This document shows, one piece after another, positions 1 through 53,544 of a DNA stretch of 53,544 nt. The translations under genes were made by a program, and so were the position numbers. The stretch's first letter is position 1. Each line of letters opens with the position of its first letter. Origin of the DNA: a virus (Duplodnaviria; Caudoviricetes); the IMG/VR virus record IMGVR_UViG_3300028025_005543, positions 1-53,544 of that record; one strand, given 5' to 3'. A model generated the notes under the pieces. The model saw nothing but the letters and a program-made list of their open reading frames with translations. It searched no databases and was not told where the DNA came from.

Positions 1-1
1 G

Positions 2-136
2 TATGCGCTGCTTGAGAACTCTATAGACGAGGATATCCACCGGCTCCTAGAGCGAAAGCTATCAGTTGTTACTGAAGCAATCGATGGAGCCAGTGGGCAG
101 GAGGTTATCCTCTCCCTACTAGGTAGGAGAAATTAG
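2..136 (+). CDS. 3' end of a SNF2/DEAD-like helicase (partial, not in the ORF track)
   Basis: Frame 2 reads YALLENSIDEDIHRLLERKLSVVTEAIDG...RRN*, resembling the C-terminal 'TIDE.I..LL..K..V' segment of SNF2 helicases; TAG at 134-136. Confidence 0.6.
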   Translation, partial: YALLENSIDEDIHRLLERKLSVVTEAIDGASGQEVILSLLGRRN

Positions 137-357
137 TCCAAGACCTCGACGGCAATAGTTTTTTCTTGGACTTCGGTATCCATTGACTTGTCAAACTCAT
201 CGTCAAGGAATTCAGCATTTTCGTTTAGCCAATAACCCTTGTCGTCAATTGGCCACTCGTCCCACTTAGACGGAAGTGGTTTGGTCAAGTGGTATCGAAC
301 GTATCGAGTTTCCTCAACAGTACGAGTTTCAATGTTGGTTACAAGGTACAGAGCCAT
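133..357 (-). CDS. Small acidic hypothetical protein
   Basis: 74-aa ORF directly following the 358..561 gene on the minus strand. Confidence 0.7.
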   Translation of the reverse strand: MALYLVTNIETRTVEETRYVRYHLTKPLPSKWDEWPIDDKGYWLNENAEFLDDEFDKSMDTEVQEKTIAVEVLD

Positions 358-561
358 TTAGTAGTCCTCTCGTGGCGGCATATCGCGCTTGATTACATAT
401 GATAACCAAGCCAATGGTGCAATTCCAATTATGCCGAAAAGCATAATGACTGGTGCTACTTCAGGTGCTTGGTACATAAAGAACCAAGACGACAAGATGG
501 TTGTGAGTATGCCAATGCGAACGACACTTTGCATACAGTTATAGAGCATTCTGTCGGTCAT
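358..561 (-). CDS. Small membrane protein
   Basis: Two hydrophobic stretches; ATGA overlap with the upstream gene. Confidence 0.7.
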   Translation of the reverse strand: MTDRMLYNCMQSVVRIGILTTILSSWFFMYQAPEVAPVIMLFGIIGIAPLAWLSYVIKRDMPPREDY

Positions 562-785
562 AGTGCGATACTCTCGCCCTCTGTGTCAATTCCAAACCAA
601 ACCCCACCACCGTTGCCCTCGTAATCCTGTGACGGGTACAACTTTACCCCATTGGACAGAACCATAACGATAGGTGTGCCGTTTCCGTACCCAACTTCCC
701 AACCCTCTGCCTCAATTTCAGCAGGGGTCATTTCACGAAGTTCGGTAATGGTCATTCCCTCAATTGCTATCTGTTTAGTAGTCAT
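558..785 (-). CDS. Hypothetical phage protein (start moved to ATG 785)
   Basis: ELREMTPAEIEAEGW...LYPSQDYEGNGGG; TATACT-6 nt-ATG leaderless start. Confidence 0.7.
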   Translation of the reverse strand: MTTKQIAIEGMTITELREMTPAEIEAEGWEVGYGNGTPIVMVLSNGVKLYPSQDYEGNGGGVWFGIDTEGESIAL

Positions 786-799
786 AATTACAGTATAGA

Positions 800-872
800 A
801 ACCCGTCAGTACCATTTTGGCGATTTCCGGAGCATCGCCAAAATAACCCTGACGACTGGTTACTATCACTTC
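800..872. promoter_or_regulatory. Divergent promoter region with an inverted repeat
   Basis: TTTTGGCGAT-N9-ATCGCCAAAA at ~816-844, outer CGTCAG/CTGACG arms, -10 boxes facing both ways. Confidence 0.5.
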
Positions 873-1088
873 ATGGAAAAACTACCTAAATACATCAACG
901 TCACCCGCGTTATTACATTTGATGTTCAGGACATATCTGACATACTTCATGAAGTAAAGCCCGATGGAGAAGAAGTCACAATGGAAGAAATCATGGACTA
1001 CATCTCAGATGATTTGTCTGACTGGTTTGTTGGCAACTTTGGCGATTTGATTTGGAAAGATGAAAACGGAGAAGACATTGACAACTGA
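873..1088 (+). CDS. Small acidic hypothetical protein
   Basis: 71-aa ORF; TACTAT-6 nt-ATG. Confidence 0.75.
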   Translation: MEKLPKYINVTRVITFDVQDISDILHEVKPDGEEVTMEEIMDYISDDLSDWFVGNFGDLIWKDENGEDIDN

Positions 1089-1557
1089 TTTTGCAACCAC
1101 CATTGTTTCTACTGACGGGTTTACCGTTGAGTACTCTGACCCGCTGCGACTAGATAGGCTCGACCCTGCTTGGTTTGTTTGGGGTTACAACCACACATTT
1201 GTCGCCCGTGTGAGCAAGCAAGGCCACTCCATTGATGTCTTTTGTGATGGAGAAATGCGAATCCACGTTTGGGACGATGGTTCTATGAAGTACAAAGACT
1301 CAAACTTCACAGTCATTAGGTACTCAGACAGACTTGAGGAATACGGTTTCAACAATGACCTTGACCTTATTGCAGCTGAACCACGAATTGAGTGGGAGAA
1401 CAATGCTTGGTTTGACCTCTACTGGTCATTTGGTGTGAAAGATGAAGAGGGAGAAGACTGGTTGAACTGTGTTACTCATGAATTGAGTGATGCCGTGAAT
1501 CAAGCAAAGGCTGTCATTGACGACAGAATCGCACAAAACCTCCCCGTACTCGATTAG
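1060..1557 (+). CDS. Hypothetical protein
   Basis: 165-aa ORF overlapping the upstream gene. Confidence 0.75.
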   Translation: MKTEKTLTTDFATTIVSTDGFTVEYSDPLRLDRLDPAWFVWGYNHTFVARVSKQGHSIDVFCDGEMRIHVWDDGSMKYKDSNFTVIRYSDRLEEYGFNNDLDLIAAEPRIEWENNAWFDLYWSFGVKDEEGEDWLNCVTHELSDAVNQAKAVIDDRIAQNLPVLD

Positions 1558-1566
1558 GATAGGACT

Positions 1567-2064
1567 ATGGCACTAAAAAGAAGCATCAAAGAAGCAGACG
1601 TAGACAAGAAGCACCACGAATTGTGGGCAGACTTAGAGCAAGAGTTCGGAAGCAAGTACCGTATCCCCTCTGAGAAGCAGTTTGAGATGAGTGCATACAC
1701 CCGTGGTATGTATTGTTTGATGAGTTGGGACGGCAAAGGCTCGCCGGCCCGATACTTGGCATCGTATTCCATTGATGAAAAGACGATTATCAAGCTCGTA
1801 GCAGACTTCTGCGGCGAAGAAATCAGCGAAGATGACCTCTCTGTAACCAAAGAGAAGCGTGCAGATAAGTACGATGCTCTAGTTTCGTATGCGAAAGAGA
1901 ATATCTTCCGTCAATGCACTACAGAAGAACTTGTAGAAGTCGGTGGTTTCTCGTATCAGACCACTCTGAAGTACTTACAAGAGTCTGCTTGGTACAAGAA
2001 AGTGAAGAAAGGCTTGTGGGAGTGCCGCGATGCAAAGGCCGATAGAGAAGCAGAGAAGAATTAG
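1567..2064 (+). CDS. Hypothetical protein, possible C-terminal winged HTH
   Basis: TTEELVEVGGFSYQTTLKYL...KKVKKGLW. Confidence 0.7.
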   Translation: MALKRSIKEADVDKKHHELWADLEQEFGSKYRIPSEKQFEMSAYTRGMYCLMSWDGKGSPARYLASYSIDEKTIIKLVADFCGEEISEDDLSVTKEKRADKYDALVSYAKENIFRQCTTEELVEVGGFSYQTTLKYLQESAWYKKVKKGLWECRDAKADREAEKN

Positions 2065-2261
2065 GCTTGCCATTTGTCTAATGGACACTCTGAATCAACG
2101 AATTTGACCTTCATTGGCATAAAACAACCACACTCCAAGCAGGCTCGAGTCTCTTTATCAAGTGATTTACAGCCTAAGCACGTCTGAAAACGCGCCATAG
2201 AGACATCGGTGGGTACTGTTTCTTCTAAGTTGTTCATAAGCCTTCTGAATAAACGCGTCAC
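2061..2261 (-). CDS. Small Cys-rich protein (DUF6171-like)
   Basis: CLGC...CLECGCFM..K......CPLDKW; GTG start after TAAACT-6 nt. Confidence 0.75.
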   Translation of the reverse strand: MTRLFRRLMNNLEETVPTDVSMARFQTCLGCKSLDKETRACLECGCFMPMKVKFVDSECPLDKWQA

Positions 2262-2270
2262 AAAGCGAGT

Positions 2271-2831
2271 TTAGTTCTTCTTTTTGCACCTATGCGCATA
2301 CTCCGGACCCCATTGGCAAGGGTCCCAAGGTCCCCAACCCGAAGCTTTGAACATAATGAAGCCTGCTTTGAGGTTTACGAGTGGGTCAAAGAGTGGTTCT
2401 TGTGTACAAATATCCATTTCGCGGCAAATAAGAGCCCATTTATTGCGAGATGGGTCGTAGTTCACTCCATTTATCTGCAACAAACCCGTATCAGAACGGT
2501 GAGAGTAGGTAGAAACACCCGTGATATTGCAGTTCTTATCCACAATGTCGCCACCACGTCTGTTAGGACAGCCACCTGATTCTCTCAGAACGATTTGTGT
2601 GAGTCGAGGGATTGCTTTCTTGGGCCAACCTGCTGCCAAAGCGAGTTCAGGAAGCCACGAGACATCGCCGTGTCTGAAAACTACCGTCTGAGAGAGGGTT
2701 AGTGGTTCAGTCCGGTCGGCAACAGCCGATGAAAACAGCGATATTTGGTCACCCCCTATCGGTGTGCTAGGTGCTAAAGCACCAAAGGCAAAAAAAACTA
2801 AAGAGGTAACCCAACCAGCAATGATTCTCAA
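2271..2831 (-). CDS. Secreted lytic transglycosylase (SLT/lysozyme-like)
   Basis: N-terminal signal-like segment; RESGG catalytic Glu, SDTGLLQIN, LFDPLVNLKAG, GWGPW. Confidence 0.85.
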   Translation of the reverse strand: MRIIAGWVTSLVFFAFGALAPSTPIGGDQISLFSSAVADRTEPLTLSQTVVFRHGDVSWLPELALAAGWPKKAIPRLTQIVLRESGGCPNRRGGDIVDKNCNITGVSTYSHRSDTGLLQINGVNYDPSRNKWALICREMDICTQEPLFDPLVNLKAGFIMFKASGWGPWDPCQWGPEYAHRCKKKN

Positions 2832-2959
2832 ACTGTTCTCCTGAAATAGGTGGATAAGGTACAGGTTTAGTAAATCCTGCTTATGTAGTTCAGTAACTCA
2901 GTACTTCAATGTTATCAGATTGCAGCACAAAATGACACTATTACGTTACCCGTGGGTAA

Positions 2960-3232
2960 TTAGTCCTTCACAATTGGCTGAGTTGCAAGCCTATCAACGA
3001 ATTCATTGGGGTTCTCCAGCTTCAGAGAAACCATATAAGTCCCGTTGTTCTCCGAGACTGGCATCAGTCCCATTGAGTCAATGATGTAGCCGGCCAAAGT
3101 CAGAGAATCGTTCTCGACCTCAATGATTTCCTTGTCAGTCATCTCGTTGACGTTCTCGTCGGTGATTTGCAAGTCGGTCAAAAGCTCCTGAATATGCTCA
3201 AGAATAGCCATTCTTACTTCTGTTGCGTCCAT
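2960..3232 (-). CDS. Acidic hypothetical protein
   Basis: 90-aa ORF with AAGGG upstream. Confidence 0.7.
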   Translation of the reverse strand: MDATEVRMAILEHIQELLTDLQITDENVNEMTDKEIIEVENDSLTLAGYIIDSMGLMPVSENNGTYMVSLKLENPNEFVDRLATQPIVKD

Positions 3233-3307
3233 ATGGTTGCGTAGCCCTTTCGTAGGTGTTAGGCTGACACTCTAGCAAGAAACCAACCCGATATCTAAGG
3301 AGAAGAA

Positions 3308-3739
3308 ATGAATCTTTCACCAATTACTGTGATTGGAAATATCACAGCAGACCCGGAACTCACGTTCCTTGGAAGTGGAACACCAAAACTGACATTCTCA
3401 GTTGCAGTGAATCACGTCTGGTATGACGACAAGAACGAAAAGCAAGAGAAAGTTTCTTTTGTGAACGTAACTGCTTGGCGTTATTTGGCAGAAAACATTG
3501 CACGTTCGGCAAGCAAGGGTGTAGGCGTAATTGTTTACGGCCGCCTCGAGCAGAGAACGTATGAAAAAGATGGCGAAAAGAAGTCAATCACTGAAATTGT
3601 CGCCGAAGAAGTAGGAATCTTGGTTCGTTCGATTGAGTCAATTGAGCGTCGCAAGAGTGCAGAGAACGGAACGAAGCCTGCTGCAAAGCCTGCGCAACGT
3701 CCACTCGCACGAGTTGGCTCTGAAGAAGAGCCTTTCTAA
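3308..3739 (+). CDS. ssb: Single-stranded DNA-binding protein
   Basis: ITVIGNITADPELTF, V.V.GRLEQR, acidic EEEPF tail; AGGAG RBS. Confidence 0.97.
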   Translation: MNLSPITVIGNITADPELTFLGSGTPKLTFSVAVNHVWYDDKNEKQEKVSFVNVTAWRYLAENIARSASKGVGVIVYGRLEQRTYEKDGEKKSITEIVAEEVGILVRSIESIERRKSAENGTKPAAKPAQRPLARVGSEEEPF

Positions 3740-3773
3740 CAAATTCGCCATTCCCTTGGCGTAGGTAGGTGTG

Positions 3774-3822
3774 TCCCATCAGTTGTTTCCGGAACGTGCA
3801 GCTGATGGGATTACACTTTTTA
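3774..3822 (+). terminator. Hairpin downstream of ssb
   Basis: TCCCATCAG...CTGATGGGA stem followed shortly by a T run. Confidence 0.45.
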
Positions 3823-3823
3823 G

Positions 3824-4228
3824 ATGACAACAGAACACCGAAAGTCGCCTCGACGCAAAATAAAGTCGATTGAGCGCATCGGGACTTGGGGAAACCTCAA
3901 GTATCACCACTTATTAGAGTGCGGCCACACAGAAGTTCGAGCAAGAGCATCTTCAGCTCCCAAATTAGCTTGTGCCTGGTGCTTGCGTGTCGAAGATAAA
4001 AAAGATGAACTTTCTGCGCTTGTTTCGACTGGCAATCGAACTGATGAAAACTTTGATGAAATGTTTATAAAACAACTCGATAATGAATCACGTGTTCGAG
4101 CAGAAATATCGAAGCGGCTGCAGGTCCCGGTCGACGCGATTGACGTAACAATTGACGAAATTACCGGAATTAGAGCTGCGCGCATTTTCTTTTCTCCCTC
4201 AGACGTGTCTAGAATGACGGGACAATAA
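3824..4228 (+). CDS. Hypothetical protein with Zn-ribbon-like motif
   Basis: LECGH...ACAWC. Confidence 0.75.
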   Translation: MTTEHRKSPRRKIKSIERIGTWGNLKYHHLLECGHTEVRARASSAPKLACAWCLRVEDKKDELSALVSTGNRTDENFDEMFIKQLDNESRVRAEISKRLQVPVDAIDVTIDEITGIRAARIFFSPSDVSRMTGQ

Positions 4229-4249
4229 CCGTTCCGACACAAAGGGGAA

Positions 4250-4651
4250 ATGTACGTGGCCAATCTTTGGGGTATTCCTGTTAAAGACCAGCTCTTTCCA
4301 AGAGGACGTGCAGCTTGCACCGGGCATAACACTGAAATGTGGTTCCCGGATTACACAGTCAACAAAGATTCACACACAAAACGTGAACTTGTTGCAAAAC
4401 GCAACAAAGATATTGCAGCAGCAAAAGCAATTTGTGAAACGTGTGAGATTAAACAAGAATGTTTGATGTGGTCACTGAAGTATGAGCCGTTTGGTATATG
4501 GGGCGGCCGTGATGAACGTGAGCGTTTCTGGGACAGACGGGACTTAAAGGTTGAATGCGTGATTAATGAGCGCTTATTCATTCCGGGTCTTGGCCGTGTT
4601 TCTACAGCTACAGTAAAAACGGAGACGCGCGTCATTGGACGTATGAAGTGA
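4250..4651 (+). CDS. whiB: WhiB-family Fe-S transcription factor
   Basis: Four Cys (AAC...AKAICETCEIKQEC) and GIWGG turn. Confidence 0.93.
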   Translation: MYVANLWGIPVKDQLFPRGRAACTGHNTEMWFPDYTVNKDSHTKRELVAKRNKDIAAAKAICETCEIKQECLMWSLKYEPFGIWGGRDERERFWDRRDLKVECVINERLFIPGLGRVSTATVKTETRVIGRMK

Positions 4652-6351
4652 TAAACATTGAGGACTTTTTAAGCCGCTTTGAGGGAGTGAAAGGCGGCAA
4701 CAATCAGTGGCAAGCTCGATGCCCGTGTCGAAATGATGACGAAAACCCGTCGTTGGCCATTGCATACAAAGATGAACGTATTCTTGTCAACTGTTTCCGT
4801 GGTTCTAGTGCGTGCAGCGCGCAGGAAATATGCAAAGAAGTAGGTCTAACTATCAATGACTTGTTCCCGGACAAGCCAAAAGAGAAAAAACTCTCAAAAG
4901 TTGCAGAATATAACTACTACGACGAAGCTGGGGAGCTGTTATTTCAGAAAGTACGTTACGTTGACCAAGATGGAAGAAAGACTTTCCGTCAACGCCGTCC
5001 CGTAGATGGTGGTCAATGGGAGTATTCACTCGGTGATACGCCAAAAGTTCTTTATAATCTGCCGGCAGTACGTGCAGCTATCGCAAACAACACGTCTATC
5101 TACGTCGTTGAGGGAGAAAAGGACGCTGATGCACTGATTGCACGTGGATTAGTTGCTACAACAATGCCCGGAGGGGCTGGAAACTGGCTTGATATCCACA
5201 CAATGGCTCTTGCAGGCGGGACTATTGACATTGTTGCAGATAATGACGAAGTTGGCCACGAACACGCTGCTGATGTTTTCAGAAAGTTGCAAGAAGTTGG
5301 TTGCGACGTAGCTTTATGGCGCTGCCCATCAAAGAAAGATGTGTTTGACCACCTTGCAGCCGGGCTGAACTTAGATGAACTTGAGCCGCTTGACCCGGAC
5401 GGACTTACGGAGCTTGTATCGGCTGAAGTCCCGAGTGAAGAAACGCCATTGACGCAAGCAATCGAGAGAATTGCGGCCACGTTGCTCAACCCGGACCTCA
5501 CGCCGCAACAAAAGTTGCTAAAAGCAGCGCTTATTTCGACTAGCGCAGCAACAGAGCAGCCGCTGTATACCGGGCGTCTTGTGAAATGGCAAGATTTCAT
5601 CAATGAGGAACAGTCGAGTGAGCCTAAATGGGTAATCGACGGCGTGTTGGAAGCACAAGAACGTGTAATTGTTGTTGCAGCTGAAGGCGTTGGTAAAACA
5701 ATGTTGATGCGGCAGGTTGCAATTCTTACCGGGGCCGGCATTCACCCATTCACTTTTCAACCAATGCAGCAGCGGCGTACATTGTTTGTTGACTTGGAGA
5801 ACCCGGAACACATTATTCACAAAATGTCATCACAAATCTTTGCTGATGTTTTCAAAATGGGTTGGGTCAAGGACGTTGAGGCTCAAATTTGGATGGAGCC
5901 ATCGGGACTGAACCTGCTGAACAAGGCTGACAGGCAAAAACTTGAGGAACAGATAGAAAAAACACGCCCGGAACTCATTTGTATGGGGCCGCTGTATAAG
6001 AGCTTCGTTGACCCCGGCGGCAGAACGTCTGAATCAATCGTTGTTGAGATTGCTAAGTACCTTGACTACATCAGAACTGTATATAACTGCGCATTATGGC
6101 TAGAACATCACGCACCACTCGGTACGACGATGGCTACACGGGACTTGCGCCCGTTTGGTTCAGCAGTATGGTCACGTTGGCCGGAGTTTGGTATTGCATT
6201 ATCACCCGTACCAACCGGGGAACCTTACGTTTACGACATTAGACACTTCAGAGGAGCGCGTGATGAACGTGCGTGGCCGTCACTTATCAAGCGCAGCCCA
6301 CGTCCCGGCGGCCGTTTCCCATTTACAGTGTTAGAATATCTAAAGGTATGA
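4648..6351 (+). CDS. DNA primase/helicase (Zn-binding, TOPRIM, RecA-like AAA_25)
   Basis: ARCPC, YVVEGEKDAD, ADNDEVG, Walker A AAEGVGKT, LEHH. Confidence 0.92.
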   Translation: MINIEDFLSRFEGVKGGNNQWQARCPCRNDDENPSLAIAYKDERILVNCFRGSSACSAQEICKEVGLTINDLFPDKPKEKKLSKVAEYNYYDEAGELLFQKVRYVDQDGRKTFRQRRPVDGGQWEYSLGDTPKVLYNLPAVRAAIANNTSIYVVEGEKDADALIARGLVATTMPGGAGNWLDIHTMALAGGTIDIVADNDEVGHEHAADVFRKLQEVGCDVALWRCPSKKDVFDHLAAGLNLDELEPLDPDGLTELVSAEVPSEETPLTQAIERIAATLLNPDLTPQQKLLKAALISTSAATEQPLYTGRLVKWQDFINEEQSSEPKWVIDGVLEAQERVIVVAAEGVGKTMLMRQVAILTGAGIHPFTFQPMQQRRTLFVDLENPEHIIHKMSSQIFADVFKMGWVKDVEAQIWMEPSGLNLLNKADRQKLEEQIEKTRPELICMGPLYKSFVDPGGRTSESIVVEIAKYLDYIRTVYNCALWLEHHAPLGTTMATRDLRPFGSAVWSRWPEFGIALSPVPTGEPYVYDIRHFRGARDERAWPSLIKRSPRPGGRFPFTVLEYLKV

Positions 6352-6992
6352 ACGATAAGAATAAAGTAATGAACCGGGAGTTCTTGGCTGAACGGGACTA
6401 TCGCATTTTTGCGATGAAGAAAGCCGGGCTTGGTGTTCGAGAGATTGCTCGACGTTTCGATATGACCACAGCGGCCGTAAACAAGGCAATTCAGCGGCAA
6501 CTGGCCAAGATGAACCAAGAAGCGCAGCTAAATTACTCGGAAGTTCTACGTTTGGAGCTTGAGCGGCTCGATGCGCTGCAGTCAGCTATCTGGCCAATGA
6601 CACAAAATCGAAAAGTTACGTCAGATGATGGCAAAGAAGTGCAAATCGAACCAGAAATCAAGGCAATTCAGCAAGTTTTGTCGATTATGGACCGGAGAAC
6701 GAAGCTGCTTGGTATGGATAATGTCAATATCAATGTACAAATGGACGTTCAGGAGAAGCAAGGCAACATAATCAAGGCAACTCTCGCCGGCCAGCAAGGA
6801 ATGGCGGCTGGTGCAAACCAATTTAGTCCCGAAGAGGACGCGAAGAAGCTGCTCGAACTGATGGCGGCCTCCGGGGTTCTCCCGGAAGCTATCGTGCGTC
6901 AACTAATGTCTGAAGGTGAGCCTATCCAAGATGCAGAAGTGGTGGAAAACGATGTCGAACTCAGACAAATCAATTCAGGAAGCGATGAATGA
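6348..6992 (+). CDS. HTH DNA-binding protein, possibly terminase small subunit-like
   Basis: GLGVREIARRFDMT HTH; LELERLDALQSAIWP...IMDRRTKLLG; ATGA overlap with the primase stop. Confidence 0.6.
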   Translation: MNDKNKVMNREFLAERDYRIFAMKKAGLGVREIARRFDMTTAAVNKAIQRQLAKMNQEAQLNYSEVLRLELERLDALQSAIWPMTQNRKVTSDDGKEVQIEPEIKAIQQVLSIMDRRTKLLGMDNVNINVQMDVQEKQGNIIKATLAGQQGMAAGANQFSPEEDAKKLLELMAASGVLPEAIVRQLMSEGEPIQDAEVVENDVELRQINSGSDE

Positions 6993-7278
6993 CGTGGCCG
7001 ATGAAATGAAGCCGCAAGATATGAATGTCAAACCCGTTGCCCCGGTCGAAGAAGGCGACAGTCCCGCAGATAAGCAAGTGATTGTGCGGCTGACACTCGA
7101 AGAACGTGAGAACTGGAAGGCCGCCGCAGACAAGACTGGCCAAACTTTGTCAGCTTTTATCCGGGACCTTTGCAATGCGCGGGCCGATGAAGTGCTTGTC
7201 TGTTCACACCCGGTAAATCAACGTAGATTTTACCCGTGGGCCGAGTTTTGCCTGAAGTGCAATACTCGTATGAGGTAA
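6952..7278 (+). CDS. Ribbon-helix-helix-like protein with C-terminal Zn site
   Basis: QVIVRLTLEERENWKAAADKTGQTLSAFIR; CSHP...CLKC. Confidence 0.7.
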   Translation: MSNSDKSIQEAMNDVADEMKPQDMNVKPVAPVEEGDSPADKQVIVRLTLEERENWKAAADKTGQTLSAFIRDLCNARADEVLVCSHPVNQRRFYPWAEFCLKCNTRMR

Positions 7279-7316
7279 TCGCCAGAATACATCTGACGAT
7301 TTTGTACCATTGAGGT

Positions 7317-7850
7317 ATGACATCAGAACTTGTGAATTGCAAGAAGTGTGGTCTTGAATGTTTTTGGGATACCAATCGTCACGGCAAGAAGTATTTGGCC
7401 GTGAAAATGGTTCAGGAATATGCAGGTGGCACGGGTGTTTGGAAACAACCCCACTATTGCACGGCTACCCCAGAGCAGGCCGCGGAGTATCAGGCCCTTG
7501 TCAAACTTCAGAAAGACGAGGAAGCCAGAGTCAGGTTGGAAGCACTTGCTAATGGCGAAATTGTTGTTGGCCAAACGGTCAAGGTTTATCGTGGTCGCAA
7601 GGTCCCACAAGGAACGATTGGTGTCGTGTTTTGGGTTGCAGAGGAAGCAGACGATTTCGGTACTTACAAGATTGGTATCAAGTCGGCAGACGGAACTAAG
7701 CACTTTGTTGCAATCAACAATGTTGATTTCTACTTTGACGGTGCTGATGAACTCAATGCCAAAAGAGTTGCTACAGAAAAAGCAGAAGCAAAGGCACGAC
7801 GCGAAGCAGTAAAAGCATTTATTGCTTCAGGAGAGGAACTGGAAATCTAA
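7317..7850 (+). CDS. Hypothetical protein (Zn finger plus SH3/KOW-like)
   Basis: CKKCG...HYC; GQTVKVYRGRKVPQGTIGVVFW. Confidence 0.75.
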   Translation: MTSELVNCKKCGLECFWDTNRHGKKYLAVKMVQEYAGGTGVWKQPHYCTATPEQAAEYQALVKLQKDEEARVRLEALANGEIVVGQTVKVYRGRKVPQGTIGVVFWVAEEADDFGTYKIGIKSADGTKHFVAINNVDFYFDGADELNAKRVATEKAEAKARREAVKAFIASGEELEI

Positions 7851-7851
7851 T

Positions 7852-8037
7852 ATGAAAACGTACGAGGTGTCTCTTACTACTTCTACTTCAGTCATTGTTC
7901 GTGTTCAGGCTGAGAACGAGCAAGATATGGCTGACAAGATTGCTGACCTTGACGTGATGAATGCGTTACAGGACCAGATAACGCAAGGCCAGACCTATCT
8001 TGACTGGGTTATTGATGACTGGGAAGAAATAGTTTAG
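7852..8037 (+). CDS. Small acidic hypothetical protein
   Basis: MKTYEVSL...VRVQAENEQD; starts 1 nt after the upstream stop. Confidence 0.7.
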   Translation: MKTYEVSLTTSTSVIVRVQAENEQDMADKIADLDVMNALQDQITQGQTYLDWVIDDWEEIV

Positions 8038-8589
8038 TTACTTCTTCTTTTTAGTGTTTTCGTAGCGCTTCAGTAAGTTCCGGCCCTTAGCTGCAAGACG
8101 TGCTGCATCTTGTGCATTCTTCGGGACTGGCTCACCCCACGCGGCTGCGCTCAATGCAAGTCGAGTTGGTTCACCATTTGGCTTTTGCAACGGCCCGGAA
8201 GGGTTTGTGAAGAAACGTGTGAGGAAAGAACCTTTTCTACGCATCTTCTGCGGCGTATCAGCTGCACCCTTGACACCCGGACGCAAGTTGCCGCCTGATT
8301 GTCGATTGAAATGAGCTCGACCAGCTGCGGTTAGGCCGCCTTTTGGGTCTTTTAGTGGTTTTTTTGATTTAGTACTAACTGGATTTTCTGATTTAGTACT
8401 AATTGGAACGCAGTTAGGGACCATCTTCCCGGATTTTCCACGCTTCATACCAACTTGTTCGTATCCGGGCCAGCAAGGACCTGCTGCTTTACGGGACTTT
8501 GGCCGCATATCCTGCGCACGTACGGCTTCTTCTATCGAGTTTTGGTCGCGCTTACGTCGAGGAACGCCGCGTTTCTTGCGGCCATTCAT
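8038..8589 (-). CDS. Basic virion-type protein (DUF6321-like plus CWPGY motif)
   Basis: PCWPGYEQVGMK...MVPNCVP; DPKGGLTAAGR...RRKGSFLTRF...RLALSAAAWG. Confidence 0.75.
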   Translation of the reverse strand: MNGRKKRGVPRRKRDQNSIEEAVRAQDMRPKSRKAAGPCWPGYEQVGMKRGKSGKMVPNCVPISTKSENPVSTKSKKPLKDPKGGLTAAGRAHFNRQSGGNLRPGVKGAADTPQKMRRKGSFLTRFFTNPSGPLQKPNGEPTRLALSAAAWGEPVPKNAQDAARLAAKGRNLLKRYENTKKKK

Positions 8590-8636
8590 ATCTACTCCGT
8601 TGGCAGTAGTGCCACGAAGAATACCGAAGTCAGACT

Positions 8637-9173
8637 TTACTTCTTGCCTTTTCCCTGACCCGGCTTTGGTGCTTTTGGGCGCTGAACACCGGCCTTTGGT
8701 TTGCCGAAGAGCTTCTCCATCAATTCGTCCCGTGTAAGCGGCTTCACTGGGTCAAGTCCTGCAGCGTCACCCATTGGCTTCTTTTTCATCATTGGGCCTT
8801 TTGGCATTGGTCGAGCAGCACCCGGCATTGGTCGAGCGGCACGCGGCATCATTGGACCTTTTGGCATTGGCTTGTTCATACCTTTTTCACGCATTGGCAT
8901 CTTGCGCATTGGACGACGTGGAGCTGCGAGTTCTTCCTCAGTTGGCTCCATTACTTCTTCGTCATCAACGAGTTCTTCTTCAGTTGGCTCAATGGCTTCT
9001 TCGTCCATCTCCATATCTTCACCCATGAGGTCCATGCCACGCTTCTTCATCTTGCGCATGCCGGAGCCCATCTTTGCTTCCATGTCGAGGAGCTCTTGGA
9101 GCTGCTTCTCAGCAAAATCTGCGTACCACTCTGCTGTGTGTTCTGCGTCTTGTGGGTTATTGCTTTGAGTCAT
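8637..9173 (-). CDS. Low-complexity protein (acidic, then M/P/K-rich)
   Basis: EPTEEEL x2, PMPKGPMM x2, AARPMP x2. Confidence 0.7.
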   Translation of the reverse strand: MTQSNNPQDAEHTAEWYADFAEKQLQELLDMEAKMGSGMRKMKKRGMDLMGEDMEMDEEAIEPTEEELVDDEEVMEPTEEELAAPRRPMRKMPMREKGMNKPMPKGPMMPRAARPMPGAARPMPKGPMMKKKPMGDAAGLDPVKPLTRDELMEKLFGKPKAGVQRPKAPKPGQGKGKK

Positions 9174-9312
9174 TGTCGTTTTCCTCGCTGGAGTCCCGTT
9201 CTACCGGGACTTCTGGTTCTTTTCCGAATACGGATTCTTTTACGATTTTGGAATAAGCACGCGCTAATGCGAATACTTTGTTTGGGTCATCAAAACTCTT
9301 CGGAGTCACCAT
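9157..9312 (-). CDS. 51-aa hypothetical protein (not in the ORF track)
   Basis: MVTPKSFDDPNKVFALARAYSKIVKESVFG...; overlaps both neighbours. Confidence 0.5.
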   Translation of the reverse strand: MVTPKSFDDPNKVFALARAYSKIVKESVFGKEPEVPVERDSSEENDNDSKQ

Positions 9313-9469
9313 ATCTTTGGCTCTTCTTCTTTCGGTTTGTACGTTTTACTAATCGATTGTCGATTACCCAATCATCATACTCGTCTGGCACACCCGGATG
9401 GGCGCGACAATACGCTTGATACTCACTAAATAATGATAACTCATCATCTTCTCGTGGATTGTAAGCCAT
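9290..9469 (-). CDS. 59-aa hypothetical protein (not in the ORF track)
   Basis: MAYNPREDDELSLFSEYQAYCRAHPG...; TAATG coupling to the stop of the large gene. Confidence 0.6.
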   Translation of the reverse strand: MAYNPREDDELSLFSEYQAYCRAHPGVPDEYDDWVIDNRLVKRTNRKKKSQRYGDSEEF

Positions 9470-12400
9470 TATTTTCCTTTTCTTGCTCTTTTGCCGGCCT
9501 TAGCCGCAGACTCAGTGTTTGGCACGAACTGTCGTCCCGCGCGTGAGCCTTCGACTTTCTTCCGATTTGTTGCTGCACGCTGCCCCGGAGTGAGTTTTTC
9601 CCACGCTGAGTCCGGGAGATAGCGGCGTGTGCCGCCGGGTCTTTCAGCTGGCTTTCCATCTGAGGTTCTCCAACGTTCTTTTGTCCACTTTTTGAGTGAG
9701 CGCTGCGTCTTTGAGGGCTTTCCTCGATAGCCGCCGCCTGCAGCTCGATATTTTTGTGCAACAAGTTGTGCTTTTCGAGCAGACCACTGTCCCGGCTTGC
9801 CGCCATCACTGCCGGCCATCACTTGGTTCTTGATACGTTCCCGGAGTGCTGGTTTCGTATAATTCATCGACTTTGTGAACTGTTCTGGCGCGTGTCTGGT
9901 GAAGTCCCGTACTGCAATCTCGGCCCATTGAGCTGATTTCACAGAAACAAGCTCTGGCACGTCGGCCATACGCCCGGAAGTCGAAAGAATTATGCCGCCG
10001 AAGTCCGGGTCTGGTTCATTGAGTGGGATAAAGCCCTTTGGTCGCCGCTTCATTCGACTTGCAACAGCTTCCCAAGCTTCACCCATACGTCCTATCATCT
10101 CTCTGCTCATCTGGGTAATTGCTTCAGTTCGTTCAGCGAGTGCTTCCTTCACGTTGGCAAAGATTTCCTTAGCGCGTTCTCTGTCAATGACTTGGTTAGC
10201 AACGAAGTCTTTGAGTAGGAAACCCATCATCTCGATGCCGCCAATGCGTAGTGCGTCCTCTAGTCCCGAGTCAACGAATGCAGCAAGGAGGTCCACTTGT
10301 TCCGTGTTTACCGGGACGTTGCCAAGTTGTTTAGCAATAGCCATCTTGCCGGCCATCTTTGACAATTTGATTCCAAACTTTACAACGTCTCGTACAGTCT
10401 TGTTCTTTTTGTACTTCTCCCAGTTCCTGTCAACGTCATCTACTACTTCGTCCCATTGGTCACGCAATTTACCCGTGAGGCGCGAGCGAATATCGGCCAA
10501 TGCATCAAGCGCTGCTTGCTTTCGATTTGCATCAGTAACTTTTGGACCGGCAGCTGCTCGTGTAGCAATGTCCCGTCCATCAAGCGGCTTCTCGACTGTT
10601 CCTCGACTTGCAAAGCCCGGTTCAGACGCGGCCTTTCTCTTAGTTTCTCCAATGTCAACCATTGTTGACTTCCACTCGGTGTGTTGTCCTTGCCACGTTG
10701 AGTGGTTGTATTTATGAATACCATCGGTCTTATCGGTATCAAGTAGTGTGCGCTTGACGGGACTACCAGTTCGACTGTCCTCCCGGTCTGCAGCTCGACG
10801 AATAGCAGCTTCGACTACTGCCCAAGCTGCTTCAGCATCTGCATCTGCGCTGTGCCAGTTAGTAAGTTCTACACCATAATGGTCTGCAAGCGCGCCAAGC
10901 CTGTTTGACTTAGGTCTATCAACGTCATTGTCCTCGTATAAGTGGTCGATAATACCCTTTGAGTCAATGAACCCGGCTGGCTTCCATCTGCCCTCTAGTC
11001 CCGTGCCTTTGAGTGCTTCTTCCATTACACGTTGGTCAAAGATTTGGTATTGGCCGCCCATAACTTTGTTTTCACCAATGAAGTCGAGTGCTTCTGCCAT
11101 AGCTTGTGCAATCGAAGGCTGCTGCTGCAACCACTCGTCAGTCAACGGGACTTCTATGCCGTTCTCGTCGGTACGTTTGAGATTATCTTTCGACCAACCA
11201 CCAAGCGGCTGCCCCGGATTGATGTACATATTCTTTCTTTCGACGACTTTGCCATCGACTACTCGAATAATTCCCATTTGCACCGGCTTGCCGCCGTTTG
11301 TCATAATGCCGTTTTCGTCTTGTTCGATACCCGTAGTCTCAAAATCGAAGAATACAAGTTCTCCTTGCGTAAGCCGCTCGTAAACTTGTCGAAATGACGT
11401 AGCTCCCTCGAATATGTCTGCTGCTTTCCCGGTGTATGGGGCTACAGGCTCACGCGGCTCTTTAGGCGGCTCGACTGTTACTGCGTCCTTGCCAGTCCCG
11501 ATAATTGTGGCTGCTTCCATTCGGTCAACCCGGAATGTGCGGCCTGCACCACGTGTCTTGTCGAAGCCCTCGACATACGTTATTCCATCTTTTTCGTAAA
11601 TATTCTTTACTTCGACTCGACGTAGCGCGCCGTTGTACATAAAAGTTGCAGTTTTATTGTCATCTTTGCTGCGTTGTAGCTGCTCTTTGACTGCGCTAAT
11701 CCCGGCTGGAGTTGTGACATCGACCTTTTCCAACGGGACTTCGTTGTCTCCTCGTGAAGCAAAGCCGCGCACTTCGACTTTACGTACAGTTTTAGTCTTT
11801 CCCTCCGGGCGTCGAGCATTAGGGAAGTACTCTTTTACGTAGTTTGTGAGTTCTGACTCGATTTGTTCTGCGTCGTATCCGGGGTCAATATTCATTACGG
11901 TCATTTTTGGTAGGCCGTTACTATCCTCGACTACAGATACCCGTGCAACACCTTTTCCTCTTTGTCGAACAACGAAAGTATTTGTTGTCGAGTCAACATG
12001 GTAAAGCTCTAATTTTTCACCATCTGCTGTCTCGAAGTAACGCGGCTTTAGTTTCTTGAAGCCTCGACGTTGTTTCGTATCAGCAATAGTTTGTGCTGGG
12101 ACGCTTGTGTCGATTGCGCCGCGTGAAGCAAAGCCTCGAGGTACTTCTGGTTGTGGAGTGAAGTCCCGAATCCACGGCACTCGACGGTCTTTCTTGCCGC
12201 CGGGAGCATCGAACTCCGGGACATCAAGGAAGTCATAGGCCGCATCTTGCAGCGGCTTGTTCATTACGTCAAATACGTGTGGATTACCTGAAAGGATTGC
12301 GCTAATCGACTCAGCTATCAACTCATCAGCGTTGTAGTTTCCATACGTTGTATCAATGGTAGGAAGTACATCGCTAGTCCAAGTAGGGTTCTCTCGTCGA

Positions 12401-15400
12401 AGTCTTAGCCCTGTTGCTACATCTCCTGAGTGCAGTAGATTCCAAGCTTTAGCAATACGTGAGTCCTTATCGATTGTGCCGCGCTTTAGTCCAATTTCGA
12501 TTTGGTTATCGAGGAAGTGTGCGTACTCGTGTAGGAAGATGGATTCGGGACTTTCGTCGAGTACAAGTAGGTCACCTGCTTTTGGTACGTGGCCGAGATT
12601 GACACGTCGACCTTCATCGAGGTTCTTTACTACTCGCGTACCCGGAAATATCTGAACATTGCCAGTTCCGGGAAAGAAAGCGGCCCCAAATGGGAAGTTA
12701 TCGTTCTTTAGGAAAGGGCCGATTAGCTTATCGAGCTCTGCCGGGTTATCAAGTATTTCCTCAACTGCCTTGCTAACTCTCCCCATCTGAAAGCCGCCAA
12801 TGAGTGAGGAAGTATCAACATCTTTAGCCAAAGCGTGCATCAACAACATACGGTTGCGTGAGCGTTCGCTACCCATCACCAGTGGTGGTAAGCCAAACTT
12901 CTCTGCATAGTGACGTAAAGCCGGCGAAGAATCAAGCGAGTCCCGAAGAATTTGTTGTGCTTTTGCCACTGCTTCTGGAGATAGGTCTGGTGGGTGGTGC
13001 TTTACTATCTTGTTTACGTGAGCAACCAATGGCGCAATCCAAGTTCGACGTGCCTTGATATTGTCAAGGTCTTTCATATCAATGAGCTTGCGAATGTCAC
13101 CAATCTTTAGTCCTGCATCAATGAACATTTGCTCTAGACCAGCATCTTGGATAGTCTGGTCAAAGGTCATCATTATGTATTCCTCACGCGTGGTGGGTAC
13201 GGCGTAAGCAATCTTTTGTTCGGTACTCGTGTTAGCAAAAAGTTCAGAACGCTTGACTGTTGCTTCCTCTCTGAACGGCCCCCAGCCGGTCTTTGTCGAG
13301 CGGCCATCAAGGAAAGGTATGACTTCCTCTTTTTCTACCTCTGGAGTCCCGTCTCTTGAGGCAAATCCAACGTTGAGCTGCTCTACGCTATCTTGTGCAG
13401 GGTCATTGCCGAAAACAATGTCCATTGCAGTCCTCATACCCGGAGAAAGCAACGCTTGTTCGTCTTCGTATGGAGACGTGTATGCAGAATAGGCTTCAGC
13501 GAACATCTCTCTAGGTTCAGTCCACCCATACATCGAGTTCACTTCAGGGTAGTCGGGACTCCGGAGTTTTGTCTTTCTGTTGTCGTATTGCTCCTTCCAT
13601 TGCGGCCAATCGAGCATCTCAAAGAATTCTTCCCAAGTATCAGCCATAAACGCACGAGTAACTCTGTAAGCTTCGCCATCCATCCCTTGCGATGCATACA
13701 AGTCGTTCATTAGCTTGTGGTGAAGGAAGTGACCGTATTCGTGACGAACTGTTCCATCACCATCACCATCAGCGTGGGTCCACTCAATTCCTTTTGGTGC
13801 CTTCGTGACCCACTGTGCGTACCTTGACAGAAGTCGGCTCATTCTTGAAGGTTTTCCAAATCCGACAAGTGGTTCTCTTTGGTTGAGACGAATTTCGCCG
13901 AGATAATCAGGTGGATATATAATTAGTCCAGTTGCCCCATTTGTTCCGGGCAGGTGAGCACCATTGAAGCCATCGAGGCCGAGTTCTTTCAATCTTTCTA
14001 AGCCTTTTTCTGAAAGCACTAACGTTGGTGGCGCACCATACATTTGGTGGTGACGTAAAAAAGCTGGTTGGTTTTCGAGTATTTGTTGTAGTCCTACTTT
14101 TAGTAGCGCTGCATCTTGGAAGTCAAAAAACTCTGCAAGTTCATCAAGCTCAAGTCTTTCCTGTTTACCATCTTCGTCTCTAGTCCCGAAATATCGTTGA
14201 AAAAATAAACGTAGTTCTTCTTCTTTTACGAGTTTTGGGTCATCAGGATTTTTGTAATCAGACATCATTCGGTTGAATAATTCATCAAAGTCGCTTGGCA
14301 CTAGTTCATCAGCAATTTCAGAAGCATTCAGGTTTTTGTAGACTGGATGCCACTTATCCTTGTTTCCTGCTGGGGTAAGTACATCAGCACCTCTAGAAGC
14401 AAAGCCTTGTATTTCTACTCTTGCTTGAGGTGTGTGCGACTGCCTCTCTTGTAGTTGTTCCACAAGTCCTGCATTTTGGTCTAGTTCCATCAGTTCAGAG
14501 ATAATGCCTTTTAGGCCACTACTTACTAAGTCATCATCATCTTGTTCAGGGGAGAGTATGGCACTCATTGCCTCTGCGAACTGTTCTACTGGAGAAGTCT
14601 CACCATATACGGTGCGAACAAAGGGCATATCGTCTGGTAGTTCACCTCTATCAAAGAAGGCAGTATCCCACTCAGGCTTACCAAATAGTCCATTGAATAT
14701 GTCGCCTGCTTTACCAAAGGTCTTTAGGCCATTGTTAGTCCATTCGTGAGAGTTGATATATCTTGCAAGGTTCTTTAGCCTGCTGTCACCACTATCCTTG
14801 TGTATGTCACCTAGTGTTCTACCTACGTGGTGACCAAATTCGTGGAGCATTGTGTGTCGTAAGCCTTCTTGTACGACCCACCTTCTGGAGTTCTTGTGAC
14901 CACCTGATTGGTGCTGTGGTGTGAGGCGAGCAAGTATCTTGCCTAAGGTGACATTGCTAAGCTTTCTTACAATGTTGTTCTGCTTTACGCCATCTTGTGA
15001 GAAGCCAATACCAAAGTCGCTTGAGTAGATACCTTGAAAGCTTGCTGCCACATCTTTACTGAATACGAACATAGGTGGCATACCAAACTCATCTACCAAT
15101 TGTCTGAACTGTGGTGAACTATCTAGGTTCTTGGCAAGGGTTTCTCGTACTGCTCTTATCTTGGTAGGTGAGAAGTCAAAGGGTATATCGTTACCCATAT
15201 CCTTACCCGTGAGCTCTTTTATTTGTTCTTGTATATAGGCAATAACTGCTTCTCTGTCTACTGTTCCACGTTTGTTACGAAATGGATTAGCAGTGAGGTA
15301 TGCAACGGCTTGCTCTGCGAACTGTGCCATCAGTCCTTCTAGTGTGTCTGGTACTACACTCTCTACTATCTCTGCATTAGACATACCTTTATGTCTGTTG

Positions 15401-15636
15401 CGATGGACTTGCTTCTTGTTATCAGCAATTGCCTTGCCTGCTTCTAATGCTTTTTTTGTTTTCTCAATGGCAGCATCTATTGCACCAATGACTGCAGGTC
15501 GTTCAAATGGTGTGTTGTCTTGCACCATACCATCGCCATCACCATCTATTGCATTGGCATCAAATGATTGGTTGAGTGCTTTTCGATTGTAACGATTGAG
15601 TTCAGTTACATCAGCGACATAAGACAAGTTATTCAT
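9469..15636 (-). CDS. ~2055-aa polyvalent protein: three zincin-like peptidases, WYL-like domain, DEDDh exonuclease, C-terminal DUF5872-like domain
   Basis: HEFGH, HEYGH, HEYAH each followed by YG...E.(F/I)AE; FMYNGALRRVE...RTFRVDRME; VFFDFETTG...HSADADAEA; GGKPGQWSARKAQL; five GFASR motifs; start placed at MNNLSY. Confidence 0.85.
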   Translation of the reverse strand: MNNLSYVADVTELNRYNRKALNQSFDANAIDGDGDGMVQDNTPFERPAVIGAIDAAIEKTKKALEAGKAIADNKKQVHRNRHKGMSNAEIVESVVPDTLEGLMAQFAEQAVAYLTANPFRNKRGTVDREAVIAYIQEQIKELTGKDMGNDIPFDFSPTKIRAVRETLAKNLDSSPQFRQLVDEFGMPPMFVFSKDVAASFQGIYSSDFGIGFSQDGVKQNNIVRKLSNVTLGKILARLTPQHQSGGHKNSRRWVVQEGLRHTMLHEFGHHVGRTLGDIHKDSGDSRLKNLARYINSHEWTNNGLKTFGKAGDIFNGLFGKPEWDTAFFDRGELPDDMPFVRTVYGETSPVEQFAEAMSAILSPEQDDDDLVSSGLKGIISELMELDQNAGLVEQLQERQSHTPQARVEIQGFASRGADVLTPAGNKDKWHPVYKNLNASEIADELVPSDFDELFNRMMSDYKNPDDPKLVKEEELRLFFQRYFGTRDEDGKQERLELDELAEFFDFQDAALLKVGLQQILENQPAFLRHHQMYGAPPTLVLSEKGLERLKELGLDGFNGAHLPGTNGATGLIIYPPDYLGEIRLNQREPLVGFGKPSRMSRLLSRYAQWVTKAPKGIEWTHADGDGDGTVRHEYGHFLHHKLMNDLYASQGMDGEAYRVTRAFMADTWEEFFEMLDWPQWKEQYDNRKTKLRSPDYPEVNSMYGWTEPREMFAEAYSAYTSPYEDEQALLSPGMRTAMDIVFGNDPAQDSVEQLNVGFASRDGTPEVEKEEVIPFLDGRSTKTGWGPFREEATVKRSELFANTSTEQKIAYAVPTTREEYIMMTFDQTIQDAGLEQMFIDAGLKIGDIRKLIDMKDLDNIKARRTWIAPLVAHVNKIVKHHPPDLSPEAVAKAQQILRDSLDSSPALRHYAEKFGLPPLVMGSERSRNRMLLMHALAKDVDTSSLIGGFQMGRVSKAVEEILDNPAELDKLIGPFLKNDNFPFGAAFFPGTGNVQIFPGTRVVKNLDEGRRVNLGHVPKAGDLLVLDESPESIFLHEYAHFLDNQIEIGLKRGTIDKDSRIAKAWNLLHSGDVATGLRLRRENPTWTSDVLPTIDTTYGNYNADELIAESISAILSGNPHVFDVMNKPLQDAAYDFLDVPEFDAPGGKKDRRVPWIRDFTPQPEVPRGFASRGAIDTSVPAQTIADTKQRRGFKKLKPRYFETADGEKLELYHVDSTTNTFVVRQRGKGVARVSVVEDSNGLPKMTVMNIDPGYDAEQIESELTNYVKEYFPNARRPEGKTKTVRKVEVRGFASRGDNEVPLEKVDVTTPAGISAVKEQLQRSKDDNKTATFMYNGALRRVEVKNIYEKDGITYVEGFDKTRGAGRTFRVDRMEAATIIGTGKDAVTVEPPKEPREPVAPYTGKAADIFEGATSFRQVYERLTQGELVFFDFETTGIEQDENGIMTNGGKPVQMGIIRVVDGKVVERKNMYINPGQPLGGWSKDNLKRTDENGIEVPLTDEWLQQQPSIAQAMAEALDFIGENKVMGGQYQIFDQRVMEEALKGTGLEGRWKPAGFIDSKGIIDHLYEDNDVDRPKSNRLGALADHYGVELTNWHSADADAEAAWAVVEAAIRRAADREDSRTGSPVKRTLLDTDKTDGIHKYNHSTWQGQHTEWKSTMVDIGETKRKAASEPGFASRGTVEKPLDGRDIATRAAAGPKVTDANRKQAALDALADIRSRLTGKLRDQWDEVVDDVDRNWEKYKKNKTVRDVVKFGIKLSKMAGKMAIAKQLGNVPVNTEQVDLLAAFVDSGLEDALRIGGIEMMGFLLKDFVANQVIDRERAKEIFANVKEALAERTEAITQMSREMIGRMGEAWEAVASRMKRRPKGFIPLNEPDPDFGGIILSTSGRMADVPELVSVKSAQWAEIAVRDFTRHAPEQFTKSMNYTKPALRERIKNQVMAGSDGGKPGQWSARKAQLVAQKYRAAGGGYRGKPSKTQRSLKKWTKERWRTSDGKPAERPGGTRRYLPDSAWEKLTPGQRAATNRKKVEGSRAGRQFVPNTESAAKAGKRARKGK

Positions 15637-15960
15637 TGTCTGTCTATTGTAAAGTAAGGGTATGAGGGGGTATAGCAACTAAGGGGTATTGGGTATGGTA
15701 TCCGGTTAGATACAGACTAAATAGTCCCGATTTTGCATCACATTGCGATACGAAGTGAATTGTGTGAGTGCAGTTACTTATTGAGCTATTAGTCGTGTTG
15801 TGCTAGGGTGTGCAACCAAATACGTTGTCATATAGACAAGTCCGTATCCGGGTTACCTGTAGAGGTGCTTACGGGACTTTTTTGAACGACCTTATGCATG
15901 CGCGCCCCCTCTGTGCCAAAAAATAAGGGTGGCAGAATCCTGATTAGATTTATCCGTTTC

Positions 15961-16752
15961 CTACAGGGTTGTGGTGATGACATTCCCATTTCGCTGGTCT
16001 GGTGGTGGTAGTTCCTTTACCACTAGGGCTCTCTGTAGCCATCTATCAGTTCCATCGTATCTTGGCTGGAAAGGTGCTCTCCCATGTACACAAGTGTGGT
16101 TGTTGATAACCAAGATGTCTCCAGTCATGAGAGCAATCTTTCGTGTAGCAAGTTTGATTGCTTTGTCTAGATGCTCTAAAGCAAGTACTGCTTGTGGAGT
16201 TGTTCCCTTCATCAGGGTTTTGTCGTAAATAAGCGAATTTCCATTGAGGACAGAAGTAGTGATTGTCCTATCTGGTTGTTCGTCATTTTGGAAGGAGATG
16301 TCTAGGGAGGTAGTGAAGATTTTCTCTCTAAGAATTTCTTTGATGCCGCCGCTGAGATTTCTTAAAATATTGGAAATCGTTGCAATCGTGGTAAAAGCAT
16401 CTGGGTCGCCCCTTAGACACATCAGCAAAACATAGTCAGGTCGATAAGGATGGAAAGCAGTCTCAGTATGGAGTTCTAATTGTGCTTTAGAAGACGTGGA
16501 AATCTGTTGGTATTCAGTCTTATGGTTAGGCACAAGATTCTGAATCATCATTCCGTTTTGTTCCTGCTTGTAGCCAATTAAATGTCCAAATAGCGCCGCT
16601 TTTTCTCGGAGAATATTTGTTTCAGGCAGAATGACATTCTGTGGCGTGAGTGGAGTTGGTGGCACGTCATCACCGGTGAATTGGTAGGGGTACAACTCAT
16701 ACTCAAACACGTGGAATTGATTTAGATTTAACTGAGGGGCTCTGAATATCAT
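15961..16752 (-). CDS. Fe(II)/2-oxoglutarate dioxygenase, clavaminate synthase/AsnO (TauD) family
   Basis: LELHTETAFHPYRPDYVLLMCLRGDP (HxE) and HGRAPFQPRYDGTDRWLQR. Confidence 0.9.
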   Translation of the reverse strand: MIFRAPQLNLNQFHVFEYELYPYQFTGDDVPPTPLTPQNVILPETNILREKAALFGHLIGYKQEQNGMMIQNLVPNHKTEYQQISTSSKAQLELHTETAFHPYRPDYVLLMCLRGDPDAFTTIATISNILRNLSGGIKEILREKIFTTSLDISFQNDEQPDRTITTSVLNGNSLIYDKTLMKGTTPQAVLALEHLDKAIKLATRKIALMTGDILVINNHTCVHGRAPFQPRYDGTDRWLQRALVVKELPPPDQRNGNVITTTL

Positions 16753-17016
16753 AAAATCGTTTCTATTTCTGTTTAGATTTATCCATTATTAATAGATACT
16801 AGTCCCTCTTAGACCACGCTGACAGCAAAGGTAATACAAGGAATAAAATGCAGGGAATCAACTGTCGCAATAGCTCGCCTCTCATGGGCGCAGGGAAATC
16901 TGCGAAGTAAAACTATACTACATTTAATATTAAAAGCGATAATTCCGTGCAGGGTCACAGCCCACGCTTAACGGAGTTACCGCATCCTCGACCAGGATGG
17001 GGATAAGGTAGCAGAG

Positions 17017-17262
17017 ATGAGCACAAACTTCAATTCCAGAGAACTCTATCCATTGGTAGTTCGTCAGTCTCGGTATTCAGGCGTGTACGAGGGCGGCGAA
17101 TGGATTGCTATCCCAAATTACGATGAGTCGGATGAAGCATTGGCTGATTATTTACATGGAGATGATGAGTACTTTTACATTTGGGCAGAACAGACAACAT
17201 TTGGTGCTGGTTCAACGCCATCTTCGGCTCTTGCTGACCTCTATGAGAAGTTGAACTACTAA
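17017..17262 (+). CDS. Acidic hypothetical protein
   Basis: 81-aa ORF; TAAGGT-7 nt-ATG. Confidence 0.75.
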   Translation: MSTNFNSRELYPLVVRQSRYSGVYEGGEWIAIPNYDESDEALADYLHGDDEYFYIWAEQTTFGAGSTPSSALADLYEKLNY

Positions 17263-17349
17263 TCTCAATACACGATTAGATATATCTATTTTAGAGATAC
17301 TTATGATTGTTGTATCTCATTGTTAGATTGCGATGTCATACTCATTGCC

Positions 17350-17508
17350 ATGGAATTCATCTTATTTTTCGTAATTGCACTTGGCATCATTGGTTCACTT
17401 CATGCATTTGTCATGAGGTCTGTGGAGAGCTTTGAGGGTTATGGTTCACAGAACACTCGTCAAGAGTGGCGTGAATTTGAGCGCCTCAAGAACGGCGCCC
17501 GTTTCTAA
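17350..17508 (+). CDS. Small membrane protein
   Basis: MEFILFFVIALGIIGSLHAF N-terminal TM segment. Confidence 0.65.
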   Translation: MEFILFFVIALGIIGSLHAFVMRSVESFEGYGSQNTRQEWREFERLKNGARF

Positions 17509-17652
17509 TTATTCCCACATATCCTTATTGGGTGGCTGAATATCTTTTCGTATTTTAATTAGGCGAGATATTCCAGCTGCAGTAACCAATGGAAGCAGTA
17601 AGAAAAACGTGATTAATTTAACCGTTTCTTCAGTACGAGATTCGTTGCTCAT
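17509..17652 (-). CDS. 47-aa membrane peptide (not in the ORF track)
   Basis: MSNESRTEETVKLITFFLLLPLVTAAGISRLIKIRK...; stop abuts the convergent gene. Confidence 0.5.
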   Translation of the reverse strand: MSNESRTEETVKLITFFLLLPLVTAAGISRLIKIRKDIQPPNKDMWE

Positions 17653-17689
17653 TTTGCTTCCCTAAATGATTTGTGCATGAATAATGGTA

Positions 17690-18328
17690 TCACCGAACCC
17701 ATATACCCAACCTCTCTGACTCAGTGCCTTCATCACTAATAAACCTGTAACCATCTCTAATTAAATGGGTGTACTGGAAGTTGATGTCAAAATGCTCTGG
17801 GTGTTCGTCCTTCCAAACTGGAATCATTGATGAGTTCCCATGGGAGAAATCAGCATTGCCACGAAGGTGGATTTCGATGAGCTTCCCATCAATGAATTCA
17901 CAGTTTATCTTGCTATATCTAAGCGGAATAAACCCTAGGAACTGTGGCAATGGATATGTCTTTTCGGTCTTTTCCCAATAGGTGAACCTACTGTATGGGT
18001 GTTGCTTGTGTTTTGTGCCAACCACTGAAAGAATCGGTTCATATTTGACGTAATCAATGCTTAGATGCTCACCAGTAAATATCTCACACCAGAATTCACT
18101 TGGATGGAGATGCAGGGTTTCGTGTTCAATGTATTCCACCCGTGCTTTTTCGCCCATCCCCTCAATATTGATAATTGGTCTAACAAAATAATTGCCCGGT
18201 TTTGGCACTGGTATTCCACGCGGCCCACACAGATGACCTGATTTTTTAGCGATGATTAATTTATCAAAAATCCAGAGGTCATCTAATGCACAGTTTTGCC
18301 ATGCAATCATTTCTGGAGATAAATCCAT
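17690..18328 (-). CDS. Conserved phage protein, ATP-grasp-like
   Basis: WIFDKL...CGPRGIPVP...YFVRP..N..GMG...FWCE.FTGEH.S.DY...INCEFIDGKLIEIHLR. Confidence 0.65.
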   Translation of the reverse strand: MDLSPEMIAWQNCALDDLWIFDKLIIAKKSGHLCGPRGIPVPKPGNYFVRPIINIEGMGEKARVEYIEHETLHLHPSEFWCEIFTGEHLSIDYVKYEPILSVVGTKHKQHPYSRFTYWEKTEKTYPLPQFLGFIPLRYSKINCEFIDGKLIEIHLRGNADFSHGNSSMIPVWKDEHPEHFDINFQYTHLIRDGYRFISDEGTESERLGIWVR

Positions 18329-18331
18329 TAT

Positions 18332-18613
18332 TTACTCTTCGCTGTCTGGAATTCCGTTCCCGTTTTTGTCTTCTGCATTGCGACCAGTTGAAATCATCAA
18401 ACCAGCGAGTGTTCCAGTAATAAATGTTGCAACTGAAGAGAGAACACTAAAGAACATCTTGTCGTTTTCTGCCTGAGCTCCAATTGGCTGTGTTACGAAT
18501 ACAAGTGCATATAGAACTCCAACTGTGGTAAGTGTTAGAACTCCTGCGAGTACACATCCAACAACGAACTTGAGTCGTGCGTCTAGGTCTTGTGGTGTAA
18601 GGCGATTTTTCAT
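18332..18613 (-). CDS. Two-TM membrane protein (holin-like)
   Basis: Two hydrophobic helices and a charged C-terminus; ATGA overlap. Confidence 0.65.
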   Translation of the reverse strand: MKNRLTPQDLDARLKFVVGCVLAGVLTLTTVGVLYALVFVTQPIGAQAENDKMFFSVLSSVATFITGTLAGLMISTGRNAEDKNGNGIPDSEE

Positions 18614-18846
18614 GGCGCGACCGTCTCCTCTACTGGAACTATTTCTATTGTTGTTTCTGTTGGATTGAAACCGAGCAAAGCTTCCGTGCAGTTTCCATCT
18701 ACCATGCATGTTGGGGGGTTGCATTCTTTTGTCTCCCAATTTTCAGGGTCTTGGCATGAATATCTGTAGTGGCCGTCATAACCACAGGCTGAAACTACAA
18801 TCAGCATGAATGGAAGCAGTTTGATTAATCGTGTTGACTTGTACAT
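18610..18846 (-). CDS. Small Cys-rich lipoprotein
   Basis: Lipobox IVVSA-C; YRYSCQDPENW...CNPPTC...C. Confidence 0.7.
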   Translation of the reverse strand: MYKSTRLIKLLPFMLIVVSACGYDGHYRYSCQDPENWETKECNPPTCMVDGNCTEALLGFNPTETTIEIVPVEETVAP

Positions 18847-18949
18847 GCACTGTAACCCATTAATTCGTTGCAAGTACAACCGTTCAAGCATGAAGTTTCA
18901 CATTCGCAGTACAAGCATTTGCACTCAGACTTTTCGTGATTTTGATGCA

Positions 18950-19213
18950 TTATTCGCCTGCTTTTTGTGCTGGTGCTTTCTTGTCAACCTTGTTGAAGAC
19001 TTCATTGATTTCCGAAGAGGACAATTTCCCATCTTCAAGAAATGCGCGCGAGAGTCCTTCGACTACGACTGCAACCCCTGCAATTCCAGCCATGAAGACA
19101 GCCTTGAGTACTGGAACGCCAGCAATAGTTCCTGCACCGATAACACCGAGGCCAGATGCGGCAAAAGTAGCCAGAATTCTAAGGAGTACATTTACAAACA
19201 AATCTTTTTTCAT
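18950..19213 (-). CDS. Holin-like membrane protein
   Basis: Two TM segments then DGKLSSSEINEVF. Confidence 0.65.
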   Translation of the reverse strand: MKKDLFVNVLLRILATFAASGLGVIGAGTIAGVPVLKAVFMAGIAGVAVVVEGLSRAFLEDGKLSSSEINEVFNKVDKKAPAQKAGE

Positions 19214-19236
19214 ATGAATATTATCTCATAAAATTA

Positions 19237-19272
19237 AAAGCCGCCAGCGAACTTAATCACTGGCGGCTTTTA
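19237..19272. terminator. Bidirectional intrinsic terminator
   Basis: AAAAGCCGCCAG...CTGGCGGCTTTT. Confidence 0.8.
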
Positions 19273-19292
19273 TAATCCGAGGAGGGATTTAG

Positions 19293-19721
19293 TTAGGCTT
19301 GTACGCCACCTGGGTGGGTGCCACGGAGAGTTGCAATGTCGTAAACATTGTCACCCGAGTCAGCTGGAACCATGTCGTAGGTTACGAGCACGGAGAGGTT
19401 TGCACCTGCAACTGAAGAGCCAACTTGGTCAACATCGACCGAGATGACATCGCCTGCTGCGAAGGTGCCTGCTTCAACATCTCCACTGTTGTCAGAGAAG
19501 CCGCTGATTGCAATCGAAGGGCGATTTGCTTGGGTTGTGAACACTGTCGTACCAGCAACATTTACGTCGCAGACGAGAGCAGCACCAGTTGGTGCAGTTG
19601 TTACAGCCGTTGTAATTGAACGAATGGTTCCAGCATGTGGCATGCGAACTGCAGCCTTGCTGGTTGTTGCGATAGTTCCGGTTACTGAAAGAACGATTGA
19701 GGCTGGTGCCGATTGTGCCAT
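19293..19721 (-). CDS. Probable virion structural/decoration protein
   Basis: A/T/G/V-rich beta composition (AGDVISVDVDQVGSSVAGANLSV), AAAGGAG RBS, own terminator. Confidence 0.6.
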   Translation of the reverse strand: MAQSAPASIVLSVTGTIATTSKAAVRMPHAGTIRSITTAVTTAPTGAALVCDVNVAGTTVFTTQANRPSIAISGFSDNSGDVEAGTFAAGDVISVDVDQVGSSVAGANLSVLVTYDMVPADSGDNVYDIATLRGTHPGGVQA

Positions 19722-19789
19722 TTAATTCTCCTTTAAAGAATGTTTAGATAGCCAATAATAGCAGACGATTATTTACCGTATTGGAATAT

Positions 19790-20242
19790 CTAGGGCTTCC
19801 TACCCTCTTCCGACTCCATTTTGTAGATTTCATCAGCAATTTTCTTGGAATAGCGCTTTCTGAGATTCCAGATTTTTTGGTTCATCTCGAACATTGCCTC
19901 AGTTTGGCGGGCTTTACGCATTACATCGCTTGAGAATGTGCCGTACTTGTTGAAAAGGTGATTATCAATATCTGAGGCTTCAATCAGGATGTCGGAAACC
20001 CAGTTTGCACGGTTATCAATGGCAATAAGCATCTCGCACATGCCCTCATACCCAAAGTCGTTATAGGCACGGCTCACGCTCATCTGGCAGAAGTTTTTCC
20101 GGTACGTGGTTTCTGCATCAGATGCAGTGGCAATGAATTCTGCAATAAAATTCGTCAAACCCTCGCGTGTTACCTCGTGGATTTCTGGTGAGTCTTCCTC
20201 CCACTCATCGCCCATTTCTCCATCTGGATTAAAGTCGCTCAT
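19790..20242 (-). CDS. Acidic hypothetical protein
   Basis: 150-aa ORF, GGAG RBS. Confidence 0.75.
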   Translation of the reverse strand: MSDFNPDGEMGDEWEEDSPEIHEVTREGLTNFIAEFIATASDAETTYRKNFCQMSVSRAYNDFGYEGMCEMLIAIDNRANWVSDILIEASDIDNHLFNKYGTFSSDVMRKARQTEAMFEMNQKIWNLRKRYSKKIADEIYKMESEEGRKP

Positions 20243-20293
20243 GAGAGTCTCCGTTCGATTTTGTTCACTTGTTAATCATCTCACGATTCGTGT

Positions 20294-21316
20294 TTAGGCC
20301 ATTGAAAGGATGAGTTCCTGGGCGGCTGTCTTTTTCTTATTAACCCAAGAATATGTGTTCATTGAGGCAATGGCTCTTTCGTCTTTTGTTGCCTCTCTGT
20401 AGTGGTCAAGATACTCAGCAATCGTGTTGTACATTGCCCAACCATTTTGACCAACGCCACCAGCATTTGTCTTCTTTGGGTAGAGGACCTTCATCGCTTC
20501 AAGAATCAGTTCTCGATTTTTGCGTTGAGTTTTACTCTCTGTTTTTGCTTGAGTGAACAGGGTGTTGACAATATGGTCAAACTTTGCTGATGACCTATCA
20601 ATTGGAATTTGCATCATTTTTTCTGCTGTTTGGGTGAACAGATGCGACCAAGACTTTGACAGTCTCAAGACCTCTTGTGCATCACTCACAATGAAGTCAG
20701 CATTTTTTGTGTGACGTGCCGTAACCTTCATTGATGCATCTTGAATTGCTGTGAAAACAGTGTTTTTACATACAGCACGAATTGGTGTGTTTGCAAATGT
20801 GATTGGTGTCTTCCCATCATGACCATTGCGGACAACGATGTATCTATCAATTCTGTCGTTGATTCCATTTGGGTCAACATAAACAGCACCGAGGTCTAGT
20901 GTTGCGAAAAACTCACGACCTTCATCCAGAACTCCACATGTATCTACAAGTGCATCGCCCTTTGATGCCCCAACAACAGCGAGAGCCCTTTCAAGAACCT
21001 CTCTGTTTTGTTGAACTACATATCGTGTTCCAACTGTTGACAATGCGTTGAAAGTGCCATCACCATTTACACGAATTGTTGCACGAGAATCCTTGACGAT
21101 AATTGGTGTTCCGTCTGGATTTAATACGAAGTTTCCTTCAGCATCTACAACTGCAACACCGGCTGTAACCACATCAAAGTCTGCATGGGCAGCACGAAGC
21201 ATGTCTGGAATTGTCTGTAAACCCTTTACTGGGGTTCCCAGTTTGTGCCAAGGAATTGAATGGTCGGCATAGGCCATCCTCGCCTGCATATTTGTGATTT
21301 CAATTCCATGTGCCAT
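20294..21316 (-). CDS. DUF932-family phage/plasmid protein
   Basis: MAHG...PWHKLG...VGTRYVVQQNRE...NGHDG...TPIRAVCKNT...WAMYNTIAEYLDH. Confidence 0.88.
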   Translation of the reverse strand: MAHGIEITNMQARMAYADHSIPWHKLGTPVKGLQTIPDMLRAAHADFDVVTAGVAVVDAEGNFVLNPDGTPIIVKDSRATIRVNGDGTFNALSTVGTRYVVQQNREVLERALAVVGASKGDALVDTCGVLDEGREFFATLDLGAVYVDPNGINDRIDRYIVVRNGHDGKTPITFANTPIRAVCKNTVFTAIQDASMKVTARHTKNADFIVSDAQEVLRLSKSWSHLFTQTAEKMMQIPIDRSSAKFDHIVNTLFTQAKTESKTQRKNRELILEAMKVLYPKKTNAGGVGQNGWAMYNTIAEYLDHYREATKDERAIASMNTYSWVNKKKTAAQELILSMA

Positions 21317-21334
21317 GCCTATAGGATAGTGCAT
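21317..21334. promoter_or_regulatory. Overlapping bidirectional -10 element
   Basis: TAGGATA at 21322-21328 reads TAGGAT (+) and TATCCT (-), 7 and 6 nt from the two ATGs. Confidence 0.55.
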
Positions 21335-21799
21335 ATGGGACGTCTATCTGATTTTGATATTGAATCTTTAGGAAAAACATTTGACTTTGAAAAGGATTTA
21401 GCATTTGGTCAAAATGGTGAAAAATCCATTATTGAATTTGCTAAAGCAATTGGCTCTGGTGCTGTTGAGGTAAAGACCGACAGGTATAAAAACGGCAAAA
21501 TGGTTGTTGAAACTCATCAAAGTCCCGGCAATCGAAAAGGAACTGATGGAAAAAACATTTGGGTTCCTTCAGGACTGAACGTAACGAAAGCTGAATGGTG
21601 GGTTTACATCTATTCAGTTGACCAATCGTTTGTGATGTTCAAGGTTGACCGACTAAAGAGATATTTGCGAGCTCATCCAGAGATGTACAACAGCAATACA
21701 AAGCGAGTTATGGCACCAAACTCAGACAATCCAGCACTCGCTTGGATTATTGAGAAAAATGATGTCATCAACATGATTAGTTCTGCTCAATACGATTAA
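21335..21799 (+). CDS. PD-(D/E)XK-like nuclease
   Basis: FEKDLAFGQNGE...VEVKTDR...PSGLNVTKAEWWVY. Confidence 0.7.
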   Translation: MGRLSDFDIESLGKTFDFEKDLAFGQNGEKSIIEFAKAIGSGAVEVKTDRYKNGKMVVETHQSPGNRKGTDGKNIWVPSGLNVTKAEWWVYIYSVDQSFVMFKVDRLKRYLRAHPEMYNSNTKRVMAPNSDNPALAWIIEKNDVINMISSAQYD

Positions 21800-21918
21800 A
21801 ACCTTTATCCATAAGGGTTTTAAGAGTTATTTTTTTTATTAAAAAAGGTTGTTGTTGTGCTTTTTAACTGCGTATAGTAAATGTTAGTTAGAAATCATTA
21901 CTAAGAAAGGCAACCATC

Positions 21919-22134
21919 ATGTCGGATTACACCAAACTCAAAAAAGAAGGTCTCAAGCGCGGTCGTCCTCGTCTTCCAGAAAACGAACGACAGCAGCGTA
22001 AGCAACTTGTTTTGATGCGCGCAGAAGCACGTCGTCGGGCAATGCTTGTCATTTGCGACAGGCACTCCGAAGAACTCAAGAGTCAAGTTGAAATTGAATT
22101 GAAAGAATTGCTCAAGCAGAGCAAGAAGAAATAA
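21919..22134 (+). CDS. Small basic DNA-binding protein (AT-hook-like)
   Basis: KRGRPR followed by a basic helix. Confidence 0.7.
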   Translation: MSDYTKLKKEGLKRGRPRLPENERQQRKQLVLMRAEARRRAMLVICDRHSEELKSQVEIELKELLKQSKKK

Positions 22135-22386
22135 TTACTTCTTCTTTTTCTTGCCAAAGAGTCGTTTCCAGAACGGACTCTTCTTTGCAACAGCAACAGT
22201 GATGTTCACGCTTTCAGTGAGTTCATTTACGAACTTCTGAGCATCAACAAAATGCTTGTCAATGGCAGATGTGTCAATCAAGTCGTCCTTTTTTTCAGCT
22301 TTTGGAGCTGTCTTTTTAGGGGCGGCTTTTTTGGCTGGTGCCTTCTTTGCTGGAGCCTTCTTTACTGGTTTCTTGTTTGTTGTCAT
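22135..22386 (-). CDS. Histone H1-like basic protein
   Basis: KKAPAKKAPAKKAAPKKTAPK; C-terminal PFWKRLFGKKKKK. Confidence 0.7.
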   Translation of the reverse strand: MTTNKKPVKKAPAKKAPAKKAAPKKTAPKAEKKDDLIDTSAIDKHFVDAQKFVNELTESVNITVAVAKKSPFWKRLFGKKKKK

Positions 22387-22470
22387 AGGTACGAATCTTA
22401 GCCACACTCAAATACGCTGTAGTGGAACTACATCCCCTGCAGGAAATCATTATCGTTTAGGCTTTCTTGA

Positions 22471-23115
22471 GTGGAAGACGACTACATTGACGATGTTCAG
22501 AAAATGGCATTGATTGCAACGTCGTCCCAGTTGGCAAAAGAGGCTTCGGTATCAGTTGAGGGAGTCGGGGAAGACCTCAGTTTTAATTTCTTTGGCTGGG
22601 TTGGTGGCTCGCTCAGGATTATCTGCCAGATGAGTAAGCAGGCAATGAGGGAATCGCACCCAGATAGGTTTGCTGCCTCCACGCACCTCTGCATGGCTCT
22701 CAGACGCTACTGGGGAGTCACGGACATAACCATGGTTGCAGAAGGCTTTATATCCCTAGACCCTCTTACAACGCGTGGGAGAGACCTTAAACGGCTCTTT
22801 GCTGATACGGGCGATATCGGAGAGTGCATAACTGTGACTCATGCCTATATGGACCCAATGAGCGAACCCTCAAAGCCAGCAGTGAGCCTTGTGGCGATTC
22901 CCTATGTTTATGGGCTAGGCAGGAAGGTCGAATGGCAAAAGATGCTGGCCGCACCAGATGACGGAGTAAAAATTCTTAGAGAAAGCATGTACCCACAAAT
23001 GTTAATGAGGGTGCTCACTGAAAAAGCGGAAAAAGATGTTCCAGATGATGCTCTCTATTCAATTATCCAGCAGATGATGGAAAATGGTTTTGAAGTATTT
23101 GAGTTTGAGATTTAA
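22471..23115 (+). CDS. Hypothetical protein
   Basis: 214-aa ORF; TAGGCT-7 nt-GTG. Confidence 0.75.
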   Translation: MEDDYIDDVQKMALIATSSQLAKEASVSVEGVGEDLSFNFFGWVGGSLRIICQMSKQAMRESHPDRFAASTHLCMALRRYWGVTDITMVAEGFISLDPLTTRGRDLKRLFADTGDIGECITVTHAYMDPMSEPSKPAVSLVAIPYVYGLGRKVEWQKMLAAPDDGVKILRESMYPQMLMRVLTEKAEKDVPDDALYSIIQQMMENGFEVFEFEI

Positions 23116-23129
23116 TGTAAACTTTTAAT

Positions 23130-23462
23130 ATGGATTATCCACAGCATCCGTTCCATAATTCAACCATTGGTGTTAACAATGGGATTTCAAGCATCGGAAG
23201 TATAAAGATATCCACAGCCGACCGGCAAAAATGTCCAGTGTGTGGTCACAAGACCGGAGATTGCACTGGGGAATCACCTGCGCCAAAACATATTGCAGGC
23301 TTCAACCAAATTGAGTCGTTGAAAAAAACACAAACATTGCTTGTTGAAGAAGATATTTACGAAGAAAGACAAATTACACCTTTTAACAAGATTCGTGTAG
23401 TTATTCACCATAAGGGGAGTTATATTTCCCTGGATGAGGCCAAGAAATTCGGTCTCCTCTAG
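23130..23462 (+). CDS. Hypothetical protein with CPVCGH..GDC motif
   Basis: 110-aa ORF; TAAACT-6 nt-ATG. Confidence 0.7.
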   Translation: MDYPQHPFHNSTIGVNNGISSIGSIKISTADRQKCPVCGHKTGDCTGESPAPKHIAGFNQIESLKKTQTLLVEEDIYEERQITPFNKIRVVIHHKGSYISLDEAKKFGLL

Positions 23463-23534
23463 GATATTTCACTATTCATTTGTGAAGTAGAATAGTTAAC
23501 TCTAATCGTAACTACTTAATCTACAAGGGGCTTT

Positions 23535-25460
23535 ATGGCTTATATTGACGACTCTTTCGTTGCTTCCTACTCAACTCAAACGCCTCCTTGGGGATTTAGT
23601 GGTCTTGGGGAAATTGTTTATCTTCGCACCTATTCACGCAAGAAAGACAATGGTGATTTGGAGAGCTGGTCAGAGACATTGCAGCGTGTTATCAACGGCG
23701 CAATTGAAGTTGGCGCAAAACTTTCACAGGAAGAAGCAGAAAAACTGTTTGACCACTGCTTTAATTTGCGAGCATCTTTTTCTGGTCGTTCGTTGTGGCA
23801 ACTTGGGACACCGCTTGTCAAGAAACTTAATGCAACATCGCTGAATAACTGCTACTTCACAAACATTGAAAAAATTGAAGACTTTGAGATGCTGTTTGAG
23901 TACCTCATGCTTGGTGGCGGTGTTGGATTCTCCGTTGAGCGAGCAAAGATTCACGACTTGCCAAAAGTTAGAGAGAATGTTGTTATTACCCATGAGCGCA
24001 GCAATGATGCAGACATTATTGTTCCTGACTCACGTCAAGGTTGGAAGCGTCTTCTTCATTCAGTTCTTAAGTCCTACTTTGAGACTGGCAAATCGTTTAG
24101 TTACTCAACCATTTTGATTCGTGAATACGGCGCTCCACTCAATACATTCGGTGGCACCGCTTCTGGTCCCGGCGCATTGATTGAGGGCATCAAAGATATT
24201 TGTGGTGTTATGGAAAACCGTGTTGGGAAGAAACTTCGCTCAATTGATGTTCTTGACATCTGCAACATCATTGGTCGAATTGTCGTTTCAGGTTCTTCAC
24301 GTCGTTCCGCGCAGATTGCAATGGGTGACCCAGACGATGTTCTATTCCTCCGTGCAAAAAATTGGGGTTCAGGAAATGTCCCTGCATGGAGAGCAAACTC
24401 AAACAACAGCATTTATGCTGACTACTACGAAGAAATCCAGCCAGAACTCTGGAAGGGTTACGACGGAACTGGCGAGCCATACGGTTTGTTGAATCGTCGT
24501 CTCGCAAGACGTTTTGGTCGCACTGGAGAAGTGAAAGTAGACAACTCAATTGAGGGATTTAATCCATGTGCAGAAATTGCACTTGCTGATGGAGAGTCGT
24601 GCAACTTGGCAACACTGTTTTTGCCAAACATTGACTCCTACGAGCAGTTTGTGGAAATTTCTACACTCCTCTATAAGGTTCAGAAACAGATTACGCAGAT
24701 GTCGTACCCATATGAGAAGACGACAAACATTGTTCGCAAGAATGCTCGCCTCGGACAGTCTGTAACCGGAATCCTGCAATGCGGTGAAGAGAAGTTGAAG
24801 TGGCTTTCTGATGGTTATGAAGCATTGGTTGATTACGACGCAAAGTTCTCTAAGGAAAACGGTTTGCCAACCTCTGTGAGACTGACAACAGTTCAGCCTT
24901 CGGGAACGCTGTCACTCCTGCCTGGTGTGACGCCTGGAATTCACCCTGCATATGCGAAGTATTACATTCGCCGTGTTCGCTTCGGTTCTTCTGACCCACT
25001 CGTAGAGGCATGTCGCAAGCGTGGCTACAAAGTTCAGTGGGACATGGGTCTTGATGGAAGAGAAGACCACACTAGATATGTAGTGGACTTTCCATGCGAG
25101 TCGCCAGAGGGTTCAATCCTTGCAAAGGACATGACTGCAGTTGAGCAGTTGGAGTGGGTAAAGAAGATGCAAACGGAATGGGCAGACAATGCTGTTTCGG
25201 TAACCGTCTATTATCGCAAGGAAGAACTTCCAGCCATTCAAGAGTGGTTGTCAAAGAACTATGACAAGAGCGTGAAGTCTGTTTCATTCTTGTTGCATAC
25301 TGACCACAACTTTGTTCTTCCTCCATACGAGGAAATTACCGAGGCAGATTATAAGAAGGCTGCAGCAAAGATTGATACCAGTATCCCAATGGTTCAACGC
25401 TCATTTGATGGTGATTTGGATTTGGACAACTGCGCAACAGGAGCATGTCCAATTAAGTAA
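23535..25460 (+). CDS. nrdJ: Class II (B12-dependent) ribonucleotide reductase, monomeric RTPR type
   Basis: YLRTYSR, SLNNC, GGGVG, NPCAEI, TTVQPSGT, C-terminal CATGACPIK. Confidence 0.95.
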   Translation: MAYIDDSFVASYSTQTPPWGFSGLGEIVYLRTYSRKKDNGDLESWSETLQRVINGAIEVGAKLSQEEAEKLFDHCFNLRASFSGRSLWQLGTPLVKKLNATSLNNCYFTNIEKIEDFEMLFEYLMLGGGVGFSVERAKIHDLPKVRENVVITHERSNDADIIVPDSRQGWKRLLHSVLKSYFETGKSFSYSTILIREYGAPLNTFGGTASGPGALIEGIKDICGVMENRVGKKLRSIDVLDICNIIGRIVVSGSSRRSAQIAMGDPDDVLFLRAKNWGSGNVPAWRANSNNSIYADYYEEIQPELWKGYDGTGEPYGLLNRRLARRFGRTGEVKVDNSIEGFNPCAEIALADGESCNLATLFLPNIDSYEQFVEISTLLYKVQKQITQMSYPYEKTTNIVRKNARLGQSVTGILQCGEEKLKWLSDGYEALVDYDAKFSKENGLPTSVRLTTVQPSGTLSLLPGVTPGIHPAYAKYYIRRVRFGSSDPLVEACRKRGYKVQWDMGLDGREDHTRYVVDFPCESPEGSILAKDMTAVEQLEWVKKMQTEWADNAVSVTVYYRKEELPAIQEWLSKNYDKSVKSVSFLLHTDHNFVLPPYEEITEADYKKAAAKIDTSIPMVQRSFDGDLDLDNCATGACPIK

Positions 25461-25856
25461 TTACTTAAATTCCGCCCAAGTCTTATCGCCTACACCGAAA
25501 TACTCTCTGGCATAGCCAGATTGAATGATGTCTTTATTCAGGCAAGCCGTAGATGGGTCATCTACCTTGTCTGAACTAAAGATTCTTGCAAGAACACGAC
25601 CGTATTTGTCATTCTTGTCGGGGATTGTGTTTACAAAAACCCACTGGTGATTTGTCAGCCAGTCTTTGGTAAATGACTTCGCCTTCAATCCCATTTCTTT
25701 TTCTGCGAGGTCTTTTGTTCTTGATTCTGGTGTATTTACTCCGTAGAGTCGTACACGAATTTTGTGATGGATATTAAATCCAAGGTCAATCATGAGGTCG
25801 ATTGTGTCACCATCAATGACATTTAAAACAGTTGCTCCGTACCAAAATCTTTGCAT
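25461..25856 (-). CDS. Thermonuclease (SNase family)
   Basis: VIDGDTID...RVRLYGVNTPES...DKYGRVLA. Confidence 0.9.
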   Translation of the reverse strand: MQRFWYGATVLNVIDGDTIDLMIDLGFNIHHKIRVRLYGVNTPESRTKDLAEKEMGLKAKSFTKDWLTNHQWVFVNTIPDKNDKYGRVLARIFSSDKVDDPSTACLNKDIIQSGYAREYFGVGDKTWAEFK

Positions 25857-25879
25857 TTAATAATTATCCCACATAATAC

Positions 25880-25918
25880 AAAAACCCCGCCCCAACCTTT
25901 CGGCCAGAGCGGGGTTCT
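25880..25918 (-). terminator. Intrinsic terminator after the major capsid gene
   Basis: AACCCCGC...GCGGGGTT stem with a T run on the minus strand. Confidence 0.75.
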
Positions 25919-25934
25919 TGTTACTTGCGGCTAA

Positions 25935-27242
25935 TTATGCGCTTGGTGCTGCGTCAAAGTTTACCTTGACGAAGGACTCTGGACGCTTGACAGCAAGGGC
26001 GAGTCTCTGCTCGGCCAAGATGACAATCGCGTTGCGGATAAAGAAGTCTGCATGCTGTTCCGAAATGCGGATGCTTGCTTGTTCACGGTCGTAGAGCTGT
26101 GCTCCCTGACCAAATGAACCAACAAGTGCAACACCCTCGGTCATTGCTGGGGTTTCAACGATTGGCAGACGCCATACCTTTGGCTCGCCACCCATTGCAA
26201 CCGAAACTGCGATGAGGTACTGGCCATTGCCGTCCTTGGTCAATTCGATGTCTTCCCAGTCGTTTGGATGCATTACTACACCCGATGGCTCGTAGTAAGC
26301 CAAGAACGAAAGGGTTGCTGCACGACGAATTGCATCAGCCTTGGTGTCGCTCATACCAGCAGTTGCTGAATAAGCACCATCAGACCAGTCGTAGGTCTGA
26401 ATGCCTGATGTCTGAAGAATACCAGTGAGGTTTTCTCCCGTGCCATCGCCATTGAGGATTTGAGCATCTTCCTGAAGACGGAGACCGTACATCAGTTCGT
26501 TGTCAATGATTGAGCGTAGTTGTGGCTCATCAGCAAGAACGTTTCTGTGTGCTGCTTCCCAGTGTGCAAGGGTCTTGACCGAAGTCTGTACACCCTCAAA
26601 CGACATGCTTGACTGTGGCTTCACACCAAAGGTTGCTGAAGCTGAACGCTCTGCAACTGCTGCGGCATTGTTCGTGAAACCGGTCATGCGGAAGTATTCA
26701 ATGATTGCTGCAGTCGTGGTACGAACTGGGAACAAGTCACGAACTCTCTTCGTACGCTTTGGCTGAACGATGATTGGGTCGCGCTGTACGGTGCCAAACT
26801 GAGTTGGGAAACCGCTAGGCATCGAGGTGAACACGTCCTTTACGTTGTAGTTGTTTGCAAGGCTTGAGCCGTACTGGAAAGGTGCTGGCATGTTTGCGCC
26901 ATTCTTTCCACCATTCAACGACTTGAATTCTGCTGAAGCAAGGAATGCCTCACCAATTGATTCAAGCTGACGGGTTGGGATTGCGTAACCAGCAGCAGCT
27001 GCGGCAGCAACTGACTGACCACTTGCTTCCGAACCCCATTCCTTTACGGTGTTCATTGCTTCCATGCCGTCAATCAAAGACTTGAGTTCCTTGATATCGG
27101 TCATGTTCTTGTCGAATGCTGACTTCTGCTTTGCATCAACAATTACGGTGCCGTTTTCGACTTTGAACGAATCGGCGATTGCTTTGTTTTCCGCCATCTT
27201 TGTGCGGAGAGCTCCTTGAAGCTCCTTCAGGTTTTCTGACAT
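25935..27242 (-). CDS. Major capsid protein, HK97 fold
   Basis: N-terminal coiled-coil delta domain, VKTLAHW, QILNGDGTGENLTGIL, VMHPNDW, AEQRLALAVKRPESFV. Confidence 0.96.
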   Translation of the reverse strand: MSENLKELQGALRTKMAENKAIADSFKVENGTVIVDAKQKSAFDKNMTDIKELKSLIDGMEAMNTVKEWGSEASGQSVAAAAAAGYAIPTRQLESIGEAFLASAEFKSLNGGKNGANMPAPFQYGSSLANNYNVKDVFTSMPSGFPTQFGTVQRDPIIVQPKRTKRVRDLFPVRTTTAAIIEYFRMTGFTNNAAAVAERSASATFGVKPQSSMSFEGVQTSVKTLAHWEAAHRNVLADEPQLRSIIDNELMYGLRLQEDAQILNGDGTGENLTGILQTSGIQTYDWSDGAYSATAGMSDTKADAIRRAATLSFLAYYEPSGVVMHPNDWEDIELTKDGNGQYLIAVSVAMGGEPKVWRLPIVETPAMTEGVALVGSFGQGAQLYDREQASIRISEQHADFFIRNAIVILAEQRLALAVKRPESFVKVNFDAAPSA

Positions 27243-27362
27243 GATTTTCCTTTTGTTTGTGGAAGGTTGATTATTGAGGTCAGCTCAGGTAAGCACCCAA
27301 CCGATACCTATCAAAAATAGCAGAGGATTTCTATTAGTTAGGGGAACTAGTAATAAATACAG

Positions 27363-27986
27363 TTATTTAAGTTTGCGCTTTTTTAATTCCTCATTGACAA
27401 TCGTCCTGACCGCCCTGCGCTGTCCTTCAAGTTGACCGCGTCGTCCAAGTGCAGTTGACCCAGCAAGACGGGCATAATCGCTCATATTTGTGCATGGTGT
27501 CCATACGGTTCTTCCGTTTTTTGACACTCTTCTAGCGATTCCAATGCAACCAAGCTGGCGAGACCGTTTTCTTGCAGATTCTGGCTCAAGGAAGACATCT
27601 GGGTCATTATCTTTCGGTGCTGAGATAGGTAGAGCCTTGCCTCTGATTCCATAAAGACCACCACTTGGTAGCGTCCCTATTCCCGAAACTGGTTTTTCGT
27701 CTAAATCTTCAAACTTTTTCTTTCTTGGCTTCCGTTTTTCCCCACGCTCAGAAGCCTCAACCAATGCCGACTTGCCACGAGCCAATTTTTCCCTACGGCG
27801 AAGCGATGAAATCGTATTGCTCCCATACCAAGAGTCGCTTTCTGCCTCATTTGATATGCGAACCATCTCTTCCATGTTTTTACATGGATGCCACTTTCCG
27901 TTCTCGTCCCTGTGAGCACCAGAGCATCCCATGTTGATAGCCATTCTCAGTGCATAAGCCTGAGCTTCCTTATCTTTGCTTAACAT
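27363..27986 (-). CDS. Basic protein with two DUF3721-like Cys motifs
   Basis: MGCSGAH...WHPC and LGCIGIAR...WTPC; GGAGGG RBS before MLSKDK. Confidence 0.7.
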   Translation of the reverse strand: MLSKDKEAQAYALRMAINMGCSGAHRDENGKWHPCKNMEEMVRISNEAESDSWYGSNTISSLRRREKLARGKSALVEASERGEKRKPRKKKFEDLDEKPVSGIGTLPSGGLYGIRGKALPISAPKDNDPDVFLEPESARKRSRQLGCIGIARRVSKNGRTVWTPCTNMSDYARLAGSTALGRRGQLEGQRRAVRTIVNEELKKRKLK

Positions 27987-28470
27987 TGCTGCCCTCCAAA
28001 ATTTTTGTCTCAATATAAAGGTTCTGATATAGGCGCTGTTGCTTTACTGCCAGAATCGGATAAACCATTGTTTTTGATTTAGTCATCCTTCTTCTTCGGC
28101 GCCTTCTTCTAAGAACATTTCGTGTTACACCAAAAATAAACTCACCAGGATACTTAACCGAAATCTCTTCTTGTGTTGTAAGAGATTTAACCCTTCTGTT
28201 AAGTCTCCTAGAACTTGATAGAAGATTCGCTTTTTCTTTCGGAATACTAAAAGCAGTACTGAACTCATCCAAGAGTTCTGGTGTTGCTTGAAGCATTTCT
28301 GTCATTTTCATTCCATATGGAACATTGATGGATTTATTATTTAGATTCTCTTGAGCAGCCCATTTTTTTGACTGCTTACTGATGCCGTATACACGCTTAT
28401 GCTCCCCTTCGGAGAGGACAATTGCATAAGGTTCATTGCGAGCAACATCAATAAGTACTGAGTAATTCAT
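27970..28470 (-). CDS. Basic hypothetical protein with poly-Arg tract
   Basis: 166-aa ORF directly following the upstream stop. Confidence 0.7.
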   Translation of the reverse strand: MNYSVLIDVARNEPYAIVLSEGEHKRVYGISKQSKKWAAQENLNNKSINVPYGMKMTEMLQATPELLDEFSTAFSIPKEKANLLSSSRRLNRRVKSLTTQEEISVKYPGEFIFGVTRNVLRRRRRRRRMTKSKTMVYPILAVKQQRLYQNLYIETKILEGSNVKQR

Positions 28471-30453
28471 CTATTTACCAAGCGAATCTCGTATTAGTTG
28501 ACCAGAATTTGACAGTTGTTCTACTCGTTGTTTGAATAACTTTGAGATGATTTCAACGTGTATTTTTTCTCCCTCAGAAAGTTTTCCGTCAGTTGATAAA
28601 CGTGTCCGGTACTGAGAAAGATTAAACTTTTTAGCACGAGCCAATAATTGCGAAATATACTTTCGCATCTGTGCTTGTTGGTCTGCTTTTAGTTGCTGGT
28701 AATACTTTGAGTATTCAGACATGATTGATTGACTGAGCAGCTCATCTACCTTCATCTTCTGTCTTTTTGAGATTTCAATATTGTCCAATGACATGAGCGA
28801 ACCAGAAACATTCATGGCTGACATTGGGACAACCCTGTCGCCCCTTCTCATTGCAATAACGGAATCAGGTGTTCTGACTCGCTGGTCAGTAACCAAGTCT
28901 GCAACTAGTAGTTTTGCCACATCTTCTGGGGAGAAGTCTTTCCATGAAGCATTCCTGTCAACAGTCGCTCCGAGCATTGCACTTTGAACATCTTCTCGAA
29001 GGTATTTTCTTCTGTCACCAGAACCAACCAAGAAAACGTCCGGTGATTCAAGTCCAAGGAATTGTTGAACATCTTCAGAGAATCTTTCTGAAAGTGCTTC
29101 ATATTTTCCAGGTCGTTTGTTATAGATATATTTGCGCGAACCCAAATCAATCATTGATGAATTTGCTGACAGTTTTGTCTCTTTGAAAAGTCCGTTAGTT
29201 GCTAGAACTTTTGCGAGAATTGCAGGGCTGATATCAGCCATATTCCCGCCACCGTTAATGTGGGCAATCGCTTCGTCAATGTTGGTAATTTTCCCAGAGA
29301 TACCTGCAAAAGTATCGGTTTCTCGTGTTGAAAGATTTTGGGTTCCAATTGGTTTCATTCTCTTTTTTGTAGAACCAAATGTTTCTTCAACCCATTTTTC
29401 ACGATTCTTGCCACCACGGAAAATAACTTGATGTGGATTTTTTATGTTAGGGAAATTTTCCGTGTATTTAATTCCGTCGCCAGTTTCATTTGCAACGTAC
29501 TTTAGTCTTGCTGTTGGGTCTAATGAAACATCAATAGAATTAGCCGTATTTACGGTTCTTCCAAGTTTTCTTCTTTCACCAACGGTTAACTCACGAACTT
29601 TTTGCAGAGAGAAAGTGTTCCCACCCGGTGTTACATAAAGTAATTGATTTACTCCAGTATTTGAAAGCAAACCAAGTTCATCTCTACCGAATTCGGTTTG
29701 ACCAAGTGCTGACTGAATGTAGGTTGCACCTTCCATGTCTCTGTTGTCTGGAATTGTCCGAAGAACAGAAGCAGGAACTACTGGTTGAAGTACGAATCCA
29801 TCTCGTCTCACCAATCTAAAGTTTCGTGTATCAACACCACCCAACTGTCTAACCATCTCGGCTACGCCTTTAGAACGAGCAGCCCCGTTTGCTGTTGAAA
29901 CTTTCGGAATTTGCACGTTTGGTGCACGACTAATTACAGGGCTATCAATATATTCACCTGGACCAAGAATTCTTCCTGAAGCTGGTTTCGCTTTAGGTCC
30001 TCTTGATGCCCGAGCCAATGCTCCTATTGCAAGACCAATTGGGCTTGGAATATCAAAAAGTTTTGCTCCACATGTTGAAAGGCGTGAGTCAGTAAATCTT
30101 CCACCGTACTGATATCCCTCTGGGCATCTATACCCACGATTTTCTCCCGGTCTAGAACCACCGACGCCAGGTTTTCCTGGAGTTAGTGTTCTGTAAACTG
30201 CAGAGCGAACAGGCGAACGGAATGGGTCAGAGTCCCCCGGAATTGCAAGACTAAGAAGCGTGTGTCCAAGTCTCTTTACCTGCATGCCACGCTGTCTTCT
30301 GCTGTAGCCAGTGACCATTGCTATGGCTTTAAACTCCCTTATTTCTGCCCTACCGAGAGTTTTGGTGCGAAGAATATTGTTGGGCGTTGATTCCGTGCTC
30401 TTTTTTAGAATTACACGAGTCTTCTTCGCTTGACCATCAGATTGATTCGTCAT
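28471..30453 (-). CDS. Head-module protein with RCPxG..FTD..STC motif and degenerate HipA/PI3K-like C-terminal domain
   Basis: GYRCPEGYQYGGRFTDSRLSTC; SERFSEDVQQFLGLESPDV...ADLVTDQRVRTPDSV. Confidence 0.6.
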   Translation of the reverse strand: MTNQSDGQAKKTRVILKKSTESTPNNILRTKTLGRAEIREFKAIAMVTGYSRRQRGMQVKRLGHTLLSLAIPGDSDPFRSPVRSAVYRTLTPGKPGVGGSRPGENRGYRCPEGYQYGGRFTDSRLSTCGAKLFDIPSPIGLAIGALARASRGPKAKPASGRILGPGEYIDSPVISRAPNVQIPKVSTANGAARSKGVAEMVRQLGGVDTRNFRLVRRDGFVLQPVVPASVLRTIPDNRDMEGATYIQSALGQTEFGRDELGLLSNTGVNQLLYVTPGGNTFSLQKVRELTVGERRKLGRTVNTANSIDVSLDPTARLKYVANETGDGIKYTENFPNIKNPHQVIFRGGKNREKWVEETFGSTKKRMKPIGTQNLSTRETDTFAGISGKITNIDEAIAHINGGGNMADISPAILAKVLATNGLFKETKLSANSSMIDLGSRKYIYNKRPGKYEALSERFSEDVQQFLGLESPDVFLVGSGDRRKYLREDVQSAMLGATVDRNASWKDFSPEDVAKLLVADLVTDQRVRTPDSVIAMRRGDRVVPMSAMNVSGSLMSLDNIEISKRQKMKVDELLSQSIMSEYSKYYQQLKADQQAQMRKYISQLLARAKKFNLSQYRTRLSTDGKLSEGEKIHVEIISKLFKQRVEQLSNSGQLIRDSLGK

Positions 30454-31069
30454 CGTTATCAAGCAATCCGTCTAGTCCGCCACAACAATCATTATCACTT
30501 GATGCTGGGAATGGAATTGATTTTTCTCCCATTCCAGCAATTGGGTCACCAACGATTTCCCAGTTGTCATGATTTCTTAAATACTCTGTAAAGTCTGGTT
30601 CCATTTCACAGAATTCCTTGAGCGCCTTTGTGGCCATTCTGTAATCGTCACCAGTAACAATGCTGTCTTCAACTGGTGGCATTCCTTTAAACTCTGCAAA
30701 AAATACATCATCAGATTTTTTACCACTAAGACGTCTGGAAAAATCTGCATCACTCCAGTTATTCTTCTTGAGTTTTCCTCTGCAGTTCTTCATACCTGGA
30801 TGGTGACATCCTTCATTTGGCCATAATCCAGTTGTCTCATGATGGAGCCATGCACAGATTCTTTCAAGTGGGTACAATTCTGGGTGGTCTGCAAGAATCA
30901 CGCGGCATCGACGGAATCCACCTGGCTTACGCATAATTGGTCGCCAGTAACGCAGAAGCCTCTCAAGATTTCCACGGCGGGGACCATAACCACGGGTACG
31001 TGCAGTTACGATTTCTTGCGGAACCAAGCCACCTAGCGGCCCACCAGCCTTTACCTCAAAATCCGACAT
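30437..31069 (-). CDS. Head-module protein with a Cys/His motif of actinophage capsid-maturation-associated type
   Basis: GNLERLLRYW...PGGFRRC...ICAWLHHETTGLWP. Confidence 0.65.
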   Translation of the reverse strand: MSDFEVKAGGPLGGLVPQEIVTARTRGYGPRRGNLERLLRYWRPIMRKPGGFRRCRVILADHPELYPLERICAWLHHETTGLWPNEGCHHPGMKNCRGKLKKNNWSDADFSRRLSGKKSDDVFFAEFKGMPPVEDSIVTGDDYRMATKALKEFCEMEPDFTEYLRNHDNWEIVGDPIAGMGEKSIPFPASSDNDCCGGLDGLLDNDDESI

Positions 31070-31468
31070 TTATTGCCTCTCGTTCATTTGCATCATTAAT
31101 ATTGCCACCTTTGTCTGCATCTCCATTGCACCACTTGGGTTCTTGGCTTTTGCAGGTCCAACCTGAATGGTCTGAATTGGTGTATCGCCGAGCATTTCTT
31201 GGCTGAAAGGGATTTTTCTATTTACAAAAACATCAACCCAGGTTCCATCATCATTTGACTCATCTTGATTCCAAAGGGTTTGTTGGAACTCGTTTTCCTG
31301 CAATTGCTCCAAATCCCTCGCAGAACTAACCCAACTCCAAAATGGAACAGGGAACTTCTTCCCCGTCTTTGATACGACCAGACCAGTATTTTCTTTTGGG
31401 GTATTTTCGTCAACTACAAAATATACGGAATCACCATTGCCTGTTCTGCCAACGAGTATGCAGTTCAT
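31070..31468 (-). CDS. Hypothetical protein
   Basis: 132-aa ORF coupled to both neighbours. Confidence 0.7.
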   Translation of the reverse strand: MNCILVGRTGNGDSVYFVVDENTPKENTGLVVSKTGKKFPVPFWSWVSSARDLEQLQENEFQQTLWNQDESNDDGTWVDVFVNRKIPFSQEMLGDTPIQTIQVGPAKAKNPSGAMEMQTKVAILMMQMNERQ

Positions 31469-34400
31469 ATCTTTATCTCAGCAAGTTCGTTTCTGGTCTT
31501 CTGTATCTTCTTCAATGCCGCCTTTAGTTCGTTATCAATCTCTGCTTGGATTCTTTCCTTAAGAACATCCTCGACATCTCCCTCGTCATTGTTGGTGATT
31601 GAGTATGACCTTGGTGAAAGCATGTCTAATCCGTGTTTATGGGCGAACTGAACTTCGGGAATGCCCATTTTCTTGTACTTATCGCTAATTTCCTGACTCT
31701 TCCTATATGCCCTTAATTGTTGCATTGCTGATGTATTGATTGAGCCAAGAGAGTTCCCATTGAGTGAGTAGAAGTACTGAATTTCTTCAGGTGAAAAACC
31801 AAGGCGCGAGAGTTTCTCTGAAATTGGCTCTTGTTCAATGGCGTCTGAAATGTCAACATCTTTTGATGCCTCTTGAATCTTGCTCCATGGATGAACAACA
31901 GCAGAAATTTCTTCTTTTTTGAAACCACCCATAATGTGTGCACCGAGTGGTTGCTGACCAGACAGGTCTGATTTAAAACTGTCAAGTTTTGACTCGTAAT
32001 CTGAATTAAGTTTTGATGGCTTGATTGACTTGGAGTTCATAAACGAGGCAATATCGTTATCGTCTGCAACAATCATTGCATTAGCAAATCGAGTCTTGTA
32101 GTTATCGCTTGTGGGGTGTAGCAGAGCATCCATGATGTCATCTGGGTCATCTGAGTTCATCCACACTGGTCTGGTCTGTTGTTCTGGACCACGACCAAAT
32201 CCATATGCAGTTCTTCCAGAAACCTCTGGGCGAAGAATAATTTCAATGTCTCCATCAACACCAACATTTCCCATTGGCGTATCTTCTGATTCGTACTCAA
32301 ATGGCATATCGCCAGCAACAATGCCCTTTTTCTTCAGTGCGTCTACCGTCATGTCTCTCTGTGATTTATGAACAACATAACCAGAAACAGGTCTATCGCT
32401 ATCTGGGGTGTCTGGGTGAATTCCAATCCGTGATTGATATTCAACTGCATACTTTTTTGCAGAACCAGTTTGACCGAACGAGTAGTAACCAGGTTTCCTG
32501 TCAAAATCCATATCCTTCAATGCTTCTTGAATTTGTTCTGGCGTCAATCCAGATGGTGTTGGATTTGGTTTTTCTGTTTCAGTTAGTTTTAAAGCATCCC
32601 TGATTTGTTCTGGGGTTAAGTCAGTCAGTCCATACTTCCTCTTATTATCGGGATTACCAGACCCATCAATAGGCTGTACGCGTGGAAACGACATATCCAT
32701 CATTGAGTCAATGTCTAATTCACTCATTCGCAAACGTGGTCGTCGGTCAATTGAGTCGTGGATATCAAAAACAACCCCTTCAAGTTGTTCTTGAATCTCT
32801 TGTGGTGTCATTGATGAAATCATTTCCGCTAGTTCTGGATTGTCTGGAAAACCACCTGCCGAGATGTCACTAATCACCTCATTGAGCATGATGTCTCTAT
32901 CAATTCTTCGTTCAATTGGGGTTGAAGCAACACCAAAAGCGTTGTCGTAACCAGCAGTAGATGCATCTGATTGCGATGCAAGCCCATCTACATAATCCCT
33001 ATTTGGTTTTGTTGGTCTTCCACCATTACGACGGAGCCTGTCTACAACATCTTCATTGTTCCTTCTGATTTCCCTAGCAAGAACCGGACCACTTCTTCCA
33101 TCTGGTAGCACTTCTCCACCACCAGCGCGCACTTTCTCGTTGTGATTGTCAACTAGTTTTTGTGCATTTGCTTTTTCTCTTCGTAAAATTCCGTCCTCAA
33201 GTTTTGAGTTCCCCTTAGTTGGCCAATTATCAACCATTCTCTGCAAAGATTCACTGCTGGACTCTTGGTCAACTAACCGTGCGGTAATGCGACCATCGGC
33301 ATCAGTTCCCGTTATGAAAATTCTTCCAGGTGGCAACATGACTCGACCAAATTTTCCTGCTTCATCTACAGAGGAATCAAATGGGTCTGATGGAACAAAT
33401 ATTCCACTAGCGTCTGGGCCGAGTTCAATAGCGATTGTTCCAGGTGGTAAACCGAGCTCATCGTGTTCTAATTGAAAACTTCTAAGTTCTGGAATTGAAA
33501 GCATCTCGCCGGGATTGGCTGTTGACTTGGGCTGAAATCTTACAACAAGATTTGAAGGGAGTTTGCTCTTCTCTAGTGCTGTCAATGTCGGAATTAGGGT
33601 GTGTTCAATTTGTTCTGCAACAGAGCCTTCGTGAATATCAAACTTATCTGGTAGTTCGCCGATTCTTCTTAGTCGCTTATGGTCACGGTGTATGGCGAGG
33701 ATTTCTTGAGTTGGGTCTCCATCAAGAAGGGATGCGACACGAGTTGTTGCTGGGTCGCCAATCCTCTCAATGGCTCCACCCTCCTGTTCGTTGAGTTTTT
33801 CAATCTGTTTTCTTCGTGTAGATTTACCGAATGAATCAGAGTCTTTCTTTGAGGTAAACACTCGTGGTGGTTTTCTAGGCTTAGGTGGTTTTCCGCCATC
33901 TTCTGGCTCAATTGGATAATCAGGTCTGTCCCCATCCATTAATGGCTTTGACATTTCTTTTGCGACAAGAGCCATTTGACGCTTACGCGTGTTTGCACGA
34001 TGAGTTGCATCTTTTGCTTTAGCTGTTTTGTCCATCCACTCAAGGGCTGCATCAATATCATCACCCTCAAGGATTCCCATGTCACGAAGTGCATACAGTT
34101 CAGCAGATAGTTCTATTGCCCACAGTTGCGACATGCCTTCGGCCCTGTATAGGTCAAGTGGGTATTTACCACCAAGTATTGCTACTGCTTCCATTGATTC
34201 ACGGGTTACACCTAAATCAACAAAATCAATTCCATCGCCCAAATCAATCATACTGTCAACGATTTGACCACTTGTTAATTCATTAAGTTCTTTATTAGAG
34301 TACTTCGCCATCATCAATTTTTTCCATCGCATCATTTGAATAACATGACCGATTTCGTGGGCAGCAGTATGTACGCCTTTGCCTTTTCTGCCATCAACGG

Positions 34401-35907
34401 CAATGGCCGCTGCCATACCACCAGCAAACATCTCTTGACTTGCAACAAAGTCGGCTATAGCAGCCGCTCTTTCTTCTTCGGTGCGAGCGCCAGTTACATT
34501 AATTCCAAGTCTTTGACCCTTTTTCACTTCTGGAACCTGAGAGGCTGCGTTCAGGGTCATTTTACCAATGTCAAAATTTATATAAAATTTAGTATCGGCT
34601 AATTTTGACCCGCCCAATGGTCCAGCCATCGCCTCTTCATTTCCTCTAAGCGGATATTTTTTGAGGTCGTTAGATAATATGCCAGAAAATCTAACTTCAG
34701 AAATTTCTCTTGCTACATGTGGGTCACGAAGGTATGTTTCAAGAAGCCTTGTTAGAACTCCACGTTCTACTGCAAGTGCTGTTTCTGGAGTTAGACCTCG
34801 TGCTTTTGCGGCTTCAAGTTCTTCTTCTGACAGTGTTGCAAAATATCTTTTAAAGTCAAGACTTTGATTGGATAAATCAATATCCCACAAACCCATCTGT
34901 TTAAGTTTTGCAAAAGCAAGAAAAAGATGTTCGTTTTGTGCTCGTTGTTCTGGCGTTACTTCAATCCCCAGTTCTGAAACAAGATTGTCTACAGCGTCTT
35001 CCATCTCGACCATGCGAGCCTGACCGCGTGTACGAGCATTCTTCAACCATCTTGCTTTAGGTCGCTCTAATTGCTCTCTGTATCTGTTGGCCGATGTTAA
35101 AGAAGAGCCAGACCTATCACGAATGAACCTACTGCCAAAACCAGTTGCTCTTTGATGCCCCCACCATTCAGCAATTGAATCAAGACCTTGTTGTGCTAGT
35201 TCACGTATTTGAGCCGCGGAAATAGCGAAGCATGTGCTTCCAAATTTGTCGGTAAACTGATTGGCTTGAGGAGTGCCCGGTGGGCACCGGAATTTTCCCA
35301 AGTCGTCCACCACCACCTTAAATTGCTTAGCTGCTCTTTGTGCAAGACCACCAGCAGGATTCATTTGGCGAATTGAGCGACCAATTGATTTTACTGATTC
35401 AGCATTTTGTTCAGCAACTTCACGTTCGCTTAGTTTTCTTGTTGGTTCTCCATCTTTGTCAACCTCGTACACATCGAGGGTGACTTGTGGTTCCTTCATT
35501 AGCTGTTGAATTGCTTCTTTAAATGTATTTGCTGTAGGCGGTGCTGGTTCTTCAACCCAACCAAAGTTGGCATGTTTATCCAAGCCTTTGCGAACATTCA
35601 TTGGAGGGAATAGGCGGAGTTCCATGCCAGGACCGCCCTTTGCGGAAGGGTCGTATCTCCATCCGTCAATATTCTTAATTCCCGGAAGTTCTTTTTCTTC
35701 CTTCTTTGGTGCTTTATCTTGTTCGCTCTGAGCAACAGTCTTGCCAATCCCCTTGACCATTATTTCGTCACTATTAGAGATTGACTTTGTTGACAGTTCA
35801 AGCCCATCCATGAAATCAGCAACGGCTTCTTCCAGCCTGTTTTGGTCGTGCCCAATTACACGTCTAGAGGTGATGAACCTATTCTTTGGTTGTTCGTTGC
35901 TGTCCAT
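31465..35907 (-). CDS. 1480-aa multidomain head-module protein (zincin-like and ADP-ribosyltransferase-like domains)
   Basis: RCPPG..FTD..STC; AAHEIGH...ELSAE; KSKLPSNLVVR...RVMLPPG; DRPVSGYV...GDIEIILRPEVSGRTAY. Confidence 0.7.
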   Translation of the reverse strand: MDSNEQPKNRFITSRRVIGHDQNRLEEAVADFMDGLELSTKSISNSDEIMVKGIGKTVAQSEQDKAPKKEEKELPGIKNIDGWRYDPSAKGGPGMELRLFPPMNVRKGLDKHANFGWVEEPAPPTANTFKEAIQQLMKEPQVTLDVYEVDKDGEPTRKLSEREVAEQNAESVKSIGRSIRQMNPAGGLAQRAAKQFKVVVDDLGKFRCPPGTPQANQFTDKFGSTCFAISAAQIRELAQQGLDSIAEWWGHQRATGFGSRFIRDRSGSSLTSANRYREQLERPKARWLKNARTRGQARMVEMEDAVDNLVSELGIEVTPEQRAQNEHLFLAFAKLKQMGLWDIDLSNQSLDFKRYFATLSEEELEAAKARGLTPETALAVERGVLTRLLETYLRDPHVAREISEVRFSGILSNDLKKYPLRGNEEAMAGPLGGSKLADTKFYINFDIGKMTLNAASQVPEVKKGQRLGINVTGARTEEERAAAIADFVASQEMFAGGMAAAIAVDGRKGKGVHTAAHEIGHVIQMMRWKKLMMAKYSNKELNELTSGQIVDSMIDLGDGIDFVDLGVTRESMEAVAILGGKYPLDLYRAEGMSQLWAIELSAELYALRDMGILEGDDIDAALEWMDKTAKAKDATHRANTRKRQMALVAKEMSKPLMDGDRPDYPIEPEDGGKPPKPRKPPRVFTSKKDSDSFGKSTRRKQIEKLNEQEGGAIERIGDPATTRVASLLDGDPTQEILAIHRDHKRLRRIGELPDKFDIHEGSVAEQIEHTLIPTLTALEKSKLPSNLVVRFQPKSTANPGEMLSIPELRSFQLEHDELGLPPGTIAIELGPDASGIFVPSDPFDSSVDEAGKFGRVMLPPGRIFITGTDADGRITARLVDQESSSESLQRMVDNWPTKGNSKLEDGILRREKANAQKLVDNHNEKVRAGGGEVLPDGRSGPVLAREIRRNNEDVVDRLRRNGGRPTKPNRDYVDGLASQSDASTAGYDNAFGVASTPIERRIDRDIMLNEVISDISAGGFPDNPELAEMISSMTPQEIQEQLEGVVFDIHDSIDRRPRLRMSELDIDSMMDMSFPRVQPIDGSGNPDNKRKYGLTDLTPEQIRDALKLTETEKPNPTPSGLTPEQIQEALKDMDFDRKPGYYSFGQTGSAKKYAVEYQSRIGIHPDTPDSDRPVSGYVVHKSQRDMTVDALKKKGIVAGDMPFEYESEDTPMGNVGVDGDIEIILRPEVSGRTAYGFGRGPEQQTRPVWMNSDDPDDIMDALLHPTSDNYKTRFANAMIVADDNDIASFMNSKSIKPSKLNSDYESKLDSFKSDLSGQQPLGAHIMGGFKKEEISAVVHPWSKIQEASKDVDISDAIEQEPISEKLSRLGFSPEEIQYFYSLNGNSLGSINTSAMQQLRAYRKSQEISDKYKKMGIPEVQFAHKHGLDMLSPRSYSITNNDEGDVEDVLKERIQAEIDNELKAALKKIQKTRNELAEIKI

Positions 35908-35920
35908 AGGACTCGCCTAA

Positions 35921-37330
35921 TTAGATGTCTTGTGATTCGTCGCTAAGAAGTTGAAACTCCAGCAAAGAGCGCTTGAAATCTTCATCCTCAATGTTTGCTG
36001 ATTCATCTTTTTGACCCATTACCCAGTTTGAAGGAATTAGTTTTTCAAGACCCAGTGCTCGTGCTCGTTTCATGATGTGACGCTTTGCTGCTTCTTTGTC
36101 TTTTGCTCTTCCAAATGCTTGAATAGCATTCTTCAAGTCTGATTCAGTCTTGATTGGATACGAGCCATCAGGAAGAGCCATACCGCTTTCAGCAAGTTCT
36201 TGTCTGCTCTCTTCAGAGAATGCTCGTTTTAGTGCAATTTCGGCAGCCTCAGCCTCAATCTCTTCCGCTTCTTCCTTGGGGTAGCGGTCATGACCAAGAA
36301 CTTCGCCATCAAGAGAAACGAAAACATCATAAGAGTATCCATCAAGCGCTTCAACTTCAACTGCATAGGTATCTACTCCCTCAAACCAATCTGGCTCAAT
36401 AGCGACAACTTCTCCCGGAACTGACTTGGTTGCAATGTCTCCAGCCTCATCAAATGTAATAAGCATTAATTCATCTGACTTGGTTTGAATATTTCCATAA
36501 CTATCAGTCAATCTATGACCGTGGATAATTCCAGTAGTTCCATTGATGAACACATCAAATGTTCGACCATCTTTGCGTTGAATGCTCACTGCATACATGT
36601 CAGCTTTTGCTACATAACCAGAATCTACAACCTCGCCTTTGACAAGAGTTTGTGCATAGCCTTCTGCATGTAGAAGAGTCATTTGACCTTTTGTACCCAT
36701 GCAGCCACCTGGGCATGTTGCACATGCTGGAGTTCCACCTGGATACACCTTCGCATCCATTGCGCACTTGTATCCGCCTGCACCAGCATCCATTGCCTTG
36801 ATTCCCATTTGGTTCAGACGTGCTTGTCGGAATTTTTGCATCATTCCAACTTCTTCATCTTCTAGGATGTCTTCATCCTCTTCGTCCTCTTCGTCTTCTT
36901 CGTCCTCGTTTGCCATCTCGCCTTCAGCATTTTCCTCTGCAGCGAGTTCTCCTTCTGAAAGATTCTCTTCTTCGGACTCTTCCTCTTCTTCGTCCTCTTC
37001 CTCGTATGGAACTTCAGCAGTTTCATCGTCTTCGGTCATTGCGTCTTCCATTGCGCGAGGACGTGGCTTCTTCTTTTTCTTATCGTCTTCTTCTTCCATT
37101 GAAGCCATTGCTTCATCAGCTGCTTTTTCGTTCAATGCTTTTTGGAGCATCTCGTACTCTTCGGCACGGAGAACTTTCATTTCAATGGGCAATGCTCCGC
37201 ACTTACCGCAAACTGGCGCTCCTGCGCTGTATCCACAATCTGCAGTTCCAAGTCCCTTGGCGCACTTAAGGACATTGCCCTCTGCATCAATGCTGACACC
37301 GGCTACTTGATTTGGGCTATTTGAGTCCAT
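35921..37330 (-). CDS. Head-module protein: Cys clusters, acidic tract, two PepSY-like repeats, DUF6582-like domain
   Basis: CGKCG and CATCPGGC; FDEAGDIA..VPGEVVAIE...YAVEV...DVFVSLDGEVLG; ALPDGSYPI...DLKNAIQAFGRA. Confidence 0.7.
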   Translation of the reverse strand: MDSNSPNQVAGVSIDAEGNVLKCAKGLGTADCGYSAGAPVCGKCGALPIEMKVLRAEEYEMLQKALNEKAADEAMASMEEEDDKKKKKPRPRAMEDAMTEDDETAEVPYEEEDEEEEESEEENLSEGELAAEENAEGEMANEDEEDEEDEEDEDILEDEEVGMMQKFRQARLNQMGIKAMDAGAGGYKCAMDAKVYPGGTPACATCPGGCMGTKGQMTLLHAEGYAQTLVKGEVVDSGYVAKADMYAVSIQRKDGRTFDVFINGTTGIIHGHRLTDSYGNIQTKSDELMLITFDEAGDIATKSVPGEVVAIEPDWFEGVDTYAVEVEALDGYSYDVFVSLDGEVLGHDRYPKEEAEEIEAEAAEIALKRAFSEESRQELAESGMALPDGSYPIKTESDLKNAIQAFGRAKDKEAAKRHIMKRARALGLEKLIPSNWVMGQKDESANIEDEDFKRSLLEFQLLSDESQDI

Positions 37331-37406
37331 GAAACCAATCCTTTTGGAAAACTAATTTATAACACACTAGTATAACTCACTCATTTATAGTGGATTAATG
37401 AAATTG

Positions 37407-40400
37407 CTATTCTGAACGGAACTTCTCAAATTCCTCTGCACTAATTCCGAGTTTGTCAAGCAACAGTCGAATCTGGGCTGGGGTGATTGTTAATGGGCTT
37501 TTTCCACGTGAACCACTTGCAGAACGCGGATTATTAATGAAGTTTTTGGCGGCAGATATTGAAGGTCTGCGACCAGTTATTTCAGCAATTGCCTCTACTA
37601 CTTTCTGTGGGAATCCGCGTCTACCTCTTGCTGAGTCAAATGCTTGATTTTTGAAAACATCGGCAAGTGGCATGCTGTCTGTTCGTCTTGGCTCAGGAGC
37701 AACATTTAGTTCTTCTGGGCTGTAAATATCGGCACTGCGCTTATTTGACTTCTTTGCCTTGAGAAGGGTGTCAATCTCATCTGCAGTAATTCCTTCTGCA
37801 AAGATTCTCCTCCATGTGTCACGACCGAATATCTTGGCATTTTCTCTTGCACTTGGCGTGTTGCCTCTTGAAACTGAGTACACCGGTGCATCGGGGTCAA
37901 TTCCAACCTCTTCAAATACTGCCCTTGGGTCAATGTATTTCCGCTTACGGCTTGTTCTTGGACCTCTTGCACCCGGAACATCTGGTGCTGTATCTTCAAC
38001 ATCTGGAATTTTGTCGTAATCAGTAATAGGGTTGCCTGATTCGTCATAGTAGGCAAGGGGGTCATTATTTACACCCCACAATGTTCTGTCTTCACCAGCA
38101 ACTCGTATCCGCAGGTTGTCAAGCAAGTAAATATCGCTTGTTCTTGCACCTGGTTTTCTCATTTTTTTCGCAACAGCGACATCAATACCAAGTTCATCAG
38201 CAAGTTGGGCATCAGACATACTTCCTCTGTCTGTACCACCGAACTTTTCGGCAACCCTAGCAATGATTGGTTCAAAACCCCATGAGCGACCACTTCTTTC
38301 ACCTTCAAAGAAGATGTCTCGCTCAATCATGTCAATCGGGTTCTTTTGGTCTCCCCGTGAAGCAAAACCATATTCCGAAGCATCTGGACCACTGCGACGC
38401 TTTCCTGGGCGCTTCTTTGAGCGGAGTCTGTCTCCATCTGCAAATCGCTGACGGTCTTCAGGAGACCAACGCGCCTTGGGGGTGCGAGGACCTTTGTCGC
38501 CACGAGATGCTAGACCACCGCCACGATTCATGCGAGATTCAGAAATCATTTCATCATGAAGTTTTACAGCTCTATCCAGCGCCCATTTTGGTGGTGGTGC
38601 ATAGCGGGAACGTTCATCTTGCATATCATTGACGATTTTGTCTATGCGTGGCTTGTATTTCTTATTAAACTCGTCATTACCTATGATTTCTTTCATTGCA
38701 CTTGAGATGTATTCTAGATAGGCGCCAATTTCCATTTCCGTATCTTCAAATGCATCAGAACTTGTTCTATTTTCGTTATATTCAACAGGCATCCTTGGTG
38801 TTGCAATTTTTTCAAGTTTTGAAACAGAACTTTGAGCATCACCCCGTGAAGGGAAACCGCCCCTATTTCCACGTAGTGTCATTCTGTTCAGTGCATCCCA
38901 CTGTCTGTCGGACAGTTCGCCATTTCGGTCGTACTGTGCAACGACGCTTCTCGTGAACGGGGTGTTCATTCTTCTTGCAATGGCAATGATTTCGTTCTTC
39001 TCTGGGGTGCTGAGATTCATTCTGCTTGCAAAACCATCCTCTGGAGATGGCTCTTCAGGCATCATGTCTTCTTGTTCCATTAAGTAGTCTTGAGCGGCAT
39101 CGTATGCCCAGTCCATTGCATCAAGTTCATCTGGGTCCATTGAGTCACCACCAGAAGCAAAGCCACCCTCATAGACCTGACCGTTTTCATCAAGCAATGA
39201 ACCAGTTTGTGGGTGGTCAAATGCTTGAGCCCATACGGTCTTGTTTTCATCACTTAGCATTGAAGGCTTGAGCGATGCTTGGTATGCAGTTTCGCCAAGT
39301 TCATCAGCATAAACATTGTCCCATTGACCAAGAACTCTGGTCTTGCCTTTGTCCTTGCCATTGGTGATGATTTGCTCTGCTCTTACGAAGTATGTATCGC
39401 TTCCGCCGTCGTAGCCAACGATTACTTGCTGGTTTCTGTTGACCGGAAGAACCATTTCGTTGTTACGCTTCTTCGCTCTTGTTCCAGAAATTGCCATAAG
39501 GTTTCCACGGCCAATTTGAGAGAGTGCTGTTCGCATGTCAAACTCACTTGGCTCGTATCCACCTGGTGTTGGCCAGTCTCCACGTGATGCAAAACCTTCA
39601 ACGGAAACTACTGGTTCGCCAACAACGGCGATTTCTGGTGTTTCAAATTCTGCCTTTTCACCATTGGAGAACTTACTCTTTGCATTTGGTGAAATATCCA
39701 GAATGTAATTGACGGCTTTTTGTGCATCAGTCATTGCTTTCTGAAGGGCATCTGGGTCTTGCTTTAGAGCCTTCAACCATGATGCAAGGTAAGGTCCATG
39801 ATTTTCTTGAATGTCTGGCTCAATATTGTGAGAAGACATGAATATGGCCGAAGCGATTTCTGCTACAAGTTCTTCGTAAGCATATTCAGGTGTTCCAAAT
39901 GCGCCCATCTGCTCTCTGTCAAGACGACCCTTGCCACCCGTCCAGTGCATCAACTCATGGCCTACTGTTGAGTAGTAACTTCTAGCATCATTGAAATTCT
40001 CAAAGTTCGGAACTTGGATAAAGTCACCGCTTGGTTGGAAGAACGCTCTGTCTCCACCATTTTTGATAACAGCAGGAATTTCTGAAATAGTTTTTTCTAG
40101 GTCAGCAACTCGTTCTGCTTCTGGAAGGATTTCCTTCTTGTCAAAGTCAGCTGGCATTCCATCAATCTGTTTAAGGTTGAACACTGTTGCAGCCTTAAAA
40201 ATGATTTTGCCTTCACCCATTGTTCCGTCGGCTTTTTCTTTGCCTTTCATGAACATTGGAACAAAGATTTGTGTTCCTTTTTCGCCCTTGCGAACTTGTC
40301 CGCCAAGACCCTGCCACTGGTTATATGTTGCCCACTTATTGGAGTCGTAACCTTTTATGTCCGACATTACGGACAAGAAGAACCAGTTAGAACCTGAGTA

Positions 40401-43400
40401 TTTTTTACCAGTTGCACCGTTTTCTGGCATTCCGGTTCTTCTCCATGGGAGTTTCCATTTGCCAAGATTTTCAGGGTCTTCTAAGGCATCAATGAGTTGC
40501 TTTTGCATATCTGCAAAAACATCTTCCTTTGTCCTTCTCTTTACACCGCTCTCTCCTCTTGAAGCAAATCCACGAGGGGTCAGTCCAATGACGTCACCAT
40601 CTGAATATCCTCCAAGAATCGAGAGCGGGTCAACTTTTGGGCGGTCGCCGCCAGTCTTTGGGGTTGCACCATCAAGAATGTCTTGAGCGAGTATTTCTTG
40701 CATCTTTCCTGCAACCAATGAATTCGGCTCACCATACTCATTGGTTAGTCTGTAACCAGCAATACCTTCTTTTGAAAGAGCATCTTTCGCTCTTTGCATT
40801 AGATTGTCGTACTCTGGGTCGCCAGAATTTGCCATTTCAGCAAGCCTGCGTTCTGCAGTCATTCTTGCTCTGTTCTTAGGAGTGTTTCTTAAACTTGGGT
40901 CACCTGTTCTTCTTGGCTTTTTAGGACGAGATGGAATATTTCCATATCTGTCAAAATCAACTCCACCTGAAGCCAATCCGCCAGTCCTTTGGTTGGAGCC
41001 CTTAATGATATTCTCTATAATTTCTCTGCGCTTATTCTCAAGGTCAGACGCTACTGCAGCCATCTCAAAGGCATCCATGTTCTTTGCAAACAGTCTTTCA
41101 AAATCTGTTTCTGAAAGACCCAAGTCAACAAGCATGTCATCAATTTCTTTTTCGCTCATTGTTGGGTTCATTTCCTCTGCTTTTTGTCTTGCCCAGAAAG
41201 AGTAGTCATCGCTGGCCCTCTTGAGGTCTCGTTCAAGGGTAATCAAATTTGCCTTTGCCTCTTCGTCGTAAAGTCTTCCTATTTCATCGTCAATTTCTCC
41301 CAATGATGCACCATCTCGTTGCATTTTATTGAAATATGCACGATTATTGTCAATCATGTCGTCGGCAACTCTTCTTTTTTGACCTCTTGTCATATTGGAC
41401 CACGGTACAGTATTGATTGATGGCTTATATTCAGCCGAATCAGCCCAAACTCCACCCCCAGCTGGTGGAAGAACTCTGTCAAGAGCATTAAAGATTGAAG
41501 GATTTCTATCAAGTTCTGTGTCAAGAAGGGTCATAGGGGCATCTGGATTGAATGCAGATGTTTGACGTGAAGCGAATCCGTCCATTGGTTCTTCGTCCAT
41601 ATAGTCATATTCTTCGGGCATGTCGGCAGCAAGTTGGTCAATTGACCGCTTCATTCTGCTTACATAATCTTCTGCTTCACTAATATCTGTTGAATCGCTT
41701 TCAAGAGGATTGTCAATTAGTGACTCAGCAGTTAAGAATGCTGCTCCGTCTAGACCGTATGCGCCAAGTTCTCTATCGCTTATGCCGAGAGCATTGACTT
41801 CGTCTCGTAGACTAGAGAATGCATCCATGAGCGAATTAGAACGTTCCTCACGGAGTTCTTGTGCCCGTTGAGCCCAAAACTCGTACGCATCTTCAATGCT
41901 TGGTGCTTCTTCATCAAATTCATTAAAGTATGCTTCCATGACCATTTCGTCATTCTTGGCTTTGTCTTCAGGACTGTAACCAAATTCTCTTAAATCGTCG
42001 TACTCTTCATTAAGCACACCACCTGAGGCGAAGCCATCTTCAAAGTCTGCTGGTTTTCCGTCCGGACCAACCCAAAAACCATTTTCGTCTTGGGTTTGGA
42101 CTATTCTCTTGCGCCTTGGCGATGAAGGCTTGGCGAATATTCTTGGTCCGTAGAACTCAATCAATTCATCAATCCGTTGCTTTCGCTCTTCTGGGTCGGT
42201 GATTTCAGCAAGGGCTTCTCTGTCATCAGAGTGCATTCTTGAAGGAACGATTCTTTGACCAGTACTGCTCTCATTGATTGATGCACGTGAAGCTAATCCG
42301 TCTTCAACGCTGTAATCCATTGGCTCACCATCACGGTCCATGTTCCCAATTGGATTTGTTGCATTGCGTCCAGCCGCTCTATCTCTTGCTCTTTGGGCTG
42401 CGAGTTCGCGTCCGTATTCTGCATCGTCTGGCGGTGGTCCAAGTCGACCTGAAGCGAATCCATCACGACCGTTTCGTCGTCCATTTATCTTCTGAATATC
42501 AGAAGTCGTGTATGCGCGCTTGTTGTAGTTTGTTGCCCGACCATTTTCATCAAGGTAGAAACCATTTGCGTTTGTACGATTGGTGATTTTTGGATTTGAC
42601 CTCTCGCCCATATCACCCATTGAGTAAAACGCTGATTCAGGGATTGCTGTTTCTGTTCTGAATTCAAAGTCGTCGCGCACTCTACGAAGAGTTGCTCCAC
42701 GACTATCAGATGCTTCAATGTCGTCAACTACAGACTGTGGAACATTCTGGTAAACATAGAATTCTCCGTTGCCCTTGCCGTCACGTCCACGATACTCAAC
42801 TCGCAGTTCACGCTTGTCTGGGTCGTATTCAACACGGTTGAGTGCGGCGCTTGAGCCAACATCAATTTTGCGGTAACCCATACCAAGTTCTTCTGCTTGC
42901 ATTTCCATCATTGCAATCTGACGGTCGTCATAGGCTCGTGCTTTTGCATCAGCAGTAATTTCATCTGCTGAAGTGCCTGTACCAGCATTGATTGCTGAGT
43001 CAACAGCACGTGCAAAATAAGCACGTTGTTCTTCTGGTCCAATCTTGTCCCAGTGTGCATCAACTTGTGCTTCGTATCCACCAGCACCGAGGTCGTCTTC
43101 TGCGCCTGGAGTACGCTCCATTCTGTCGTTTGCCCCAGCGCGTCGAACCGACTTTGACGCCTTCAGTCTGTTGATTATTTTGCCCTTAGAAGAAGCCGAG
43201 GCAAGTTCATTTGCCTCATCTGCTGTTACACCTTCGTAGATATAACTTCCAGCAGCATTTCCGTCTTTGTCCTTGAAAGTGACAACGAGTTCTTCTGCAT
43301 TTGGGTCGTAATACGACTCGTAAAGAGCAGCACTTCTGCGAACATCAATGTCTTGAATTGCCGATGAACGACCACCAGCAGATGGAGTCATATCTCCACG

Positions 43401-46400
43401 ACCATTGATTGCATCAACTGTTCTTGGGTTCGTTACTTCAACATCGTAATTTTTCTTTACGTCATTGATTACACGACCAATTGAGTTTGAACCACGAACT
43501 TCGTTGTCAAAGTAGTCTGCAGGAACACCAGAGTAGGTGTAATACCTTGCTTCACCACCAGTCTGTCCAGGCTTAAATGCAACATGGAGTTCACCGGTAT
43601 TGCGGTCGTAGTGAACTGCCTCAATCGCACTTGAGTTTGGAGTTTCAAAAGTATCAAAGCGTGAACCGCCACGTGATGCAAATCCAGACCGTGAATTTCT
43701 GAGTGTTTGACGTGCAGTTTCATCTGCGCGAGCATTTCTTCCACCAAATGCTTCTCGTGCTGTAAGTGGGTTTGTTCTACCTTCAAACAATCTGTCTTCT
43801 GGGTAGTTTTCATTCCAATCAAGTTCATCAAATGGCTCTGGAACACTATTGAGGTCTGATTCTGCTACTTTATAATTTTCTTCTTCTCTGCGCAGGCTTT
43901 CATCAAGAGCAGTGCGGAGAAGTTTTTTTGCTCGCTCATTATTTGTAGTACTTGGGTCTTCAAGAAGCGATGCAATCTCATCTGCATCTGATTCAGAATC
44001 AAAGGCTCCATACTTGTCTGGATTCGTAAATGCTCTTAAATCATCAAGAATGCTCCTTAATGAACCAGCCTCGTCTTCAATGTCTTCTTCGTCACTTATA
44101 GAGTCAACGCGATTCAAAGATTTTTCAATATCTTGGAGTTCATTCCATGATGCAGAGTAATCATCCATCCATGATTTCATCCGTGCATAGTCATCACGGT
44201 GACCTTGAATCAAGCCATCAATTTCTTCAATTGCACTATCCATGCTGTCAAGCATGTTGTAATCATCTTCGTCAAAATTTGGATTATCAGTACCACCAAG
44301 AACATCGTAGATATCTGTATTTGGGGTAATGGTAATACCGTTTGCTTCTGCAATTTCCGTAGCAATTTCTCGACGTTTTTTAATTAATTCTGTTCGTTGC
44401 TCCATGAGATTGTAATAGGCGCGCGGGCCATACGCATCATCAAGGGATGCCATGTCACTTCCACTTATGGTGGTCAGTTTCGCAACATCTTTTTCGTAAT
44501 CTTCAGTTGATTTACGAGCTCCACGTGATGCAAGACCGAAGTCCTCTTCACCTAGCGTGTTGGCATCATCTTGATTCTTTTCTCTCTTGAGAACATCTTT
44601 ACTCAAAGAAGCCCTCATGGAGTCCATGGTTTTTCTGGCTTCTTCGTAATCAGAGTAATCCGCACTCATTGGATTCTTGATTATTTCTTCAACATAGGCA
44701 AACTCAGAACCGTCGTAAGCCGTTCCTCTACGCTCAGTCGTGGTAAAACCTTCAGCCAAAGCTTCCATCTCGTAAAGTTCCGAAAGCATCTCGTCGGTGT
44801 ACTTTTCGCGTGTGGTTAAACCTCTTCCATCCCACTCTTCTGCAGCCAACCGAAGTTTTTCGTCATCGCTGTATGTATCGCCATCAAAATAGCCATCTGC
44901 ATCTAGTTCGTCAACGAAATCTTTTTGAGTTTGACGGTCAAGTTCTTCATATCTAAAAATTGTAGGAATGTCAAATTTACTGATTCTTACAGGTTCTCCA
45001 AGACCCATTGCAGCATCGCTACTGCGTGAACCAAATCCCATGTCTCCAGCATCACCAAAATCGGCGAAGTCTGGGTGGAATTCTGGGTTCTGCTGGAGGA
45101 AGTCGTCGTAGTCAAAGCCGCCTTCTTCTAGTTCATTCTTAATTCTTGCCCAGTCTCCACGACCGTTGAGATAGTTCTCAATTGACTCATACAAATCTTC
45201 TTGTTCTTTGCTTGTCAAATCATTGTATGGACGCATTTCTGGTGTCGCATCTCCACTGGATGCAAAACCATTCCTAAAGTAAGGTCGCATGAGGTCTTGG
45301 TTTTCTTGCACGAATTTGTTTTTGCCGTTAGCAAATTTTTCAAAATCACCCCACCAAGTCCATTGAGGTGTGACGCGTGTGTCGCCATCATCATCAACTT
45401 CATATTCAATTTCACCGTTGATTGCTTCTTTAGCAAAATCTTCAAGTTCTGTAATGAAATATTTTCCGTCACTGCTCTTCTTGCCTGTATATTGTTTGTT
45501 TCGGAACGATTCTTCTAAAACGCGCAATGCACTAGGAGCATCATCAAGCATATCCAAGGTTTGCATATGCTCATATCGGGTTCTGTTTCCGTCCCCAGTA
45601 TTAAGGTCACGACTCCGTCTATTTGCACTATTGGTTATTTCTACGATTTTATTTCGAGATTTTCTAAATTCATTAATAAAATCACTTTGTGGATTATCAA
45701 GAATTGATTTGATTTTTGCAAATTCTTCGTCAATGGCATCTGCTTCTTCTTTTGTTAATAAGCCATTGTTGCGTCCTTCAGATACTGCATCCGAAGATTC
45801 TTTTATTCTTCTGAATAAATCTTCTTTACTAACACTGCTGTATCGCCAATCCCGTTCGCCACTTTCAATTAACTGTTTGAATAAATCTTCATCCTTTAGT
45901 GCTGGTGTTGCAACATATTCAATGCCATCTATCTCAAGAATGAAAGAATCTTCTCTTATATCAAGACCCTTTTCATCGTCTATCTGTAGAGCCACATTGT
46001 CGGCAGCAGACTTATCACGCTTCGCTATGTATTCCTTGATGTCGTTGATTATTTCTGTTTGCACTTTTTCAGGGATATTGTCCCATTCATCATCGGAAGT
46101 TGCATCGTAGTCTGGTTCTCGTTCGTCAAAATCAAAATACGGGTCTGAGTCTGGGTCGTACATTCCATCTCTGAACGAAGCAAAACCCCTATCCTCACCA
46201 CGTGAACCAAAACCATTATCCTCAAAAGGACTCATCTTGTCAATGGTGAATGTCTTTTTTACACCCTCTGAATCTTGACCAACCATGTTGACTTTGCCCG
46301 TTTTTGGGTTTTTAAAAGTCTGGACTGGGAAAACTTCTCTGTTCTTGCCGTTGTAATTGAATCTAAGTGTCTGACCGTTGTATCGTGCATCGTTAACTAA

Positions 46401-49400
46401 TTTTTCGAGTGCATCTGCATCAGCAATTTGTTCTGCCGTTGGAGTGACAATTGATTCTTTTCCAGCAGAAACCACTGGTCTCGCACCCGGAGCAATAGTG
46501 TCACCAGTCCGTCTACTATCAACAAAACCACTTGGCTTTTTGGCAGCATTCTTTTTCTTTTCTTTATCTGCTCTATTCTTTAGAACACTCCACTGCTTGT
46601 CTGAAAGGCGCCCACGCTTTCTATAATCCCCCAACAGTTTCTGAATGAATTCATCTGATGAACCATCAAGGGTGTCAATGATTTCTTTTCGCTCTTCAAG
46701 CGATAGACCACCGCCACTATAGGTCGCTGTTGACTCTGGGTATCTCCGGCGACCACCACCGCCACCGCCAACTTCTCTAACTATGCTGAAACCGTCTCTT
46801 GTTGCATCATAGATTCCGTCCCCATCTTCAGCAGCAAATCGTATTTCGGTCTGACCGTCGGACATCACGACATAGCCATCACTTGAAGTGCCGTCTGGGT
46901 TGGTTCGGTATGAACGTGAACCAAATCCAATTTGACGTTCGTTGTAATCATCAGCCGCTGCTTCAATGTAGTTATCGTAAGCAAGAGCCATTGCATACAG
47001 AGAGTCTCCGTCTGCTTCTTTCAGATACTCATCGTGTAGAGCGTCGTTGTTCATCCAGTATTCAGTAACATTTCGTGCATCGTCTTCACGTGCACCGTTT
47101 GCTTTCAAGGCTTCGATTGCTTGCTTTTCAAAGTCTTTTGCATATCCATATTTTTCTGGATTTGCTTCAAAGTCACCTTGTGCAACTTCTGGGTTATAAT
47201 CACGTGAACCAGGACGCTCGCTTCCTGGATTGTTCTCAAAGTATGCCTGCTCAATGTCAGACTTATCGTCATCAGATAATTCATCGTATGAAGACCACCA
47301 CTTACCAAGTGATGCAAATCCATCTGTTGCATTTTCTGCGTCTACCATTGCATCCGTTAGGTCGTCTAACTTGTTCTCGTGTTTACGAATCTGTCTGGTA
47401 GTTGCATTTGCTTCACTGCGAGTCATTGCATAACGTTTCATCAAGGTTTTCTTGAGTTCCTCGTCATCCATTTGGGTGTAATCCATGAAATAATCGCCGT
47501 ACTCACGGTCAAGGAAGTTTTTGAATTCCTCTAACTCCTCTAGTGGCGTTGGTTTTTGTAGCGATGGTGGAAGACCACGTGAGGCAAAGCCGTCACGACT
47601 ACGCATGTAGTCTTCGTAGTCTGGTTCAGGAATGGTGTCCTCAACCATGTCATCGTAGTAATCTTCTTCTAGTTGTCTGAAGAACTTAGAAAGTATTTCG
47701 TCACCTGCTTCGTCACTAATAGTCTTGTCATCAGACAAGTACCTATTATGCAAATCTTCAAGTTGGGAGTCACTTAACTGACTTCCGGTTCTACTGTTGT
47801 ACTTTTCCAACTGGTCAAATGTGATGTCTGTATCAAACTTGACTTTGTCAGTCAACCACTGTTCTATGTATTCATCACTGAGTTCTTCATCATCTGGCTC
47901 AATTGACCTTCTAGGGTCACCCCAAAGTCCATCTCCACGCGATGAAAGACCACGGGCAGAATCTCTTCCTTGTTCGAGAATTGAGTCTTGTTCATCTGCC
48001 GACAAACTGTCCCATCTTGACTTCTCTGTTTCAAGGTCTGCTGGATTTGCAAGGTCAGCAAACTCTTTGTCAAGTTGACCATAGAAGCCTTCTTCGTATG
48101 ATGCAAAAATATCTTCAGCATCTGCCTGCAACCCAGAGTCCGTTGACCAGTCGCCTTCTGGCAACAAATCGCCAATTCGTTCTGCTGGTGAATCGCCAGC
48201 CCATTCACCACTAAGCGGACCGCCGGTTCCATCTTCAAGAAGATATGCAACTATTCCGTTTTCACGAATAAAGTCTTTATCTTCATCACTTAGATTCTTC
48301 AGATTGTCTGCAAGAATCTGCGCTCTTCCTGATGCAATATCTGAACCACGCTTGCGCGATGCATCAATTCTGCTTTGTTGTTCTGGGGTTACATCTCCAC
48401 GGCTACTAAAGCCACGCTTTGAGCGATTTTTTTCGTATTCAGCGAGAAGTTCTCCGTATTTTGGTTTCTCGTAGCGTGGATTGTTGCGACCAGTAAAACC
48501 ATATCCGGGACGAAGGTCTTCTGGAGCATTTCCTTCTTCCAAGATGTCACGAACTCCACTGACATCAAATGTTTCTCTACCAGTTGATTCCGTTCTCTTT
48601 GGTGGAACGAATTCTTTTCCGAACTGATTCTTGTATGCTTCGCGGCGTGAGAATTCATGAGAAATCTTAAAGAGTTCTCCATCTGTTGCTTCTCTTGCAG
48701 AGCCAGTTTGTCCACGTCGAGCAGCAACAAGTTTCTGTCCTTCTGCACGGAGACCCTCTTCAGACATGTCCCAATACTTAGCAAGTCCTTCATTTTCTGG
48801 TCGGCGATTAGCAAGGAATGAAATATCATCCATTGTCCGTGGTTGAAGTTCGCCTGCAGCAAGTGCTTCTTGGCGCTCTTGACCTTGAAGAAGACTTGGG
48901 TCTTTCGTTGGCTTCTTGCCGGTTCTAATTGTTGGCTTGTCAAGAAGTTCAGATGAATTCCTCTTCTTTCCACCAACTTCTGGCAAGTCCATGTCTGGCT
49001 TCTTGATAGGAATATATGGTCTTTGGAATGCAGTACCGTCTTGTGCAAATCCGTCGTTGTCACCGTCAATTGCATACGGGTTGAACGACTGTGCAAGGGT
49101 TCGCAGGTTTCCTACGGATTGACCAATCGTTTGGCCGATTGCTTTAACTGCATTCTGAAGCGCATCAATTGCTTGTGCAGAGATGCTTCCATTAACAATG
49201 ATTCCATTGTCAGAGTCAGTTGTTGAGAGTTTATGGTAATTAAATACTGGCTGGAGCATGCTCTTTGCTTGCACCATATGAATTTGAGGAATTTCAATAA
49301 GGTGTGCATATGCAGACTTGCCAACACCAACTTGACCACCAAGCATCGTGTTCATTTCATCTTGGTCATCATCACGGTATGGAATTTGCTGTGGTTGCAT

Positions 49401-50330
49401 AGGAACCATTGATGCATCAGCAGGTTTGACTTCAATTTCTTGCTGAATTTGTGGCTTGTTGTCACTTCCAGAATATGCTTCTGGTTTTCCAAACATGAAT
49501 GTGTTGTAACCATCTGGTGTGTGGTATCCAACTCTGTACATTGAAACTTTTCCATCAGTGGTTGTTCTACGGAAAACGATAAAGCTATCTGTTGCTTCAA
49601 CAATGTCAACTTTTGAACCAGTTCTTTCACTGAGTTCTGCTTGGATTTTTTGAACTTTGTCTGCTTCTAGTGGTTGTGCAAGACCTTCTGCAAAAATGTT
49701 AAATGGTTCGTCTTGTTCTTGTTCTTTTTCTGGGGCAGCAATTACAATCATTCTTGGCTGTTGCTGTTCGCCCATCATTGGCATGCCAGCAATAATTGGC
49801 ATCATGTGATTCTTCTGTTCGCTCTTTACTGAGATAGTTCCAGTCAATTGGTTTGCACCATGAAGAACTGGAGAAACTTCGTAGAGTTCAACTTCCTTCA
49901 AAACATTTGCTTGCTGGGCTGGGTCAAATGCACCATTGATTGTCTTATAACCAATTGACCACTCTTGCTCTTCGCCGAAGAATGCAACGCTTGCAAATGC
50001 TTCTTTACCTTTTTCTGATTGAAGGTTGAATTGAACCTTTGCATACAAACCACCGATTCCAGCATTTCTCATCTTTGCTGGAAGACGTGAGTCTCCTGGT
50101 GGAACTTCGTACATCTCAAGTACTTTTCCGATTGGGTCATTCCAACTGTGCGCCCAAACAACTCGTGGCTTGCGACGAGTAAGGCTCTTTGCAAATGCAC
50201 CTGTTACAACAATGTCGCCTACTGAGTCTTTGTTGCCAATACCAGCAACGAAACACTCGACAATTCCTTGCATTTCATCAAGAGAAATTGCACCACTAGC
50301 AGCAGATTTGAATTCAAATTGTTCGTTCAT
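37407..50330 (-). CDS. HK97-type prohead protease fused to a ~4100-aa multidomain polyprotein
   Basis: N-terminal KDSVGDIVVTGAF, WAHSWNDPIGK, EWSIGY, ELYEVSPVLHGAN; three KTSC, ArdC (LPWRR..P.NGATGKKYSG.N...WATYNQW...QVRKGEKG) plus HELMHWTG peptidase; ~23 GFASRG-like motifs. Confidence 0.93.
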   Translation of the reverse strand: MNEQFEFKSAASGAISLDEMQGIVECFVAGIGNKDSVGDIVVTGAFAKSLTRRKPRVVWAHSWNDPIGKVLEMYEVPPGDSRLPAKMRNAGIGGLYAKVQFNLQSEKGKEAFASVAFFGEEQEWSIGYKTINGAFDPAQQANVLKEVELYEVSPVLHGANQLTGTISVKSEQKNHMMPIIAGMPMMGEQQQPRMIVIAAPEKEQEQDEPFNIFAEGLAQPLEADKVQKIQAELSERTGSKVDIVEATDSFIVFRRTTTDGKVSMYRVGYHTPDGYNTFMFGKPEAYSGSDNKPQIQQEIEVKPADASMVPMQPQQIPYRDDDQDEMNTMLGGQVGVGKSAYAHLIEIPQIHMVQAKSMLQPVFNYHKLSTTDSDNGIIVNGSISAQAIDALQNAVKAIGQTIGQSVGNLRTLAQSFNPYAIDGDNDGFAQDGTAFQRPYIPIKKPDMDLPEVGGKKRNSSELLDKPTIRTGKKPTKDPSLLQGQERQEALAAGELQPRTMDDISFLANRRPENEGLAKYWDMSEEGLRAEGQKLVAARRGQTGSAREATDGELFKISHEFSRREAYKNQFGKEFVPPKRTESTGRETFDVSGVRDILEEGNAPEDLRPGYGFTGRNNPRYEKPKYGELLAEYEKNRSKRGFSSRGDVTPEQQSRIDASRKRGSDIASGRAQILADNLKNLSDEDKDFIRENGIVAYLLEDGTGGPLSGEWAGDSPAERIGDLLPEGDWSTDSGLQADAEDIFASYEEGFYGQLDKEFADLANPADLETEKSRWDSLSADEQDSILEQGRDSARGLSSRGDGLWGDPRRSIEPDDEELSDEYIEQWLTDKVKFDTDITFDQLEKYNSRTGSQLSDSQLEDLHNRYLSDDKTISDEAGDEILSKFFRQLEEDYYDDMVEDTIPEPDYEDYMRSRDGFASRGLPPSLQKPTPLEELEEFKNFLDREYGDYFMDYTQMDDEELKKTLMKRYAMTRSEANATTRQIRKHENKLDDLTDAMVDAENATDGFASLGKWWSSYDELSDDDKSDIEQAYFENNPGSERPGSRDYNPEVAQGDFEANPEKYGYAKDFEKQAIEALKANGAREDDARNVTEYWMNNDALHDEYLKEADGDSLYAMALAYDNYIEAAADDYNERQIGFGSRSYRTNPDGTSSDGYVVMSDGQTEIRFAAEDGDGIYDATRDGFSIVREVGGGGGGRRRYPESTATYSGGGLSLEERKEIIDTLDGSSDEFIQKLLGDYRKRGRLSDKQWSVLKNRADKEKKKNAAKKPSGFVDSRRTGDTIAPGARPVVSAGKESIVTPTAEQIADADALEKLVNDARYNGQTLRFNYNGKNREVFPVQTFKNPKTGKVNMVGQDSEGVKKTFTIDKMSPFEDNGFGSRGEDRGFASFRDGMYDPDSDPYFDFDEREPDYDATSDDEWDNIPEKVQTEIINDIKEYIAKRDKSAADNVALQIDDEKGLDIREDSFILEIDGIEYVATPALKDEDLFKQLIESGERDWRYSSVSKEDLFRRIKESSDAVSEGRNNGLLTKEEADAIDEEFAKIKSILDNPQSDFINEFRKSRNKIVEITNSANRRSRDLNTGDGNRTRYEHMQTLDMLDDAPSALRVLEESFRNKQYTGKKSSDGKYFITELEDFAKEAINGEIEYEVDDDGDTRVTPQWTWWGDFEKFANGKNKFVQENQDLMRPYFRNGFASSGDATPEMRPYNDLTSKEQEDLYESIENYLNGRGDWARIKNELEEGGFDYDDFLQQNPEFHPDFADFGDAGDMGFGSRSSDAAMGLGEPVRISKFDIPTIFRYEELDRQTQKDFVDELDADGYFDGDTYSDDEKLRLAAEEWDGRGLTTREKYTDEMLSELYEMEALAEGFTTTERRGTAYDGSEFAYVEEIIKNPMSADYSDYEEARKTMDSMRASLSKDVLKREKNQDDANTLGEEDFGLASRGARKSTEDYEKDVAKLTTISGSDMASLDDAYGPRAYYNLMEQRTELIKKRREIATEIAEANGITITPNTDIYDVLGGTDNPNFDEDDYNMLDSMDSAIEEIDGLIQGHRDDYARMKSWMDDYSASWNELQDIEKSLNRVDSISDEEDIEDEAGSLRSILDDLRAFTNPDKYGAFDSESDADEIASLLEDPSTTNNERAKKLLRTALDESLRREEENYKVAESDLNSVPEPFDELDWNENYPEDRLFEGRTNPLTAREAFGGRNARADETARQTLRNSRSGFASRGGSRFDTFETPNSSAIEAVHYDRNTGELHVAFKPGQTGGEARYYTYSGVPADYFDNEVRGSNSIGRVINDVKKNYDVEVTNPRTVDAINGRGDMTPSAGGRSSAIQDIDVRRSAALYESYYDPNAEELVVTFKDKDGNAAGSYIYEGVTADEANELASASSKGKIINRLKASKSVRRAGANDRMERTPGAEDDLGAGGYEAQVDAHWDKIGPEEQRAYFARAVDSAINAGTGTSADEITADAKARAYDDRQIAMMEMQAEELGMGYRKIDVGSSAALNRVEYDPDKRELRVEYRGRDGKGNGEFYVYQNVPQSVVDDIEASDSRGATLRRVRDDFEFRTETAIPESAFYSMGDMGERSNPKITNRTNANGFYLDENGRATNYNKRAYTTSDIQKINGRRNGRDGFASGRLGPPPDDAEYGRELAAQRARDRAAGRNATNPIGNMDRDGEPMDYSVEDGLASRASINESSTGQRIVPSRMHSDDREALAEITDPEERKQRIDELIEFYGPRIFAKPSSPRRKRIVQTQDENGFWVGPDGKPADFEDGFASGGVLNEEYDDLREFGYSPEDKAKNDEMVMEAYFNEFDEEAPSIEDAYEFWAQRAQELREERSNSLMDAFSSLRDEVNALGISDRELGAYGLDGAAFLTAESLIDNPLESDSTDISEAEDYVSRMKRSIDQLAADMPEEYDYMDEEPMDGFASRQTSAFNPDAPMTLLDTELDRNPSIFNALDRVLPPAGGGVWADSAEYKPSINTVPWSNMTRGQKRRVADDMIDNNRAYFNKMQRDGASLGEIDDEIGRLYDEEAKANLITLERDLKRASDDYSFWARQKAEEMNPTMSEKEIDDMLVDLGLSETDFERLFAKNMDAFEMAAVASDLENKRREIIENIIKGSNQRTGGLASGGVDFDRYGNIPSRPKKPRRTGDPSLRNTPKNRARMTAERRLAEMANSGDPEYDNLMQRAKDALSKEGIAGYRLTNEYGEPNSLVAGKMQEILAQDILDGATPKTGGDRPKVDPLSILGGYSDGDVIGLTPRGFASRGESGVKRRTKEDVFADMQKQLIDALEDPENLGKWKLPWRRTGMPENGATGKKYSGSNWFFLSVMSDIKGYDSNKWATYNQWQGLGGQVRKGEKGTQIFVPMFMKGKEKADGTMGEGKIIFKAATVFNLKQIDGMPADFDKKEILPEAERVADLEKTISEIPAVIKNGGDRAFFQPSGDFIQVPNFENFNDARSYYSTVGHELMHWTGGKGRLDREQMGAFGTPEYAYEELVAEIASAIFMSSHNIEPDIQENHGPYLASWLKALKQDPDALQKAMTDAQKAVNYILDISPNAKSKFSNGEKAEFETPEIAVVGEPVVSVEGFASRGDWPTPGGYEPSEFDMRTALSQIGRGNLMAISGTRAKKRNNEMVLPVNRNQQVIVGYDGGSDTYFVRAEQIITNGKDKGKTRVLGQWDNVYADELGETAYQASLKPSMLSDENKTVWAQAFDHPQTGSLLDENGQVYEGGFASGGDSMDPDELDAMDWAYDAAQDYLMEQEDMMPEEPSPEDGFASRMNLSTPEKNEIIAIARRMNTPFTRSVVAQYDRNGELSDRQWDALNRMTLRGNRGGFPSRGDAQSSVSKLEKIATPRMPVEYNENRTSSDAFEDTEMEIGAYLEYISSAMKEIIGNDEFNKKYKPRIDKIVNDMQDERSRYAPPPKWALDRAVKLHDEMISESRMNRGGGLASRGDKGPRTPKARWSPEDRQRFADGDRLRSKKRPGKRRSGPDASEYGFASRGDQKNPIDMIERDIFFEGERSGRSWGFEPIIARVAEKFGGTDRGSMSDAQLADELGIDVAVAKKMRKPGARTSDIYLLDNLRIRVAGEDRTLWGVNNDPLAYYDESGNPITDYDKIPDVEDTAPDVPGARGPRTSRKRKYIDPRAVFEEVGIDPDAPVYSVSRGNTPSARENAKIFGRDTWRRIFAEGITADEIDTLLKAKKSNKRSADIYSPEELNVAPEPRRTDSMPLADVFKNQAFDSARGRRGFPQKVVEAIAEITGRRPSISAAKNFINNPRSASGSRGKSPLTITPAQIRLLLDKLGISAEEFEKFRSE

Positions 50331-50436
50331 TTTGCACCAATCAAATAAGAGTATTTAAATCATAAGACACTTATTTGATGAGCGAATGCAACTAATCGCC
50401 AAAAAGTCTTCGTTTCACTATATGCATATAGTGAAA

Positions 50437-52458
50437 TTAGTAAATCGAATTCCAGGCTCCGTGAGTTTCTTCAAATGCAATTTCATGGCGGACTTTTCCA
50501 TGCAAGTTCGTGTACATCTCAATAATTTCTTTCTTGAGCGACTCGTGTCTTGCTTCTTCACCTGGGGTGTTGATTGCATTGATGATGGCATTCTTTACTT
50601 GCGAGTACATATCGGCATTAATCTGCTTAATGTTCTCAATGTGGCGGTAAACCTTCACACTGATATCAAGCGAACTCCAGTTTGCATTTGGCTGTCTGAT
50701 TTCAATGGCATCTTTGACGATTGCTGAAAGCACTGGTTTGATGTCATCTTCTAGTTGCTTATCCCAGACATCAGGGTTGATGATTGACTCGGCATCAAGT
50801 GTCCCTGCAAATAGTGCTTTGCGTGACTTAATCCCATTTGCCTTTTCCATGACAACACGTTGTTGTCTTTCAAGAACTCGCTCAAGGGAGCGGTCAAGAA
50901 TTTCAACCCATCTGTCAAGAGTTCTAGACAAGTCCTCAGACTTGAACTGCATCGGCCCACTTGCTGAAGCCATCCCCTCTGGGAGAGGTGCTGTTGCAGT
51001 TTCGGGTGCGCCCATAGGTGGAGCGATTTCTCCGGGATTTGCACCCATTCCACTTGTTGCTGCAGCCAATGCACCAGCCATCGTGTTCGGGTCAAGACCA
51101 CTTGGAGGTGCTCCCTCAACTGGTGGCATTCCCGGAGGCATTGCCCCTTCTGGCGGTGGCATTCCAGGTGCTCCCGGCGCCCCAGGTGCTCCACCAGCCA
51201 TCATCGGTGGCTCTTCCATCTTCTTCTTAGTGTTGGCAATTGGCGTCAAGTTTGGATTCAATAGAAGCGAGTCAGCAAGGTCAGCTTCAACTTCCTTGCG
51301 ACCACTAAGCAATCTGTATTCATTGACACTGATTACACCCTGTGATAATTCTTCTTTCAAATATCTTTCACGCTCTTGTTTGTAGAGCATGAGGACAGGA
51401 ACCTCGCTTGTATCAAAGTCAACGTAGTTGACAGGGTCAAGTTCGTCAAGTGCTCGTGCAAGAGGCTCAAGGTGGGGAAGCATTGTCTCTGTCCAGAACA
51501 CGCGGATTTCTTCTCCAGCATTGCTGAAGGTTCTTCCTGCAGCATTGCCGATTACCGTTTCAGGAACACCGAATGCAGCGAGAATTTCTTCTTTTGTAAT
51601 CTGGCGCATCTGAATATAAGCGGCATCTCTTGGACTAGCAGAAACATCAACAAAATCAACTCCATCGTCTGCTGACAGAACTGTCGTTCTGCCCGTTGTT
51701 GCAAGGTTTCCTCTGAATCGACTCTTCAATTCTTCTTTATCGTCGTCATCAATTTCGCCCTTAACAACCAAGAGGCTTCCCGGACGACCATCATTCATTA
51801 GGAAGTTTCTGTTGTACAACTTTGCAAAGTTCTCAATTTCAATTGCAATTCCAGCTGATTCCATTGGTGTTAATGAGAGGTATGGGTCAAGTGGGTGTGG
51901 TCTTCTTACCCATACAACATCTTCAGGCTTGAGAATTACTGGCTCTCCGTTTGGCATCATCACTTCGTAACCAGAAACGAATTTCTTTGGACACGGGATT
52001 GGTGATGTTGCTTGAGGTGGCAATAGGTTTAGACCAATAATGTCTCCATCGCGCCCACGAACCTTTTCAATGAATGCCCCACGAGTTCCAAGGAGTAATT
52101 GCGATGAAAGTCTGTAGCGGAAGATAAATGAGTTTTCGCCAATGTTTGACTTAGTGTTAAGAACTTCAAGCAGGGTTGAATTTTCTGCCTTCTTGCCAAC
52201 AAGGATTTCTCCATCTGGAGAGTTGTCTTTTCTCAAAATAATTGGAAGTCTTGCTTGGTTGCCTGCAATTACGTCAATGCATCTGGCCACCCAAGTAACT
52301 CGTTGCATTCCTTCTCGGTACGCACGTTCAATGTCCCATGAGTCCTTGTATGGCTTGCCGGTAAAAGACTGATTTTGCGCTACGGGCGCACCGGGTCCAA
52401 TGAGTGCCTTGGAGTTAATATTGTTGAGGGCTTTATTTGAACCTGTGTTCCATGCCAT
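50437..52458 (-). CDS. Portal protein (HK97 family) with Pro-rich linker and MuF-like C-terminal extension
   Basis: WVARCIDVIAGNQARLP, ILAAFGVPETVIG, GVISVNEYR; C-terminal IAFEETHGAWN. Confidence 0.93.
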   Translation of the reverse strand: MAWNTGSNKALNNINSKALIGPGAPVAQNQSFTGKPYKDSWDIERAYREGMQRVTWVARCIDVIAGNQARLPIILRKDNSPDGEILVGKKAENSTLLEVLNTKSNIGENSFIFRYRLSSQLLLGTRGAFIEKVRGRDGDIIGLNLLPPQATSPIPCPKKFVSGYEVMMPNGEPVILKPEDVVWVRRPHPLDPYLSLTPMESAGIAIEIENFAKLYNRNFLMNDGRPGSLLVVKGEIDDDDKEELKSRFRGNLATTGRTTVLSADDGVDFVDVSASPRDAAYIQMRQITKEEILAAFGVPETVIGNAAGRTFSNAGEEIRVFWTETMLPHLEPLARALDELDPVNYVDFDTSEVPVLMLYKQERERYLKEELSQGVISVNEYRLLSGRKEVEADLADSLLLNPNLTPIANTKKKMEEPPMMAGGAPGAPGAPGMPPPEGAMPPGMPPVEGAPPSGLDPNTMAGALAAATSGMGANPGEIAPPMGAPETATAPLPEGMASASGPMQFKSEDLSRTLDRWVEILDRSLERVLERQQRVVMEKANGIKSRKALFAGTLDAESIINPDVWDKQLEDDIKPVLSAIVKDAIEIRQPNANWSSLDISVKVYRHIENIKQINADMYSQVKNAIINAINTPGEEARHESLKKEIIEMYTNLHGKVRHEIAFEETHGAWNSIY

Positions 52459-52460
52459 AA

Positions 52461-52649
52461 TTATTCAAGACCTAACAAGAATCCGACTATTCCACATGCC
52501 AAACCTGCGACTATCAATCCAGCTGGAGGGAATATGAAACCAGCACCGATTGCTGTTAATAGTATAAATGACAGCATTAAAAAATTAGCGATATAACTAC
52601 GGTTTATTAAAACAAGCCTGAGTCTTGCAAATATTCTTTTCATGCGCAC
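52461..52649 (-). CDS. Small two-TM protein upstream of the portal
   Basis: Hydrophobic IGAGFIFPPAGLIVAG; position typical of HK97-like head modules. Confidence 0.7.
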   Translation of the reverse strand: MRMKRIFARLRLVLINRSYIANFLMLSFILLTAIGAGFIFPPAGLIVAGLACGIVGFLLGLE

Positions 52650-52711
52650 CGTCCTACATTACCCGATTAGTGTGTTCTAATCTAGAACAACAATTTTTAT
52701 TTGGAGATTAA

Positions 52712-53544
52712 ATGCCTAACTGGGGTGAAATTCTTGAATACCTCGAACCGAAGGAGCCTTTGTATTGTCCTGAAGAAGGTTCACTTAATCAGCGAGCATT
52801 TCTAAGATACTACGGATTAGAAGCATTATTCGGTGGTGCTGCTGGTGGTGGTAAGTCTTCAGCCTTATTAATGGCTGCCCTTCAGTATGTTGATGTCCCT
52901 GGTTACTCAGCAATTCTTTTCCGTCGAACATTTGCCGACTTGTCACTCCCTGGTGCTCTTATGGACCGCTTTAAGTCTTGGGTTTCCAATTATGACGATG
53001 TTCATTGGAATAACAACAGCTTTCAAGCCACATTTCCATCTGGAGCAAGAATTTCTTTCGGTTATTTAAATAACGTCGGTGACTATCTTCGTTACAAGGG
53101 TTCTGAGTTCCAATTCATTGGAATGGACGAGGTAACCGAAATTCGAGAATCTGACTATCGCTACCTCTTCTCCCGTTTGCGTCGTCCTGCTGGTGGTCCA
53201 CTTTCTCAGGTTCCTTTGAGAATGCGTTCTGCATCAAACCCTGCCCCCAATTGGGTTAGACAGCGTTTCATCGTTGAGGGAAAGAGCGAGGGAAGAATTT
53301 TCGTCCCCTCAAGACTGACGGATAACCCTGGAATTGATGCTGAGTCATATCGCCAAGCACTATCCGCCCTTGACCCTGTGGAAAGAAGAAGACTTGAAGA
53401 AGGAGACTGGTGGGCTACGACCCTAGGAAGCCTCTTTGACCGTACTGCAATGGTCATTCTTGATGAAAATGAAATTCCCCAAATAACTTCAGCGGCACGA
53501 GTTGTGAGATTCTGGGACTTGGCAGCCACAGAGCCATCTCCAAC
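52712..53544 (+). CDS. terL: Terminase large subunit (partial, runs off the window; not in the ORF track)
   Basis: GGAG RBS; MPNWGEIL...LFGGAAGGGKS (Walker A), LFRRTF, FIGMDEVTE (Walker B), RSASNP, DNPGID, VRFWDLAAT. Confidence 0.93.
   Translation, partial: MPNWGEILEYLEPKEPLYCPEEGSLNQRAFLRYYGLEALFGGAAGGGKSSALLMAALQYVDVPGYSAILFRRTFADLSLPGALMDRFKSWVSNYDDVHWNNNSFQATFPSGARISFGYLNNVGDYLRYKGSEFQFIGMDEVTEIRESDYRYLFSRLRRPAGGPLSQVPLRMRSASNPAPNWVRQRFIVEGKSEGRIFVPSRLTDNPGIDAESYRQALSALDPVERRRLEEGDWWATTLGSLFDRTAMVILDENEIPQITSAARVVRFWDLAATEPSP

Follow-up and report, generated by a model that had tools for sequence, protein, structure and literature searches.

The window, the whole 53,544-nucleotide stretch of tailed-phage DNA that we analyzed, contains one uninterrupted reading frame of 4307 codons in which an N-terminal protease module is followed by about 23 unrelated cassettes, with a short motif between them (Table 1). 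Our favored explanation, which we hold with moderate confidence, is that the motifs are processing sites at which packaged cargo is released by a phage protease, the fused S78 enzyme being the likeliest one.

Table 1. Features of the window discussed in the text; aa positions are those of the protein concerned.
Feature	Position	Strand	Remarks
Protease-cargo polyprotein ORF	37407..50330	-	4307 aa, 483 kDa; portal gene on one side, downstream head genes on the other
Motif-free N-terminal module	48414..50330	-	aa 1-639; S78 prohead protease and about 465 aa of further sequence
Shared 33-aa element ..AIDGDNDGFAQDGTAFQRP..	49011..49109	-	aa 408-440; similarity E=4e-6
Portal protein	50437..52458	-	directly upstream of giant ORF
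Motif site 1, GFSSRG	48396..48413	-	aa 640
Motif site 2, GLSSRG	47934..47951	-	aa 794
Motif site 3, GFASRG	47574..47591	-	aa 914
Motif site 4, GFASLG	47304..47321	-	aa 1004
Motif site 5, GFGSRS	46911..46928	-	aa 1135
Motif site 6, GFGSRG	46197..46214	-	aa 1373
Motif site 7, GFASFR	46170..46187	-	aa 1382, 9 aa past site 6
Motif site 8, GFASSG	45252..45269	-	aa 1688
Motif site 9, GFGSRS	45021..45038	-	aa 1765
Motif site 10, GLASRG	44520..44537	-	aa 1932
Motif site 11, GFASRG	43668..43685	-	aa 2216
Motif site 12, GFASGR	42444..42461	-	aa 2624
Motif site 13, GLASRA	42282..42299	-	aa 2678
Motif site 14, GFASGG	42018..42035	-	aa 2766
Motif site 15, GFASRQ	41562..41579	-	aa 2918
Motif site 16, GLASGG	40962..40979	-	aa 3118
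Motif site 17, GFASRG	40554..40571	-	aa 3254
Motif site 18, GFASRG	39579..39596	-	aa 3579
Motif site 19, GFASGG	39147..39164	-	aa 3723
Motif site 20, GFASRM	39018..39035	-	aa 3766
Motif site 21, GFPSRG	38841..38858	-	aa 3825
Motif site 22, GLASRG	38499..38516	-	aa 3939
Motif site 23, GFASRG	38352..38369	-	aa 3988
Cassette 11, three KTSC domains	42462..43685	-	aa 2216-2623; best KTSC stretch 2493-2546
Cassette 17, ArdC-N and MPTase-PolyVal zincin	39597..40571	-	aa 3254-3578; size of free-standing ArdC
Second giant	9469..15678	-	2069 aa, without protease; 5 GFASR[GD] sites
GFASR[GD] sites of 2069-aa giant	first bases 14406, 13368, 12135, 11766, 10617	-	aa 425, 771, 1182, 1305, 1688
WYL and RNase_T cassette of 2069-aa giant		-	aa 1305-1687; DUF5872 at C-terminus of same protein
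33-aa shared element in 2069-aa giant	15490-15588	-	aa 31-63
Third giant	31465..35907	-	1480 aa; HExxH motif and two motif-like sites
Motif-like sites of 1480-aa giant	first bases 35142 (GFGSRF), 32985 (GLASQS)	-
HK97-fold major capsid protein	25935..27242	-	F100-L-A-S103 at 26934-26945

The N-terminal prohead protease proposed in the earlier note was readily recovered: residues 23-173 match Pfam PF04586 with 41.7 bits (cutoff 21), the region also corresponds to phrog_3244 (head maturation protease), and BLAST against HK97 gp4 gave E=1e-9. His61 and Ser125 align with His65 and Ser114 of gp4, which we take to be its catalytic residues, and both are invariant in 18 relatives; a phmmer search of the protease domain against PDB sequences gave no match at E<=1. 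The protease head is genuine, and it is assigned to the S78 (HK97-type) family on its profile and on the retained His and Ser, its proteolytic activity being a prediction. The gene lies between the portal gene and the gene for an HK97-fold capsid protein, as in S78 systems, with the capsid gene approximately 10 kb downstream and seven ORFs intervening. The approximately 465 residues that follow the S78 domain possibly have a scaffold or targeting role. They include a 33-residue element that recurs N-terminally in a second giant of the window (2069 aa) and in a 3365-residue giant of the related genome G003, and which is a candidate co-packaging or targeting element. A predicted complex of the protease domain with a 41-residue junction peptide scored 0.00 and, having no controls, weighs neither way.

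The pattern G[FL][AGSP]S occurs 23 times in the giant protein, against 0.70 occurrences expected from its composition, and 2000 shuffles of the protein gave a mean of 0.72 sites and a maximum of 5. All 23 sites match those listed in the earlier note, which gave the low end of each 18-nt site; the first base is 17 nt higher. Its description of them as mostly GFASRG was too strong, as the exact hexapeptide accounts for only five of the 23, G[FL]ASRG for seven and GFAS for 13. Its remark that residue 5 varies was right (R 16, G 4, L 1, F 1, S 1). It had also noted that codons vary between copies. Synonymous codons are indeed mixed at every position (for Gly, GGC 8, GGT 10 and GGA 10), but the choice is not free: when the 23 sites are pooled with the five of the 2069-residue giant, TTT makes up 19/23 Phe codons (background 52%), TCA 19/28 Ser codons (30%) and CGT 11/21 Arg codons (23%). 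This skew is a hint of some homogenization at the DNA level.

Two recognizable units are bracketed by motifs, since the KTSC array lies within the segment 2216-2623 and the ArdC/MPTase unit within 3254-3578; in the cases checked, no recognizable domain is interrupted. Cassette 17 is 325 residues long and consists of an ArdC-N domain (3271-3384, PF08401, E=3.3e-24) followed by an HExxH metallopeptidase, MPTase-PolyVal (3411-3533, PF18818, E=1.1e-37), which is the layout of ArdC (about 300 aa). It is 40% identical to the annotated ArdC of the phiCbK type, ArdC is free-standing in Caulobacter phages, and H341, E342 and H345 of the HExxH motif (alignment numbering) are invariant in the cassette alignment. 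By its domain layout it is an ArdC-type protein, with anti-restriction activity and ssDNA binding predicted. A third bracketed domain, described earlier as WYL-like, could not be upheld in this ORF: the whole protein gave no Pfam WYL match at E<=0.01, 10 of the 24 segments scanned singly at E<=0.1 gave sub-threshold noise only, and the resemblance is limited to a BLAST match of E=0.61 to the WYL region of the neighboring giant. The cassettes also include tiny segments of 9, 43, 49, 54 and 59 residues.

AlphaFold2 was used to model residues 3118-3830. All six motif sites in this region fall between folded units, in coil modeled with pLDDT below 50, as a disordered linker would; ArdC/MPTase is modeled with pLDDT 70-88, and 295 of the 713 residues fall below 50. 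Sequence flanking the motifs has a slightly higher disorder propensity, 0.160 versus 0.120 (P=0.0012, on an approximate propensity scale).

The motif is not confined to the chain that carries the protease. Two further giants of the window, of 2069 and 1480 residues, bring the number of sites in the three giants to 30; the remaining six-frame matches in the window fall in stop-to-stop frames of at most 105 residues, with no other plausible gene. The sites in these two proteins were absent from the earlier note. Relatives of the 1480-residue protein in the genomes G001 and G003 carry the motif flavor of their own genome, and the DUF5872 end of the 2069-residue protein is a separate gene of 167-187 residues in G001, G003 and G004. 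The 2069-residue protein has three paralogous HExxH modules, whose resemblance by eye to MPTase was not borne out and was dropped: hhalign against the ArdC cassette aligned the motif itself alone, and the AlphaFold2 model of one module (mean pLDDT 69) gave a best Foldseek match of E=0.056.

A wider survey found at least 214 metagenomic giants with the same protease head, which is N-terminal in all 120 giants examined. A repeated motif of the G-hydrophobic-x-S type is present in 115 of these 120, with up to 25 copies of the dominant four-residue class; the first copy always comes after the protease module (median residue 644, minimum 514). The flavor of the motif varies by clade, and includes GFASRG, [RK]LSSG[RK] or [RK][FL]SSG[RK], GLASST, GLSSG and GMRSR. 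In G003, GL[ASR]S[ST]T is found in four separate giants and the protease in just one of them, and in G001 [FL]SSG occurs in the polyprotein and in two further large proteins. The use of one flavor across several proteins of a genome indicates a reader that acts in trans. All relatives with the fusion are metagenomic, and a tblastn search of 50,697 phage records with the protease and capsid protein for a cultured member gave best relatives of less than 60% identity, without the fusion. Relatives also occur on three GTDB contigs, which are binned MAG contigs and unreliable as evidence of the host.

Comparison with these relatives found gain and loss of cassettes at the motifs, which the earlier note had proposed looking for, and also reordering. 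When the window protein is split at its motifs, the segments match relatives as whole blocks bounded by the relatives' own motifs. Searching with the unsplit protein placed 20 of the 36 internal HSP ends no more than 10 residues from a motif and 10 of the 36 no more than 3 residues from one, versus 12.6% and 4.2%, respectively, for random positions. Segments 5-7 are missing in relatives whose segment 1-639 is 89-92% identical. ArdC, UvrD and exonuclease cassettes recur across genomes, each between motifs of the local flavor. The ArdC cassette starts at residue 3254 in the window ORF and at 1016 in one relative (L015); it is bracketed by GFASRG in the window and by [RK/S]LSSGK at 2123 and 2444 in another relative (L066). 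A UvrD cassette of about 770 residues has GLSSG on either side and no internal site in two relatives (P0052 and P0062), and RNase_T+WYL is bracketed by G[LS]RS in a third (P0050) and by GFASRG in the 2069-residue giant. The extra domains found in relatives are UvrD, sigma-70 region 4, pentapeptide, HTH and RNase_T+WYL. Over 178 orthologous pairs of site and relative, the G is identical in 95% and the S in 93%, versus 46-71% for flanking positions. These comparisons support the view that the motif is a delimiter of exchangeable cassettes, selected at the protein level. The F/L (69%) and A (64%) are less constrained, so that specificity is better placed in the G and the S than in GFAS as a whole, as was first supposed.

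The protease domain is 73-96% identical across clades that differ in motif flavor. A protease so nearly invariant does not explain the changes of flavor; either it reads only the G, the hydrophobic residue and the S, or some other factor reads the motif. Mapped on a protease tree (a quick tree only), motif type requires 20 changes compared to a shuffled mean of 67.1; the clustering shows kinship, not co-evolution.

The capsid protein of the window may carry a related site. Its F100-L-A-S103 closes a delta-like N-terminal region, has F100 and S103 invariant in 62 distinct relatives, and lines up with F101-N-K-S104 of the HK97 capsid protein, in which cleavage is presumably at K103/S104. Herpesvirus assemblin cleaves at Ala/Ser, and the known substrates of HK97 gp4 are gp5 and gp4 itself. 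The F-L-A-S sequence matches the [FL]-A-S core of the motif, with the G absent, and is a candidate maturation site; the residue before its Ser (A, D, E, N or G) showed no co-variation with polyprotein flavor. The likeness to HK97 covers the S78 fold family of the protease, a capsid protein that is 40% identical over 275 residues (NC_002167 sequences), and a delta-like region that ends in F-x-x-S at a near-equal residue number. The difference is that HK97 gp4 is a stand-alone protein of 225 residues without cargo, whereas the window protease is fused to its cargo.

The earlier note knew of no description of such a system. The general class has been described: polyvalent proteins are a class defined in phages and conjugative elements by Iyer, Burroughs, Anand, de Souza and Aravind in 2017 (PMC5512222), occurring in portal-terminase phages, and for which packaging inside the capsid and processing by peptidases have been predicted. 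The window ORF shares with them its giant multidomain build, the ArdC-N and MPTase zincin pair and many effector domains, and it combines many unrelated domains (S78, three KTSC, ArdC-N, MPTase) in one polypeptide. From the head-module context, we infer that it too would be packaged and delivered to the host. An assemblin-like peptidase is among the peptidase types of the class; it is C-terminal in that data set, as a descriptive regularity, and N-terminal in our 120 giants. Polyvalent proteins have 2-15 domains, compared to up to about 24 segments here. A delimiting linker motif or a genome-specific flavor was not found in the passages of that description that were searched, in which "linker" occurs 0 times and "cleavage" three times (PMC5512222). 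As far as the literature searched goes, the novelty lies in the motif that delimits the cassettes and in the fusion of the protease at the N-terminus, the packaged, peptidase-processed class being known already.

In T4 (gp21), phiKZ (gp175) and SPN3US (gp245), a single head protease processes numerous proteins of the head interior. The short consensus that it recognizes, which is AXE or SXE in the giant phages, differs between related phages; N-terminal propeptides target the substrates to the prohead and the products are ejected with the DNA (PMC5694885). These systems, as far as that account describes them, resemble ours in that the same short consensus occurs in several head proteins (here three giants, and four in G003). 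However, their substrates are the products of separate genes, each usually cleaved at one or a few positions close to the N-terminus, and their proteases are of another family with another consensus and are not fused to substrates (PMC5694885), whereas here the substrates are concatenated in one to three giant chains with a site between every unit. The closest cultured phages are the Gordonia group of ChisanaKitsune, GMA6 and DalanDe (protease 37-42% and capsid protein 44-47% identical). Their protease is a stand-alone protein of 501 residues with an acidic C-terminal tail and without cargo cassettes, encoded directly upstream of the capsid gene, which speaks for the fused S78 domain as the processing enzyme. 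In the polyproteins of positive-strand RNA viruses, a 3C or NIa-type protease cuts a repeated short site. The likeness to these would be one of working, in that one product includes its own protease and a consensus spaces the units; they are unrelated by descent, and a tailed dsDNA phage needs no polyprotein for expression. The purpose of the polyprotein here is likely to be co-packaging.

We infer cleavage, its enzyme and scissile bond, and the packaging and ejection of the cargo, and we propose the following mechanism. A conserved module of about 640 residues, which precedes approximately 23 exchangeable cassettes, would bring the chain into the assembling prohead. The other two giants would enter separately, the 2069-residue one possibly by means of the shared 33-residue element. 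Once activated, the S78 protease would cut every joint, envisaged as a short, disordered and sequence-specific linker G-[F/L]-[A/G/S]-S-[R/G]-G, with the bond preceding the invariant Ser as its probable target by analogy, and would dice the precursors into about 24 + 6 + 3 products. These are predicted to include an ArdC-type anti-restriction protein, KTSC proteins, an exonuclease and zincin-like modules, many of them very acidic, and would remain in the head until they leave with the DNA on ejection. Since a single linker would suffice, we propose that in-frame recombination at these joints adds, removes or exchanges cargo. Against cutting by the S78 protease, a precursor of 483 kDa is a heavy load for a prohead, and segments of 9-59 residues are odd as effectors.

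A different phage enzyme could cut instead, as the phage encodes an MPTase and four unclassified HExxH stretches. Candidates are the zincin in the ArdC cassette and the HExxH modules found in the 2069-residue giant (three, paralogous) and in the 1480-residue giant (one). Such an enzyme might work either inside the head or once ejection has taken place, in line with the general proposal of Iyer et al. for polyvalent proteins, for which autoproteolytic processing by MPTase has been predicted (PMC5512222). The MPTase domain is certainly present in the chain, but at least four motif copies are kept in 44 of the 49 listed relatives that lack PF18818 on the same chain, so the MPTase is not required in cis. 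Moreover, tblastn detected no ArdC/MPTase in G003 (estimated 91% complete), which has the motif in four giants; the HExxH modules have no significant match to a known peptidase by hhalign or Foldseek; and the feature common to every member is the S78 protease, in a search that was seeded on the protease module. We consider this explanation unlikely. We are similarly doubtful that the chain is an uncut string of beads that enters and leaves the head intact, as the N4 virion RNA polymerase does, and whose repeated motif docks to the capsid interior, the portal, DNA or a chaperone, or else is modified at the invariant Ser. Giant uncut virion proteins do exist, the N4 enzyme having about 3500 residues (PMC13434306), and some MPTase-bearing proteins are transferred at full length (Iyer et al., PMC5512222). 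However, a hinge alone needs no conserved sequence, and the G and S are kept far better than their flanks; a docking repeat need not bracket every domain; the motif delimits exchanged units that are found elsewhere as separate genes (ArdC, DUF5872); and the linkage to a maturation protease favors cutting.

Cutting by a host protease after ejection, with the precursor traveling whole and being activated in the new cell, would account for a flavor that shifts between close phages while the phage protease barely changes, since this could reflect differences between hosts. It is nevertheless very unlikely in our view, because it leaves unexplained both the fusion to a prohead protease and the motif-free protease module, and a flavor common to several proteins of a genome fits any single reader. 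That the motif acts mainly as DNA, as microhomology for cassette recombination with the peptide incidental, we regard as extremely improbable. Cassettes are indeed exchanged at the motif and its codons are skewed, yet several synonymous codons are still used at every position, the G and S are kept as amino acids while their flanks diverge, and other clades keep G-x-x-S with different residues and hence different DNA; the codon bias could have arisen as a consequence of recombination at linkers and does not conflict with processing by the fused protease. Three further readings were rejected. The motif has no resemblance to 2A-like ribosome-skipping sequences, and we know of no such mechanism in bacteria. 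Intein or SEA/GPS-type autoproteolysis requires the site to be enclosed in a folded domain, but the motif sites are in predicted coil; and the phosphopantetheine site of carrier proteins, G-x-D-S, is the start of a helix in a four-helix bundle and not a linker.

Taking cleavage by the fused protease as the working explanation, a broader proposal, which we put forward tentatively as possible rather than probable, is that a family of tailed dsDNA phages so far known only from metagenomes has adopted a true polyprotein strategy. The protease would drag up to approximately 5700 residues of unrelated anti-defense and takeover cassettes into the prohead and dice them there at the universal G-hydrophobic-x-S linker, and two dozen small proteins would be co-injected. 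The linker would double as a recombination joint, giving a plug-and-play cargo rack, and its flavor would evolve in concert over all the substrate proteins of a genome.

Should the linkers prove to be cut, tailed phages would have a new means of organizing the proteins that they package: a single precursor that brings both its own protease and a universal joint, so that an ORF of any kind placed in frame between two linkers would be delivered as cargo. The processing of polyvalent proteins, a question left open in 2017, would then be explained, and the system would offer a natural and portable cleavage module with which foreign proteins could be loaded into capsids. It would also supply a sequence rule, applicable over hundreds of genomes, that delimits in each phage about two dozen mostly very acidic candidate anti-defense proteins.

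The window comprises the entire available sequence of this virus (53.5 kb), and its minus strand carries a head module consisting of a portal, a giant ORF, seven further ORFs and a major capsid protein, as listed in the table. The Pfam domain calls on the giant ORF are in agreement with PHROGs. Within its Peptidase_S78 domain, His61 and Ser125 lie opposite His65 and Ser114, the catalytic residues of HK97 gp4 (BLAST, E=1e-9), and neither varies across 18 relatives. Directly after the capsid gene there is a 131-aa endonuclease-family ORF (25461-25856, -), which may be a homing endonuclease and is abutted by a class II (B12-type) ribonucleotide reductase (23535-25460, +).

Features of the head module, domains of the giant ORF, and the second giant
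Feature	Position	Strand	Basis
Portal	52458..50437	-	PF04860
Giant ORF, 4307 codons, 483 kDa	50330..37407	-	Open reading frame
1480-aa ORF (third giant), among the seven ORFs between giant ORF and capsid gene	35907..31465	-	
HK97-fold major capsid protein	27242..25935	-	PF05065
Peptidase_S78	aa 23-173 of giant ORF		Pfam
KTSC, three stretches	giant ORF		Pfam
ArdC-N	aa 3271-3384 of giant ORF		Pfam
MPTase-PolyVal	aa 3411-3533 of giant ORF		Pfam
Second giant, 2069 aa, protease-less	15678..9469	-	

An earlier note had described the giant ORF as divided by some 23 copies of a motif, G[FL][AGSP]S. All 23 sites were recovered at the positions it gave, against 0.70 expected and a maximum of 5 in 2000 shuffles. 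None falls within the protease module, as the first lies at aa 640. The copies were said to be mostly GFASRG, which overstates their uniformity: the exact string accounts for 5 of the 23, G[FL]ASRG for 7 and GFAS for 13. A six-frame scan of the window found five extra sites in the second giant, all GFASR[GD], and two in the third (GFGSRF and GLASQS), while matches elsewhere were confined to frames of 105 aa or less. The profile pooled from the giant ORF and the second giant (28 sites) reads G, F (23) or L (5), A (22), G (3), S (2) or P (1), S, R (21) or G (4), G (20), D (10). Synonymous codons differ between copies at every position, as had been noted, but their usage is skewed rather than free: in the pooled sites TTT makes up 19/23 of the Phe codons, TCA 19/28 of the Ser codons and CGT 11/21 of the Arg codons, compared to backgrounds of 52%, 30% and 23%. 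This skew, of the form GGn-TTT-GCT/GCA-TCA-CGT-GGn, could arise if cassettes are exchanged by recombination between linkers that share microhomology. A WYL-like domain attributed to the giant ORF was not confirmed by Pfam scans of the whole protein or of 10 segments taken singly. We note that 14 of the 23 cargo segments (37407-48413, -) have a calculated pI of 4.1–4.7, reminiscent of acidic DNA-mimic anti-restriction proteins, while two short ones, of 59 and 49 aa, have a pI of 11.2.

The protein was split at the motifs into 24 segments, each of which was compared with the relatives. The gain and loss of cassettes at the motif was borne out: blocks of similarity start at the relatives' own motifs and stop one residue before the next, and adjacent blocks are unequal in identity (77%, 44% and 87% in one relative, L003). 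Segments 5–7 (553 aa) are absent from relatives whose aa 1-639 segment is 89–92% identical, and the ArdC cassette is found at aa 1016 in relative L015 compared to aa 3254 here. To guard against bias from pre-cutting, the comparison was repeated with the unsplit window protein. Of the 36 internal HSP ends obtained, 20 fall within 10 aa of a motif (12.6% at random) and 10 within 3 aa (4.2% at random). Across 178 orthologous junctions G is identical in 95% and S in 93%, compared to 64–76% for the other motif positions and 46–71% for the flanks. The same cassette may carry different linkers: the ArdC cassette is flanked by GFASRG here, whereas its counterpart in relative L066 (47% identical) has LSSGK on either side, at 2123 and 2444. 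A 770-aa UvrD helicase in two relatives (P0052 and P0062) has GLSSG on both sides and no internal sites, and an RNase_T+WYL unit, located in the second giant in the window, lies between G[LS]RS sites within the protease-fused chain of P0050. On this comparative evidence, a role for the motif as cassette delimiter is well supported. Segment 12 (54 aa; 42300-42461, -) contains a 35-aa stretch 94% identical to part of relative L040, whose protease head is just 62% identical; the segment was found in no close relative and may represent a recent cassette transfer between clades.

The structure of aa 3118-3830 was predicted using AlphaFold2 from an 18-row alignment, which is shallow for some cassettes. 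The parts that fold with confidence are the ArdC-N/MPTase pair (pLDDT 70–88) and two helical units, one of them small. The proposed disorder at the motifs agrees with the model, in which all six sites are predicted in coil with pLDDT <50; residues below this value make up 295 of the 713, and in the cassettes with few aligned rows the low confidence partly reflects lack of information. The motif flanks are slightly higher on a disorder-propensity scale (P=0.0012).

The protease head has 421 relatives in IMG/VR, and at least 214 giants of 2368–7538 aa were found in a collection of 5.8 billion proteins. All giant-bearing relatives are metagenomic in origin. Their cargo includes the Pfam domains ArdC-N, MPTase, KTSC, UvrD-type helicases, AAA_30, DEAD, sigma-70 region 4, pentapeptide repeats, many HTH families, RNase_T+WYL and DUF2958. 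Motifs were called de novo in 120 giants, namely the window protein and its 119 best matches, and a short repeated motif was evident in 115. Its flavour depends on clade: x[FL]SSG in 42 giants, GFxS in 34, GLSS in 11, GLAS in 10, GM[RA]S in 9, LS[LF]F in 5, GLRS and G[SA]RS in 2 each, and none in 5. Per giant, the median copy number of the dominant 4-mer class is 12 (range 4–25); the first copy begins at aa 514 at the earliest, with aa 644 as the median. The motif observation is upheld, and is extended to the second and third giants and to the family.

The giant ORF protein falls into the class of polyvalent proteins, which are predicted to be packaged in the capsid and processed by peptidases (Iyer et al., 2017; PMC5512222). 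In that description an assemblin-like peptidase is listed as being "always at the C termini", whereas the S78 protease here is N-terminal. In T4, phiKZ and SPN3US one prohead protease acts on numerous proteins of the head interior, recognising a short consensus; the substrates are separate proteins and the protease belongs to another family (PMC5694885). The closest cultured phages, Gordonia phages of the ChisanaKitsune group, differ in that their 501-aa protease stands alone and is encoded immediately upstream of the capsid gene. Our literature search did not find an N-terminal protease fusion, a chain joining as many as some two dozen units, a motif that delimits all of them, genome-specific flavours or the motif on protease-less giants, although the architecture lists in the supplements of the 2017 paper might include such proteins.

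The most economical mechanism, inferred throughout, would be cleavage of the chain by its own S78 protease, and we lean slightly towards it. This protease is the sole component present in every family member found, in searches that were themselves seeded on that module. The MPTase is not needed in cis: among the relatives listed, at least four motif copies are present in 44 of the 49 without PF18818 on the chain, and tblastn found no ArdC/MPTase in relative G003 (91% complete). The delta-like region of the capsid protein, which is 70–98% conserved in the family, ends in F100-L-A-S103, with F and S invariant in 62 distinct relatives; the corresponding residues are F-T-K-S in a Gordonia phage, and HK97 gp5 has F101-N-K-S104, where the maturation cut is presumably K103|S104. 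Herpesvirus assemblin, which has the same fold as the S78 protease, cuts Ala|Ser. By analogy, this suggests G-F-A|S-R-G as a candidate scissile bond. Against a simple protease–substrate picture, however, the protease domain is 73–96% identical across clades of differing flavour, and no co-variation was seen between flavour and the capsid site. It follows that the enzyme would have to recognise little beyond G, S and the hydrophobic residue, unless something else reads the motif.

The second giant consists of three HExxH modules, a small segment, the WYL + RNase_T cassette (aa 1305-1687) and a DUF5872 end. Although it lacks the protease it has five motif sites, all retained in an ortholog that is 72% identical, which indicates that the motif would be read in trans. 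The HExxH modules are paralogues of ~340–420 aa with 19–24% mutual identity, and each carries a conserved YG..(s/t)p.E..AE..SA pattern downstream of HExxH. They matched no Pfam family, and no relationship to MPTase-PolyVal emerged from hhalign; when an AlphaFold2 model of one module (pLDDT 69, pTM 0.76) was searched against the PDB with Foldseek, the top match was a putative zinc metallopeptidase (E=0.056). They may form an undescribed zincin-like family.

A 33-aa element at aa 408-440 of the giant ORF (49011-49109, -) recurs at aa 31-63 of the second giant (15490-15588, -; E=4e-6). G003 has it close to the N-terminus of a 3365-aa giant (about 80926-81099), and in weaker form in its protease protein. 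The element, F(N/D)..A(I/Y)DGD.DG..QD.T.(F/W).RP, is a DxDxDG-type loop; in two divergent genomes it occurs both in the protease chain and at the N-termini of giants that lack the protease. The strict form DGD.DG occurs in the protease chains of 15 of 74 relatives. It is a candidate signal for bringing separate giants into the same prohead, and could serve generally in packaging or in Ca binding.

Free-standing DUF5872-type genes of 167–187 aa, with 61–63% identity to the C-terminal part of the second giant, occur in the relatives G001 (70180-70725), G003 (91087-91554) and G004 (136513-137028), so one unit can be either a cassette or a separate gene. In G003, four different giants (1227, 3041, 2207 and 3365 aa) contain GL[ASR]S[ST]T, with the protease in the first only. 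In G001 (complete, 160 kb), the polyprotein has 15 copies of [FL]SSG and the counterpart of the 1480-aa protein has two. A further G001 protein of 1413 aa (12733-16971, -) has a single motif, KFSSGR, at aa 44, where removal of a short N-terminal propeptide would be expected. Because the same cassettes carry the local linker and several proteins per genome share a flavour, linker flavour is a property of the genome and not of the cassette, common to all the putative substrate proteins of one genome.
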